Part shown: in pieces, positions 1-37,543 of the stretch
How positions within the stretch are numbered: position 1 is the stretch's first letter
How the letters are laid out: every line of letters starts with the position of its first letter
From: a virus
Lineage: Duplodnaviria > Heunggongvirae > Uroviricota > Caudoviricetes
Length of the DNA: 37,543 bases
Direction: 5' to 3' (one strand)
Virus record (IMG/VR): IMGVR_UViG_3300048904_000041
Coordinates: 1 to 37,543 of that record
Translations under genes and position numbers: made by a program
Notes under the pieces: generated by a model
Database searches by the model: none
Told to the model about the DNA's origin: nothing
Seen by the model: only the letters and a program-made list of their open reading frames with translations

Positions 1-253
1 TTGGCGGATAAACTTGAGAGTAGAGTCGCTTGGCTTGTTCAAACAAACCACCGGACTTCATAATCGCTGTACTGTTCTTACGAATACAGAACCCGCGATA
101 GTTGGGATCATGTACCCAACGTAAGTGTCGCATCAATCCTACATAGCTCTTTGAGCTACCAGCAGCACCACCAACTACCACGATCTTAGCGTTAGTCTTT
201 AGGTACTTCTCCTGAAATGGGGATTGAGGACGCACTTTAACTTCAGTAGTCAT
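1..253 (-). CDS. terL: Terminase large subunit, N-terminal part (runs off window start)
   Basis: Manual translation MTTEVKVRPQSPFQEKYLKTNAKIVVVGGAAGSSKSYVGLMRHLRW...; Q motif plus Walker-A-like GGAAGSSKS; RBS GGAGG 6 nt upstream of ATG; not in the ORF track because truncated. Confidence 0.85.
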   Translation of the reverse strand, partial: MTTEVKVRPQSPFQEKYLKTNAKIVVVGGAAGSSKSYVGLMRHLRWVHDPNYRGFCIRKNSTAIMKSGGLFEQAKRLYSQVYPP

Positions 254-303
254 AGTGTTCCTCCAAGGAGATACTTGTTCAATATCTCCTGTTCATATTG
301 GAC

Positions 304-332
304 ATAATAGAGTATTATTTTTACTTTGTCAA
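304..332 (-). promoter_or_regulatory. sigma70-type promoter upstream of terL
   Basis: TTGACA-17 nt-TATTAT on minus strand. Confidence 0.7.
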
Positions 333-347
333 TACCCTGAACTAATA

Positions 348-788
348 TTATGCAAATTTTGCGAGATATTCTTTTGTCATCTTATCTCGACTACGACCAG
401 TGATACCTACAGACTTACAAACTTCCTTGAACTCGGTTTCCCAATCCATAGAATCAAGCTGCTCTTTAGTCCATGGTTTACCTTCGTTTGTGGACTTGTC
501 AGTAGTCTCTTTGTCTTCTGTTTCCATAGAGAAACCACCAGTCACTACCGGTTCAACAAAGGCAGCAAACACTTCCTTGTTGCTTTCAAACTCAAATACA
601 CGAAGACTTGCACTTGGAGTAGGTGGAGTTTCAGCTTCCAGTACCATAGAGATTACATGTGGGAAGGACGTGCGTGGGATAGTTCCCTCTTTCATTACAG
701 CACCGAGGTTTGCCATGTCGATGATGTTTTGCAGCCAGCCCATGCCAAAGGTGTCAGAGCTTGTGATTACCAGATGATACTTGTTCAT
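348..788 (-). CDS. Hypothetical protein, 146 aa, in packaging module
   Basis: RBS AAGGAG, ATG, co-oriented with neighbours. Confidence 0.8.
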   Translation of the reverse strand: MNKYHLVITSSDTFGMGWLQNIIDMANLGAVMKEGTIPRTSFPHVISMVLEAETPPTPSASLRVFEFESNKEVFAAFVEPVVTGGFSMETEDKETTDKSTNEGKPWTKEQLDSMDWETEFKEVCKSVGITGRSRDKMTKEYLAKFA

Positions 789-797
789 AATTTCTCC

Positions 798-1067
798 TTA
801 AGAGTGTTTAATGGTTGCTTCTTTAAGGCAAGATGCACGGATATACACCTGACCGTTATGTACGATAAAAGTTTGAGCGTGGTTAGCTACAGGAGGCTGA
901 ATGCCAACACCAAACCCACTAACAAACGAACCATTATGTTTCAATGCCCAATTCACACCAGCGAATGCATCAATTTTGTCATCATGACGTTTCACACAAT
1001 CATTCAGTTTTGTTTCTGAAATACATGATGTGAATTTATCAGCTTGTACGATATATTGGCTTTCCAT
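798..1067 (-). CDS. Hypothetical protein, 89 aa (start moved to MESQYIV)
   Basis: GAGG RBS before ATG at 1067; removes overlap with upstream gene. Confidence 0.7.
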   Translation of the reverse strand: MESQYIVQADKFTSCISETKLNDCVKRHDDKIDAFAGVNWALKHNGSFVSGFGVGIQPPVANHAQTFIVHNGQVYIRASCLKEATIKHS

Positions 1068-1077
1068 TATTAATTCC

Positions 1078-1512
1078 TCAGTGTTGGGTTTCAGGTGGCA
1101 TATCCATGCTGAATGCACCGGATGCCGTTGCTACAGGAGCAGCCTGATTGTTCTCAAGCTCTTCCGCACCGTCATTGTTACCTTTGTCACGAACGTTGAT
1201 GATCGCCATCTCTTCGCGAAGACAGGTGTTGTTCAGGCTTTCAATTGCCTTTACTACAAACTTAGCCATATCGACTTTTTCTTTAGATGGATCTTTTACT
1301 GGATTACCATCTTTATCTTTACCCGTCATACTTTGACGGATCAGTTCGATTGCTTCACTTTCAATGCTATACAACTTAGTTAGAGTTGTACGCATACGAC
1401 TCTTTGCTTTACCAGAACCTTTTGGACGACCGGCAGGATTACCGGACTTACCTTTTTGAAATCGCGTATCCCTTGCTTCCTCAAGTGGGGATACACCAAC
1501 ATCTTCTACCAT
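1078..1512 (-). CDS. Putative terminase small subunit (DUF5681-type motif)
   Basis: RFQKGKSGNPAGRPKGS motif typical of TerS-like/DUF5681 proteins; upstream of terL; RBS AGGAG. Confidence 0.65.
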   Translation of the reverse strand: MVEDVGVSPLEEARDTRFQKGKSGNPAGRPKGSGKAKSRMRTTLTKLYSIESEAIELIRQSMTGKDKDGNPVKDPSKEKVDMAKFVVKAIESLNNTCLREEMAIINVRDKGNNDGAEELENNQAAPVATASGAFSMDMPPETQH

Positions 1513-1585
1513 GTTAATGCTCCTGTTAATAATTGGACATACAGGATATGTTATAGGATGTCAAGTGATTTGTCAATAGATAGAC

Positions 1586-1617
1586 AAAAGAAACCCCGCA
1601 CTATGGCGGGGTTCTTT
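1586..1617 (-). terminator. Rho-independent terminator
   Basis: 8-bp GC-rich stem AACCCCGC/GCGGGGTT followed by TTCTTTT on minus strand. Confidence 0.8.
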
Positions 1618-1618
1618 A

Positions 1619-1900
1619 TTAAGTTGCAAGTTGTCCAGATGTTCGCTCGGCTGCGAGAATAGCATTGATTTTAGCTACAATTGCATTAATTGCGGTTTGT
1701 GCTGTTGTGATATCGGTAACAGTTTGTGCACCAAGGTTGGCGACAGCAGCAGATTGTTTTACTACACCCAACGCACTTGTTGTTGCGGCTGTTGGTGGAG
1801 TAGATCCTGCAAACAATGCGTCTAGTTCACCAAGCATAGCAGAACCTACAACACCATGCAAAGCTAGAGTTTCGACCAATTCAGAACGATTAGAAGCCAT
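1619..1900 (-). CDS. Head-fibre/decoration-like protein, 93 aa
   Basis: AATTSALGVVKQSAAVA...KINAILAA..SGQLA pattern recalled from the phage head-fibre family; GAGG RBS. Confidence 0.6.
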   Translation of the reverse strand: MASNRSELVETLALHGVVGSAMLGELDALFAGSTPPTAATTSALGVVKQSAAVANLGAQTVTDITTAQTAINAIVAKINAILAAERTSGQLAT

Positions 1901-1924
1901 ATTTATTTCCTCATTTTAATGATA

Positions 1925-1950
1925 CAAAAAAACCCGCACTTGGCGGGTCT
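1925..1950 (-). terminator. Rho-independent terminator closing the tRNA operon
   Basis: ACCCGC/GCGGGT stem followed by a T7 tract on minus strand. Confidence 0.85.
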
Positions 1951-1951
1951 A

Positions 1952-2157
1952 TTCTTGCCTTGCGGCTACAATTCCTTGTCGGGTAATTGTTATTCGTGAC
2001 TACTTCGACCGAAGCTCGTATGTCTTTCGGGGGTCACATAAACTCTAGGTCACCTGTGGGGACTCTTACCCCAATGAACGGGTTGCAAACCGATCCTCTA
2101 AGTTACCGCAGAACCCTCACGGTAAAGTGTTTGTCATATTAGGAGCGACCTAATCAT
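1952..2157 (-). ncRNA. Candidate structured ncRNA at 3' end of tRNA operon
   Basis: No credible ORF; consecutive hairpins ATTAGG/CCTAAT, TTACCG/CGGTAA, TGGGG/CCCCA, GTGAC/GTCAC, ACAATT/AATTGT, GCC-GCAA-GGC. Confidence 0.55.
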
Positions 2158-2158
2158 T

Positions 2159-2234
2159 TGGTGCTGAAGGTCAGATTCGAACTGACGGCTACCGCGTTAC
2201 AAAGGCGGTCACTTAGCCTCTAGCGTACTTCAGC
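2159..2234 (-). tRNA. tRNA-Thr(UGU)
   Basis: Cloverleaf folded by hand; acceptor GCTGAAG/CTTCAGC, C2-G71, T-loop TTCGAAT, encoded CCA; C31-C39 mismatch. Confidence 0.85.
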
Positions 2235-2235
2235 T

Positions 2236-2625
2236 TTATCTCTTTCTCTTGGATGAGACATTTCTAGCTCTGAATGTCGGTGTCATTGCGTGAAAATTCG
2301 GACATAGAATTTTAAGATTTTCGATTTTGCAATTGTGTGCATCACCATCAACATGATCCACTTCAGTCAATGTTCTACCATCTACAGGATGTTTTATATC
2401 CCATGAACAGACTTCACAAGCAGTCCCACGTGTTTCATGCAAATACCGATAGATGTAATGGGATAGGTCAGCCGTTTTACCACCACAACCCTTCTCATCA
2501 CCTTTCATCCAACGATCAATGTAATCTACATATCTCTTTTGTTGTTGGCATTTGTTTGAACAATAAAGACCCATCGTATTCTTCTTTGGTTTGTACTCTA
2601 ATAAGCAACCTTTACAGATAGTCAA
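2236..2625 (-). CDS. HNH endonuclease (free-standing homing type), possibly degenerate
   Basis: CEVC...EVDHVDGDAHNCKIENLKILCPNFH; TTG start with AAGGA RBS; sits between two tRNA genes. Confidence 0.85.
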   Translation of the reverse strand: MTICKGCLLEYKPKKNTMGLYCSNKCQQQKRYVDYIDRWMKGDEKGCGGKTADLSHYIYRYLHETRGTACEVCSWDIKHPVDGRTLTEVDHVDGDAHNCKIENLKILCPNFHAMTPTFRARNVSSKRKR

Positions 2626-2644
2626 GTGTATTCCTTTACTTAAT

Positions 2645-2721
2645 TGGTCAACCTATGAGGATTCGAACCTCAACTCCATCGTCCCAAACGATGTGTGCTA
2701 GCCGTTAAACACTATAGGTAG
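2645..2721 (-). tRNA. tRNA-Pro(UGG)
   Basis: Anticodon arm CATCG-TTTGGGA-CGATG, C1-G72, A73, encoded CCA; U2-U71 mismatch. Confidence 0.9.
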
Positions 2722-2726
2722 ATATT

Positions 2727-2801
2727 TGGTGCACATACAGAGAATCGAACTCTGATTGCCGGGGCGAAGACCCGGTGTCCTAACCGTTAGACGATATGTG
2801 C
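2727..2801 (-). tRNA. tRNA-Glu(UUC)
   Basis: GCACATA/TATGTGC acceptor, CCGGG-TCTTCGC-CCCGG anticodon arm, encoded CCA; atypical C33 and G37. Confidence 0.85.
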
Positions 2802-2851
2802 TTTAGATGGAACGGATAACTTGAATCTTAATGCCGTCTCATCATCTTAAT

Positions 2852-2927
2852 TGGCAGTCCTAACGGGAATTGAACCCGTGTCTCTCGCGTGACAGGCGAG
2901 TATAATCGACCACTATACGATAGGACT
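2852..2927 (-). tRNA. tRNA-Asp(GUC)
   Basis: AGTCCTA/TAGGACT acceptor, G73, CTCGC-CTGTCAC-GCGAG, encoded CCA. Confidence 0.92.
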
Positions 2928-2969
2928 AAATAAGTGCAATTCCCTGATGGTATATTGCGAACCGAACTC

Positions 2970-3096
2970 GGAGACTACGGATGGAATCGAACCATCTACC
3001 CTTACTCAAGCTGCGCAGCCCTTTCAAGTTTTAAACATCATCCACTTCACGCAAAACCAGATGCGCATCCAGAAGACCGTTGCAGATGTCGTAGTC
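2970..3096 (-). ncRNA. tRNA-like RNA 1 (127 nt, expanded body)
   Basis: Perfect 7-bp acceptor GACTACG/CGTAGTC, T arm GATGG-TTCGATT-CCATC, U73-C-C; ~50 extra nt and no canonical anticodon arm. Confidence 0.65.
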
Positions 3097-3104
3097 ATAA
3101 TATA

Positions 3105-3227
3105 GGAGGATCATAGTGGAATCGAACCACTATTAACTAGCCGCTAAACTAGTCTCAATGTGTAAAGTACCCACAACACTCGCTAACTACGTTTCGAACC
3201 GTCGATAGTTTGTGTCACATTTGATCC
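3105..3227 (-). ncRNA. tRNA-like RNA 2 (123 nt, expanded body)
   Basis: Acceptor GGATCA/TGATCC, T arm AGTGG-TTCGATT-CCACT, U73-C-C; internal hairpins replace the D and anticodon arms. Confidence 0.6.
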
Positions 3228-3234
3228 CATTGTT

Positions 3235-3310
3235 TGGCACCCACGGCACGACTCGAACGTGCGACCAACAGATTAACAGTCTGCTGCTCTACCAACTGAG
3301 CTACACGGGT
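3235..3310 (-). tRNA. tRNA-Asn(GUU)
   Basis: Canonical D arm GCTC-AGTTGGTA-GAGC, GCAGA-CTGTTAA-TCTGT, G73, encoded CCA. Confidence 0.92.
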
Positions 3311-3316
3311 ATAATT

Positions 3317-3395
3317 TGGTTGCGTGGGGCTGGATTTGAACCAGCGATTTCTAGCTTATGAGGCTAGTGAGATGACCAGACTTCTCTACCCCGCA
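3317..3395 (-). tRNA. tRNA-Met(CAU)
   Basis: CTAGC-CTCATAA-GCTAG, T arm GCTGG-TTCAAAT-CCAGC, encoded CCA; one extra A in the 3' acceptor strand. Met vs Ile2 not resolvable for certain. Confidence 0.85.
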
Positions 3396-3399
3396 ACAA

Positions 3400-3568
3400 T
3401 GGTCATTTGCAGTTGGGAATTCAGTGGTGCTATTAACCTGCTGACTCCGTATTCCAACCGCTTATTGATGTCACCGTGGAGCAAAGCTCAACACAATGAC
3501 AGCATCCCAAGTGTCACCCAATGCACACAGGAGAGGGATGTACACTGATACATCAACAAGGGAATGCT
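3400..3568 (-). ncRNA. Candidate structured RNA(s) at 5' end of tRNA operon
   Basis: Stems GTCATT/AATGAC, GCGGTTGGAAT/ATTCCCAACTGC, GAGC/GCTC, AGCATTCCC/GGGATGCT, GATGTA/TACATC. Confidence 0.5.
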
Positions 3569-3589
3569 CTATAATCTTTGTATTCGCTC

Positions 3590-3618
3590 ATTATAGCAAC
3601 ATCCCCGTCAGTTGTCAA
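3590..3618 (-). promoter_or_regulatory. Consensus sigma70 promoter of the tRNA operon
   Basis: TTGACA-17 nt-TATAAT, perfect consensus. Confidence 0.9.
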
Positions 3619-3652
3619 TACCCTTGTGAAATATTTTCAAACCCACTCTTCT

Positions 3653-3829
3653 TCAGACATTTGAGTTCCTGTGTCGGTAAAATGTGTTAGATTCAGTAAT
3701 AGACTCAAAAGCATATTCCCATTTGAAATTAGGGTTGTTTTCAAGTTCCTCACGTTTTGCATTTTCGATTAGATCATTGATTTCATCTACTTCACGCATC
3801 ACCTCTTCATAGCTACTATACCCATTCAT
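3653..3829 (-). CDS. Hypothetical acidic protein, 58 aa
   Basis: AAGGA RBS before ATG at 3829. Confidence 0.6.
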   Translation of the reverse strand: MNGYSSYEEVMREVDEINDLIENAKREELENNPNFKWEYAFESITESNTFYRHRNSNV

Positions 3830-3863
3830 CTCGTTTTCCTTATTAGTTAGTTGATAAAATAGT

Positions 3864-3893
3864 ATAGTAGCCCATAACATATCTATTTGTCAA
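3864..3893 (-). promoter_or_regulatory. sigma70-type promoter
   Basis: TTGACA-18 nt-TACTAT. Confidence 0.55.
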
Positions 3894-3896
3894 TAG

Positions 3897-4196
3897 TCAA
3901 TCGTTTCGTGTAACCCAATCAACTGCTTTAACAATGATATCACCGTGACATGACTGAGGCTTGCAGAAGCAACCTAGACGCTTACCTTTCAAAGATCGCA
4001 ACATGTCGTGAGTAACGAATCCTTCTTTCATCTGATGCCACAGATATTCTTTGTACGCAGCAACAGCTTCATCTCGGGTTTCTACCTTGTACAATGCTTT
4101 CGTTTCAGGCAAATGGCTAAATGGATTACCCCAAACAGAACCACGTCCAATGTAAACATCATACTCATCTTTATACTTGTTGACTACTGTAGCCAT
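3897..4196 (-). CDS. DUF4326-family protein
   Basis: VYIGRGSVWGNPF...LKGKRLGCFCKPQSCHGDII signature. Confidence 0.85.
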   Translation of the reverse strand: MATVVNKYKDEYDVYIGRGSVWGNPFSHLPETKALYKVETRDEAVAAYKEYLWHQMKEGFVTHDMLRSLKGKRLGCFCKPQSCHGDIIVKAVDWVTRND

Positions 4197-4360
4197 TCAT
4201 AGCTCCCACAAGGCCCGTCAAGACCTCCCATTGTATATTCTGGATCATGATCTAGGTTTACAGTTATCGCCTCACCTGCGTTATTATAGAGGCTTACAAA
4301 GCCACAAGAAGCGTCTACCAGATCAGCCGAGCAACCCAAATCCAAATCTACACCGTTCAA
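4184..4360 (-). CDS. Hypothetical protein, 58 aa
   Basis: Manual translation MNGVDLDLGC...EWLQ; TTG start overlaps upstream stop; GAGG RBS. Confidence 0.55.
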   Translation of the reverse strand: MNGVDLDLGCSADLVDASCGFVSLYNNAGEAITVNLDHDPEYTMGGLDGPCGSYEWLQ

Positions 4361-4587
4361 ACCAATACCTCACATTCCATGATTGTAAACTTTGTGCAAC
4401 CGAAGCTGCGTTCAAGTGACTTAGCTACAGCAGGGTGACGCTTGATTGCATCGTACATCCGATCAAGGTTCTCAGCCTCACACCAGTCACGCAGGTATTC
4501 AGCAGTCTCTTGACGTAAGCACGTATACAATACCTCGGTAGGCGCATTCACCAACACTTGCCACGCAATCAGTTCATTGTCGTTCAT
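4357..4587 (-). CDS. Hypothetical protein, 76 aa (ETAxYLRDWCEA paralog B)
   Basis: ATGA overlap with upstream gene, GGTGAGG RBS. Confidence 0.75.
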   Translation of the reverse strand: MNDNELIAWQVLVNAPTEVLYTCLRQETAEYLRDWCEAENLDRMYDAIKRHPAVAKSLERSFGCTKFTIMECEVLV

Positions 4588-4754
4588 TCGAAAGCCTCAC
4601 CTTGGAAAATATCAAAATTCTTACCAGTACCCAATTCGATTTCAACTGCTTCACACCAGTCACGAAGATATTTGGCAGTTTCCTCACTTAAAGTGATATG
4701 CATCGTGAACAGGTCTTGTGTATCTAAAACTTCCCAAACTCTTGTTGTACTCAT
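4584..4754 (-). CDS. Hypothetical protein, 56 aa (ETAxYLRDWCEA paralog A)
   Basis: Manual translation MSTTRVWEVLDTQDLFTMHITLSEETAKYLRDWCEAVEIELGTGKNFDIFQGEAFE; ATGA overlaps at both ends. Confidence 0.7.
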   Translation of the reverse strand: MSTTRVWEVLDTQDLFTMHITLSEETAKYLRDWCEAVEIELGTGKNFDIFQGEAFE

Positions 4755-5197
4755 TTCATCCACTCCGGTATGTCTTCGATGTATTCAATCTTACACTGTT
4801 CTGGTTTGTTGTCAACAACTTTCTTGCTTCTTGATTCACGTGTTGTCCTGCTAACCCGCTCTATCTTATACGTTTCAAGGCTTGTGTCAACACCTGTGTA
4901 GTACCAACAGAGATGAGGGCTAATCGAATGATTCCTCTCCTTCTTTGCCTTAACCAGACCTGATGATACCAAGGTCTTCAAAGCCTTTGCTGCCACTCTC
5001 ACTTCAAGGTCAAAGGCGTCAGCGATTGTTGCTTGTGTTTCGTAGTGATTACCCTTGAACTGGTTACACTTGTCAATCATGTGTACGAAGATGTTCTTCT
5101 CAGCCAGATCTAGCTTGTACTGCTTTCCATCATTTCCTATCACCCCTGAGCAAGACATTAGGTCTTTAGGGGCTTTGTAGAACATGTCTACATTCAT
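4751..5197 (-). CDS. Putative winged-HTH DNA-binding protein
   Basis: YETQATIADAFDLEVRVAAKALKTLVSSGLVK HTH pattern; GGAG RBS. Confidence 0.65.
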   Translation of the reverse strand: MNVDMFYKAPKDLMSCSGVIGNDGKQYKLDLAEKNIFVHMIDKCNQFKGNHYETQATIADAFDLEVRVAAKALKTLVSSGLVKAKKERNHSISPHLCWYYTGVDTSLETYKIERVSRTTRESRSKKVVDNKPEQCKIEYIEDIPEWMK

Positions 5198-5229
5198 ACC
5201 TAATCTCCGTGATATCCGAATTGGTCATC

Positions 5230-5258
5230 ACTATACATCCTGAAGACCGTGTAGGCAA
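5230..5258 (-). promoter_or_regulatory. Promoter of the wHTH gene
   Basis: TTGCCT-17 nt-TATAGT. Confidence 0.6.
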
Positions 5259-5327
5259 GAGCTTTTAAAGCTTTTCTCGTTCTCTTTCCTTGTTCTCTCT
5301 CACTCGTTCTCTATAGTACACGGTTTT

Positions 5328-5389
5328 GGTAGTCACGTGATATCCAAATCGGTAGTCACGTGATAGCGTTTTTCGTAGTCACATGTGAT
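5328..5389. repeat. Three direct repeats, 23-bp period, palindromic core TCACGTGA
   Basis: GGTAGTCACGTGATA at 5328 and 5351; CGTAGTCACATGTGAT at 5374; related copy at 5208-5231. Confidence 0.9.
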
Positions 5390-5400
5390 GAAATAAATGC

Positions 5401-5428
5401 TTGACACATTCCTAAATTGCTATAGAAT
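5401..5428 (+). promoter_or_regulatory. sigma70 promoter for the plus-strand metabolism operon
   Basis: TTGACA-16 nt-TAGAAT. Confidence 0.75.
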
Positions 5429-5457
5429 GTGCGGACAAACCAAACGGAGAGAAACAA

Positions 5458-5670
5458 ATGATCGACTGGAATAATGCTGAAATCACATGCTCTGAATTTG
5501 CGAAACCACGCGCTCAACATCTGATACACGCCGATCTTATGAAGATCATAGGTAATGACAATCATGCTTGGAGTCTCATCAGCGAGCTTGAAAACGCAGC
5601 ATGGGAATGTGGCGTTGAGGAAGCAAATGCATGGCAAGAAGCATTCAAACAAGACCCATACGCTCAATAA
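5458..5670 (+). CDS. Hypothetical protein, 70 aa
   Basis: GGAG RBS, first gene after promoter. Confidence 0.75.
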   Translation: MIDWNNAEITCSEFAKPRAQHLIHADLMKIIGNDNHAWSLISELENAAWECGVEEANAWQEAFKQDPYAQ

Positions 5671-5681
5671 GGAGAAGCACA

Positions 5682-6806
5682 ATGCAAGCACTACAATACA
5701 TCAAGCAACACGGTATCAAGGCACTGACAGATAACCTCGGTATCAAGGTTCGTCGTGATGGCGATCTGATTACGCTTAACTATTGCCAAATCGAAAGCCC
5801 AAAGACTGACCCTGTTGTCATGGAATGTCGGGGATTGACCCTCAACCATGATGGTACTCAAGTTATATCGCGTGGTATGGATCGATTCTTTAATCTAGGT
5901 GAAGCACTGAATGTCGCTCCTGAAATTAATTGGGACGAAGCTGTGCTCTTCGAAAAGGTTGACGGTAGCTTCATCAAGATCTATTGGAACCCTCTTGATG
6001 ACCGTTGGGAAGTCGCTACACGTGGAACAGCATTCGCATCTACCGATTGCATGGGTCACGGTATTACGTTCCGCGAACTGGTGTTCAAGGCCCTTGGTGT
6101 GTCTTCTGAACAAGAGTTCCAAGAATTGATCGACAATGCATCTCTCTACCCTGAATACACATACATGTTCGAACTGACCTGTGCCGAGAACCGCGTGGTC
6201 AAACATTACGATGGTTACAAACTCCACTACCTGATTTCGCGTGATAACGAAACAGGTGTGTATGCCGATGAACGCACATGGCTTAGCATTCATGACGGAG
6301 AAGGTAATCCGCTGTGTGGTCTGCAATTAGAATTTCCTAAGCAGTTCACGTTCAAGTCGGCTGAAGAGTGTCAGCGTGTCTGTGCAGAGCTGAAAGACCT
6401 TGACGAAGGTTATGTTGTCTACCAAGAGGGTGTACCAGTCAGCAAGATTAAGTCGCCAGCATATGTAGCAGTTCATCATATTCGTGGTGAAGGTCTGAAC
6501 AGCACTCGTTGCAAAGAACTGGTATTGTCCGGTGAGGTCGAAGAATATCTGACCTACTTCCCACATGACCGTGAGATGTTGAAACCGTACATCGATGCAA
6601 TGAATTTGCTTGACTGCCACATGGATGCGGTTTATGCTTGTGTCCAGAACGAAGAGGATCAAAAAGAGTTCGCCCGTAAGATCGCAGGAATGCCGTTTAA
6701 AGCTGCGTTGTTCGGTGCCCGTCTGCGTGGTACTACTCCTCGTGAATCCTTTAACCAACAGCTTCTCAGCTATCGTGTACGTCAACTTGAGGAATACTTG
6801 AAGTGA
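5682..6806 (+). CDS. rnlA: RNA ligase 1 (T4 Rnl1-like)
   Basis: Motif I EKVDGS, ECRGL, FELT, EGYVV, KIKS; start reassigned to MQALQ with AAGGAG RBS. Confidence 0.92.
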   Translation: MQALQYIKQHGIKALTDNLGIKVRRDGDLITLNYCQIESPKTDPVVMECRGLTLNHDGTQVISRGMDRFFNLGEALNVAPEINWDEAVLFEKVDGSFIKIYWNPLDDRWEVATRGTAFASTDCMGHGITFRELVFKALGVSSEQEFQELIDNASLYPEYTYMFELTCAENRVVKHYDGYKLHYLISRDNETGVYADERTWLSIHDGEGNPLCGLQLEFPKQFTFKSAEECQRVCAELKDLDEGYVVYQEGVPVSKIKSPAYVAVHHIRGEGLNSTRCKELVLSGEVEEYLTYFPHDREMLKPYIDAMNLLDCHMDAVYACVQNEEDQKEFARKIAGMPFKAALFGARLRGTTPRESFNQQLLSYRVRQLEEYLK

Positions 6807-7222
6807 AAGGTTTTACACACGTCTCAGCAAATGCAGCACAATCCGCTATCGATGGCTTCGAACAGAAGCTCGCCGATGGGCGGGCACTACGTGATGAAGG
6901 AATTCGTCGCTACTACAACAAAAACTACACCCTTGCGACAGCAAACAAGCGGTTCAGCTACACCCGCTGGAAGTACAAGGCTGAAACACCAATGAGCTTC
7001 TGCCGAAAGCATTCTCCAGATGGTGCATTCTTTGGGACATGGGCTGACATCTTGCACACTGTTCTAACCGATGATGAACAAGAACTGATTCACTGGTGGT
7101 CTTACATCGATAAAGACAAAGCTTATGGTCTGAAGTGCTTGCTTAATACATCCGAAGATGGTAAGATCATTGTCGATGACCAAACGGCGACCTTTATCAA
7201 CAAATACGGAGCAGTAAAGTGA
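6803..7222 (+). CDS. Hypothetical protein, 139 aa
   Basis: GTGA overlap, GAGGA RBS. Confidence 0.75.
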   Translation: MKGFTHVSANAAQSAIDGFEQKLADGRALRDEGIRRYYNKNYTLATANKRFSYTRWKYKAETPMSFCRKHSPDGAFFGTWADILHTVLTDDEQELIHWWSYIDKDKAYGLKCLLNTSEDGKIIVDDQTATFINKYGAVK

Positions 7223-7437
7223 AACGAGTAACAGTTAATACAACCAATCCAATGTTAATCTCGAAATCAACAGGATTACCTGCTCGCAACAGCTTCGAAA
7301 TCATTTGCGATGATGATGTTGACAATTATGAAATCATGACGCACTATGAAGAACAATTGATTAATGGTTGGATTATTACCGAAGTAATCAAACATCGTGG
7401 TGAACTCCGCATTGTAACACTTAAAGGAGATTATTGA
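7219..7437 (+). CDS. Hypothetical protein, 72 aa
   Basis: GTGA overlap, GGAG RBS. Confidence 0.7.
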   Translation: MKRVTVNTTNPMLISKSTGLPARNSFEIICDDDVDNYEIMTHYEEQLINGWIITEVIKHRGELRIVTLKGDY

Positions 7438-7438
7438 A

Positions 7439-8332
7439 TTGAAGGCTATCATTACAGTAGGTATCTCTTGCAGCGGTAAGTCGTCGTTCGCAGCTCAGAT
7501 GGTTGAGCAACATAACTACACGGAAATCAACCGTGACTGGATTCGATTCAACGTCGTGATGCCGGGTGCTGATTGGCGTAGCTACAAGTTCACAAAAGCA
7601 CGTGAGGAAGAAGTGACCGACGTTGCTGATAAGCTCCTGATGGAATCGTGGGCTGCTGAGCGAAACATTATCATCAGCGATACCAACCTGAACACTGGTC
7701 GTCGTCAATCTCTTATCAATAAGCTTGAAGACCTCGGTTATAATGTTGAAGTGAAAGTGTTCGATGTCACCTTTAAAGAAGCAGTGAAGCGTGATAACTA
7801 TCGTCTGAACGGTGTTGGTCAGGACATTATTTACAAACAGCTTCAGCAATTCAACGATATGTCGATGCGTAAAACCTACGACTTCCAAAATGCTCAGGAT
7901 CGACACCTTCCTGCTTGTATCATTGTTGATGTTGATGGTACGATTGCTGAAATGCATGACCGTGGCCCTTTTGAATGGAAGAAGGTTGGTCAGGATAAGC
8001 CACGTAACGTAATTATGCAGATGGTTCGTGCATACAAGCGTATGGGTTATGATATTATCATTTGTTCTGGTCGTTCTGATGAATGTTACCATGAAACAGA
8101 AAAATGGCTTGACAAACATTTGGGTTACGATTACTATGACGATATTCACATGCGTAAGGCTGGTGACTTCAGGAAAGACGATGCTGTAAAAGAGGAAATC
8201 TTCTGGAACCACATCGCCCACCAGTACAGTGTTTATGCCGCGATTGATGATCGACCTCAGATGATTCGTCTGTGGCACGAACTGAAGATTCCAAACGTCA
8301 TCGCCGTAGCTGACCCATATATTGAGTTTTAA
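7439..8332 (+). CDS. pseT: Polynucleotide 5'-kinase/3'-phosphatase
   Basis: P-loop GISCSGKS, INRDWIR, C-terminal HAD motif DVDGT, SGR, IDDR. Confidence 0.93.
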   Translation: MKAIITVGISCSGKSSFAAQMVEQHNYTEINRDWIRFNVVMPGADWRSYKFTKAREEEVTDVADKLLMESWAAERNIIISDTNLNTGRRQSLINKLEDLGYNVEVKVFDVTFKEAVKRDNYRLNGVGQDIIYKQLQQFNDMSMRKTYDFQNAQDRHLPACIIVDVDGTIAEMHDRGPFEWKKVGQDKPRNVIMQMVRAYKRMGYDIIICSGRSDECYHETEKWLDKHLGYDYYDDIHMRKAGDFRKDDAVKEEIFWNHIAHQYSVYAAIDDRPQMIRLWHELKIPNVIAVADPYIEF

Positions 8333-8341
8333 GGAGATAAA

Positions 8342-9181
8342 ATGATTTCTTATTCGTTTGGTAATATCAATACACAGGTTAACGTGTTTAAATACCCCGA
8401 CGGCTGTGTGGACATCGACCTGAATACTGGTAGTCAGCAGCCTGACAATAGTGTTAGTGCTATCGAAGTCACTGTTAAATTCGGTGATGAAATGGGGGTT
8501 AATGATACATTGGTGGCTCTTGCTCTCACCCGTGAAGCTCTTCGTCATCAATACCCACTAGCTAACATCTCATTGTTCATGCCATACCTTCCATACGCAC
8601 GTCAAGATCGTCGTGAGCGTAATGGTATGGCACACCCATTGAAAGTTGTTGGGAAGTCGATTAATGACATGGGGTTTGCATATGTTTTCGTTGCAGATGC
8701 ACACAGCACTGTTGCCGAAGCATGTATTGACCGACTCCACATCATTACACAGTTCGAAATCTTTGGTCGTGTGAAACAGAGCTGGCGTGAAGTTTACATT
8801 GTCGCTCCTGATGCTGGTGCTACCAAAAAGTGTGAAGCGTTTGCTAAGCTGGTTGGTGCTGCTGGTGTTATCACATGTGCAAAGGATCGTGTGAACGGTA
8901 AGGTTCAGGGTATTAAAGTGCTTGACACTGTTCCAAAAGGTGCTAAGCTGTTTGTACTTGATGACCTGTGTGATGGTGGTCGTACCTTCATCGAAGTTGC
9001 TAAAGAGCTTGAGACCATCACTCTTGGTTACGGCGATCTAGAATTGGCAATCACACACGGTCTATTTACAAAAGGTGTTGACATCGTAGCTGTACATTAT
9101 GATAAGATCTACACCACTGATAGCTACATTAGTGACAAGTCCAATCGGAACGGTCAAATTGAAGTAATCGAACTCAAATAA
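8342..9181 (+). CDS. prs: Ribose-phosphate pyrophosphokinase family (probable Adps of NARP1)
   Basis: PYLPYARQDR, APDAGA, VLDDLCDGGRTF, THGLF motifs. Confidence 0.9.
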   Translation: MISYSFGNINTQVNVFKYPDGCVDIDLNTGSQQPDNSVSAIEVTVKFGDEMGVNDTLVALALTREALRHQYPLANISLFMPYLPYARQDRRERNGMAHPLKVVGKSINDMGFAYVFVADAHSTVAEACIDRLHIITQFEIFGRVKQSWREVYIVAPDAGATKKCEAFAKLVGAAGVITCAKDRVNGKVQGIKVLDTVPKGAKLFVLDDLCDGGRTFIEVAKELETITLGYGDLELAITHGLFTKGVDIVAVHYDKIYTTDSYISDKSNRNGQIEVIELK

Positions 9182-9191
9182 CGGAGAGAAA

Positions 9192-9371
9192 ATGAGCGAT
9201 ATTCGGATTCACCCAAATGATCCAGCAATTCAGATTGATGCAACAACTGCTTTCATCGACAGCTACACCATCACTATTGATGATAACCTGTGTGGTGATT
9301 CCGTTATCGTTCTAGTTGAAGATATTCCAGCATTGATTGAAATGCTCCAATCCATCGTAGAGGGTAAGTAA
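9192..9371 (+). CDS. Hypothetical acidic protein, 59 aa
   Basis: Manual translation MSDIRIHPND...IVEGK; GGAG RBS; stop abuts the Nampt start. Confidence 0.7.
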   Translation: MSDIRIHPNDPAIQIDATTAFIDSYTITIDDNLCGDSVIVLVEDIPALIEMLQSIVEGK

Positions 9372-11144
9372 ATGAATTTGTTCGCACCATTTAACAGCGA
9401 CGGTTATAAACTGGCACACGCCATGATGTATGCAAACGGCACCGAAGAGGTTTACAGCAACCTGACACCACGCTCTGACCGTATCTATCGTGCAAATAGC
9501 GCTACCCGGTACTACGACGGTAAGTTGGTACTGCTTGGTGTATCGGCTGCATTCCAAGAAATCGTTGAAAGCTGGAAACAGTTCTTCGACATGGACAAAG
9601 GAATTGCACTGGCACGACAGAAGCTGTACCTCGACTTCTACCTAGGGCCTGATGCAGTTTCGATTGACAACCTATCGAAGCTTCACGATATCGGTTACCT
9701 GCCGCTGGAAGTTAAGAGTCTGGAAGAGGGTACCAAAGTACCAATGGGTATTCCAGTCCTGACTGTTCGCAACACTGTCGCACACGCTTATTGGTTGGTG
9801 AACTTCCTTGAAACCACCATTAGTAACCTGACGTGGAAGGCTTCGACTGTTGCAACTATCGCGGCAGAATATCGTGCGATGTTGGTTGACTTCGCTCTAC
9901 GTACTGGTGGTAGTCTGGATGACGTTAACTGGCAAGCTCACGCATTTGCATGTCGTGGTATGTCTGGCCCTGAAGACTCGGCTCGCTCGGAAATCGGTCA
10001 CATTGCAAGCTTCCTTGGTACTGACTCTTTGGGAAGTGTGATGTATGCCCAACAGTACATGGGTGCTGGTAACTTCGTAGCAGCAAGCGTTCCAGCAACT
10101 GAACACGCTGTAGCAACTTCGAACATTCTTCGTATCGAACAAGAGTTGATTGAGGGAACTTACGAATTTATCAATGAGGAACATGAAAATATCCTTGAAC
10201 AAATGTGCTGGAACCATGAGGATGATCGTCTTATTGCGGAAGTCATGTTCGCTTATGAATTGATGCATAAGTTCCCAAAAGGTGTTCTGTCGTATGTAAT
10301 GGACTCGTTCGACTTCTGGACTATGCTGTCACGTGGTCTGCGTTACCTGAAGCCTGTGATTCTGCGTCGTGAGACTAACGGTATTACTCCCGGTCGTCTT
10401 GTTGCACGCCCTGACTCCGGTGACCCTGTTGAAGTTGTATGTGGTCTTGGGTCTATCGAGAACGTACCCGGTCTGGATCGTTGCTCTGTACTTGACGCTG
10501 TTGAAGGTAATGATGCAGGTGTTGTTGAGTATGAAGGTCGTTACTACAAGCTTGATGTCACTCGACGTGATTTCGATGACTACATTGACGAATACAAACT
10601 CGTTGAAGTTAGCTACGAAGAGGCCATCGGTGCAATCGAAGTGCTTTGGAATGAGTTCGGTGGCACTATTACCGACAAGGGCTACAAACTGCTTGATGAC
10701 CATGTTCGTTTGATTTACGGTGATTCGATTACCCCTAAACGGGCACTCGCAATCCTTGAAGGTCTGGAAGCTAAAGGCTTCTGCTCGACGAACGTAGTGT
10801 TCGGTATCGGTAGCTACACTTACCAGTGTGTAACACGTGATACATTCGGCTTCGCTGTCAAGGCTACTCACACTGTTGTAAACGGTAAGGACATCGCGAT
10901 CTTCAAAGATCCGAAGACTGACAGTAAGAAGAAATCGGCTAAAGGTTATCTGTATGTTGGTCGTGACCCCATCTTCACCAACAATGGTGATGTGAAAGGT
11001 TACGGTGAACAAGTGTTACACAATGACGTAAGTCGTGAAGTGGAACAAGATGAAACTAACCTGCTGCGTACAATCTTCAAAGATGGTCAGTTTATATTCG
11101 CAAACATGCCGACACTCGATGGTGTTCGTGCCAAGCTGATGTAA
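9372..11144 (+). CDS. nadV: Nicotinamide phosphoribosyltransferase family (probable Namat of NARP1)
   Basis: SDGYKLAH, VPATEH, VMDSFD, RPDSGDP, IYGDSIT, VFGIGS, TRDTFGFAVKAT, KDPKTD..KKSAKG. Confidence 0.92.
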   Translation: MNLFAPFNSDGYKLAHAMMYANGTEEVYSNLTPRSDRIYRANSATRYYDGKLVLLGVSAAFQEIVESWKQFFDMDKGIALARQKLYLDFYLGPDAVSIDNLSKLHDIGYLPLEVKSLEEGTKVPMGIPVLTVRNTVAHAYWLVNFLETTISNLTWKASTVATIAAEYRAMLVDFALRTGGSLDDVNWQAHAFACRGMSGPEDSARSEIGHIASFLGTDSLGSVMYAQQYMGAGNFVAASVPATEHAVATSNILRIEQELIEGTYEFINEEHENILEQMCWNHEDDRLIAEVMFAYELMHKFPKGVLSYVMDSFDFWTMLSRGLRYLKPVILRRETNGITPGRLVARPDSGDPVEVVCGLGSIENVPGLDRCSVLDAVEGNDAGVVEYEGRYYKLDVTRRDFDDYIDEYKLVEVSYEEAIGAIEVLWNEFGGTITDKGYKLLDDHVRLIYGDSITPKRALAILEGLEAKGFCSTNVVFGIGSYTYQCVTRDTFGFAVKATHTVVNGKDIAIFKDPKTDSKKKSAKGYLYVGRDPIFTNNGDVKGYGEQVLHNDVSREVEQDETNLLRTIFKDGQFIFANMPTLDGVRAKLM

Positions 11145-11148
11145 TGAG

Positions 11149-11171
11149 AAGCCCCTTTCGAGGGGCTTTTT
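11149..11171 (+). terminator. Rho-independent terminator
   Basis: AAGCCCCT-TTCG-AGGGGCTT followed by TTT. Confidence 0.85.
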
Positions 11172-11192
11172 CACGTCTGTCGAAAATAGTTG

Positions 11193-11220
11193 TTGACACC
11201 ATCACCAATCCTGATAAAAT
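11193..11220 (+). promoter_or_regulatory. sigma70 promoter with extended -10
   Basis: TTGACA-16 nt-TAAAAT with TGn. Confidence 0.75.
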
Positions 11221-11257
11221 GGATGCATATCAACGATACATCCAAATGGAGATAAAC

Positions 11258-11743
11258 ATGAAATCGCAAATGAGCATTGCCGTAGAACTCGCCGTTAAAT
11301 ACCACGAAGATCAGGAATACGGTGATTCAGGTCTTCCGTACATCTACCACCTTCAGCAAGTTGACCAACTTGTCGTCGCAGCATACAAACCAAAGGGTCT
11401 GAAGCATCACGAACCGTACAGCAAGCATCCCGGTGATGAAATGGACAACCTGAGAGCGATTGCATTCCTTCACGACATTCTGGAAGACACAAAATGCAGT
11501 GTTTTCAATCTTATTGATGCAGGATTGACCGATACCGTTATTGAAGCTGTACTCGCAATCACTAAGAAAGATGAAACATATGAGGACTATCTTCGTGGTG
11601 TTATGAACAATCCACTTGCATTGAAAGTCAAAATCGCGGATACTGCATCCAATCTTGCACACAGCGTAATTGACCAGAATCAGCGACGCATTGATAAATA
11701 CATTCGTCAACTTAATATCTTGAAAGGCTTTGAAAAACTATGA
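11258..11743 (+). CDS. HD-domain hydrolase, SpoT/Mesh1-like (small alarmone hydrolase candidate)
   Basis: HEDQEY..SGLPYIYHLQQV, AFLHDILEDT, VKIADTASNL; start moved to MKSQM (GGAG RBS) because the longer ORF spans a terminator and a promoter. Confidence 0.8.
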   Translation: MKSQMSIAVELAVKYHEDQEYGDSGLPYIYHLQQVDQLVVAAYKPKGLKHHEPYSKHPGDEMDNLRAIAFLHDILEDTKCSVFNLIDAGLTDTVIEAVLAITKKDETYEDYLRGVMNNPLALKVKIADTASNLAHSVIDQNQRRIDKYIRQLNILKGFEKL

Positions 11744-11904
11744 CAATCGATGACATGATTGATAGCAAATTGAGTGATATTCGATCTTCACTTTACAACC
11801 TCTATCTTCACTCAGGTAAAACATCCATAAACATCGAAATCGAAAAGATAATCGACATGGTTGAAGATTTGCAGGACTTCGTAATAGAGAACTCAGAAGA
11901 ATGA
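11740..11904 (+). CDS. Hypothetical protein, 54 aa
   Basis: Manual translation, ATGA overlaps. Confidence 0.6.
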   Translation: MTIDDMIDSKLSDIRSSLYNLYLHSGKTSINIEIEKIIDMVEDLQDFVIENSEE

Positions 11905-12098
11905 AGAATTCAATCGGTGGATGGATGGACTATTGTGCAAAGGTTAAAATTGGTCTTGGTATCACAGTTCTAACCGAAGTACAATGCAAATATCTAATGA
12001 CACATTATACCTCAAACATTCCATTCATTGACGCAGTTAAGGGGATTCAAAATGGCGATTGTAACGTGGCAACAGAAACTAGACGCAACCGTCGGTAA
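11901..12098 (+). CDS. Hypothetical protein, 65 aa
   Basis: ATGA overlap. Confidence 0.55.
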   Translation: MKNSIGGWMDYCAKVKIGLGITVLTEVQCKYLMTHYTSNIPFIDAVKGIQNGDCNVATETRRNRR

Positions 12099-12243
12099 AC
12101 AACCAATTGCAAAAGGTGGCGGTGGTGGTGTAATGTGGGAAGACTACAACCTACCTGACGGCTACTGGCGGTATACTTGGACTAACTTCACACTTGAGCC
12201 ACATCCGCAGTTTGTCGAAGTTAACTACATGGAGAGTGATTGA
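12052..12243 (+). CDS. Hypothetical protein, 63 aa
   Basis: AAGGGG RBS before MAIVTW. Confidence 0.6.
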   Translation: MAIVTWQQKLDATVGKQPIAKGGGGGVMWEDYNLPDGYWRYTWTNFTLEPHPQFVEVNYMESD

Positions 12244-12446
12244 TGGCTACGTTTAATGTTGAGGTTAGGCTTGTCGAAAGATGGTTCACAAATAACGAAA
12301 CGTGGTATGATGTTGTAAAAACAAGTAAACATATTACAGGTCGTGAAATGACCGAAGTAGAGTGTCGTGAGGTCGTATTCAAGTCAATGGATATGGACGA
12401 AGCTATTTATATGCGTGATAGATTTACGGAGAACGATTTTAAATGA
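12240..12446 (+). CDS. Hypothetical protein, 68 aa
   Basis: GGAG RBS, overlap with upstream stop. Confidence 0.65.
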   Translation: MMATFNVEVRLVERWFTNNETWYDVVKTSKHITGREMTEVECREVVFKSMDMDEAIYMRDRFTENDFK

Positions 12447-12577
12447 CTAAGCAACAAATCTTAGACGACATGTTGGTTAAACACGAAGCATACGTGAATG
12501 ACTGGCAGAACAAAGAGAAGTGGGAAGCGTATGTGAACGCTTGGAAAGCATGGCGTCAAGTTAAAGGGGATGAATAG
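12443..12577 (+). CDS. Hypothetical Trp-rich protein, 44 aa
   Basis: Manual translation MTKQQILDD...KGDE; ATGA overlap. Confidence 0.55.
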   Translation: MTKQQILDDMLVKHEAYVNDWQNKEKWEAYVNAWKAWRQVKGDE

Positions 12578-12771
12578 TGGAAAAGAAGATCCTGTCTACA
12601 CGTGACACCTACACACTCCGCGAGTGTGGTAATCCTGAAACTGGCTCACAATGGCTTGAGCTGAATGTTGGTGATGAATATCAAGGTCGATACGCGACGA
12701 TTGCCCTAAGCAAGGGTGATGTAAAAGACCTTATTCACGACCTTATAATCCTTGAAGCGAGAATTAAATGA
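12577..12771 (+). CDS. Hypothetical protein, 64 aa
   Basis: GTG start coupled to upstream stop. Confidence 0.65.
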   Translation: MEKKILSTRDTYTLRECGNPETGSQWLELNVGDEYQGRYATIALSKGDVKDLIHDLIILEARIK

Positions 12772-13007
12772 ACCTACATAACCGAATGATGAACCTTCGG
12801 AATGAATCCGAAGAGAATAACATGATGAAATACGGTCGTGAGTTCGACCAACGCAGCTACATGATAGGTCACCGTGATGCCCGTCATTCAGCAGCAGAAG
12901 CAACTTTGCGACATGACCACTACATTGAGCGACTTGAATACTATGTTCGCAAGATGGCTGGTGATGAAATCCTGAAAGAAATTCAAGCTGATGTAGGAGT
13001 GCTGTAA
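12768..13007 (+). CDS. Hypothetical protein, 79 aa
   Basis: ATGA overlap. Confidence 0.7.
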   Translation: MNLHNRMMNLRNESEENNMMKYGREFDQRSYMIGHRDARHSAAEATLRHDHYIERLEYYVRKMAGDEILKEIQADVGVL

Positions 13008-13171
13008 TGACAATTAATGATTCAATCAAATATCTGGTTGACAAAGCACTGACAATCGGGTATAGTGAGCGTGAAATTGAAATGCTTACATACGATCTAA
13101 AGGAGATTCTGTACGGTCTACCTGATACAGATCAAGATACACTGGATGAATTGTTTGAGGAAATGTTTTGA
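13007..13171 (+). CDS. Hypothetical protein, 54 aa
   Basis: TAATG coupling, AGGAG RBS. Confidence 0.6.
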   Translation: MTINDSIKYLVDKALTIGYSEREIEMLTYDLKEILYGLPDTDQDTLDELFEEMF

Positions 13172-13350
13172 TAATCACTAATGATGATCTTAGTCGAATT
13201 GAAGTAAAGCTAGCACCAGTTAGTAAAAAGTATGTGAGTCTTGATGTTGTTGATGGTGCTGATTATTCTGCGTATATCCATCTCAACAGAACCAAAGTCA
13301 TGAAATTGATCTTAACTCTGATCGATATGGAAAAGGAGATGGTTGATTGA
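13168..13350 (+). CDS. Hypothetical protein, 60 aa
   Basis: TTGA overlap, GAGGA RBS. Confidence 0.6.
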   Translation: MIITNDDLSRIEVKLAPVSKKYVSLDVVDGADYSAYIHLNRTKVMKLILTLIDMEKEMVD

Positions 13351-13634
13351 CTGAAGCCGAAAAGAAAGTTGTAAAAACCGTTGATATCACCTTCGATCAA
13401 TTCGCAGCCTATGATTTCATCCCACCTGCAACATTCTTTATTCGTGATGCACGTGATGTATATGTATTCTACAAGACATCCAAGCGGGTAGATGCCCAAA
13501 ATGCTGCCGATGAAGTATATGGTAAAGGTAAGTACAAAGTAATGGCATCAAAGCTACAGAAATCAGTAAGTCGCCTAGAATCAGGTGGACTTAGTTGCAC
13601 TGGAACCGCAACTCGACGCGGACAAAAACGATGA
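13347..13634 (+). CDS. Hypothetical basic protein, 95 aa
   Basis: TTGA overlap, AAGGAG RBS. Confidence 0.7.
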   Translation: MTEAEKKVVKTVDITFDQFAAYDFIPPATFFIRDARDVYVFYKTSKRVDAQNAADEVYGKGKYKVMASKLQKSVSRLESGGLSCTGTATRRGQKR

Positions 13635-14059
13635 AGGAGAAAATAATGGAAGTACGTAATACTGCACTGCTGCAAGAAGAATCTTTGGTCAACTACGCTG
13701 CTGCAATCGGTTATGAACCAGTCTACAACGAGCGTGGTCTGTCTGGATTCTTCCAACCAAACTTCGAAGTTGTAGGTAAAGCACGACGTTCGGTAAACAG
13801 CATGATCAAAATGCACAATCATGATGCTGAGGATGTATTTGCTGTTCTGCAATTCACCCCATACGTCGAGTTCAACCAATACGTAAAAGACATGAGTAAC
13901 CTTGATGACCTTGTTACCCTTTTCGCGGGTACTTGCAAAATTGTTGAAAAGGTAAAAGCTGTATACTCCAACAAGAAAGGTTTGATCATCACAAACCATC
14001 AAGTTAAGTTCATGACCCCGCGTGACCGCCGATTCTACCGGGATATCATCGGTGAATAA
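13631..14059 (+). CDS. Hypothetical protein, ~142 aa
   Basis: ATGA overlap; start could also be the downstream MEV with AAGGAG RBS. Confidence 0.7.
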   Translation: MKEKIMEVRNTALLQEESLVNYAAAIGYEPVYNERGLSGFFQPNFEVVGKARRSVNSMIKMHNHDAEDVFAVLQFTPYVEFNQYVKDMSNLDDLVTLFAGTCKIVEKVKAVYSNKKGLIITNHQVKFMTPRDRRFYRDIIGE

Positions 14060-14060
14060 G

Positions 14061-14465
14061 ATGTCGCAACCGTATATGGAGACTGCCCGTGCTTTTGCAC
14101 GGCTTTCCCATGCTGAACGGAAAAAAGTAGGCGCTGTGGCTATTACTCCACAAGATGTAATGCTATACTCTTGGAATGGTAGACCATCAGGTGATGACAA
14201 TTGCTGCGAAGTTGACGGTGTTACTCACCCTGAAGTCTTGCATGCTGAACGTAACTTGGTTGCTAAAGCGGCACGCGAAGGTATTAGCATGAAAGGTGCA
14301 AAAGTGTATGTAACCTTATCACCTTGCTTACCTTGTGCTATGATGATGTATCAAGCTGGGGTTTCTGAGCTTGTATATGACGAAGAATACCGATTGACAG
14401 ACGGGATTGAATTCCTTAAACGAAAACTAATCAAAGTGGAGAAGTATGATGAGAATCCTGATTGA
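14061..14465 (+). CDS. cd: dCMP deaminase
   Basis: HAERN and TLSPCLPCA zinc-binding motifs, KKVGAV. Confidence 0.9.
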   Translation: MSQPYMETARAFARLSHAERKKVGAVAITPQDVMLYSWNGRPSGDDNCCEVDGVTHPEVLHAERNLVAKAAREGISMKGAKVYVTLSPCLPCAMMMYQAGVSELVYDEEYRLTDGIEFLKRKLIKVEKYDENPD

Positions 14466-14649
14466 ACAAATTCAAGGTGATGCATCCTTTACCTTCTACA
14501 ACAAGCAATGTGAAGTGATTCACGTTGAGCAAGTAAGCGGTAAGACAAGTAATGACTACATTCGTAGTGTTCCTGTGTCAGAAGCTGAATACGGTAGCTG
14601 TAAAGCTCTGTTCTCTGGTAAGCTTCTTTCTTATAAGGTGATTGCGTGA
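14446..14649 (+). CDS. Hypothetical protein, ~67 aa
   Basis: GGAG RBS, operon context. Confidence 0.6.
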   Translation: MMRILIEQIQGDASFTFYNKQCEVIHVEQVSGKTSNDYIRSVPVSEAEYGSCKALFSGKLLSYKVIA

Positions 14650-14831
14650 CTGATAAATTCCGAATTGTAAAAACCACATATGAAGATGGTGATATTGATT
14701 ACCAAGTACAAATGAATACGAGTTGGGATAACTATGTGTTAATCGTAACTCGAAAAACAATTGATGAAGCACGTAAGGTTTGTGAATTCCTTAACGGTAG
14801 AAATATTAAAAGTCTAGAGGTGGTTGAATGA
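14646..14831 (+). CDS. Hypothetical protein, 61 aa
   Basis: GTGA overlap, AAGGTG RBS. Confidence 0.65.
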   Translation: MTDKFRIVKTTYEDGDIDYQVQMNTSWDNYVLIVTRKTIDEARKVCEFLNGRNIKSLEVVE

Positions 14832-15055
14832 TCGATATCCCAACAGATGAAATCGTAGAAGCTTTTGAACCAAAGTCATCTGAGGAACTACGTGCGCAGG
14901 CTATGAAATTCCTGTATGATAATCAAGAATGCTATGTTGCTCAGTGGATTATACAAAATCCATTTGCAAACCCTGCCGACTATGCACTAAAATTCACGTA
15001 CAACGACCAAAGTATGCTTGGTTATACTGTAACAATGGAAAGGATTGACAAATGA
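14828..15055 (+). CDS. Hypothetical protein, 75 aa
   Basis: ATGA overlap, GAGGTG RBS. Confidence 0.65.
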   Translation: MIDIPTDEIVEAFEPKSSEELRAQAMKFLYDNQECYVAQWIIQNPFANPADYALKFTYNDQSMLGYTVTMERIDK

Positions 15056-15261
15056 TCGCAGTGGCAGTAAGCTTGAAAACAGAATCAGGTGACGACTACC
15101 TATACCTTGACAATCACGAAGAAATCGTAAAGACCGTGGTTGATAGTATGGGGGATGAAATCGAATACACTTGGGATATGGAAATCGCTGTACATCCATA
15201 CGATTCCGCTGTAGAATCTAATGTACGTCAACTATTGAATGAGGCACGTGGGAATGTTTGA
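15052..15261 (+). CDS. Hypothetical acidic protein, 69 aa
   Basis: ATGA overlap, AAGGA RBS. Confidence 0.65.
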   Translation: MIAVAVSLKTESGDDYLYLDNHEEIVKTVVDSMGDEIEYTWDMEIAVHPYDSAVESNVRQLLNEARGNV

Positions 15262-16501
15262 ACGCAATCTGTTTGGTCTTGAAAAAGACGGTTCGATCAA
15301 GGTTTGGAATATTGAAGTGGTTGGTTTCGAACGCGACTTCGGACTGATGAAAATCTCTCATGGTAAACAAGGTGGTAAGCTCACACTGAAAAGTGAGACC
15401 TTTGTAGAAGGAAAGCAAGGTCGTACACCTGTTGAGCAAGCAATCTCCGAAGCTCAATCTCGGGTAACCAAGCAGATTAAGAAAGGGTATCGCGACTCCG
15501 TTGAGGAACTGACCAATCTCCCGATTCTGGCAATGTTGTCGAAAGACCACACCAAAGCACCAAAGAATCAGGAAGAAAAGATCAAAGATGGTGTTTTCAC
15601 ATCTGACAAGCTTGACGGTATTCGCCTCATGGCCTTCTGTAAGCTCGTACAAGGCGTTAAAACAATCATCCTTAAGTCGCGTACTGGTGAGGTCATTGAA
15701 CTGCCTCATATCGCAGCACAGCTCCTTACAGTGATGGAAGTTGGTGAGATTCTGGACGGTGAAGCTTACCTTCACGGCCCACAACTGCAAGACATCAACT
15801 CGGCAGTTCAGCGTACCGACACTCAAGCTAAGATCGACGAAGCTGTGAAAAAGGTTGAGAAGGCACGTTACGCTAAAGTCTACGACGAAGAGAAACACAA
15901 GAAGGCTTCTGCCGAGCTTGAGAACGCATTGTTGATTCATGACCTGCGTCCAAAACTTGAGTTCCATGTTTTTGACACGTTCTACGAAGGTAAGCTTGAC
16001 GTTCCATTTTCGCTTCGTGTTATCGATCTGATTAATGCAGCTCAACGTTTCAATAACACAACCCATATTAAGCAAGTGGCATACCGTGTTGCTAACTCCA
16101 TTGAAGAACTGACAGAGCAACTGCACGATTGTATCAACCGTGGCTACGAAGGTATCATGTACCGATTCGCTAACGGTGTGTATGAAAGCGGTAAGCGTTC
16201 ATCGTTCCTGTGGAAGTTTAAGCTGTTCTTCGATGAAGAGTTTGAAATTGTTGGCTCTCACAAAGACAAGCAAGGTGGTATTATCTTCGAACTGAAGAAC
16301 AACCTGAACGATGAAGAGTTTGACTGTGTGATGGGTAGTTATGATTGGCGATTGGCTGTAGCTGACGATGACTTCAGTGGACAATACATGACTGTCAAGT
16401 TCCAAGCTCGGAACAAAGGTACACTGATACCTCAATTCGGGACAGGTAAAGATATTCGGAAAGGCACCGTAATTAATGGTGTATTTACCCCGAGTATGTG
16501 A
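15254..16501 (+). CDS. lig: ATP-dependent DNA ligase with N-terminal WGR-like extension
   Basis: Motif I SDKLDGIR, ILDGEAY, FHVFD, GYEGIMYR, YESGKRS..LWKFK, C-terminal OB fold TVKFQ. Confidence 0.92.
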   Translation: MFERNLFGLEKDGSIKVWNIEVVGFERDFGLMKISHGKQGGKLTLKSETFVEGKQGRTPVEQAISEAQSRVTKQIKKGYRDSVEELTNLPILAMLSKDHTKAPKNQEEKIKDGVFTSDKLDGIRLMAFCKLVQGVKTIILKSRTGEVIELPHIAAQLLTVMEVGEILDGEAYLHGPQLQDINSAVQRTDTQAKIDEAVKKVEKARYAKVYDEEKHKKASAELENALLIHDLRPKLEFHVFDTFYEGKLDVPFSLRVIDLINAAQRFNNTTHIKQVAYRVANSIEELTEQLHDCINRGYEGIMYRFANGVYESGKRSSFLWKFKLFFDEEFEIVGSHKDKQGGIIFELKNNLNDEEFDCVMGSYDWRLAVADDDFSGQYMTVKFQARNKGTLIPQFGTGKDIRKGTVINGVFTPSM

Positions 16502-16507
16502 TAGAAT

Positions 16508-16535
16508 AGCCCTACCCTAACCGGTGGGGCTTTTT
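16508..16535 (+). terminator. Rho-independent terminator
   Basis: AGCCCTACC/GGTGGGGCT stem followed by TTTT. Confidence 0.75.
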
Positions 16536-16549
16536 CATGGGAGAACGAA

Positions 16550-17071
16550 ATGATTACACTCGTAGAACACAAGAGCGCTTACTATGGCCCTCGGACTTGG
16601 CACAACGCAGCACAAGGTGTTACACTCGCCTACGCTGTAGACCACACCACTGCTGGTGAGAAGCTTACACAGAAAGCGGCAGGTGATAAAATTGTAAAAA
16701 TATCACCAGAGTTCTGTGATGATATTCAAGCAGCACGCTATCTGTATGCAATGCTCCGTCACTATAACTGCCGGACTGTCAACGTTGCAGGTAACGGTAT
16801 CTATACATTTGCCAAACACGGATTTGGTCAAGTAAATGTAAATGATGCAATCACTAACATTCTACACACTGTACACATGCACTGGCAGATTGAGAAAGTT
16901 GTTTCAGGAGGTCAGTCCGGTGCAGACCTTGCTGGACTAATTGCCGCAGAGCGTATCGGGATCGACAGCGTGGGGACATGGCCTAAAGGCTTCAAGATGC
17001 GGTTCGCAGACGGAAAGGATGTGAATCATACAAAGGATGAAATCATGGGGATTATTGATGCTTACCTCTAA
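16550..17071 (+). CDS. SLOG-superfamily protein (YpsA/MoCo-carrier-like)
   Basis: KVVSGGQSGADLAGLIAA, VNVAGN, Y.PRT..N and GEKLT motifs. Confidence 0.65.
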   Translation: MITLVEHKSAYYGPRTWHNAAQGVTLAYAVDHTTAGEKLTQKAAGDKIVKISPEFCDDIQAARYLYAMLRHYNCRTVNVAGNGIYTFAKHGFGQVNVNDAITNILHTVHMHWQIEKVVSGGQSGADLAGLIAAERIGIDSVGTWPKGFKMRFADGKDVNHTKDEIMGIIDAYL

Positions 17072-17810
17072 ACGAATCGGACGGTGCCAACATGTACAGC
17101 AACTCGACCTGCGAGAATTCAAAGGTCGGGTATTCTTTGTCACAGACCTTCACGGATGTTATGACGTGCTACATGATGAGCTACGTGCAGTATCTTTCGA
17201 TAGCACCCGTGATATTCTCGTAGTTGGTGGCGACTGGACTGACCGAGGTGCTTACAGCAAACATGTACTTGACTACATCACAGAACCGTGGGTGTTCTCG
17301 GTTGCAGGTAATCACTGTCAAATGTTTGTCGATGGGTTCGATTCTCACTGGCACCCAAACAATCGAAGCGTCATGTGTTTGGCGGCACACGGCGGTGAGT
17401 GGATAGATACACTGACTAATCTCGAAAAGATCTTGATTGCAGACATATTTCGTAGTCTACCACTTGCAATTGAGCTTCTTCTTCCTAATGATGTCAAGGT
17501 TGGTGTTGTCCACGCAGAAGTCCCGTACAACGATTGGGATAAAATGGTAGACATCAGCAAATTAGAGCTTGACATGGATGGTAAAGCAACACTACAATGG
17601 GCACGCCGCTGGTACACTTCCAAATTTAACGGGAAGGTTAAAGGTGTTGACTATGTTTTGTGTGGACACACCTCAACGGATAGCGACGGTGTTGAAATCT
17701 ACGGAAACATGGTGTTCTGTGATGGCGGTACACCTTGGTCTGGTAAAATGAACCTTGTGGAAATCAATAACACACTACTGGAGAAAGTAAATGGTCGGAG
17801 CTTGTATTAA
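17058..17810 (+). CDS. Calcineurin-like metallophosphoesterase (lambda NinI-like)
   Basis: DLHG, GDWTDRG, GNH, VHA, CGHT motifs. Confidence 0.9.
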   Translation: MLTSKRIGRCQHVQQLDLREFKGRVFFVTDLHGCYDVLHDELRAVSFDSTRDILVVGGDWTDRGAYSKHVLDYITEPWVFSVAGNHCQMFVDGFDSHWHPNNRSVMCLAAHGGEWIDTLTNLEKILIADIFRSLPLAIELLLPNDVKVGVVHAEVPYNDWDKMVDISKLELDMDGKATLQWARRWYTSKFNGKVKGVDYVLCGHTSTDSDGVEIYGNMVFCDGGTPWSGKMNLVEINNTLLEKVNGRSLY

Positions 17811-17874
17811 TTGTAAATACTGGAGCTATTACCTTCGAAGTGGTTTATGTGTTCAATGTCATAGGAGAAAGTAA
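17791..17874 (+). CDS. 27-aa CxxC...CxxC microprotein
   Basis: Manual translation MVGACINCKYWSYYLRSGLCVQCHRRK; GGAG RBS; stop abuts next ATG. Confidence 0.5.
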   Translation: MVGACINCKYWSYYLRSGLCVQCHRRK

Positions 17875-18054
17875 ATGAGTGGGATTCCTAAGCTGGTACA
17901 GGCCGAAGGGCAGGATCGTAACGTATTCAACACACTGAAGCGTGTAATTCGTGATATTGACAAACTCACAGATGAACAAATTGCACGCCTACACTTCGAG
18001 TCATGGGACGCAGCACGTCGTCGAGCTGGTGTCGAGGTGGAAGATGAAGGTTGA
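17875..18054 (+). CDS. Hypothetical protein, 59 aa
   Basis: Manual translation MSGIPKLVQ...EDEG; AGGAG RBS. Confidence 0.7.
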   Translation: MSGIPKLVQAEGQDRNVFNTLKRVIRDIDKLTDEQIARLHFESWDAARRRAGVEVEDEG

Positions 18055-18439
18055 GGTTGCTGATAAATACAGCCGTCAACTATGCGAAGAAAATCCAGAC
18101 AAAATGTACGTGTTTGGTGATAATCTTGCAGGTTATGGTACTGGCCCGAAATCGGGTCAGGCTGTAATCCGTGGATGCTCAAACTCTTTCGGTATTCCAG
18201 TCAAACGATACCCGAGCATGGCTGCTGGCTCTTTCTTTACGGATCGTGACTGCGAAAGGGCACACATGTTAGGTGCGTTGAGACAGTTGTATTCAATGGG
18301 AAAACATTATACAATCGTGTTCCCAAGTAGCGGAATTGGGACTGGTCGTGCTAAGATGCAAGAACACAGTCCAATCCTGTTCAGTGAGTTGTCTGAAATC
18401 ATGTTGAAACACTTTGGAGTTCAAAATGGATCGTCTTAA
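18044..18439 (+). CDS. Putative macrodomain-like protein
   Basis: YVFGDNL..GQAVIRG..GIPVKRYP..IVFPSSGIGTGRA; C-terminal P..IGTG motif resembles the macro fold; GAGGTGG RBS. Confidence 0.5.
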   Translation: MKVEVADKYSRQLCEENPDKMYVFGDNLAGYGTGPKSGQAVIRGCSNSFGIPVKRYPSMAAGSFFTDRDCERAHMLGALRQLYSMGKHYTIVFPSSGIGTGRAKMQEHSPILFSELSEIMLKHFGVQNGSS

Positions 18440-18701
18440 AAATGTTGGTGCAACAAAGATTGCTAAATTCTTCTCCTGTGTTCCAGTAGAGGTTTGGATT
18501 CATGCTGTCACACTGTTTCTCGTTTTTATAATCGGTGGTGTAATGCTTGCAATGCTCACAAACCCTGAGTTTGCAAAGCAAGTGTTCGGAATAATCCTGA
18601 TTCTTGCTATCATCGGGTTCACTTTGTTTCTCGCGTTTCATTTGTACAGGATGATCTTCGAATTTATCTGTGACTTCCTTGATGAGTGGGATAGATCGTG
18701 A
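18426..18701 (+). CDS. Membrane protein with two TM helices
   Basis: Two ~20-aa hydrophobic stretches; GGAG RBS. Confidence 0.7.
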   Translation: MDRLKNVGATKIAKFFSCVPVEVWIHAVTLFLVFIIGGVMLAMLTNPEFAKQVFGIILILAIIGFTLFLAFHLYRMIFEFICDFLDEWDRS

Positions 18702-18880
18702 GAAAATACGTCAGTGAAAACAAAGACTGGTACATAAAATTCGTCTGGTTCCCAACATACGTTAGGCTAGAATGCGGTAAAGGTGTCTGGATCTGGTGGG
18801 AGAAGGTGCAAATGAAAGAAGTGATAACCTACGACGGTGTGGGTTATCATGTTCGCAACCTTGACGGGAGTGACCTGTGA
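18698..18880 (+). CDS. Hypothetical protein, 60 aa
   Basis: GTGA overlap. Confidence 0.6.
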   Translation: MRKYVSENKDWYIKFVWFPTYVRLECGKGVWIWWEKVQMKEVITYDGVGYHVRNLDGSDL

Positions 18881-19413
18881 ACCTTGTAAAGCACTTGCTC
18901 AGTCGTAAATTTGACCCAACTCGTTACAAGAATCTGGTGTTGGACACAGACGGTTGTGTCCTCACCGTTTACCTTAATAATCTTGCTGGTCAGTTCTGTG
19001 GTTATCAGCAATACAGACCAGACGTTGAATTCAAGAGGCTTAATCTACCGAATGAAGCGCGTTACTTCACATACAGCCAGCGTGGTGTCAATGCATGCTG
19101 GGGACTCGAAACGCTTGACCCGACTAAGAAAGACCTTTACCTTGTGGAAGGAATCTTTAAAGCGTCCGCATTACATTGTCTTGGACTTAATGCTCTAGCT
19201 CTGCTAACATCAAACCCTAAGCCTATGAAAAGCTGGTTGCACACTTTACCTTACAATCTAATCGGTATCGGTGATAACGACAAAGCAGGTCGTGGAATGA
19301 TTAAAATTGCAGGTAAGGGGTTTCAATCGGAACTTGACCTTGATGAATATACATTAGAGGAATTACAATGCGTCTTGCAAAACTCAAAGATCTATACGCC
19401 AAACCTAAAGTAA
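18877..19413 (+). CDS. Stand-alone Toprim/primase-like protein
   Basis: LYLVEGIFKA and IGDNDKAG Toprim motifs. Confidence 0.75.
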   Translation: MNLVKHLLSRKFDPTRYKNLVLDTDGCVLTVYLNNLAGQFCGYQQYRPDVEFKRLNLPNEARYFTYSQRGVNACWGLETLDPTKKDLYLVEGIFKASALHCLGLNALALLTSNPKPMKSWLHTLPYNLIGIGDNDKAGRGMIKIAGKGFQSELDLDEYTLEELQCVLQNSKIYTPNLK

Positions 19414-19583
19414 AGGCGTCAGCAATAACATTCGCGATTTTTGCGAATATCATTTTGTTATGTGTATTAGCATACAATTACCCTTTGGGTATGGTTGTTG
19501 TTATGGCTTGCATTGTTGTTTTGCTAATGGTGATATTGGTTTGGTTTGCGATATATGACACAGTCAAAAGATCATTGCACTGA
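19368..19583 (+). CDS. Membrane protein, 71 aa
   Basis: Two hydrophobic segments; GAGGA RBS. Confidence 0.6.
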   Translation: MRLAKLKDLYAKPKVKASAITFAIFANIILLCVLAYNYPLGMVVVMACIVVLLMVILVWFAIYDTVKRSLH

Positions 19584-19726
19584 GTGTTACCCTAACCAAC
19601 CTAGGTTTTGGCGTGATGCACCAATGAATGACGAAATCAAGAAGCAACTGACATATTCCCGTCATGCTAAGTTGCATTATCCATCACTAACAGATGCCCT
19701 TAAAGCTTGGGGACAGGAGACTGAAA

Positions 19727-19930
19727 ATGAAATACCAGATTCGGCTTAATAATGAAGACATGTTTGAAATGGTAATCGATGGTGTACTTACTGATTGTGA
19801 TTGGGTAGGTGGTCACCTCTTAGCTATTGCGAATAAACATAATATCGCAGTTCCTTCATACATTAATTATGAGTCACAGATTCTTGCTTGCTTGCAAGAA
19901 AATGGGATTGATGTTGAGGTTGTTGAGTGA
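19727..19930 (+). CDS. Hypothetical protein, 67 aa
   Basis: AGGAG RBS before MKYQIR. Confidence 0.65.
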   Translation: MKYQIRLNNEDMFEMVIDGVLTDCDWVGGHLLAIANKHNIAVPSYINYESQILACLQENGIDVEVVE

Positions 19931-20424
19931 CAACACATACTCACGACGAACTTTGTGACATCGCCGCCCGTTTCCTGAAAAGGAATGGGTTTGGTGTTGT
20001 GTTTCACGATAAGTTCCGGGCGATTACACACAACGGAGAGCAACCAGATTGCCTCGGGTTCCGTACAGGCACAAGCTGCTTGATCGAATGCAAGACTTCA
20101 CGTGCTGATTTCATTGCCGACCGTAAAAAGAAGTTCAGAATTGCACCAGAATTGGGCATGGGCAACTTCCGATTCATGATGACACCTGAAAATCTCATCA
20201 CGGTCGATGAATTACCCGCAAATTGGGGCTTGCTAACTGTATCAAAGGCTGGTAGAGTTAAGAAAGTGCATGGTTGGCCTGCTAATACAGGTTGGCATGA
20301 CCATCCATTCCACGCAAGCAAGGCTTGTGAAGTCGATTACCTGTACTCTGCCTGTCGGCGGATGGAAATCAGGGGTCATTTAAAAGAAGTTTATGAGGGG
20401 TTGCCAAATGTCGCTTTTCGGTAA
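19927..20424 (+). CDS. PD-(D/E)XK nuclease-like protein (MmcB-like)
   Basis: QPDCLGF...IECKTSRADFIADRKK. Confidence 0.7.
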   Translation: MTTHTHDELCDIAARFLKRNGFGVVFHDKFRAITHNGEQPDCLGFRTGTSCLIECKTSRADFIADRKKKFRIAPELGMGNFRFMMTPENLITVDELPANWGLLTVSKAGRVKKVHGWPANTGWHDHPFHASKACEVDYLYSACRRMEIRGHLKEVYEGLPNVAFR

Positions 20425-20617
20425 GAAATATCGGGTAATCAAAGTACAACGTGAAGGATATTACACGATCTACAGTGTACAAAAACGAGTATTGTGGTTA
20501 ATATGGGACGATGTAGGACGTTCATTTAATACGAAGCAAGATGCTTTTGACTACATTTATCGTCGTGAGATTGACGAATTAAAACCTGTGATTACTGTGG
20601 AGAAAGAAGATGTTTAA
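20408..20617 (+). CDS. Hypothetical protein, 69 aa
   Basis: GAGGGG RBS. Confidence 0.6.
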   Translation: MSLFGKKYRVIKVQREGYYTIYSVQKRVLWLIWDDVGRSFNTKQDAFDYIYRREIDELKPVITVEKEDV

Positions 20618-20831
20618 ACGATTTAAGCTTGTCAAAAACTGGCACACGCCGACCGAATTTTCAATTCGGATTTACGAACGTCGATGGTTATTCTTCTATA
20701 CATACATCATCGGTGGGTTTGATTCTGTAGAAGATGCCGAGCGTCGTGTTAATGCAATATATGAATCTGAAGCAGAACAGAAAGCATTCATCAAAAGCTT
20801 CCCTAAAAATACCGTGGAGAAACGACTGTGA
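20610..20831 (+). CDS. Hypothetical protein, 73 aa
   Basis: GGAG RBS. Confidence 0.6.
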   Translation: MFKRFKLVKNWHTPTEFSIRIYERRWLFFYTYIIGGFDSVEDAERRVNAIYESEAEQKAFIKSFPKNTVEKRL

Positions 20832-21169
20832 GTGAGTATTTCAAGGATCTTGCCCAGCGGGCAGGTGAGGCATTCTTTGCGAGTGAAGCGAGAAATTACT
20901 ACGGTGAAGTGTTCACCGTCGATGATGGACAGGATGTCTATGAGATTGATATCACTGTTCGACCAGTTGACAAACCTTCCGCACATGAACTACGCTCGAA
21001 AGCAGAGTTCGACCTTGAAAATGTAAAGAAGAAGCTTTACGATCTTGAACACGCTGTGTTCCACGCACTTGACGACTCATGTGATACAGAACATGGTGAT
21101 TACACCATTCTTCGAATGGATTTCAACAGATTGTGCGAACTTGTACCGGAGGATTGGAAACATGAATAA
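20828..21169 (+). CDS. Hypothetical protein, 113 aa
   Basis: GTGA overlap, GGAG RBS. Confidence 0.7.
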   Translation: MSEYFKDLAQRAGEAFFASEARNYYGEVFTVDDGQDVYEIDITVRPVDKPSAHELRSKAEFDLENVKKKLYDLEHAVFHALDDSCDTEHGDYTILRMDFNRLCELVPEDWKHE

Positions 21170-21473
21170 ACAATCTTTCGTAGACTCTTTCATGGAAGGC
21201 TTGTTTTTGACAGACGGGGCCGTAGTGGCCCCCAGCTCACATGACCACGAAGTAAAACGCCGAATGCGTACACTTGTAGGTATGGTGTTCGATGAACGTC
21301 AGAAGACCAAAGAGTTGGTGACAAGAATCGAACAGATCGACTCCGATATGGCAGATGCCAACATTCAAGTCAAGTGCCGTTCATGTGAAAACTATTACAC
21401 ACTCGATTATGACGTTTCTGAATTCAGTGCCGACATGTCATACTGTGGTGGAAGTCCACAGTGTTGCCCATAG
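21162..21473 (+). CDS. Hypothetical protein, coiled coil plus Cys-rich C-terminus, 103 aa
   Basis: GGAGG RBS; CRSC...YCGGSPQCCP. Confidence 0.7.
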   Translation: MNKQSFVDSFMEGLFLTDGAVVAPSSHDHEVKRRMRTLVGMVFDERQKTKELVTRIEQIDSDMADANIQVKCRSCENYYTLDYDVSEFSADMSYCGGSPQCCP

Positions 21474-21481
21474 GAGAGAAC

Positions 21482-21763
21482 ATGGCGTACAGAGAAGTAA
21501 AACCAGAGAACACTCACAATGTGAAGAACTATCACAGTTGGTTTACTTGGCAGAAGTGCGAAGTGTGTGACCGTGAATTCAGACGTGAGAAGGGATTCTC
21601 ATACGTTGATAATGAATACTACAATAGAAGGCTGTACATTTGTGCTTCGTGTGGCTGCAATTCCCGAGATTTTGTTTATGTCAATCAGTACATTGATTAC
21701 ATGAATTACGGTCGAAAACCAAAAACACATCCACTTCATGTACCACCGCCAATTAAACCTTGA
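21482..21763 (+). CDS. Hypothetical zinc-ribbon protein, 93 aa
   Basis: CEVC...CASC; AGGAG RBS. Confidence 0.65.
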   Translation: MAYREVKPENTHNVKNYHSWFTWQKCEVCDREFRREKGFSYVDNEYYNRRLYICASCGCNSRDFVYVNQYIDYMNYGRKPKTHPLHVPPPIKP

Positions 21764-21772
21764 GAGAATGTA

Positions 21773-22219
21773 ATGATCACATTTTGGAAGCGTAAAGACA
21801 TCACACTTGGTGAACAGTCTGTTAGCGAATTGACAATCCTCGAATGGAAGAAATACTTCAGCATCAAGCTGTTCCATTTCAAACCAACTGAGGGTGTTCA
21901 AGACAGGTTCCACACCCACGCATTCAACAGTTTGAGTATTCTCCTACATGGTGATTACGTTGAAGAGGTGATTGATAGTGGTAGCTGGCGAGTAAATAAG
22001 CTGAAACGGAGTCGTAAACGATTTCTGTACATTCCAGCTAACGAGTTCCACCGTATCACTAGGTCAACTGGTTGTCGAACACTGTTAATCACAGGCCCAT
22101 GGGGTGATGAGTTCAAGGAACTTCGACATTTCGACGCTGAAGTTTGGCGTGAACACCATTGCGGACTGCACCGTAAAGACCTTTGGGTTGGTAATTTCCG
22201 TGTACCACACTTCTTTTAA
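21773..22219 (+). CDS. Cupin-fold protein
   Basis: FHTHAF...YVEE...FHRI metal-binding pattern. Confidence 0.7.
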   Translation: MITFWKRKDITLGEQSVSELTILEWKKYFSIKLFHFKPTEGVQDRFHTHAFNSLSILLHGDYVEEVIDSGSWRVNKLKRSRKRFLYIPANEFHRITRSTGCRTLLITGPWGDEFKELRHFDAEVWREHHCGLHRKDLWVGNFRVPHFF

Positions 22220-22229
22220 GGAGACAAGC

Positions 22230-22406
22230 ATGATTAAATACTTCTACGAGATTTATTATCGTACAGCAAACGAAGTGGGTGCTGTATATAGTCACAGTGT
22301 TCCATTTGAGAACGAAGCACGTGATGATTGTTTTGTTCTAGGGCTTGAAAACCCCCAAAACTACTATTTCTACGAAGCCAAAGTCGGCATCAGTGTAGAA
22401 GAATGA
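22230..22406 (+). CDS. Hypothetical protein, 58 aa
   Basis: AAGGAG RBS. Confidence 0.6.
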   Translation: MIKYFYEIYYRTANEVGAVYSHSVPFENEARDDCFVLGLENPQNYYFYEAKVGISVEE

Positions 22407-22714
22407 GTTTACGGGACAATCAACGTCTATACTTAATGCAAAACAGCCTGCACCTCTCTAAGATCGGCATAGCCTTGAATCCTGAGAGGCGTAGGCGTTC
22501 GTTAGAAACTAGTAGCGGACTGAGTATAAAGCTGGTAAAATGCTGGCAAGTGATGGATGGAACAGCACTACAGGCTGAGCAATACCTACATCGTCACTTC
22601 GCAAGACGCCGACATCAAGGTGAATGGTTTGACACCATCACAGTACCTGATGTAGAATACGCAGGATACGAACTACGGCAATGTAATACAGACGGGAGCG
22701 AGAAAAGACAATGA
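22403..22714 (+). CDS. GIY-YIG/T5orf172-domain protein
   Basis: LYLM..SKIGIALNPERRRRSL..AEQYLHRHF..GEWF. Confidence 0.8.
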   Translation: MSLRDNQRLYLMQNSLHLSKIGIALNPERRRRSLETSSGLSIKLVKCWQVMDGTALQAEQYLHRHFARRRHQGEWFDTITVPDVEYAGYELRQCNTDGSEKRQ

Positions 22715-22956
22715 ATGACGTAAGTAAACTGCTTGCAATAACGGCTGGTATTCTGATTATGGCATCATTCTTTTCGTTTTTGTTCCAGAACCCTGATGAG
22801 AAATATATCAAGCAGAATGATTGTAAAGTGGTGTCAACTCAAGAGTCAGATGAGACAATCTATTGTGGAAAGGCTTGCTGGCAAAAAGCTAATCTGGTAA
22901 CCTATCATTGTGCTTCAGACAATTCACGTCGATCAATCTTAGAGGTTAGAAAATGA
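22711..22956 (+). CDS. Membrane-anchored hypothetical protein, 81 aa
   Basis: N-terminal TM segment, CGKAC motif; ATGA overlap. Confidence 0.65.
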   Translation: MNDVSKLLAITAGILIMASFFSFLFQNPDEKYIKQNDCKVVSTQESDETIYCGKACWQKANLVTYHCASDNSRRSILEVRK

Positions 22957-23198
22957 TTCACTCAGAAATGCATACATGGTCTCTGAAATACTGCAAAGAC
23001 ACATTTGGTGCAAGTCATAAAGCCCTGCAAGACGAAATCAAGTTGTTCAACCAGCATTTCCCATCAGTAGCGGTTAACGCAGACCGTATGGGTTATGTTA
23101 TCGTCCAGCATTCCAACAAACGAATTGCTGAAGGTGCTGCCGAACAATTGCAAAACGCATTGCTAAGGCACGATTGGTGGAAAGAGGTATATGTATGA
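22953..23198 (+). CDS. Hypothetical protein, 81 aa
   Basis: ATGA overlap, GAGG RBS. Confidence 0.65.
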   Translation: MIHSEMHTWSLKYCKDTFGASHKALQDEIKLFNQHFPSVAVNADRMGYVIVQHSNKRIAEGAAEQLQNALLRHDWWKEVYV

Positions 23199-23359
23199 CC
23201 AACATTCAAGTGATACTCGATATCGAACTCAGTCAGATGTTCAAACGACTTCGTGAAATCCATGGACTTGAGAACTATGTCACTGAAGACTGGTTCGCTG
23301 GTACTGATATGTTCAAACAAATTCTTGAACAGCTAGAGTATGAAAACAGTGATGAATAA
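23195..23359 (+). CDS. Hypothetical protein, 54 aa
   Basis: ATGA overlap, GAGG RBS. Confidence 0.6.
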   Translation: MTNIQVILDIELSQMFKRLREIHGLENYVTEDWFAGTDMFKQILEQLEYENSDE

Positions 23360-23475
23360 TAAACAACATGTTCGCATCGTACAGGCAACTGGTGAGGATT
23401 CACTAGGACGTTGGGAATACGTCAAGTACATCACCTATCACATGAATTACGACAAAGTTGAATACCGGAGAGAAT

Positions 23476-23733
23476 ATGTCGAACGACAAAAGAACGTGCC
23501 CGTGTTGTGGACGTAAACGAGTAGGCCCAATCCGTACATGGCGACGACTGTCTGCCTACTACCATGAACCATCAAACCTCATGACAAGCTGCCTACATTG
23601 CATCCGTGAGGATGATGTCAATCTGAAGTACGACTGGCACGAATACTACAGCGGGCAAGGCTACGGACAAACACATGTCGAGTTTATGAAAGAGCTAGCA
23701 GACCAAAGGAGAGCAAATGAATACCAAAGCTGA
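23476..23733 (+). CDS. Hypothetical zinc-binding protein, 85 aa
   Basis: CPCC...CLHC; GGAG RBS. Confidence 0.65.
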   Translation: MSNDKRTCPCCGRKRVGPIRTWRRLSAYYHEPSNLMTSCLHCIREDDVNLKYDWHEYYSGQGYGQTHVEFMKELADQRRANEYQS

Positions 23734-23929
23734 TTGGATTAACGAGTTCGAATCTCGGATCAAAGAAGACTTCCCATATATCAAGGGTGACCAACCTTAC
23801 CAGTTGGCTACAGCATACTTCAACTTCGCTACAGACGGCGGAGCAGAAGAGACTGTGGACGAAGCATACGCACGATATTACAATCTGCAAATCCAAGTAC
23901 CTGTAGAACTTTTCATACCGGAGGAATAA
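23717..23929 (+). CDS. Hypothetical protein, 70 aa
   Basis: AAGGAG RBS. Confidence 0.65.
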   Translation: MNTKADWINEFESRIKEDFPYIKGDQPYQLATAYFNFATDGGAEETVDEAYARYYNLQIQVPVELFIPEE

Positions 23930-24163
23930 ATGCTAGTACCATTCAGCATGTCCGATGAACCAGACCTCGGTGATGAATTCAGTGGTTATAGTCGAGATGA
24001 CCAGTATGATAGCATGGTACACTACACGCCCACCACATACACACAATCCGAGATGGATGAAGCACTACTCAAAATGAGAATCGCCCACCAGAAAACGATT
24101 GACATGTACCGCGATGAGATTGTAGGATTGCAACTGGAAATCAACAGACTCACAGGAGAGTGA
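23930..24163 (+). CDS. Hypothetical protein, 77 aa
   Basis: GGAGG RBS. Confidence 0.65.
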   Translation: MLVPFSMSDEPDLGDEFSGYSRDDQYDSMVHYTPTTYTQSEMDEALLKMRIAHQKTIDMYRDEIVGLQLEINRLTGE

Positions 24164-24164
24164 A

Positions 24165-24308
24165 ATGTATACATACAACATCTATGTCAACGGTGAGTTG
24201 GTAATGGAGCTACAAGCCGACCATCAAAACAACGCACTTGTCAAGTACCTCGAAATGGGTGGACGTGTAAGACTCTCTGACAAAATAGAAGCGAGACTTG
24301 TAAAATGA
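24165..24308 (+). CDS. Hypothetical protein, 47 aa
   Basis: Manual translation MYTYNIYVNG...; AGGAG RBS. Confidence 0.5.
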   Translation: MYTYNIYVNGELVMELQADHQNNALVKYLEMGGRVRLSDKIEARLVK

Positions 24309-24490
24309 CATTTGCACAGTGGTTAAACAAATTGTCATACGATGACATAAAAGCACTTGAATACTTCCCATCAATCCGGTACTATGAGCCTACACATGAC
24401 GTATTCGAACAACTGACTGATGGTCAAATTGAATACATGAACCTACTACTCAAACACGCAGGGGAATATAATCATGACAGCAACAATTGA
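24305..24490 (+). CDS. Hypothetical protein, 61 aa
   Basis: ATGA overlap. Confidence 0.6.
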   Translation: MTFAQWLNKLSYDDIKALEYFPSIRYYEPTHDVFEQLTDGQIEYMNLLLKHAGEYNHDSNN

Positions 24491-24851
24491 CGCAATTCGC
24501 AAGTGGGAACTGAACGCAGGGGAATCCTTCACAGACTATTTCCTTGACCAATACTCTTACATTCGTAATAATGGAGAGAACCGTTGGATCGACTTTCTGG
24601 TTTCAAAGGGTTATAAAGAACTAGCATTCGAAATCGAAGAAGACTCGTACATGCTAAACAATGGTAAAATTCTTGAGTGCTCAGACCAAGAACTTAAGTT
24701 TGAACCTTACACCCAAAAAGCTTACGATGACGGTATCGGTTGGAATGAAGAAACATATCGCAAAGACGTAGCACTGTGGGCTGAGTTCATCAACGAACAC
24801 TCCGATATCCTAGCCGCATACGAATGCTTTATCGGAGAAGATGATGAGTGA
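24474..24851 (+). CDS. Hypothetical acidic protein, 125 aa
   Basis: AGGGG RBS. Confidence 0.7.
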   Translation: MTATIDAIRKWELNAGESFTDYFLDQYSYIRNNGENRWIDFLVSKGYKELAFEIEEDSYMLNNGKILECSDQELKFEPYTQKAYDDGIGWNEETYRKDVALWAEFINEHSDILAAYECFIGEDDE

Positions 24852-24969
24852 CTGGAAAGAAATCGAAGACGTAAACGAAGATTGTAGCTACTCAAATGGG
24901 TGGTGTGGGATGTGCTGGAGATGCTGCGAACATGTAGAAGACCTTCACAGACAAGAAGATAATGACTAA
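24844..24969 (+). CDS. Hypothetical Cys-containing microprotein, 41 aa
   Basis: Manual translation MSDWKEIEDVNEDCSYSNGWCGMCWRCCEHVEDLHRQEDND; GGAG RBS. Confidence 0.5.
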   Translation: MSDWKEIEDVNEDCSYSNGWCGMCWRCCEHVEDLHRQEDND

Positions 24970-25202
24970 GTGCCCAACACACGGACTACCATTGAACGGA
25001 CGCTGGTGCATTGAATGTGACCGGCGTGCCGCTCTTTACCCATTTAGCCCACACCTAGCTCATCACCCAATGGCGATAGCAAAAAGAAAAAGGATGATAG
25101 ACGAATGCAAACAATCATCAACATCTTCATAGTGTTCGGTTCATACATCGCACCATTCGTACTACTCGGATTAACCATAACCCTAGCATCGAGGTAATTT
25201 AA

Positions 25203-25394
25203 ATGATCTTAATAAAAGTGGCCACACCAAACCGTGACTTCCAATACGAAAGCAATTACATCCCACGCAAAGGGGAAGACATCAGCGACGGTTTTTATTT
25301 GTACACAGTCCAAGAAGTGTGTCACATGCTTGACGAATACAAAGACAGCAGTAAAAGCAAATACTTGAGCTACATCCTAGTGAGGGCTGTATAA
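25203..25394 (+). CDS. Hypothetical protein, 63 aa
   Basis: GAGG RBS. Confidence 0.6.
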   Translation: MILIKVATPNRDFQYESNYIPRKGEDISDGFYLYTVQEVCHMLDEYKDSSKSKYLSYILVRAV

Positions 25395-25555
25395 TGCACG
25401 TATTCATCGTATTCACTCAAATTCTCGGTGAGGAAATCGACCTATACGAAGCCACATTTCTACACGAATCTGATGCCAAGCAACATGTCAAAGAACTCAA
25501 CTCGGAAATCGAAGCCGACATGTCATACTACATCACAGTAAAGGTGAACCAATGA
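25394..25555 (+). CDS. Hypothetical protein, 53 aa
   Basis: TAATG coupling, GAGG RBS. Confidence 0.55.
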   Translation: MHVFIVFTQILGEEIDLYEATFLHESDAKQHVKELNSEIEADMSYYITVKVNQ

Positions 25556-25761
25556 CCGACATCCAACGATACAGCATCCATTCATCTGGATACGGGAACG
25601 CATACGAAGTAGCATCCGATAACGGTGATTTCTGCTTGTTCGAAGACGTACAAGAATACATCGTTAAGCTCAAACTGCAATTCGAAGAACGACTAGCCCA
25701 CGAAACCTGCGAAGCATTCGACGACGGCTACCTGTCAGCATTCCATCCAAATCAGGAGTAA
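25552..25761 (+). CDS. Hypothetical protein, 69 aa
   Basis: ATGA overlap, AAGGTG RBS. Confidence 0.6.
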   Translation: MTDIQRYSIHSSGYGNAYEVASDNGDFCLFEDVQEYIVKLKLQFEERLAHETCEAFDDGYLSAFHPNQE

Positions 25762-25764
25762 ACC

Positions 25765-25971
25765 ATGCTACCAACACTACCACTCGATGTAGCCGGTAAA
25801 CAAATCCGTGAAGGCGATACAGTCGTATACGGCAATGACAACGGATCATACCTCAACGTCAGCAAAGTGTGGAAAATAACACCACACTTCGTATGGATGA
25901 AAAAGAAAACAACAGACAAACACTCAGCACGACGTGAGTTCAGACGCGTAGCTATAATCGAGGGGAAATAA
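25765..25971 (+). CDS. Hypothetical protein with SH3/KOW-like pattern, 68 aa
   Basis: DVAGKQIREGDTVVY; AGGAG RBS. Confidence 0.6.
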   Translation: MLPTLPLDVAGKQIREGDTVVYGNDNGSYLNVSKVWKITPHFVWMKKKTTDKHSARREFRRVAIIEGK

Positions 25972-26180
25972 TGCTCATAATCAAAGATATCAAGAATAGT
26001 CAAGTGTTCTACGGCAAAGGTAAGGACGGATCACCATACCGTTTCAAAGCATGGGGCGACGCCAAACAAGACGAATTCGGTATGTGGGAAATCGAATGCA
26101 CCGACGAAGGCGACTACTGCTACACATTCGACACCCTTGACCAACACTTCCTATACCCAACTGAGGATCTAACTGAATGA
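25971..26180 (+). CDS. Hypothetical protein, 69 aa
   Basis: TAATG coupling, GAGGGG RBS. Confidence 0.6.
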   Translation: MLIIKDIKNSQVFYGKGKDGSPYRFKAWGDAKQDEFGMWEIECTDEGDYCYTFDTLDQHFLYPTEDLTE

Positions 26181-26482
26181 CACACCTGAAAGCATTCTTC
26201 ACACGTCAAGACATGCTAGACGATTGGAACAAATGCTGCGGTTCAGCAGACAAAGCCAATCTAAAACAACTGACAATGACAAAAGATGGTGTACAAACAG
26301 TCTACCTACACTACAACGAATATGACCCAAACGACCTAAGCCCAACATATGGTCGTGAGTTTTCACACATCTATGCCGACGTAAGGCTGCCAAGAGAACA
26401 CATTTGGTTCATCTTCACCAGACTGCGTAGTATAGAACAAACAAGACTCGTAATGGAACTTTTCCACAAGGTAATACACTAA
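26177..26482 (+). CDS. Hypothetical protein, 101 aa
   Basis: ATGA overlap, GAGGA RBS. Confidence 0.65.
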   Translation: MTHLKAFFTRQDMLDDWNKCCGSADKANLKQLTMTKDGVQTVYLHYNEYDPNDLSPTYGREFSHIYADVRLPREHIWFIFTRLRSIEQTRLVMELFHKVIH

Positions 26483-26712
26483 TGACAACATTCTGCACAC
26501 GACACAACAAACCAATACACGATATCACACCAAAGTGGTGCAGAGACTGCCACACAGCAGCATACCACTTCCCATTCGATACTCACTATAAAGACCATCC
26601 AGTGGCAATCGAACAACGTGAGAAACACCATCGTGAAGTAAAGATCGCCCAAGCAAGACTCAACATAACACCAATACCACCAAAACGTAGATACTCAAAC
26701 AAGCCCGCCTAA
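26482..26712 (+). CDS. Hypothetical protein, 76 aa
   Basis: TAATG coupling; CTRH...CRDC. Confidence 0.6.
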   Translation: MTTFCTRHNKPIHDITPKWCRDCHTAAYHFPFDTHYKDHPVAIEQREKHHREVKIAQARLNITPIPPKRRYSNKPA

Positions 26713-26728
26713 CAGCGGGTTTCTTTTT
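26701..26728 (+). terminator. Rho-independent terminator ending the plus-strand block
   Basis: AAGCCCGC-CTAACA-GCGGGTTT followed by CTTTTT. Confidence 0.8.
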
Positions 26729-26729
26729 G

Positions 26730-27840
26730 CCCAAAATTCACAACCCCCAATTTTTAAAAACCCGAATTCCCACCAATAACATATTCTCCCATAACCAAAA
26801 TCCCCTGTCAACACCAGCGGGTGAGTCATAGGGCTGAAATCAACGGATATCGATACATAGGGCTTAACGGCCCCTGCCAAATGAGAATGCCTCCCATTCA
26901 AGGAATCCCAAAATCCGACCGAGGGCCATTTGTCAAGGAATTTCGACCCTTAGGTAAATCCCGTGCCCAAGCACCACCATGCGAAACGATTCTCATTCAA
27001 TCGCATTTACCATAATACTCATTACACGTAACGACGCATCCCCTGCCCCGTGCTCACCACCATTGACTCACACTATCGATTGATTGACATGGATAGACTA
27101 GACCTACATTACGTGCACGTTGCATGCACTGCCCACCATCCCTATAGAATACACCCAATTCCACACTATTTCAAATAGAATCTCTCAATAACCAACTGAC
27201 ATCCAATTATCTACAACTATATCGCCCAACATCGATACAATCACCTGATATTCTCACTCAATTTGAGAGGAAAGGAAAAGGAGGCTTAACATTATCCCAA
27301 TGAGAATGTAATCACGAATCCTATCCCACTATGTGAGAATGACACCAGAATAGGTTAATCGAGAGAGGTAGTAAGATTGAGAGAGTATGTAAGCCACGGC
27401 CTATAAGGCTTTGAGAGAAGAGGTATATTGTGTGCTATGCACACGGTAGGGTATGATGTACAGCGTTGCTGTGATGGGCCTTGTAGGGGCTTAGAGAGGG
27501 AATGGCTACGCCATTGAGAGAAAGGAATACATTATCATCCTGATAATGAGTCTGATAATGCACGTGTTCCACGTGGAACGTGAGTATGGTGTTTTGAAAG
27601 GCTTTTGCCTTTGCTTTTCCTTGCTTTTGATTTACCAGTGTGGGCAAGAAATGTACGGAGTACATTGGGAAATGTAATTCAAGACGGGACGTCTTAGGGA
27701 ATATTTCTATCTGTGTATACAGATAATACTATACTTCTTAAGTAATATCTTTTAGAATAAGGGAGAGGTTTATCCTCTCCTTCCTCCTAAGCTTTTACAG
27801 TACATATCGTTTACTCCGCAAACAAGAGGAGCAACGGCAA
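26730..27840. other. ~1.1-kb non-coding region between convergent blocks; probable genome-end/terminal-repeat region
   Basis: No ORF with a convincing RBS; compositional skew inversion near 27262; convergent transcription. Confidence 0.55.
27565..27580. promoter_or_regulatory. parS: parS-like palindrome 1 (TGTTCCACGTGGAACG)
   Basis: Matches the chromosomal parS consensus TGTTNCACGTGAAACA in the Pseudomonas-type variant. Confidence 0.75.
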
Positions 27841-27844
27841 ATGC

Positions 27845-27874
27845 ATTTTACCGCAATTGGTTGACGTTTGTCAA
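27845..27874 (-). promoter_or_regulatory. sigma70-type promoter pointing into the non-coding region
   Basis: TTGACA-18 nt-TAAAAT. Confidence 0.5.
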
Positions 27875-27923
27875 TAGCTGTGGTATGCCGATTGTGCATA
27901 GGGTATGCATTTGACGCATACAG

Positions 27924-27942
27924 CAAAGCCCCTTTCGGGGCT
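27924..27942 (-). terminator. Hairpin/weak terminator
   Basis: AGCCCC-GAAA-GGGGCT followed by only TT. Confidence 0.5.
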
Positions 27943-27951
27943 GAGCTAGGT

Positions 27952-28134
27952 TTATGCCAATGCGCGTTTAACCTTCTCGAAAATACCGATCCAGCAATTA
28001 GAGCGTTTAACCCATTTACCCTCTTTAAGGATTTCGCAACGCCATGCACCATCCTTACCTTGAATAGCCCGACTGTTGCCGTATTGGTGAGCTGTTTCGG
28101 TGCCTTTGTTGATGCTGTAGATTGATGCTTTCAT
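27952..28134 (-). CDS. Hypothetical protein, 60 aa
   Basis: MKASIYSI...; just downstream of a promoter. Confidence 0.6.
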   Translation of the reverse strand: MKASIYSINKGTETAHQYGNSRAIQGKDGAWRCEILKEGKWVKRSNCWIGIFEKVKRALA

Positions 28135-28168
28135 TTGTCTTAATCCGTTGTTGGTTTCGATAGGTGTT

Positions 28169-28196
28169 ATTCTACAGCGTTTAGAGAACAGATCAA
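28169..28196 (-). promoter_or_regulatory. Early sigma70 promoter
   Basis: TTGATC-16 nt-TAGAAT. Confidence 0.65.
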
Positions 28197-28205
28197 GCAT
28201 TATTT

Positions 28206-28430
28206 TCAGGTTGTAGCACTAATACATTTCGCAGACGAAAGGTGTTCATCATTGATTTCATAGTAACCCAACTGCTTTTCGAGCTGTCTGTAGTAATCCC
28301 ATGCTTCTGCTCTGTCGTCTGACTGGAATATCAACTCCCACACGTGGCAACGAAAATTGCCGTCCCATTGGCTTATGTGTTTGTAGACAGTGTAACGCTT
28401 TGTCACTTGTCCTATGTTCTTACGTTTCAT
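28206..28430 (-). CDS. Hypothetical protein, 74 aa
   Basis: ATGA overlap. Confidence 0.6.
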   Translation of the reverse strand: MKRKNIGQVTKRYTVYKHISQWDGNFRCHVWELIFQSDDRAEAWDYYRQLEKQLGYYEINDEHLSSAKCISATT

Positions 28431-28687
28431 CCGTTCACCAGCGCTGTTAGTGCTTTCAGTTCGAATTCAGGAAGCTTGAACAAGCCTTGTGTACTTGTCA
28501 TGTATACACCGGTCGTATCTAGGTGTAACTGCCATTGATCACCACTAATGCGGAACTTGCCGATTTCAACACCTTTGCTTATAAGGTATCCATTACTGTC
28601 TACCCAATATATCGGTTCAACTTCACCTACAACAGTATAGGTAAAAGAATCATCAAAGGTATTAAGCTCTTGATTAAGTCTTTTCAT
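28427..28687 (-). CDS. Hypothetical protein, 86 aa
   Basis: ATGA overlap, GAGG RBS. Confidence 0.65.
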   Translation of the reverse strand: MKRLNQELNTFDDSFTYTVVGEVEPIYWVDSNGYLISKGVEIGKFRISGDQWQLHLDTTGVYMTSTQGLFKLPEFELKALTALVNG

Positions 28688-28908
28688 TGGTGCGACCTCA
28701 GTGGAGTAAAGCCCATTTCACAAAGCATGATGTAAAGCTCTTGCATGAGCTGGCTTTGCTCATTTATGTCAAAAGCTTTCCAGAACTCAATGCCAACGCA
28801 ATCTTTAAATTCAGGTGCGAACTGATGGTCAGAAAACGCCATAAATCGAATTGCCGCTTCTTCCATAATTTGACCGAGTTTTGCAGCTTGTTGTGTGTTG
28901 AGGCTCAT
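28684..28908 (-). CDS. Hypothetical protein, 74 aa
   Basis: GGAG RBS downstream of promoter cassette. Confidence 0.7.
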   Translation of the reverse strand: MSLNTQQAAKLGQIMEEAAIRFMAFSDHQFAPEFKDCVGIEFWKAFDINEQSQLMQELYIMLCEMGFTPLRSHQ

Positions 28909-28956
28909 TGGTCTCTATCTCCGTTGAGAAAGGCCTATTCCTCTCTCTTGATGTTA

Positions 28957-28984
28957 ATTCTACAGCAGTAGTCAAACACGTCAA
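28957..28984 (-). promoter_or_regulatory. Early sigma70 promoter (cassette type)
   Basis: TTGACG-16 nt-TAGAAT followed by CATCAAGAGAGAGG. Confidence 0.8.
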
Positions 28985-28987
28985 GCT

Positions 28988-29164
28988 TTATACATGATGT
29001 ACTTCAATCTTTGTAATGTAGACGTTCCCACGACCTGCATATCCAGAGGTTTCCTTTTGAATCCATTCCCGTGCTTCTGGTACACTCATTTCACGATCAA
29101 CGTAAAATGTCCAAGTGCGTTCCCGATGAACATCACAGTCACATTTCATAACCCATACGTTCAT
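28988..29164 (-). CDS. Hypothetical protein, 58 aa
   Basis: Manual translation MNVWVMKCDC...; GAGGTG RBS. Confidence 0.6.
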   Translation of the reverse strand: MNVWVMKCDCDVHRERTWTFYVDREMSVPEAREWIQKETSGYAGRGNVYITKIEVHHV

Positions 29165-29172
29165 ATTACACC

Positions 29173-29370
29173 TCAGCTAAACAGATAAATCACCAATATG
29201 AAAACTATAGTCACAGCAAGGAAGATAGCTAATGACAATATCAGACCACCGAAGAACGCGAACAACGATAGCTCAACCTTGCCGAAAACAGTACCGTCTG
29301 AGTTTTTCCAGATACGGTGAAACATCAGCACCCACGTAATCAAGAAGCAAACCACCAATAGCTTATTCAT
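29173..29370 (-). CDS. Membrane protein, 65 aa
   Basis: Two hydrophobic segments; GGAGG RBS. Confidence 0.65.
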   Translation of the reverse strand: MNKLLVVCFLITWVLMFHRIWKNSDGTVFGKVELSLFAFFGGLILSLAIFLAVTIVFILVIYLFS

Positions 29371-29519
29371 TATTCATCCTCCTTACAAGCATCACATGCA
29401 TTGCAGTCGAAACAGCAAGGGCAACCACAGTCATTGCCACCACATGAGCAGCAATTGTACATATCGCTACACGTAAGACCGTTGAACTTGAACCATTCAC
29501 ATTGATTCAAGATTGTCAT
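29370..29519 (-). CDS. Cys-rich microprotein, 49 aa (12 Cys)
   Basis: Manual translation MTILNQCEWFKFNGLTCSDMYNCCSCGGNDCGCPCCFDCNACDACKEDE; coupled at both ends. Confidence 0.6.
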   Translation of the reverse strand: MTILNQCEWFKFNGLTCSDMYNCCSCGGNDCGCPCCFDCNACDACKEDE

Positions 29520-29776
29520 GCAATCACCTTTGCCCAAACCGCCATTTTGTTACCTTGGATAGTGTAACCTTTACGCCACGACTTAGGGAATGCACCATTA
29601 CCTTCAACTTCACCAACAACCTGAGTATCGAAAGCAATGGTGTCACCTTGACGGTCAGGGCAGAAATCGGATTCCATAGGGTACACACGACGTTCTGTGA
29701 GCAAGAAGCATACACCGCAGTTCAGTACAACATCACCTACTTGAAGTTCATGAGTGTTTGCGCGTTCGTAGTTCAT
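29516..29776 (-). CDS. Hypothetical protein, 86 aa
   Basis: GGAG RBS downstream of promoter cassette. Confidence 0.7.
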   Translation of the reverse strand: MNYERANTHELQVGDVVLNCGVCFLLTERRVYPMESDFCPDRQGDTIAFDTQVVGEVEGNGAFPKSWRKGYTIQGNKMAVWAKVIA

Positions 29777-29823
29777 GTTACTTACTCCGTAATGAATGGG
29801 GCGTTTCCCCTTTCTTGATGTCT

Positions 29824-29851
29824 ATTCTACAGGGTTTAGAAAACATGTCTA
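29824..29851 (-). promoter_or_regulatory. Early sigma70 promoter (cassette type)
   Basis: TAGACA-16 nt-TAGAAT followed by CATCAAGAAAGGGG. Confidence 0.7.
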
Positions 29852-29950
29852 CATCTATTTTTGCATAACAAACAGGTTTCTTATAACCACTCAGGAATAG
29901 CGGGCACCCTCCCTGTTTGTTTCGTGCCTGACTCCACACCGTGAAACACC

Positions 29951-29979
29951 ATAGTACAGACAAAGAAAAGCCCCGTCAA
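29951..29979 (-). promoter_or_regulatory. sigma70 promoter overlapping the terminator arm
   Basis: TTGACG-17 nt-TACTAT. Confidence 0.6.
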
Positions 29980-30000
29980 CCATTAAGATTGCGGGGCTTT
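29962..30000 (-). terminator. Rho-independent terminator
   Basis: AAAGCCCCG/CGGGGCTTT stem followed by TCTTT. Confidence 0.75.
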
Positions 30001-30001
30001 G

Positions 30002-30017
30002 TGTTCCACGTGAAACC
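30002..30017. promoter_or_regulatory. parS: parS-like palindrome 2 (TGTTCCACGTGAAACC)
   Basis: 15/16 match to TGTTNCACGTGAAACA; lies between a stop codon and a terminator. Confidence 0.75.
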
Positions 30018-30346
30018 TAGTTACCTACATTTTGCTCGTTGATGATCGCAGCATCGAATGCTTTGATAACAGAGTCATGGTCATTTTTATCGTTGAATAC
30101 TGCAAAACTATTGTGGTGGTAGTTAATACCCTCAGCTTCAAACCACGTACGGACAACACGCTTAAGAGCTTTGTCTGCTTCGCTGTAAGGTGTATTCTCT
30201 TCAAGTTCACCGGATGCTTTGGCAATTGCACCCAATGCACAGAAACAGGTATTATCACCGAATTCTGAGGAAAAATCACCCTGCATCCAGTTGGAAGGGT
30301 CAGCAATGATTTCACGTGCAGCTTTCAAAATCTCAGAAGTTTTCAT
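30017..30346 (-). CDS. DUF6197-like protein, paralog B
   Basis: NWMQG..CFCALGAI..FND..H..VI.AFD; family name recalled, not searched. Confidence 0.65.
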   Translation of the reverse strand: MKTSEILKAAREIIADPSNWMQGDFSSEFGDNTCFCALGAIAKASGELEENTPYSEADKALKRVVRTWFEAEGINYHHNSFAVFNDKNDHDSVIKAFDAAIINEQNVGN

Positions 30347-30672
30347 TACAGTTCATCCTTTTCAGCGAGTTGAATAGCGACGTCAAAGGCATGCAATACT
30401 TCCGTATGCGTGTGACTGTCGTTGTAAGGTGCAAAACTTGTTAGCGGATCGTGATATTCATCAAGTTGCAAGGCTGCCATTCTCAAATAGTAACCGGCAC
30501 CTTCATTACCACAAACCGTAATGTCAAATTCATCTTCAGCGCTTAAAGTTTTAACAACAGCTCCTAATCCGCAAAAGCAAGTTCGATTCTTTGCTGACCA
30601 TTCACCTTGAATCCAGTTCTCAGGGTTGATGATCAATTGCTTTGCTTGTTTCAACACTTCAGAAGTTTTCAT
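30346..30672 (-). CDS. DUF6197-like protein, paralog A
   Basis: NWIQG..CFCGLGAV..YND..H..VL.AFD. Confidence 0.65.
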   Translation of the reverse strand: MKTSEVLKQAKQLIINPENWIQGEWSAKNRTCFCGLGAVVKTLSAEDEFDITVCGNEGAGYYLRMAALQLDEYHDPLTSFAPYNDSHTHTEVLHAFDVAIQLAEKDEL

Positions 30673-30852
30673 TTATTTAATCTCACTCATTTCAACGGTT
30701 ACTTTGAATTGTTTATACACACCATCATCCATTAAGGAGATGATATATTCCTCTTTACCACCAATTGCAATATCGAAAATCACATTGATGTCGGAAAGCT
30801 CTACATGGTTGAACTGCTTCGCAATCATTGCCTTAACTGCTGCGTTTTTCAT
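30673..30852 (-). CDS. Hypothetical protein, 59 aa
   Basis: Manual translation MKNAAVKAM...; AGGTG RBS. Confidence 0.55.
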   Translation of the reverse strand: MKNAAVKAMIAKQFNHVELSDINVIFDIAIGGKEEYIISLMDDGVYKQFKVTVEMSEIK

Positions 30853-30860
30853 CCAATCAC

Positions 30861-31121
30861 CTATTGATTGATTTTACGTTGTTTGTGACCTACAAGCTTA
30901 CCATCCTTGAACACGTCACGCAACTCATACATTTCAGAACATTCGCCTTTGTAGACGTCTTGATCTAGGATCAACTCTCTAAAATTGATTGACGCACCAT
31001 TTTGAAAGCGTATCGAAGGGGTGCTGCAATAGAACATTGTCAGCTTACCGTTGGCCCTACCACGTTCTTTCATGAGTTTCACAACTGTACTACTTGCTTT
31101 GTTAAAGTCAAACTCTTTCAT
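30861..31121 (-). CDS. Hypothetical protein, 86 aa
   Basis: ATGA overlap, AAGG RBS. Confidence 0.6.
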   Translation of the reverse strand: MKEFDFNKASSTVVKLMKERGRANGKLTMFYCSTPSIRFQNGASINFRELILDQDVYKGECSEMYELRDVFKDGKLVGHKQRKINQ

Positions 31122-31399
31122 TTGAAAACCTTTACCCATTCTGAGCCGTTCCATTGCATAACAACATCAGAGCCACCGTTTGCCGAATATTTGCAATCAC
31201 TTGCTTTGTTCTCGACACACGTTTGATAAATTTTGGCGTATTGGTTTTGGTCGAACATTTTCATTGTTTCACCTAACGGGATTTTCTTTTCCGGTTTAGG
31301 TGGTGCGAACGATGCACACACCATCCACGTGCAAATAATTACAGTAATACCGATTACGAACTGAACAAACGGGTCACGCAAGATTGAATCACGTTTCAT
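31118..31399 (-). CDS. Membrane-anchored hypothetical protein, 93 aa
   Basis: N-terminal TM segment. Confidence 0.65.
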   Translation of the reverse strand: MKRDSILRDPFVQFVIGITVIICTWMVCASFAPPKPEKKIPLGETMKMFDQNQYAKIYQTCVENKASDCKYSANGGSDVVMQWNGSEWVKVFK

Positions 31400-31666
31400 T
31401 TGATAGCACCGGTCAGTTTACCAACGATTACAGAAGCGACAACCCCAGCGATTACGATTTCAACCGCGTATGTAGCCATTACGACATAACCATAAAATGT
31501 CATTACTTACCTTCCTTGATTCTACGTTGTTTCCAACTGGTGTCAACGGATTTGGTGTTCTTTTCGCAAACGATCAGTTCACGGGTGAAGAGGTCACGGA
31601 ATACACGCTGAGTCATTTTCTTAGTCTCTAGTATTGAGTGAGGGCTTTCCCTCTCTCTTGATGCCT

Positions 31667-31694
31667 ATTCTACTCTAATTAGAGAAGTGGTCAA
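31667..31694 (-). promoter_or_regulatory. Early sigma70 promoter (cassette type)
   Basis: TTGACC-16 nt-TAGAAT followed by CATCAAGAGAGAGGG. Confidence 0.8.
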
Positions 31695-31843
31695 GCATTA
31701 ATTTCAATTTCTTTTACTGCGTAACGATAAGCACCATAATCATTGTCCAGCTTGTCAACTCTTGAACGAGCACGGTTTTTGTTAGAGTAAGGCTTACCGA
31801 CTTGTTCACCAGTCTTGCGGTCTACAACGATATACTTAATCAT
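31691..31843 (-). CDS. Hypothetical basic protein, 50 aa
   Basis: MIKYIVVDRKTGEQVGKPY..RAR..VDKLDNDYGAYRY; AGGA RBS. Confidence 0.65.
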   Translation of the reverse strand: MIKYIVVDRKTGEQVGKPYSNKNRARSRVDKLDNDYGAYRYAVKEIEINA

Positions 31844-31890
31844 TACGAAATTCCTAGTTAATGAATGGGTGTTTCCCTTTCTTGACGCCC

Positions 31891-31918
31891 ATTCTACACC
31901 CTTTGAGTATGGTGTCAA
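31891..31918 (-). promoter_or_regulatory. Early sigma70 promoter (cassette type)
   Basis: TTGACA-16 nt-TAGAAT followed by CGTCAAGAAAGGG. Confidence 0.85.
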
Positions 31919-32232
31919 CCATTTATTTTACTCATGTGGTGATCTATCACTTCCTTTGCATCTGCGATTTTGTTGAACGTGTAGTCGCAGAACACTTGGT
32001 TATCATCAGACACGACATAGACACGACCAGACTTGTCTGAGTACAAGTCACAGCCTTTGTACTCGGCGTCATGAGTAACCCAAATTGCATTCATTTCAGC
32101 AATCTTGTTAAGGGCTTGATGAATCATTGGGTAAACAATCTGTTCACCGCGTGGGTTAGTGACGTAGTGCCCACCATTCACCATCATGAACACTTTGTAA
32201 CCATCGTTTGACTTTACGGCTTGACAAATCAT
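31915..32232 (-). CDS. Hypothetical protein, 105 aa
   Basis: AAGGTG RBS. Confidence 0.7.
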   Translation of the reverse strand: MICQAVKSNDGYKVFMMVNGGHYVTNPRGEQIVYPMIHQALNKIAEMNAIWVTHDAEYKGCDLYSDKSGRVYVVSDDNQVFCDYTFNKIADAKEVIDHHMSKING

Positions 32233-32233
32233 T

Positions 32234-32473
32234 TCACACCTTCATATAGCGTTGCATGTGGTTCATCATGGCAGAAACAGCCACACCTTTGGGAACCGGT
32301 TGTGTTACAGGACTACGGTTGATGGTAGTAACGAACAGACCGGACTCTACCTTAACCACTGCAAGAGTGTCAAGCCATTCATGTTCAGTTGTCTGCATTT
32401 CAGCTTCAAAGACGACTTGACCTTGAATGCGTTGGTTGTCGATGGTCATTGTAACGCGATCATTCATAGACAT
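32234..32473 (-). CDS. Hypothetical protein, 79 aa
   Basis: Operon context. Confidence 0.65.
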   Translation of the reverse strand: MSMNDRVTMTIDNQRIQGQVVFEAEMQTTEHEWLDTLAVVKVESGLFVTTINRSPVTQPVPKGVAVSAMMNHMQRYMKV

Positions 32474-32526
32474 TTCAATAACTCTTTACAGGCCGACAGT
32501 AGCGATAGAGCCGAAGCGGGTTGTTC

Positions 32527-32877
32527 TCAGTAGGTGTTCACCGCCTGAATGACAGGGATACCATGGTGGCTACTCTCAGTGTCTACGGACAGCACGAAAC
32601 CATCAGTGAAGTGAATGTGTACGACGTTTACAGAACTGGCATCAACGCTTGCCACAGTGCGACCTAAAGCCTTGTCAAAACCCCGCATTTCATCCTCATT
32701 GATGAATTCGAAGTCCTCACGAAGGATGAACCAGAAGTCAGAGCTATCAAGCTTCTCAGCATAGTATTCATCATCAAGGTCGGCACCGTGACATTTCAGT
32801 CTTACATGCTCACCCACTTTAAAGTCGTGATAACGGGATTCTTTGACGATTCGAACGATACTGTCATACAGACTCAT
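32527..32877 (-). CDS. Hypothetical protein, 116 aa
   Basis: GAGG RBS. Confidence 0.7.
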   Translation of the reverse strand: MSLYDSIVRIVKESRYHDFKVGEHVRLKCHGADLDDEYYAEKLDSSDFWFILREDFEFINEDEMRGFDKALGRTVASVDASSVNVVHIHFTDGFVLSVDTESSHHGIPVIQAVNTY

Positions 32878-32881
32878 TTGA

Positions 32882-33190
32882 TTACCTCAGCAGTTGATTT
32901 AGTTTGGTTGTCAGGTCATTACTTGACTTGCTACCGTTGTGCTTATCAGGGTGTACCAGACGTCGAATAGCCTTGAGTTCATCAGTCGTGAACTGAGAAC
33001 TGGCACCGGCGAACCCGTAAATCTCACCATGGTCTAAGAACGCTTGACCTCCTTTAGCGTTCACTTTCGAAACAAGATCATCCCATTTGGCACGTAACCG
33101 TGTAATTTGAGCAGCAAGTAAAGCAACTTGAAGCTGTGCATCATTACGGTCATTCACCACCTTGTCATGTTTACTCTTCGACACGAACAT
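32882..33190 (-). CDS. Coiled-coil protein with C-terminal HPD (J-domain-like) motif
   Basis: ELKAIRRLVHPDKHNGS; GAGGTG RBS. Confidence 0.6.
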   Translation of the reverse strand: MFVSKSKHDKVVNDRNDAQLQVALLAAQITRLRAKWDDLVSKVNAKGGQAFLDHGEIYGFAGASSQFTTDELKAIRRLVHPDKHNGSKSSNDLTTKLNQLLR

Positions 33191-33344
33191 GTGTCACCTC
33201 AACGATTTCCGAGTCTGGAAAATCTTCGCGTGCCATATCGATAGCACGGGCACGATTTGGTGTACCGTATTTAATTGCAAAGTTGAAACTTTCACCATTT
33301 ACAGAATCGGAGAAAAGAACACGTGATTCAAAACGAAAATACAT
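33171..33344 (-). CDS. Hypothetical protein, 57 aa
   Basis: Manual translation MYFRFESRVLF...; AAGGAG RBS. Confidence 0.55.
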   Translation of the reverse strand: MYFRFESRVLFSDSVNGESFNFAIKYGTPNRARAIDMAREDFPDSEIVEVTHVRVEE

Positions 33345-33784
33345 GGTCAACGTAGTTGCTCCTTAAGTTTAGCTTTCGACAAATTAGTTGGTTCGACAGT
33401 ATCGAAAGTTACGATCCATATTTGATTAACAAGTTTGGTACGCATAAACACGATGCCGTCATTTTCACCGAGTTTCCCGAACAATCGAATGTTTTTCATA
33501 ACTAACTCAAACTCACCAAACTAACGCATAATTAATAGAAGTTGACTATGCTGCATGATTTGAAACAAAGTCAATACTACACTAGTTCCGCCGGGTAAAG
33601 CAAGAATATATTTAAGCACTCAACACCTTTACAATTACATCAAACAAACCTTTATGATAAGCCCACGCAATACTAACAAGTAGTACGTCAGCAGCCAAGA
33701 TCCACACACCAATTTCTTTTAATTCTTTATCCATTTCAGATGCTCCTTTGTTATGTGTTCAGTATAGCACCTGAAACGGTGGTG

Positions 33785-34036
33785 TCAAGGGATTTGTTCG
33801 TCTTTAATTTCTTTCGTTTCGAATTCGATAGACACGATTTCAAAAACTGTCTCACCGATTTGATATTTGTCAAGCCACTTGTTCAGCTTTTGTTCATCAT
33901 CCCAATTGTTGAGGAACTCAGCATAGACAGCTTTGGTATTTTGATCAGCGTTTACACTAGCTGGAGCTGTGTCCACGATGTAATCAGAGCAGGTTGACAT
34001 TGTACATACGATTGCGATGGATGCAAAAATTGACAT
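33785..34036 (-). CDS. Hypothetical exported/membrane-anchored protein, 83 aa
   Basis: Hydrophobic N-terminus with Cys; GAGGTG RBS. Confidence 0.7.
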   Translation of the reverse strand: MSIFASIAIVCTMSTCSDYIVDTAPASVNADQNTKAVYAEFLNNWDDEQKLNKWLDKYQIGETVFEIVSIEFETKEIKDEQIP

Positions 34037-34080
34037 GTTACACCTCTTGTTTGATTTACCAGTGTTTGTAAGATTTGTTG

Positions 34081-34108
34081 ATTATAGCCTTTTTGGTAAG
34101 CTTGTCAA
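34081..34108 (-). promoter_or_regulatory. sigma70 promoter
   Basis: TTGACA-16 nt-TATAAT. Confidence 0.85.
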
Positions 34109-34109
34109 C

Positions 34110-34316
34110 TTATTTGAACATTGTATAACCATGGGCGTGCAGCATCTTTACATGAACTTCATTACGACGACTAACCACACCGTTCACGTATGCACGTGTC
34201 CATAGATCACCGTTACCTTCATCGTTTATTTCAACAGTCCACTCATGTGCACCTTGAGCGTACTCAAGCACAACCTGACCAGCATCAATAAACTTAATCA
34301 CTTCTTGGCTTACCAT
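34110..34316 (-). CDS. Hypothetical protein, 68 aa
   Basis: GAGGTG RBS. Confidence 0.7.
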   Translation of the reverse strand: MVSQEVIKFIDAGQVVLEYAQGAHEWTVEINDEGNGDLWTRAYVNGVVSRRNEVHVKMLHAHGYTMFK

Positions 34317-34346
34317 GTTACACCTCTTTATCAGTTTGTGACGCCC

Positions 34347-34374
34347 ATTCTACACTAGTTAGAAAAGGCGTCAA
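34347..34374 (-). promoter_or_regulatory. Early sigma70 promoter
   Basis: TTGACG-16 nt-TAGAAT. Confidence 0.8.
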
Positions 34375-34383
34375 CCATTATTT

Positions 34384-34635
34384 TCACAGTACCGGCTTAA
34401 ATTTGCAAAGGATGTGCGGTGGGGCAATGAACTGCAAAGCGTAAGCCTGTGCGTCCTCAATGTTGCGAAAGGGTGTAAACTCCCAATCCACTCCCACACC
34501 ACCTGAGTGGGTGCTAACCTCAAAGTGACACCCCTTGTAAACTGGCTCTTCACTCTCATAGATACGTGCTACACGATCATACGGCACTTTGTAGGCCAGA
34601 TAAGTAGCAGTGTACACAGCAATACGACGACTCAT
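34384..34635 (-). CDS. Hypothetical protein, 83 aa
   Basis: AAGGGTG RBS before MSRRIAV. Confidence 0.65.
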   Translation of the reverse strand: MSRRIAVYTATYLAYKVPYDRVARIYESEEPVYKGCHFEVSTHSGGVGVDWEFTPFRNIEDAQAYALQFIAPPHILCKFKPVL

Positions 34636-34645
34636 GATATCACCC

Positions 34646-34858
34646 TTAAGCTTTGGTAGGAAGGTTGTTAAACCACTGAGCGTAGGCACGACGTCCCATT
34701 TTCTGCTCAAGTGCTTTGTTCATTGCATCAAACATGATAGAGGGCCACTTTGGATCATTCCAGTCGTCAATGATGGACGCTTGAAGACCTTCAACACTCA
34801 TCATGGCGGCCTTGCGTGCCATTTGTGCAACGTGCTTCCTGTATTCACGGTTACCCAT
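34646..34858 (-). CDS. Hypothetical protein, 70 aa
   Basis: GAGGTG RBS. Confidence 0.65.
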   Translation of the reverse strand: MGNREYRKHVAQMARKAAMMSVEGLQASIIDDWNDPKWPSIMFDAMNKALEQKMGRRAYAQWFNNLPTKA

Positions 34859-34972
34859 TTTGCTCACCTCTCATCGTTAGATAAAGTGGCAGCTTGGCGG
34901 CTATCCAATCATACGCTTTGTGGGGTGTCCCACCAGTTCCAACCGTCTTGCTGTCTACATGGTCAGTTTACA

Positions 34973-35278
34973 TCATTCACAACCCTTGTCTACTACCGTT
35001 CGTCGACCTATCACATCCAACGACTGCTGACAGTAAATCTTGGTGAAGACCCTAGGCGGTCTACCTTGAAGATTTGGATCATCACCCTTGACACCGGGTC
35101 TACTTTCGAGTAGACGAAGCTTCTGCATGCGTTGCAGCTCGTTAGAGACCGCTTTACTAACATCGATGTCACCGAATTCATACAAGCCGTTCATGCTTGA
35201 CAAAACCTGAGTTACAGTGAACGGTTTATCAAAGCTGGCAACTGTCATTTTAATGCATTGACGTAGAAAATCATTCAT
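34973..35278 (-). CDS. Putative winged-HTH protein (start uncertain, 35278 or 35293)
   Basis: FTVTQVL..SKAVSNELQRMQKLRLLE...GRPPRVF wing motif. Confidence 0.55.
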   Translation of the reverse strand: MNDFLRQCIKMTVASFDKPFTVTQVLSSMNGLYEFGDIDVSKAVSNELQRMQKLRLLESRPGVKGDDPNLQGRPPRVFTKIYCQQSLDVIGRRTVVDKGCE

Positions 35279-35537
35279 CACTTGCGTCGTCATGGTTAAT
35301 AATGTTGATGATATCTTGTAGTGTGTTGACCAATCCAGCCGGGTCAGTAGCGGCGAACACTTCCAAGCGTTCACACATTTTAATCTTGACACCGATTGAT
35401 TGACCTGTGAGTGACATGCTATCAATCAACGCACCAAACGCATTAGTTAAAACCACCTTCTGATGTTTGTCGGCAGCGCTTCGGGTCAAATGAATGGTAC
35501 CGTCAGAAGTTTGGTATGCTTCGATTAAGCGAGTCAT
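35271..35537 (-). CDS. Hypothetical protein, 88 aa
   Basis: GGGGTG RBS; AYQTSDGTIH motif. Confidence 0.65.
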   Translation of the reverse strand: MTRLIEAYQTSDGTIHLTRSAADKHQKVVLTNAFGALIDSMSLTGQSIGVKIKMCERLEVFAATDPAGLVNTLQDIINIINHDDASDE

Positions 35538-35538
35538 G

Positions 35539-35787
35539 TCACACCCCGTAATAAAATGAACTGGTTTCAATCTTCATGCAATCCCCAAAGTAGGATGCAA
35601 TCCAAATACGTTGACCTTGACGTTCGCAAGTGATGCCGTCGCCTAAGTCTTCCTCACACCAGAAGTCCACACACTCCAGCAAGTACAGACCACGATATTC
35701 AGCGCCTTCAGTTGGGCACAGTTGGCGAACTTTGTACTTGTTACCACCTTCAAGGAGCATCAGGGTTGTATCAACTTCGAATTTCAT
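35539..35787 (-). CDS. Hypothetical protein, 82 aa
   Basis: GGAG RBS. Confidence 0.65.
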   Translation of the reverse strand: MKFEVDTTLMLLEGGNKYKVRQLCPTEGAEYRGLYLLECVDFWCEEDLGDGITCERQGQRIWIASYFGDCMKIETSSFYYGV

Positions 35788-35868
35788 GATTGCTACTCCG
35801 TTGTTTGTCAGTTGTCTTACTAGCAGAGCCTCATAGTATCATAAGGCTCTACGATAAATCAACTGACG

Positions 35869-36192
35869 TTATTCTTCCTCTTCTTCATCGAGTTCAAATT
35901 CGTCACCGTCGATGAACTCGATACCGCTGGAATCTTCGCGCTCTAGTTGCTCTTCAAGTTCTGCTTGGATTCGGTTTTCTTCTTCACCCTTACCGCAACG
36001 GAAAGCCACCGCGTCAGCATCTTTAAGCAAAGTACCTTGATCGAAAGTCTGACCACACACTTCAACCGTTCCGTAAATGTCGTTCAGGATTTCAGCGTAT
36101 TCGTCATCTGTCAGAGAAACCTCACCACCTGAAACAGTGTAACCGTTGAACTCAGATACGTTTTCGATGTTCCAGAATTGTTGTGCGTTCAT
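35869..36192 (-). CDS. Highly acidic protein, 107 aa (DNA-mimic candidate)
   Basis: 32 Asp/Glu vs 5 Lys/Arg; AAGG RBS; own promoter. Confidence 0.7.
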   Translation of the reverse strand: MNAQQFWNIENVSEFNGYTVSGGEVSLTDDEYAEILNDIYGTVEVCGQTFDQGTLLKDADAVAFRCGKGEEENRIQAELEEQLEREDSSGIEFIDGDEFELDEEEEE

Positions 36193-36254
36193 TTTGCTAT
36201 ACCTTTTAGAGAAGTGGTTGACCTTTTGGTCTGTTGTGTTGCTTTCTGTGGTCT

Positions 36255-36282
36255 ATTCTACACCAGTTAGAAAACACGTCAA
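36255..36282 (-). promoter_or_regulatory. Early sigma70 promoter
   Basis: TTGACG-16 nt-TAGAAT. Confidence 0.8.
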
Positions 36283-36322
36283 CAACTATTTTCATCTTTT
36301 TCAAATCTTTTTCACAGACAAC

Positions 36323-36348
36323 AAAAAGCCCCACAAACGCGGGGCTTT
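36323..36348 (-). terminator. Rho-independent terminator
   Basis: AAAGCCCCGC/GTGGGGCTTT stem followed by TT. Confidence 0.8.
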
Positions 36349-36357
36349 GGGTGAATC

Positions 36358-36705
36358 TTAATCGTTTTTAGGCACCTTGCGACCTGAGAGAACGTTGTTG
36401 ATAACGTACAGGTCTACACGAATTCGATCTTGCTCAGGATTGTTACCACGCTTTACAACGTGGGTGTGGCTATAGTCATTATAACCACAATAGCTGAACA
36501 AGCGCTCTTTATGTTCAATGCCAAGTGCAGCACGACCAGCGTGATAAATATCGGAACAGTAGCGGCTTGCCTCACCTGCACAGTAACCAGCAAGAAGGGT
36601 AATCAATGCCAGTTGCTCAGCCGACAGACCAATAAGGTCGAATGTTTCACTTTCAGGCGTGACAACTTCAACAACTTCAGGTTGGTATACGCGAACTGCT
36701 TTCAT
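36358..36705 (-). CDS. Hypothetical protein, 115 aa
   Basis: Directly follows upstream stop. Confidence 0.65.
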   Translation of the reverse strand: MKAVRVYQPEVVEVVTPESETFDLIGLSAEQLALITLLAGYCAGEASRYCSDIYHAGRAALGIEHKERLFSYCGYNDYSHTHVVKRGNNPEQDRIRVDLYVINNVLSGRKVPKND

Positions 36706-36921
36706 TTAATTAGTACCCAATTTAACTTTATCAAGCATTTCCTGACGAACAACGATACTATAACCGTTGCTCAAGTCCGGGTCGGGAATATCACCGAATG
36801 CTTCAGTGATGGTATGCAATCGATAATACAGATTACTGTTGATATCGGAAACTGCGGTTGATCCCGTCAGAATCAACAAAAGCTTTGCATCTTCTTCCGA
36901 AAGTTCGATGTTGTATTTCAT
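36706..36921 (-). CDS. Hypothetical protein, 71 aa
   Basis: AAGGTGG RBS. Confidence 0.65.
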   Translation of the reverse strand: MKYNIELSEEDAKLLLILTGSTAVSDINSNLYYRLHTITEAFGDIPDPDLSNGYSIVVRQEMLDKVKLGTN

Positions 36922-37053
36922 TTACTTACCACCTTTACTAATCTTGAAGCCCCAACGGCGACCGGTTGCTGCGTCTTTACCATGGTCTACAACCTTACCG
37001 TTCTTGGAACCGAAAGCACGGGCGAGAGTACGGGTAGCGAAGAAAATAGTCAT
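36922..37053 (-). CDS. Hypothetical basic microprotein, 43 aa
   Basis: Manual translation MTIFFATRTLARAFGSKNGKVVDHGKDAATGRRWGFKISKGGK; AGGA RBS. Confidence 0.6.
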   Translation of the reverse strand: MTIFFATRTLARAFGSKNGKVVDHGKDAATGRRWGFKISKGGK

Positions 37054-37094
37054 GTCATTTATTCCTGATTAGTGTTTCGTTGGTTTGTGCAGCA

Positions 37095-37123
37095 AGTTTA
37101 ATCAAAGGTGCTGAGGTTGTCAA
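37095..37123 (-). promoter_or_regulatory. sigma70 promoter
   Basis: TTGACA-17 nt-TAAACT. Confidence 0.75.
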
Positions 37124-37138
37124 CACCTTCTGTTAAAC

Positions 37139-37315
37139 TTACTCAGGTAGACCTTTGAAAGTTTTAGTTTCAGCAGGATTCATACCATTATCATGCTCAG
37201 GGATTGCAAGGTCAAACTGGCGACCATCAATCAATACGCTCAGTAGACGACTTCCGTCGCAGAAGGTTTCGATAACAGCAGGGATAACTACTTGCGCTTT
37301 ATTTGGATTTACCAT
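37139..37315 (-). CDS. Hypothetical protein, 58 aa
   Basis: Manual translation MVNPNKAQVV...; GGAG RBS. Confidence 0.6.
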   Translation of the reverse strand: MVNPNKAQVVIPAVIETFCDGSRLLSVLIDGRQFDLAIPEHDNGMNPAETKTFKGLPE

Positions 37316-37349
37316 TTGTTTTACTCCGTTTGTTTTCCTGATGTCGTCT

Positions 37350-37377
37350 ATTCTACATTGTTCGGTTTCTGTGTCAA
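37350..37377 (-). promoter_or_regulatory. Early sigma70 promoter
   Basis: TTGACA-16 nt-TAGAAT. Confidence 0.85.
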
Positions 37378-37543
37378 GCGGCTTTTTGCATCATTTTCGA
37401 GATATTTGCGAACATGTTAATAGCATCATCAACATTCAGCGGGGTATTAGGATCTTCAAAGATACCTTTGATATTGTTAGCCACTGCACATACAGCGATG
37501 CAATTGCCGGGAACATAACCCTTTGTACTATCAATGCGCTCAA
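37374..37543 (-). CDS. C-terminus of an HNH/His-Me-finger-like protein (runs off window end)
   Basis: Manual translation ERIDSTKGYVPGNCIAVCAVANNIKG... Confidence 0.6.
   Translation of the reverse strand, partial: ERIDSTKGYVPGNCIAVCAVANNIKGIFEDPNTPLNVDDAINMFANISKMMQKAA

Follow-up and report, generated by a model that had tools for sequence, protein, structure and literature searches.

Bacteriophage T4 encodes two small stable RNAs, RNAC and RNAD, which accumulate late in infection and whose function is described as unknown (PMC9697503). Their genes, rnaD (species 2, 119 nt) and rnaC (species 1, 139 nt), immediately follow tRNA-Arg at the distal end of the T4 tRNA cluster. Theta ribozymes, which are HDV-like, are likewise located 3′ of phage tRNAs, and a role in tRNA 3′-end formation has been proposed for them (Kienbeck et al. 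2024, PMC10879173). They have the nested double pseudoknot of HDV with a catalytic C in J4/2, and in the HDV-like fold P1 begins with nucleotide +1, its partner being the strand that follows P3; they are found in phages of gut Bacteroidota and Bacillota, not in Pseudomonas phages, and the CCA tail is encoded by just 4.5% of the tRNAs adjacent to them (PMC10879173).

The locus described here is part of a 102,477-bp IMG/VR phage record whose completeness is estimated at 99%, and lies within its first 37.5 kb; this whole stretch of 37,543 nt is referred to as the window. The window and the Pseudomonas phage phiPMW have only short stretches in common (megablast). A sequence-only reading of the window had proposed that the interval between tRNA-Thr and the terminator of a tRNA operon forms a single, highly structured non-coding RNA of ~205 nt, and had likened it to the stable RNAs of T4, an apt likeness given where rnaD and rnaC lie. 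Comparison with related phages, described below, bears out a conserved, structured non-coding RNA right after tRNA-Thr, as part of the tRNA operon and in its orientation, and it redraws both the extent of that RNA and its long-range pairing.

The locus and the distribution of element A

ARAGORN calls six minus-strand tRNA genes in the window (Met, Asn, Asp, Glu, Pro and Thr), and no further tRNA, tRNA-Ser included, was found in the whole genome of this phage. A promoter with a perfect TTGACA-17-TATAAT sequence (3618->3590) lies ahead of the operon and a terminator (1950->1930) behind it. Both are on the minus strand, as are the tRNAs and all the features named by the sequence-only reading. The interval 3′ of tRNA-Thr is not one 205-base RNA; it is a composite of short RNA modules, A to E, on the minus strand. 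Only 2039-2158 is conserved as a unit, while a 23-nt motif at 1968-1990 is conserved separately. The features are as follows.

2159-2234, minus strand: tRNA-Thr(UGU), called by ARAGORN and by Rfam RF00005
2039-2158, minus strand: element A, a conserved RNA of ~120 nt predicted to be pseudoknotted (covariance model R1, 124.4 bits, E 5.6e-31)
1996-2037, minus strand: module B, a stem GUGAC...GUCAC, part of the minimum free energy (MFE) fold and lineage-specific
1968-1990, minus strand: module C, a 23-nt hairpin ACAAUU-ACCCGACAAGG-AAUUGU, occurring once in the window
1957-1966, minus strand: module D, a GNRA hairpin GCC-GCAA-GGC; the hairpin is kept in relatives with a different stem
1930-1950, minus strand: module E, the operon's intrinsic terminator (8-bp stem, 5-nt loop and T-run, from a scan)

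Folding energy does little to single out this interval. The whole 207 nt on the minus strand has an MFE of -51.4 kcal/mol against a mean of -50.9 for dinucleotide shuffles (z = -0.11), and the plus strand gives z = +0.37. The description of the interval as highly structured is therefore not sustained, and an energy no better than that of shuffled sequence is what the sequence-only reading had itself named as grounds for refuting it. Element A alone (the 5′ 121 nt) has z = -1.43, not significantly below shuffles, and the 3′ part (123 nt, terminator included) has z = -2.04. Thermodynamics alone thus does not demonstrate a functional RNA in the interval. The 5′ 120 nt stands despite this unremarkable energy because it is conserved and covaries; conservation, which that reading had also put forward as a test, upholds these 120 nt and not the 207-nt interval as one unit.

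When the window was compared with the phage collection by blastn, the only matched part was 2047-2161, which found 24 records at 70–77% identity, nearly all of them from Otagovirus phages that infect Pseudomonas syringae, with Pectobacterium phage Bobbio in addition. All of these matches fall within tRNA arrays. Further members were gathered by pattern scans of IMG/VR and metagenomes, from the UNO-G1W1 record, with covariance model R1 and its refined version R2, and by whole-record scans, the covariance-model scans covering the fetched loci. The family so assembled comprises 21 distinct clear members and one probable member, in Otagovirus and in phiPMW-like or uncultured ~100-kb relatives, and it is known in culturable phages of P. 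syringae and P. fluorescens (16Q, Kremar, VCM, phiPsa267, REC and UNO-G1W1). The probable member, L053:2355-2479, is divergent (14.9–17.7 bits, E 0.007–0.05) and comes from a closer relative of the window's phage. R2 found no additional copies in eight phiPMW-like loci. Several candidates were set aside: of the 30 loci returned by the pattern ATGACAAAC...TGAGGGTTC, L011-L035 are chance matches within coding genes, L036, L039 and L040 are chance or partial pattern matches, and the weak model matches L010:7326, L006:6290, L037:4351 and L053:72 correspond to ordinary tRNA arms or to noise.

The exact element A pattern has no copy in 185,579 prokaryotic species genomes, and whole-record scans of six complete ~100-kb relatives found no element A at E <= 0.01. 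For these reasons the element is regarded as phage-borne and accessory, and as dispensable in some lineages.

The boundaries of element A follow those of tRNAs. Every clear copy starts 0–1 nt past the point where a tRNA, or a tRNA-like remnant that goes unrecognised, ends; this upstream 3′ end is CCA except in Kremar, VCM and Psxphi15, where a remnant ends in CC. In all homologues that follow an intact tRNA the 5′ boundary coincides with its CCA end, and in the window it is likewise set by the encoded CCA of tRNA-Thr. The identity of the upstream tRNA varies: it is Ser(GCU) in many members, Thr in the window, His in L070, Asp in L053 and Pro-like in L066. The 5′-most nucleotides vary too (GAAUG, AAUG, AACAG, AAUCA). 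At the other side, most copies end 0–3 nt ahead of a tRNA-Ser(UGA/AGA); in the window nothing tRNA-like lies 3′ of element A, yet the element is retained. Of the bounds first proposed, the 5′ end at the tRNA CCA is therefore upheld, whereas a single RNA of ~205 nt ending at the terminator is not, as the conserved unit is ~120 nt and, in most relatives, is followed directly at its 3′ end by the next tRNA rather than by a terminator.

A cmscan search against Rfam 15, suggested alongside the original proposal, was run at several depths. At the gathering threshold it reported only tRNAs in the whole window; at E <= 10 over 1500-4500 nothing matched inside 2039-2158; and at E <= 1 nothing matched element A in four homologous loci. 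At E <= 10 the interval is touched only by weak matches of terminator type, which lie over 1924-2017 (Trp_leader, 19.4 bits; isrK, 14.2 bits). The element is non-coding, shares the strand of the tRNA cluster within or at the end of which it lies, and has boundaries set by tRNAs. Judged by these comparisons, it constitutes a new family, absent from Rfam, of the T4 RNAC/RNAD kind.

Predicted fold of element A

The alignments support four hairpins, with the loop of the second (P2) pairing to the strand directly 3′ of the fourth (P4). All parts are given in 5′ to 3′ order on the minus strand.

2138-2154, minus strand: P1 hairpin AUUAGG-UCGCU-CCUAAU, 5/6 pairs changed on both sides and 99% of cells paired
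2126-2137, minus strand: J1/2, an A-rich single strand AUGACAAACACU, family consensus roughly A-R-G-A-M-A-A/G-C
2103-2125, minus strand: P2 hairpin UUACCG-UGAGGGUUCUG-CGGUAA, 5/6 pairs changed on both sides
2076-2096, minus strand: P3 hairpin, variable in length and sequence; a hairpin folds here in every member although the sequences are unrelated
2057-2073, minus strand: P4 hairpin UGGGG-[UAAGAGU]-CCCCA, with a T-loop-like 7-nt loop and a nearly invariant stem
2047-2056, minus strand: putative pseudoknot 3′ strand CAGGUGACCU, pairing with L2 nucleotides 2109-2116

In a model-based alignment of 20 sequences, 98.0% of cells are paired, and P1 and P2 each contribute five of the ten pairs that have changed on both sides. 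Covariation scores 0.419, compared with 0.144 in shuffles, none of which (0/500) scored as high, and when the partners were slid by 1–3 columns as a control, pairing fell to 37–53%. While the stems and P3 vary, the loops and junctions (UCGC, AUGACAAAC, GUGAGGGUUCUGC, GGGGUAAGAGUCCCCACAGG) are invariant, and such invariant loops with varying stems are typical of a folded RNA. The P1–P2 junction, J1/2, is ~12 nt long, and its AUGACAAAC is invariant in 16 sequences and replaced by AAGAAAGC or AAAGUAAAC in distant members. The 11-nt P2 loop (L2, 2109-2119) is identical in all 20 sequences of alignment A8 and in L070, and has partly diverged only in the probable member L053. The P4 stem has a G-U pair in three clear members, and L053 has GCAG/CUGC in place of GGGG/CCCC, which amounts to two compensatory pairs; the P4 loop varies at positions 3 and 4 only (UAAGAGU, UAAAAGU, UACGAGU). 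Overall length ranges from 108 to 123 nt among members.

G-U pairs are also present in P1 and P2, so the fold is specific to the tRNA strand, which fits that strand being the one transcribed. A protein-coding reading is excluded because no frame is open in all members and the differences in length are not multiples of 3; the ‘hypothetical protein’ CDS annotated over element A in some records was discounted for want of a common open frame.

The strand following P4 supplies the long-range pairing. In the family the tail CAGG-YR-ACCU, immediately 3′ of P4, complements a run of eight nucleotides in L2 (GGGUU/AACCU and CUG/CAG), and in the window the predicted pairs form two blocks, G2109-C2056, U2110-A2055 and C2111-G2054, then U2112-G2051, U2113-A2050, G2114-C2049, G2115-C2048 and G2116-U2047. 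All of these cells are paired in the 20 sequences, with three one-sided changes that are all compatible with pairing, one in the window (A->G) and two in L007 (A->G, U->C). In L053, where the loop is GGUCAGUG and the tail CAC-A-UGACC, a U-A pair has become C-G and a C-G pair G-C, with one extra A-U pair. The pseudoknot is therefore well supported by comparison, but it is not proven, because the two strands are almost invariant among the clear members and the double-sided evidence comes from the single borderline homologue L053.

This is not the long-range helix that had been anticipated. The sequence-only reading had raised the possibility of a pseudoknot or switch, in which AGGUCGCU (2151->2144) would pair with GGUGACCU (2054->2047); a pseudoknot is indeed supported, though covariation assigns it other partners. 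Both sequences are present, and the MFE fold of the window does use the helix between them, but across the family 2 of its 8 positions are mostly unpaired, only 80.5% of cells are paired, covariation is absent and all 500 of 500 shuffles score as well. The helix was rejected on these grounds; its 5′ strand covaries instead with the local P1 partner, and its 3′ strand is the one that would pair in the pseudoknot. Distant members have changed the P1 loop to GUGACGAU or UCGACGGG and kept the tail, and for this reason pairing between the P1 loop and the tail is disfavoured. Other pairing schemes were discarded as well: a short closing stem between the 5′ and 3′ ends (GAAU/AUUY) fails in the window's register, L010 and L037, and pairings of the P4 loop AGAG with a tail CUCU and of the P2 loop GAGG with CCUC are both broken by variants in the window and L007.

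Modules at the operon end

Modules B to E are separate operon-end elements that lie outside the element A family. The sequences CCGAAAG, CUUCGG and CUUC-GGUC-GAAG, which had been noticed as competing pairings, are all present within 2037->1996, where they are enclosed by the stem of module B; neither the phage collection nor any of the fetched relatives showed a sequence similar to this module. The hairpin with a GCAA tetraloop that had also been pointed out is present at 1966->1957 (module D), and relatives carry GCC-GAAA-GGC, UGUCAC-GCAAU-GUGACA or GUGAC-ACAUAA-GUCAC in the same place.

Module C has a much wider occurrence, its 21-nt core being identical in 13 IMG/VR contigs of ~100-kb relatives. 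In all 13 contigs it precedes a terminator; on its 5′ side it follows either a lineage-specific module or, at a distance of 2–4 nt, the CCA that ends the last tRNA or tRNA-like RNA. Because its stem and loop are both invariant, covariation cannot separate action as RNA from action as DNA. The Pseudomonas phage nick motif WACTRTGAC (PMC11780129) was considered and is unrelated to it. The next gene, encoding a head-fibre-like protein (1900->1619), starts ~30 nt past the terminator stem, and no sigma-70-like promoter of its own was found for it; modules C to E may influence read-through into this gene.

Relation to known RNAs and possible roles

By analogy, element A and T4 RNAC/RNAD can be regarded as RNAs of one kind: they differ little in size, are non-coding, and stand directly after a tRNA on the tRNA strand. 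RNAD shows two further points of likeness, as it starts with AAUGA one nucleotide past a CCA and has the loop GUCGCU(A) in its 5′ hairpin, CCGG-GUCGCUA-CCGG, which resembles P1. In a 7-sequence alignment of T4 and six T-even relatives, the conserved blocks of rnaD are AAGAAaCCGG-GUCGCUA-CCGG-UAAGUCGUCGGACUGAU-GUUCCCUG ... UCACAGCAGAAACGGCGC. Unlike element A, RNAD has neither the invariant P2 loop nor the P4 loop. R1 gave no match to T-even rnaD with default filters, and with filters off it matched the first hairpin only (5–9 bits, E 0.25–7). Since distant members of element A have GUGACGAU or UCGACGGG in place of the GUCGCU loop, the shared hairpin is probably a coincidence, and homology to rnaD is unproven, the match being not significant and limited to the 5′ hairpin.

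Within the operon itself, two ~125-nt tRNA-like RNAs at 2970-3227 resemble element A in strand, similar size, lack of coding capacity and predicted excision from between tRNAs, but they keep canonical GGUUCGAWUCC T-arms, which element A does not have, and R1 finds no match over 2970-3227. Nor is element A recognised as a tRNA: ARAGORN calls none in 1952-2158 or in homologous places, RF00005 gives none at E <= 10, and the 11-nt P2 loop and the ~12-nt P1–P2 junction do not fit a cloverleaf with its 7-bp acceptor stem of paired 5′ and 3′ ends, 7-nt anticodon loop and canonical T-loop.

The reading we prefer, at a probability of roughly 0.55, is that element A is a stable RNA that is excised by tRNA processing and binds a partner in trans. 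It would be co-transcribed with the phage tRNAs from the operon promoter at 3618->3590. Cleavage where the upstream tRNA ends in CCA would produce its 5′ end, and in most relatives RNase P, in maturing the 5′ end of the following tRNA, would produce its 3′ end; in the window, where no tRNA follows, the 3′ end may be made by another endonuclease, or the RNA may stay joined to modules B to E up to the terminator. Once released, it would persist as a stable RNA in the manner of T4 RNAC and RNAD. The 3′ strand of P4 leads, with a single intervening A, into that of the pseudoknot, as the T-stem of a tRNA leads into its acceptor stem, so that the pseudoknot helix would continue P4's 3′ strand and the two helices could stack; with a 7-nt U-N-N-R-A loop, such an arrangement would resemble the T-arm/acceptor stack of a tRNA. 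The least certain step is the last, a speculative one in which the invariant loops and the A-rich junction might bind a tRNA-handling protein or RNA, as a decoy or as a cofactor.

The same tRNA-bound boundaries could be explained if element A acted only in cis, as a folded spacer that directs or insulates the maturation of the flanking tRNAs and is then degraded; such a spacer might, for example, expose the CCA end on its 5′ side and the RNase P site on its 3′ side, or stop 3′ exonucleases. Element A is invariably joined to the CCA end of a tRNA or of a remnant resembling one, is usually 0–3 nt from the 5′ end of the next tRNA, and sits in a part of the genome where tRNAs come and go (PMC9796965). 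However, roughly 45–60 invariant loop and junction nucleotides and a pseudoknot far exceed what a spacer needs, other tRNA pairs of the same operons are just 4–10 nt apart without any such element, and the window retains element A with no following tRNA, in a genome without tRNA-Ser, so that a role confined to spacing seems unlikely. It is quite improbable that element A is instead a new class of self-cleaving ribozyme, cutting at its own 5′ boundary and freeing a tRNA with its CCA. Wherever an intact tRNA precedes the element, the boundary does fall directly past its CCA, and, like small ribozymes, element A is a compact pseudoknotted RNA (~120 nt) in which many unpaired nucleotides are invariant. 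The theta ribozymes, which are structured, pseudoknotted and immediately 3′ of phage tRNAs like element A, provide a precedent (PMC10879173); in addition, the phiPMW megablast match spans an annotated polynucleotide 5′-kinase/3′-phosphatase (phiPMW annotation), which could resolve a 2′,3′-cyclic phosphate. Against this, no HDV-family or other Rfam ribozyme matches element A at E <= 10, and the HDV fold of the theta ribozymes cannot be threaded onto it: AUGACAAAC after the first hairpin is not complementary to the 5′ nucleotides (alignments A3 and A7), which are left without a partner there, and P1 is a simple covarying hairpin. The 5′-most nucleotides are moreover not strictly conserved, and the upstream tRNAs, unlike most of those next to theta ribozymes, encode CCA, so the usual host 3′ processing would suffice.

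The location in a tRNA array, four hairpins in cloverleaf order, and the ‘hypothetical protein’ CDS drawn over the element in some records (including blastn matches H5, H18 and H22) might also suggest a decaying tRNA gene or other neutral remnant, a DNA site, or a small protein gene on either strand. This is already disfavoured and very improbable: invariant loops together with compensatory stems across phages of only ~75% identity point to selection on an RNA fold, the G-U pairs make that fold strand-specific, insertions and deletions are not multiples of 3 and leave no frame open throughout, and neither ARAGORN nor RF00005 sees a tRNA.

A bolder proposal, which we regard as unlikely, is that element A is either the self-cleaving ribozyme just described, trimming the tRNA at its CCA, or a pseudoknotted mimic of the tRNA acceptor and T-arm. 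In the 3′ TLS of TYMV (RF00233), the helix stacked on a T-arm-like hairpin is made by a pseudoknot and not by pairing of the 5′ and 3′ ends. Element A may be similarly built, P4 and the pseudoknot resembling the T-arm/acceptor stack of a tRNA, although the likeness is topological only. P4 has 5 bp closed by G-C and a 7-nt loop U-A-(A/C)-(G/A)-A-G-U, in which the U at position 1, the purine at 4 and the A at 5 would fit the generic T-loop motif. Several features run counter to mimicry: there is no 3′ CCA, loop positions 2–3 are AA and not UC, and the P2 stem closes the would-be 5′ strand into a loop. Unlike the TYMV structure, element A also has no anticodon-like arm, and its helix draws the 5′ strand from a loop that precedes the T-like arm; RF00233 does not match element A, its sole weak match lying on tRNA-Asp. 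If the mimic were real, it could serve as a decoy for a host defence enzyme that targets tRNAs or as a recruiter of a tRNA-handling enzyme, and its frequent site between two tRNA-Ser genes would be functional, not accidental.

A second operon-end element, the exactly conserved 23-nt hairpin of module C, has been separated out from the interval. Element A itself, which we favour as a stable RNA acting in trans, adds a well-defined RNA family with a covariation-backed fold and a fixed grammar of tRNA CCA, element and tRNA. Its members in culturable phages make experiments practical, and the relatives without the element provide natural comparisons.

The conserved end of the tRNA operon

A short hairpin motif at the end of the operon is shared with 13 IMG/VR relatives (L054-L066), several of which carry further modules upstream of it.

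Window 1968-1990 (-): 23-nt hairpin motif ACAAUUACCCGACAAGGAAUUGU, also in L054-L066
L063 ~4575-4645 (+) and L059 ~6560-6640 (+): conserved module AUGCAGAGAGU...ACUCUUAAACGAUUAGGU.AAAA.GACCUGCAUCUGC.CCCA
L058, L059 and L066, immediately upstream of the 23-nt motif: ~65-nt module, closing stem UUUGAUG/CAUCAAA

The 21-nt core of the motif is identical across the 13 relatives, with no variation in stem or loop, and the motif always lies at the extreme end of the tRNA operon, immediately ahead of the terminator. In L063 and L059 the conserved module is placed after the last tRNA and before the motif, and looks like an additional operon-end RNA. The ~65-nt module, whose closing stem in L058 reads UUUGAAG/CUUCAAA (a compensatory change), occupies the same place as the lineage-specific stem of the window (module B, 1996-2037, -) and shares no sequence similarity with it.

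Element A and T4 rnaD

L003:1616-1742 (-), with an equivalent in L004: unannotated tRNA-like remnant and element A, the conserved pseudoknotted RNA (Pseudomonas phage loci)
L036:4949-4970 (+): shared exact 22-mer GGGGTAAGAGTCCCCACAGGTA, in an unrelated IMG/VR contig

In Kremar, VCM and Psxphi15, element A is preceded by such a remnant (T-arm GGGUUCGACUCCC, 3′ end ...CUCC) in place of a recognised tRNA. The 22-mer in L036 lies in what is apparently a large GC-rich structured region; it could be either a chance match or a common module. Among homologues of rnaD, the T4 small stable RNA gene used for comparison (L046-L052, T4 and T-even relatives), GUAAGG, directly after GUUCCCUGA, covaries with CCUUAC, directly before AUCACAG; the two segments read AUAAG/CUUAU in JS98 and AUAGU/ACUAU in JE01, which suggests a long-range helix around a variable hairpin.

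Genes within and downstream of the operon

Window 2236-2625 (-): HNH endonuclease ORF, 129 aa (PHROG 1271, E 1.2e-13)
Window 1619-1900 (-): head-fibre-like gene, 93 aa (PHROG 4366, E 3.3e-07)

The HNH ORF is an insertion separating tRNA-Pro from tRNA-Thr, and is reminiscent of segB, the homing endonuclease within the T4 tRNA cluster. The head-fibre-like gene, whose PF11133 match falls under the family cut-off, is flanked by two terminators (1950-1930 and 1614-1591). Because no sigma-70-like promoter of its own was found, its expression may rely on transcripts of the tRNA operon that read through.

Follow-up and report, generated by a model that had tools for sequence, protein, structure and literature searches.

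Here we describe two tRNA-shaped RNAs, elements A and B, that are encoded in tandem within the tRNA operon of a phage. Taken as a whole, with the layout, processing and role proposed below, they are probably genuine small RNA genes of this operon, for which we use the term tRNA-scaffold RNAs. A and B are two new families of a known, unexplained kind typified by RNAC of phage T4; no paper describing either family was found in the literature. Two mutually unrelated families of one design are thus added to the kind of stable tRNA-like RNA known from T4. Family A combines strong covariation with a defined secondary structure, and its presence in the cultured Pseudomonas phages M5.1, COT4 and UNO-G1W1 makes deletions, pull-downs and northern blots practical.

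The stretch of DNA analyzed, referred to here as the window, covers the first 37.5 kb of an IMG/VR phage record of 102,477 bp with a completeness rating of 99%. Six tRNAs are encoded on its minus strand in the order Met-Asn-Asp-Glu-Pro-Thr, as called by ARAGORN and Rfam. Synteny is shared with Pseudomonas phage phiPMW (Plaisancevirus): each of the two carries a tRNA operon on the minus strand and, after it, divergent genes encoding an Rnl1-type RNA ligase, a polynucleotide kinase-phosphatase (PNK), a PRPP synthetase and NAMPT. An initial annotation of the window had placed two tRNA-like elements between tRNA-Asn and tRNA-Asp. This placement is confirmed (3228-3105 and 3096-2970, minus strand), and both elements fall within a single unit running from promoter to terminator. 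The main features of the locus are as follows.

3590 to 3618, minus strand: operon promoter, a perfect sigma-70 sequence (TTGACA, 17-nt spacer, TG-TATAAT; 12/12 matches)
3321 to 3396, minus strand: tRNA-Met (CAT) with encoded CCA, called by ARAGORN and Rfam
3235 to 3310, minus strand: tRNA-Asn (GTT) with encoded CCA, followed by the spacer AACAAU and then element A
3105 to 3228, minus strand: element A, a tRNA-shaped RNA of about 124 nt
2970 to 3096, minus strand: element B, a tRNA-shaped RNA of 127 nt with a homologue in Erwinia phage UCB24
2852 to 2927, minus strand: tRNA-Asp (GTC) with encoded CCA, called by ARAGORN and Rfam
1930 to 1950, minus strand: intrinsic terminator closing the operon
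5631 to 6806, opposite strand to the operon: Rnl1, 2.4 kb from A and B
7439 to 8332, opposite strand to the operon: PNK

The structure proposed for A consists of an acceptor stem, a D-stem-like helix P2, an inserted arm (P2b, P3 and the apex loop), a hexaloop hairpin P5 and a T arm. P2 encloses the inserted hairpins together with a 3' internal loop that carries an invariant GG (GGGUA, 3172-3168).

3222 to 3227 with 3113 to 3108, minus strand: acceptor stem of A, GGAUCA paired with UGAUCC, followed by the tail UCC (3107-3105)
3158 to 3220, minus strand: long arm of A, closed by P2, the D-stem equivalent (AUGUG, 3220-3216, with CACAU, 3162-3158)
3192 to 3199, minus strand: apex loop of A, G-UUCGAA-A, a palindromic hexamer
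3136 to 3153, minus strand: hairpin P5 of A at the anticodon-arm position, with a covarying 6-bp stem and the invariant hexaloop UUAGCG (3147-3142)
3114 to 3132, minus strand: T arm of A, UAGUGG-UUCGAUU-CCACUA, with a 6-bp stem and the loop UUCGAUU

Homologues of A were found by blastn, unannotated, between tRNA-Lys and tRNA-Ser in the Otagovirus phages M5.1, COT4 and UNO-G1W1. Pattern scans added four IMG/VR phages (L006, L007, L009 and L050) and one metagenome contig (L024), giving a family of eight distinct sequences: the window, M5.1, UNO-G1W1, the four IMG/VR phages and the metagenome contig. The metagenome scan returned L024 and one duplicate, while six other loci failed R1, the covariance model of A; a looser IMG/VR scan returned 35 loci, with L050 as the sole new member. 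All carriers are phage contigs of about 100 kb, A lies invariably in the tRNA cluster, and it is often preceded by spacers of the AACAAU type such as are found between true tRNAs. Public records hold no annotation at the sites of the A and B homologues; genes of this type have been overlooked.

The comparative evidence for the structure of A is strong. Over the eight sequences, in an alignment that was fitted to the model and is therefore biased in favor of the structure, 94.9% of cells are paired against 36-48% when partners are slid, double-sided changes occur in 21 of the 32 pairs, and the observed covariation score is reached by no shuffle. A MAFFT-based count over six sequences gives the same picture (90.8% paired, 21 pairs). 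Pairing is complete (100%, n=8) in the acceptor stem, P2 and the T arm. A closer relative, seen in a freshwater-metagenome contig, provides a ninth variant and with it an independent line of support. Its A differs from that of the window at 17 positions; three pairs show compensatory swaps (76/93, A-U to G-C; 80/89, G-C to A-U; 100/112, U-A to A-U), and an A to G change at position 79 makes a G.U pair. The hexaloop UUAGCG, the GG just 5' of the 3' strand of P2 and the T loop are invariant, as is a GACA that follows the 5' strand of P2 and spans its last base pair. Single-sequence folding of A is unremarkable and not informative (z = -1.6).

The loops of A have separate histories. In L050 the apex hexamer UUCGAA has become UCAUGA, four substitutions that keep the palindrome and leave the T loop unaltered. 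This single variant suggests either self-pairing of two molecules or a constraint acting on the DNA. Pairing of the apex loop with A's own T loop was considered and rejected, since L050 alters the former and not the latter. The apex loop and the hexaloop of A are mutually non-complementary, and no conserved partner was found for the hexaloop: its complement CGCUAA is absent from the operon RNA of the window, and related loci hold only scattered, unconserved copies. At the 3' end five members read A-C-C-A, and the window reads U-C-C, M5.1 G-U-C and L006 A-C-A; as the last two have no intact CC, a strict need for a CCA end may be doubted.

Element B is represented by fewer sequences. Its only distant homologue found is in Erwinia phage UCB24, at about 70% identity, where it lies 3' of tRNA-Asn, ends in U-C-C-A and is directly followed by a strong terminator.

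3057 to 3072, minus strand: apex hairpin of the long arm of B, loop UGCGCA (3067-3062)
3000 to 3028, minus strand: hairpin P5 of B at the anticodon-arm position, hexaloop UGCGCA (3017-3012), complementary to the apex loop
2973 to 2996, minus strand: T arm of B, GAUGG-UUCGAUU-CCAUC, and the acceptor 3' strand CGUAGUC, followed by the tail UCC (2972-2970)

Between the window and UCB24, 10 of the 30 predicted pairs of B are altered on both sides: five in the acceptor stem (GACUACG/CGUAGUC), three in P2 and one each in P5 and the T arm. The apex and P5 loops both read UGCGCA in both phages, and an AAGUGG just 5' of the 3' strand of P2 is conserved. The two loops, palindromic, identical and invariant in both known copies, would form a 6-bp duplex with a computed energy of -8.3 kcal/mol. 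The B of the freshwater relative differs from that of the window at two positions, one an A-U to G.U change and the other unpaired in the comparative structure. The single-sequence folding score of B (z = -0.45) is, like that of A, unremarkable and not informative. Pattern scans of IMG/VR and GTDB for further homologues of B gave nothing or GC-rich false positives, which were rejected by eye and by R2, the covariance model of B; a blastn search of the phage collection with the UCB24 copy returned UCB24 alone, and R2 gave only weak tRNA-level matches on five whole related phage records. A coding reading of the plus strand here (ORFs 2934-3116 and 2947-3105) was rejected, as the UCB24 alignment requires 1-nt gaps.

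These comparisons bear out much of the initial annotation. The acceptor stems, the T arms with their TTCGATT loop and the U73-C-C ends that it described are present in both elements. Collecting homologues and building covariance models, as it had proposed, yielded eight sequences with covariation for A and one homologue with ten double-sided pairs for B. Its argument that a shared architecture speaks against simple decay is upheld by covariation in every helix of A and in the acceptor stem, P2 and T arm of B, and by the freshwater swaps. Among the hairpins it listed, ACTAGT/GCTAGT, AACTAT/GTAGTT, ACAC/GTGT and GGGCT/AGCTT fit the comparative structure and CATCTG/TGGATG comes close, being placed here as ACAUC/GAUGU; GCGCA/TGCGT is not conserved in UCB24.

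Both elements resemble canonical tRNAs in their acceptor stem, their T arm with the loop UUCGAUU, the 12-bp coaxial stack of the two (6+6 in A, 7+5 in B, with a T loop of the form UUCRANY), their NCC(A) end, a GG just 5' of the 3' strand of a D-stem-like helix, and their operon position and spacers. They differ from them in their length of about 125 nt, with some 40-50 nt inserted in the D loop, and in the hexaloops UUAGCG (A, on a 6-bp stem) and UGCGCA (B) where a tRNA has a 7-nt anticodon loop on a 5-bp stem. Modeled as tRNAs, A and B look like molecules whose D loop has taken up a large hairpin and whose anticodon arm has given way to a hexaloop hairpin, with P2 corresponding to the D stem; the conserved GG can be read as occupying the place of G18 and G19 in this model. 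The closing pair of P5 in A is U.G or C-G depending on the member, which marks its loop as a hexaloop and not an anticodon loop. With the anticodon arm replaced in this way, A and B would be unable to decode. We know of no nameable anticodon loop of which their loops are a copy.

Standard searches agree with this picture. With default settings, with or without introns, ARAGORN called no tRNA or tmRNA at A or B, as had been forecast. Rfam 15 held no family at threshold for either element, the best being a partial tRNA match on B (RF00005, 15.8 bits against a gathering threshold of 29). All six canonical tRNAs of the window have an encoded N-CCA, whereas the tail reads UCC-U in A and UCC-G in B; the lack of an encoded CCA noted earlier thus holds. 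We also scanned the whole 102-kb genome for T arms followed by a 7-mer that could pair with another one lying 60-200 nt upstream. The matches on the tRNA strand were limited to the tRNAs, A, B and one 87-nt element near 70 kb, and the plus strand gave one weak candidate. That A and B exceed chance follows from these few genome-wide matches and from their conservation, with covariation, in other phages.

The 87-nt element, outside the window (G000:C1:70016-70102, minus strand), has a T arm GUGGG-UUCGAAU-CCCAC, an acceptor stem with 6/7 pairs, no CCA and no tRNA call. The tRNA clusters of related phages hold other uncalled tRNA-shaped elements of 97-121 nt, each with an acceptor stem and a T arm and none of them related by sequence to A or B: L006:1398-1500 (plus strand), which has G3.U70 and a UCC tail, L024:7053-7173 and L024:7353-7449 (both minus) and L015:449-567 (minus).

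Non-decoding RNAs that reuse an acceptor stem and T arm are familiar from tmRNA and from YrlA, the Y-RNA-like RNA of bacteria and phages, some of them phage-encoded. Like the tRNA-like domain of tmRNA and like YrlA (RF02553), A and B are non-decoding RNAs built on tRNA modules. Unlike tmRNA, with its tRNA-Ala-like G3.U70, they have Watson-Crick, covarying 3-70 pairs, and they show neither a tag reading frame nor an ARAGORN tmRNA call. The ends of YrlA make a Ro-binding stem, whereas those of A and B make an acceptor stem; no match to RF02553 was found on A or B, the only one in the region (22 bits against 69) spanning tRNA-Met and tRNA-Asn. In engineered tRNA scaffolds and in the TMERs of the gammaherpesvirus MHV68, a tRNA body lets host tRNA enzymes excise and stabilize a passenger RNA. 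In these eukaryotic or engineered systems the passenger stands in place of the anticodon arm or comes after the tRNA, and the main insertion of A and B, unlike theirs, is in the D loop.

The closest counterparts are in phage T4. RNAC and RNAD are stable RNAs of a phage tRNA cluster that have been known for about fifty years and whose roles are stated to be unknown in reviews and in a recent omics study (PMC3014915, PMC9697503). The genes rnaD (species 2, 119 nt) and rnaC (species 1, 139 nt; NC_000866 70908-71046) lie in tandem directly after tRNA-Arg, so that T4, like the window, has a tandem pair of RNAs of about 120-140 nt 3' of a tRNA in a phage cluster; A and B are known from sequence. The minimum-energy fold of RNAC (z = -4.6) shows four arms, namely a terminal stem, a long arm on the 5' side, a hairpin whose hexaloop is CGUCAA, and a canonical T arm; the comparative structures give the same layout for A and B. 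The RNAC apex loop UUGACG is the exact complement of its hexaloop, and both hexamers are invariant in 4-5 relatives whose long arms have otherwise diverged, which is co-conservation and not covariation. In B, the UGCGCA loops are found at these same two positions and complement each other, and by this analogy B appears to be built on the RNAC design; A departs from RNAC in that its apex loop does not complement its own hexaloop.

The differences are equally clear. The acceptor stems of A and B are regular and are followed by NCC(A) tails, whereas RNAC lacks CCA and its acceptor-like stem contains tandem U.U mismatches that are conserved. The relatives of rnaC (L004:1409-1547, minus strand) keep the tandem U.U, show one covarying pair (A-U to G-C) and end in UACAA. 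RNAD, unlike A and B, has no T arm. A blastn search with rnaC returned 748 records, by organism name almost all T4-like enterobacterial phages or close relatives, and no A or B locus. As R1 and R2 match neither rnaC nor rnaD, A and B appear RNAC-like in their working and are not members of its family. The tRNA-mimic RNA class suggested by the initial annotation holds in its core, A and B being conserved, tRNA-shaped and non-decoding; it is not a class unseen before, since T4 RNAC and RNAD have the same layout. The recurrence of one design in unrelated sequences, a tRNA body whose D loop is enlarged by an insertion and whose anticodon gives way to a hexaloop, suggests convergent or very old selection for a non-decoding tRNA-shaped ligand, and the old question of what such RNAs do becomes more tractable.

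We propose the following course of events. A and B would be co-transcribed with the six tRNAs from the strong promoter at 3618-3590. They appear to retain what the maturation machinery reads, namely the 12-bp acceptor/T stack, the UUCGAUU loop, the D-stem-like helix with its GG, and N73-C74-C75. RNase P needs no more than an acceptor/T minihelix, with C74 and C75 pairing to its RNA component. RNase P would cut the 5' ends of A and B, with the encoded C74 and C75 available to pair with its RNA; such pairing fits the fact that CC is kept even without an encoded A76. Exonucleases would trim the 3' ends and the host CCA-adding enzyme would add A76. The predicted products are stable, L-shaped, tRNA-like molecules of about 125 nt that cannot be decoded. 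In B the apex and anticodon-side UGCGCA loops may pair and close the molecule, as UUGACG and CGUCAA of RNAC can; in A the palindromic apex loop may mediate dimerization, leaving the invariant UUAGCG hexaloop free for a partner acting in trans.

The likeliest role, which we put forward tentatively, is that of a tRNA look-alike which cannot be decoded and which, as a ligand or decoy, occupies or titrates some tRNA-binding factor of host or phage. A more specific version, which we regard as rather doubtful, makes A and B anti-defense or host-takeover RNAs: closed, anticodon-less tRNA mimics, B locked by its kissing loops and A dimeric, that trap a host factor recognizing tRNA. Such a factor might be an immune nuclease that cleaves tRNA, an enzyme that modifies tRNA or a sensor responding to uncharged tRNA. 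If this is true, RNAs of the T4 RNAC type would gain their first function. The syntenic relative phiPMW carries neither A nor B, and as it does without them, they are accessory.

Relic, charging, repair-substrate and cis-processing readings of A and B are all less likely than the ligand or decoy. It is extremely improbable that they are decayed tRNA genes, functionless relics with acquired insertions. At lowered thresholds ARAGORN does place partial, spurious tRNAs inside A and B, R1 and R2 match ordinary tRNAs weakly from end to end, and the CCA tail is imperfect in the window, M5.1 and L006; however, a relic is not expected to keep 95% pairing over eight diverged copies, with compensatory changes in every helix, the inserted arm included, and loops invariant across phage genera. 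Molecules that are charged and used outside decoding, as a transferase donor or a tmRNA-like rescuer, or in a variant as a decoder of the quadruplet YUUAGCGG, would account for the retained 12-bp stack, for A73 with CCA in five A members and for U73 with CCA in UCB24 B, and the mitochondrial mode of ARAGORN even reads a 4-base 'tagc' anticodon in A. We nevertheless hold charging to be very improbable: the P5 loop of A, closed by U.G or C-G, has six nucleotides where an anticodon loop would have 7 or 8, the freely covarying acceptor stems leave no G3.U70 or other constant acceptor identity, M5.1 and L006 have no CCA, and the tag reading frame and tmRNA call are missing.

Another reading makes A and B substrates, as already raised in the initial annotation, or guides of the RNA repair pair Rnl1/PNK; they might, for instance, be tRNA-like RNAs that undergo splicing or repair. 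Both genes lie 2.4 kb away on the opposite strand, and Rnl1 also occurs in G001, G003, M5.1 and UNO-G1W1. The idea is weakened and retains very little probability: the complete A-bearing record G002 has no Rnl1 match, in phiPMW the syntenic Rnl1 and PNK genes are present although A and B are absent, and excision of the inserted arm would leave no decodable tRNA. Finally, A and B could act in cis only, as processing punctuation or folding spacers for the neighboring tRNAs. Their location between tRNAs of one transcript favors this, as does the soil contig of a relative, described below, in which the Asn-Asp slot holds other sequence. Yet the simple spacers of the operon are just 5-50 nt long, punctuation needs neither invariant loops (UUAGCG, and UGCGCA twice) nor CCA ends, and B of UCB24, the last gene of its operon, has no downstream tRNA to serve; a role confined to cis is accordingly improbable.

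Several further features of these operons were observed. In a 1,574-nt contig of a soil RNA-seq library, an identical tRNA-Asn is linked to a tRNA-Asp that has diverged, and the slot between them holds 294 other letters against the 305 nt that contain A and B in the window (window 2851-3310). A leader of about 185 nt between the promoter and tRNA-Met (3397-3583, minus strand) has blocks in common with the leaders of L050 and phiPMW, the shared block being CCCUCUCCU in RNA (3529-3537, minus strand), and may be a conserved structured leader. Between tRNA-Pro and tRNA-Thr, a 129-aa ORF (2236-2625, minus strand) has a weak HNH_3 match (E = 4e-4, below the Pfam threshold), reminiscent of segB within the T4 tRNA cluster. 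A small conserved ORF, with the start MTKFYDAT and the block HPNKG, occurs in the tRNA operons of L006 (591-717), L050 (9416-9540) and phiPMW (L030, about 7473-7598); it directly follows element A in L006 and L050 and was not seen in the operon of the window. Immediately upstream of the operon terminator, at 1966-1986 (minus strand), lies the 21-nt motif TTACCCGACAAGGAAWTGTAG, for which the chance expectation in the window is none and which is exactly kept in the tRNA operons of L006, L007, L024, L050 and phiPMW (L030:7186-7206).

Follow-up and report, generated by a model that had tools for sequence, protein, structure and literature searches.

Centromere-like sites on phage genomes occur in P1, with its parABS system, and in N15, with sopAB and its centromeres; both are temperate, encode their own ParA and ParB and have private centromere sequences. 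The virulent Bacillus phage phi29 carries five parS sites for the host protein Spo0J, which are used for segregation of its genome into the spore, and phage Nf also carries them (Meijer et al. 2005, as summarized by Castilla-Llorente et al. 2009, PMC2731898). In Pseudomonas aeruginosa PAO1, parS2/3 read TGTTCCACGTGGAACA, while parS1/4 end in C (PMC4368675). An intact CACGTG core matters for ParB binding in vitro, and PAO1 parS5, with a CA centre, is unbound in vivo (PMC4368675, PMC5961200). ParB ChIP-seq in P. aeruginosa gave six enriched half-site variants, GTTCCAC, GTTTCAC and GTTCCAT among them, and C-to-T changes are tolerated by ParB at arm positions 4 and 7 only (PMC5961200).

Here, we analyse a window of 37,543 nucleotides, bases 1-37543 of a virus record of 102,477 bp, from a virulent phiPMW-like (Plaisancevirus-related) phage of roughly 100 kb, hereafter G000. 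Its two palindromes, and those of its relatives, resemble P. aeruginosa parS1-parS4 in being the same 16 bp, identical or with one or two outer differences and with the same half-site variants (PMC4368675, PMC5961200), and in being few, of high affinity and clustered within a few kilobases. However, the phage sites belong to a viral genome with 41-45% GC, are not beside oriC, have no parAB operon nearby and reach about 30-70 times the average density on the P. aeruginosa chromosome. G000 shares with P1 and N15 the centromere-like sites on a phage genome but is without ParA, ParB and integrase and would use the chromosomal site of its host. Like phi29 and Nf, as these are summarized in the source cited above, G000 is virulent, has no ParB of its own and carries several host ParB/Spo0J sites; phi29 exploits the host segregation machinery, which we infer for G000 as well. 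In contrast, phi29, a protein-primed podovirus with a 19-kb genome, infects a spore-former and benefits by entrapment in the spore, whereas G000 is far larger and its presumed host is a non-sporulating Gram-negative bacterium. Moreover, the sites in the clade of G000 lie in the early region or at a junction, often in a slot between stop codon and terminator, and in some lineages their centre is altered via CACGTG avoidance. On the evidence of that summary, hijacking of host ParB by a virulent phage is already known in kind from phi29 and Nf and is not a new principle. In the open-access literature, we found no report of lytic phages with host parS in Pseudomonas, which is not proof of absence. 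Altogether, we suggest that the palindromes are probably selected loading sites for host ParB, of the chromosomal parS type, in a virulent phage that lacks ParB.

Two parS-type palindromes in the early region and its junction

An earlier note, made from the letters of the window, had reported two parS-type 16-mers outside genes, and both are present in the following setting.

26701-26722, bidirectional terminator at the junction
26722..27915, no strand, gene-free convergent junction of 1.2 kb between plus-strand middle genes and minus-strand early genes; contains site 1
27565..27580, no strand, parS site 1, TGTTCCACGTGGAACG; 14-bp palindromic core perfect
about 27915-27945, early-operon terminator at the junction
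27952..37543, minus strand, early region of small ORFs behind repeated strong sigma-70-type promoters (TTGAC..TAGAAT)
29960..29999, minus strand, intrinsic terminator of the early operon, read from the sequence; GCCCCG stem, 16-nt loop, T-run on the minus strand
30002..30017, no strand, parS site 2, TGTTCCACGTGAAACC; arms GTTCCAC and GTTTCAC
30017-30346, minus strand, early gene of 109 aa with DUF6197; its TAG stop overlaps site 2 by one base
30346-30672, tandem paralogue of the DUF6197 gene

Both sites do lie outside genes. Site 1 is overlapped only by mechanical ORFs without a homologue in five relatives, and site 2 is wedged between the stop codon of ORF 30017-30346 and the terminator directly downstream. 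The DUF6197 paralogues match PF19698 with E values of 3.9e-16 and 2.1e-11. A search of 26500-30500 against Rfam at E<=1 gave no match, and there are no tRNAs near the two sites. A Fur-box-like sequence beside site 1 (27542-27560) was set aside, as such sequences number 5 in G000 and 3-6 in shuffles. Two further statements of the note fared less well. The half-site at 29941-29947 (GTGAAAC) exists, but the four heptamers each occur 11-16 times in the genome, near the Markov expectation, and it carries no significance. The placement near a putative genome end does not hold, since a near-identical contig of 100.8 kb from a soil metagenome closes on itself and the ends of the record are therefore arbitrary.

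Relative to the generic parS consensus TGTTNCACGTGNAACA, a 16-bp palindrome, site 1 has two mismatches and site 2 has one, at outer positions only; the 14-bp cores are exact in both, and site 1 matches PAO1 parS2/3 at 15/16 positions. The loose pattern TGTTNCANNTGNAACA with two mismatches was abandoned because it matched about as frequently as a reversed control, and the stricter core GTTYCACGTGRAAC was used instead. This core has only two matches in the whole 102,477-bp record, sites 1 and 2, while composition predicts 0.0014 per genome. The probability of at least two cores is ~1e-6 in the whole genome and 1.3e-7 in the window, so that ~0.03 two-core windows are expected across 250,000 windows; in third-order Markov simulations (n=300), 299 had no core and one had a single core. 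CACGTG is frequent in G000 (52 copies versus 18.6 expected by composition), which would favour an accidental origin of two CACGTG-centred palindromes. Nevertheless, these figures, together with 13 sites in four related phages, refute chance, to which we assign practically no probability, and the view that two such sites are unlikely to be accidental is upheld.

The exact 16-mer occurs, among the matches listed, in at least 120 IMG/VR contigs as well as in genomes from many phyla; being pan-bacterial, it has no value for naming the host. G000 is metagenomic, and a soil or root Pseudomonas is the most likely host, as judged only from its relatives and the root/soil habitat. Each of the 41 Pseudomonas genomes sampled has 1-5 exact cores per chromosome, the GTTTCAC variant included, as against 0-1 for a control pattern. 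Thus, in the comparison with host parS that the note had proposed, this sequence is also the one used by the presumed host genus, both in PAO1 parS1-4 and in these genomes.

Sites in relatives and the search for their reader

Because megablast and blastn searches with 26500-31000 found no or only tiny matches among GenBank phages, relatives were reached via the portal protein. Four phiPMW-like phages have 13 parS-type cores versus 0.03 expected (G000 2, G001 3, phiPMW 3, SYP 5), always grouped within 2.4-7.4 kb of genomes of >100 kb, and all of these clustered sites are in the early compartment or junction. In the profile taken from the 13 sites, information is ~2 bits at positions 2-15, falls to 1.0-1.2 bits at the outermost positions, 1 and 16, and is ~0 outside, which matches the 16-bp parS footprint without conservation in the flanks. 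GTTCCAC accounts for 18 of the 26 arms, GTTTCAC for 5 and GTTCCAT for 3; all 26 are thus among the heptamers bound by P. aeruginosa ParB in vivo, and the spectrum of variation fits the tolerance of ParB. By contrast, no site was found in G003 and G009, which belong to the same well-supported portal clade, or in any of 8 outgroup genomes scanned, and G004 has a single weak candidate. The early region of G009 is syntenic though site-free. Since some members of the clade lack them, the sites are accessory and dispensable for lytic growth. The expectation that sites are conserved in relatives while flanks diverge is therefore borne out for the 16 bp and their variable flanks but not for G003, G009 and G004.

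Relatives have junction sites as well, and the junctions of phiPMW (20016-21281) and SYP (start and end of the record) are syntenic with that of G000.

G001, 79476, junction site
phiPMW, 20515 and 20735, junction sites
SYP, 294 and 963, junction sites

The G001 junction site lies on the opposite side of a conserved 109-bp block from the placement of site 1. Site 1 is thus conserved in presence but not in exact position, and is not positionally orthologous to the G001 site. Site 2 does have an orthologue, at G001 75491-75506, directly downstream of a homologue of the DUF6197 gene and followed by the same terminator, its loop included. Site and terminator together make up a block of 115 bp with 87% nucleotide identity between G000 and G001, while the proteins encoded upstream have only 43% amino-acid identity. 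The same stop-parS-terminator slot recurs at SYP 963 and 7655.

This arrangement raises an alternative at the RNA level, in which the palindromes would fold into small hairpins at the 3' untranslated ends of transcripts from early genes and would signal processing, affect RNA stability or assist termination. The stop codon of an early gene lies 0-2 nt from the start of five or six of the 13 sites, several sites precede an intrinsic terminator, and in phiPMW the altered centre corresponds to the would-be loop, with the GUUCC/GGAAC stem preserved. However, the early-sense transcript has a C.A mismatch in 4 of 5 asymmetric sites and a G.U wobble only in the G000 site; junction sites lie beyond the operon terminators, where no gene is predicted; positions 1 and 16 are conserved though outside the stem; the sites themselves lack a U-tract and Rfam was negative; and a five-pair hairpin gives no reason for an exact copy of the host centromere. 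We consider such a role very improbable.

Alternatively, the sites may bind ParB and yet be selectively neutral passengers, either carried by mobile cassettes of early genes that recombine between phages or taken up from host DNA. The early region is indeed a cassette mosaic, with 27942-28683, 28909-29805 and 30346-30875 replaced in near-identical strains, and two or three members of the clade have no sites. On the other hand, these strains keep the site-bearing modules, and in two near-identical strains a 1-nt deletion at 30016 leaves the 14-bp core of site 2 unbroken. Conservation ends exactly at 16 bp, the flanks have no host-like sequence or composition, and the GC content of the phages is 41-45%. 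Neutral 16-mers would not last at 2-5 copies per genome across phages with ~50% protein identity, and under restriction avoidance they would be expected to be lost rather than re-tuned at the centre. This makes neutrality unlikely, and selection on ParB loading remains our preferred reading.

Domain searches extend the observation of the note that parA and parB are absent from the window: the 99%-complete G000 genome has no match at E<=1 to ParB_N, TIGR00180, HTH_ParB, AAA_31 (ParA) or integrase, and ParB_N is likewise missing from phiPMW, SYP, G001 and G002. An autonomous ParABS cassette of the P1/N15 type was rejected, as no cognate parA or parB lies beside the sites. As the phage encodes neither ParB nor ParA, the reader must be host ParB, unless a phage DNA-binding protein without recognisable ParB homology reads the palindromes as operators or organising sites that merely resemble parS. 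Most early ORFs are small and unannotated, and any could bind DNA; the phage does have a sequence-specific wHTH initiator, whose iterons in G000 (GGTAGTCACGTGATA, three copies at 5328-5390) contain a CACGTG core; and all three phiPMW sites have one asymmetric centre in common. But the iterons in phiPMW (GGACAAAATGTCC, three copies) are wholly unlike those of G000 while the two phages have the same parS-like sites, by which the initiator is rejected as reader and the sites as initiator iterons or operators. Genes present in site-bearing genomes and absent from G009 and G004 encode metabolic and replication enzymes and small ORFs without a Pfam match, with no recognisable DNA-binding protein among them. 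SYP gp20 (a 'DNA sulfur modification protein' beside a SYP site) was rejected as a shared ParB-like reader because it has no homologue in G000, phiPMW or G001. A different reader would, moreover, have to converge on 16 of 16 positions of the host site and on the tolerance spectrum of ParB, and the phiPMW centre is accounted for by genome-wide CACGTG avoidance. With a ParB-family domain in 0 of 5 genomes and initiator iterons that are unrelated and lineage-specific, no phage protein explains the palindrome, and we regard a non-ParB reader as unlikely, if slightly less so than neutrality. Thus, the proposal of the note that a ParB-less lytic phage keeps parS to recruit host ParB gains from site identity, conservation, the host match and the lack of a phage reader, and is tempered by the sites missing in G003 and G009.

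CACGTG avoidance and sites with altered centres

CACGTG has no copy in the 103 kb of phiPMW, where about 20 are expected, and none in 68 kb of G002, a sign of restriction avoidance. Both phages retain sites in which the centre alone is altered, in phiPMW to the same asymmetric form in all three, a change due to this genome-wide avoidance. The sites in phiPMW and G002 thus appear to be under selection against a counter-pressure. The centre-altered sites should bind ParB more weakly.

Possible roles of host ParB on phage DNA

ParB binding at the phage sites, and its effect, are what we infer from sequence. Host ParB-CTP dimers would load at the sites and then slide outward, and a partition-type ParB complex would form over a few kilobases of phage DNA. 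Given binding, the purpose we would put first, at somewhat less than an even chance, is coupling to host ParA/ParB positioning, by which an incoming or idle genome may be placed and inherited like the origin region. This would be the Gram-negative counterpart of the Spo0J-dependent spore entrapment of phi29. Pseudomonas does not sporulate; therefore, the spore benefit of phi29 cannot apply as such and another benefit is needed. The cultured relative SYP forms clear plaques, has no integrase and has a 20-min latent period (PMC10580904), so that in ordinary lytic growth there is not much time in which segregation could matter. A lesser candidate is titration of ParB: a single phage genome equals an entire Pseudomonas chromosome in its number of high-affinity sites, and a burst would multiply that number more than 100-fold. 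ParB-dependent loading of SMC/condensin onto phage DNA is a little less probable again, and local transcriptional insulation of early operons is the least probable of the four.

More broadly, it is possible, though we hold it only tentatively, that loading of host ParB on the early region is general among virulent phages of Gram-negative bacteria, as a strategy so far unrecognised. A centromere-like complex might have the genome positioned and inherited via ParABS/SMC when lytic growth stalls, as in starved or slow-growing soil hosts; after replication, the sites might strip ParB from the host origin; and CACGTG-avoiding lineages might re-tune the centre to the ParB-readable GTTCCAT arm or lose the sites.

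In annotation, clusters of orphan parS sites could be used to flag phage contigs whose hosts use ParABS. The CACGTG-tolerant and CACGTG-avoiding lineages provide a rare natural experiment on a binding site between two opposing pressures. Since phiPMW (on P. putida) and SYP (on P. plecoglossicida) are cultured on tractable hosts, the proposal is directly testable. If host ParB loads on these phages, a core chromosome-segregation factor would be a host factor of lytic infection in Pseudomonas, and the benefit of a centromere to a lytic phage could be addressed concretely, be it the placement of incoming DNA, inheritance in stalled soil infections, condensin loading or sabotage of host segregation.

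Two parS sites in the early region of a large phage

The genome of the phage under study (G000; 102,477 bp, with the window covering 1-37543; 43.9% GC, 99% complete according to CheckV) carries two copies of parS, the bacterial chromosome centromere site that is bound by ParB. Both sites lie where an earlier, sequence-only note had placed them, and the core GTTYCACGTGRAAC is matched nowhere else in the genome. That note had also judged two such sites improbable by chance, and several lines of evidence bear this out. First, base composition predicts 0.0014 cores per genome, giving a probability of two or more cores of ~1e-6 genome-wide and of 1.3e-7 within the window. Second, even over 250,000 windows scanned, ~0.03 such two-site cases are expected. 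Third, 299 of 300 third-order Markov simulations contained no core and the remaining one contained a single core. The heptamer that the note described as a half-site is indeed present at 29941-29947; its significance is not upheld, as parS half-sites are not enriched in the G000 genome.

Sites and surrounding elements
27565-27580: parS site 1, TGTTCCACGTGGAACG, in the gene-free convergent junction
30002-30017: parS site 2, TGTTCCACGTGAAACC, 2.4 kb into the early region
up to 26712, plus strand: genes that stop at a bidirectional terminator
from past the window end down to 27952, minus strand: early small ORFs with repeated strong sigma-70-type promoters (TTGAC..TAGAAT)
1.2 kb between the plus-strand genes and the minus-strand early ORFs: convergent junction without genes, holding site 1
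within 27762-27874, minus strand: candidate sigma-70-type promoter in the gene-free junction (TTGACA, 18 nt, TAAAAT; 11/12), the best match of the region

Site 2 is wedged between an intrinsic terminator (29960-29999) and the TAG stop codon of a gene for a DUF6197 protein (30017-30346). Two tandem DUF6197 paralogues (109 and 108 aa; 30017-30672, minus strand) are the final genes of an early operon; we know of no function for this family. In the junction, a terminator-like hairpin (27780-27762) lies ~60-75 nt downstream of the promoter match, and promoter and hairpin together may specify a small RNA. The junction also contains a 109-bp block (27388-27496) that is 81% identical to G001, another IMG/VR virus genome, and is a candidate regulatory site, ncRNA or packaging signal. 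Within it lies the palindrome TGTGC-NNN-GCACA (27431-27443), of which G000 and G001 each have a single copy and the junction of the cultured Pseudomonas phage phiPMW (NC_041880) has two, with no further copies in these genomes. AT-rich Fur-box-like repeats (GATAAT/ATTATC) are found beside site 1 at 27531-27560; counted genome-wide, such matches are no commoner in G000 than in shuffles, which makes this a weak signal. The related cultured phage SYP (OQ183418) has Fur-box-like repeats in its junction at 251-275, 686 and 866-890, and 5 of its 14 matches fall within this 1-kb junction.

Distribution of the sites among related phages and strains

Nucleotide searches with the site region returned no useful relatives. 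Judged by its portal protein and NAD-salvage genes, G000 belongs beside phiPMW (a Pseudomonas putida phage, Plaisancevirus), SYP (a P. plecoglossicida phage) and several IMG/VR genomes, with a portal identity of ~74% to phiPMW and SYP. Among 21 records scanned with GTTYCAYRTGRAAC, using the reversed pattern as control, exact cores are confined to this group: G000 has 2, G001 3 within 4 kb, phiPMW 3, and SYP 5 distinct sites within 7.4 kb, i.e., 13 sites against 0.03 expected. A sixth SYP match, at the record end, was not counted. The first ~350 bp of that record (1-360) are repeated at its end (106823-107173), and the sites at 295 and 107117 have identical flanks; this marks an assembly overlap in the deposited "linear" genome. 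G002, a 68-kb fragment, has two degenerate site copies. Records outside the group have no exact core, and G004, G007 and G008 each have a single one-mismatch match, a frequency not above that of the reversed control (0-1 per genome).

All site-bearing genomes have them confined to the convergent junction and the syntenic early region. For five or six of the 13, an early-gene stop codon lies 0-2 nt before the site, and several sites have a terminator behind them. Site 2 is orthologous to the G001 site at 75491; the 115-bp site-plus-terminator block is 87% identical between the two genomes, and the adjoining proteins are 43% identical. Site 1 and the G001 junction site are on opposite sides of the conserved 109-bp block and, therefore, not positional orthologs, the conserved feature being presence in the compartment rather than position. 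In SYP, the product annotated as a DNA sulfur modification protein (gp20; 7671-9125; 484 aa) terminates right at a parS site; no homolog of it was found in G000, phiPMW or G001.

In a portal tree, G000, phiPMW, SYP, G001, G002, G003, G004 and G009 form a clade (support 100/99), of which five or six members have sites; the eight outgroup genomes have none. Both a single gain followed by losses and several gains fit the branching that the tree gives for the clade. The early region of G009 is syntenic and devoid of any site; therefore, the sites are accessory in the clade.

The stretch was found in root and soil metagenomes. In one soil run, a 100.8-kb contig, 95-99% identical to G000, closes on itself; thus, the ends of the G000 record are arbitrary and the suggestion that the sites are near a genome end does not hold. 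In near-identical strains from soil and other metagenomes, early cassettes (27942-28683, 28909-29805 and 30346-30875) are swapped or deleted, with cuts at promoter/terminator boundaries and flanking modules 95-99% identical. The early region has a mosaic make-up of cassettes. The junction and the site-2 module are retained in these strains, and a 1-nt deletion at 30016 spares the 14-bp core.

Footprint, match to host parS and altered centers

When the 13 sites were aligned in the early-transcription sense, positions 2-15 carried ~2 bits of information each and positions 1 and 16 carried 1.0-1.2 bits, falling to ~0 over twelve flanking positions on either side. Sites are thus conserved while flanks diverge, a pattern that the note had proposed to test for, and this profile coincides with the 16-bp parS footprint. 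The 26 arms (heptamer half-sites) are GTTCCAC (18), GTTTCAC (5) and GTTCCAT (3), all among the six half-site variants enriched in ParB ChIP-seq of P. aeruginosa, whose motif accepts a C-to-T change at positions 4 and 7 of the arm alone (PMC5961200); these are the two arm positions that vary among the phage sites. An alternative in which the sites act as RNA hairpins is disfavored because the variant base disrupts the stem in the early-sense transcript at four of the five asymmetric sites. In PAO1, parS2/3 are TGTTCCACGTGGAACA, and parS1/4 end in C (PMC4368675). Comparison with the presumed host genus shows agreement: all 41 of 41 sampled genomes (3.7-8.7 Mb) of the Pseudomonas genus to which P. 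antarctica belongs have 1-5 copies of the core, with both arm variants present and 0-1 matches to the reversed control. Thus, one phage genome equals a whole host chromosome in high-affinity sites. Altogether, on sequence grounds, the phage sites are real, selected, host-type parS.

All three phiPMW sites are TGTTCCACATGGAACA, and phiPMW has no CACGTG in 103 kb versus ~20 expected. It also lacks AGGCCT, CAGCTG, CTGCAG, GGTACC and GTCGAC, a pattern of absent 6-bp palindromes that is a signature of restriction-site avoidance. Such avoidance is strong and lineage specific; G000 lacks AGTACT, CGATCG, CTCGAG, GAGCTC, GGATCC, CCCGGG and CCGCGG.

Copies of CACGTG per genome
G000: 52 (over-represented; expected 18.6 by composition, 36.7 by Markov model)
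G001: 25
SYP: 24
G002 and G004: 0 each
G003 and G009: 2 each
G005-G008 and G010-G012: 0-3 each

Canonical sites occur in exactly the three CACGTG-rich genomes (G000, G001 and SYP). In the avoiding lineages, the site center is re-tuned in phiPMW, G002 and possibly G004 (10648), and sites are absent in G003 and G009. Retention of 15 of 16 positions with removal of the forbidden hexamer argues that the remainder of the site is under selection. The center-altered sites are a weak point of the proposal that ParB reads the sites. An intact CACGTG core raises ParB affinity in vitro (PMC4368675), and PAO1 parS5, likewise with a CA center but with two poor arms, is unbound in vivo (PMC5961200). The P. 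antarctica chromosome does have a GTTCCACATGGAAC, <100 kb from its three exact cores.

Candidate readers and proposed function

The statement that the window encodes neither ParA nor ParB is borne out for all of G000, in which ParB_N, TIGR00180, HTH_ParB, a ParA-type ATPase and an integrase were not found at E<=1; ParB_N was not found in phiPMW, SYP, G001 or G002 either. The phage replication initiator, the only phage protein with evident sequence specificity, was considered as a reader.

Putative replication module
4751-5197, minus strand: initiator gene (wHTH/DnaD_N-like), facing three iterons
5328-5390: three iterons, GGTAGTCACGTGATA, just upstream of a TTGACA..TAGAAT promoter and 22 kb from the parS sites

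The replication origin is probably at 4751-5400, away from the parS sites. The initiator homolog of phiPMW (gp115, annotated as replication initiation protein) is accompanied by three iterons of unrelated sequence, GGACAAAATGTCC. The initiator was rejected because the iterons are wholly different in phiPMW while the parS-like sites stay. Genes that the site-bearing genomes have in common and that G009 and G004, taken as site-less, lack encode metabolic and replication enzymes and Pfam-less small ORFs, with no recognizable DNA-binding protein among them. Thus, no phage protein was found that accounts for the palindrome.

Of the mechanisms considered, loading of host ParB-CTP onto the early region of the phage DNA is the likeliest, and we rate it as fairly probable. 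The sites are tightly grouped within a single compartment, as in the oriC-proximal parS cluster of the host, which favors a single partition-type complex per genome, and from this we infer a purpose in positioning, inheritance or SMC loading; for titration alone, any placement of the sites would do. However, titration of ParB is plausible in quantitative terms, and the rest of the genome offers little non-coding space.

The virulent Bacillus phage phi29 has five parS sites for host Spo0J, with evidence that it uses the host segregation machinery for entrapment in the spore, and phage Nf likewise has Spo0J parS sites (PMC2731898). SYP, with clear plaques, a latent period of 20 min and a burst of 178 in its published characterization, belongs to the group studied here. 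We found no report in the open-access literature of host-type parS on lytic phages of Pseudomonas or other Gram-negatives, and parS sites go unmentioned in the genome paper on phiPMW. As in phi29, a virulent phage carries host-type parS and the same trick is proposed; by contrast, the G000 group differs in its recurring stop-parS-terminator slot and in the interplay with restriction avoidance. The principle, thus, has a precedent in phi29, and what is new is its proposed use by a large phage whose Gram-negative host does not form spores.
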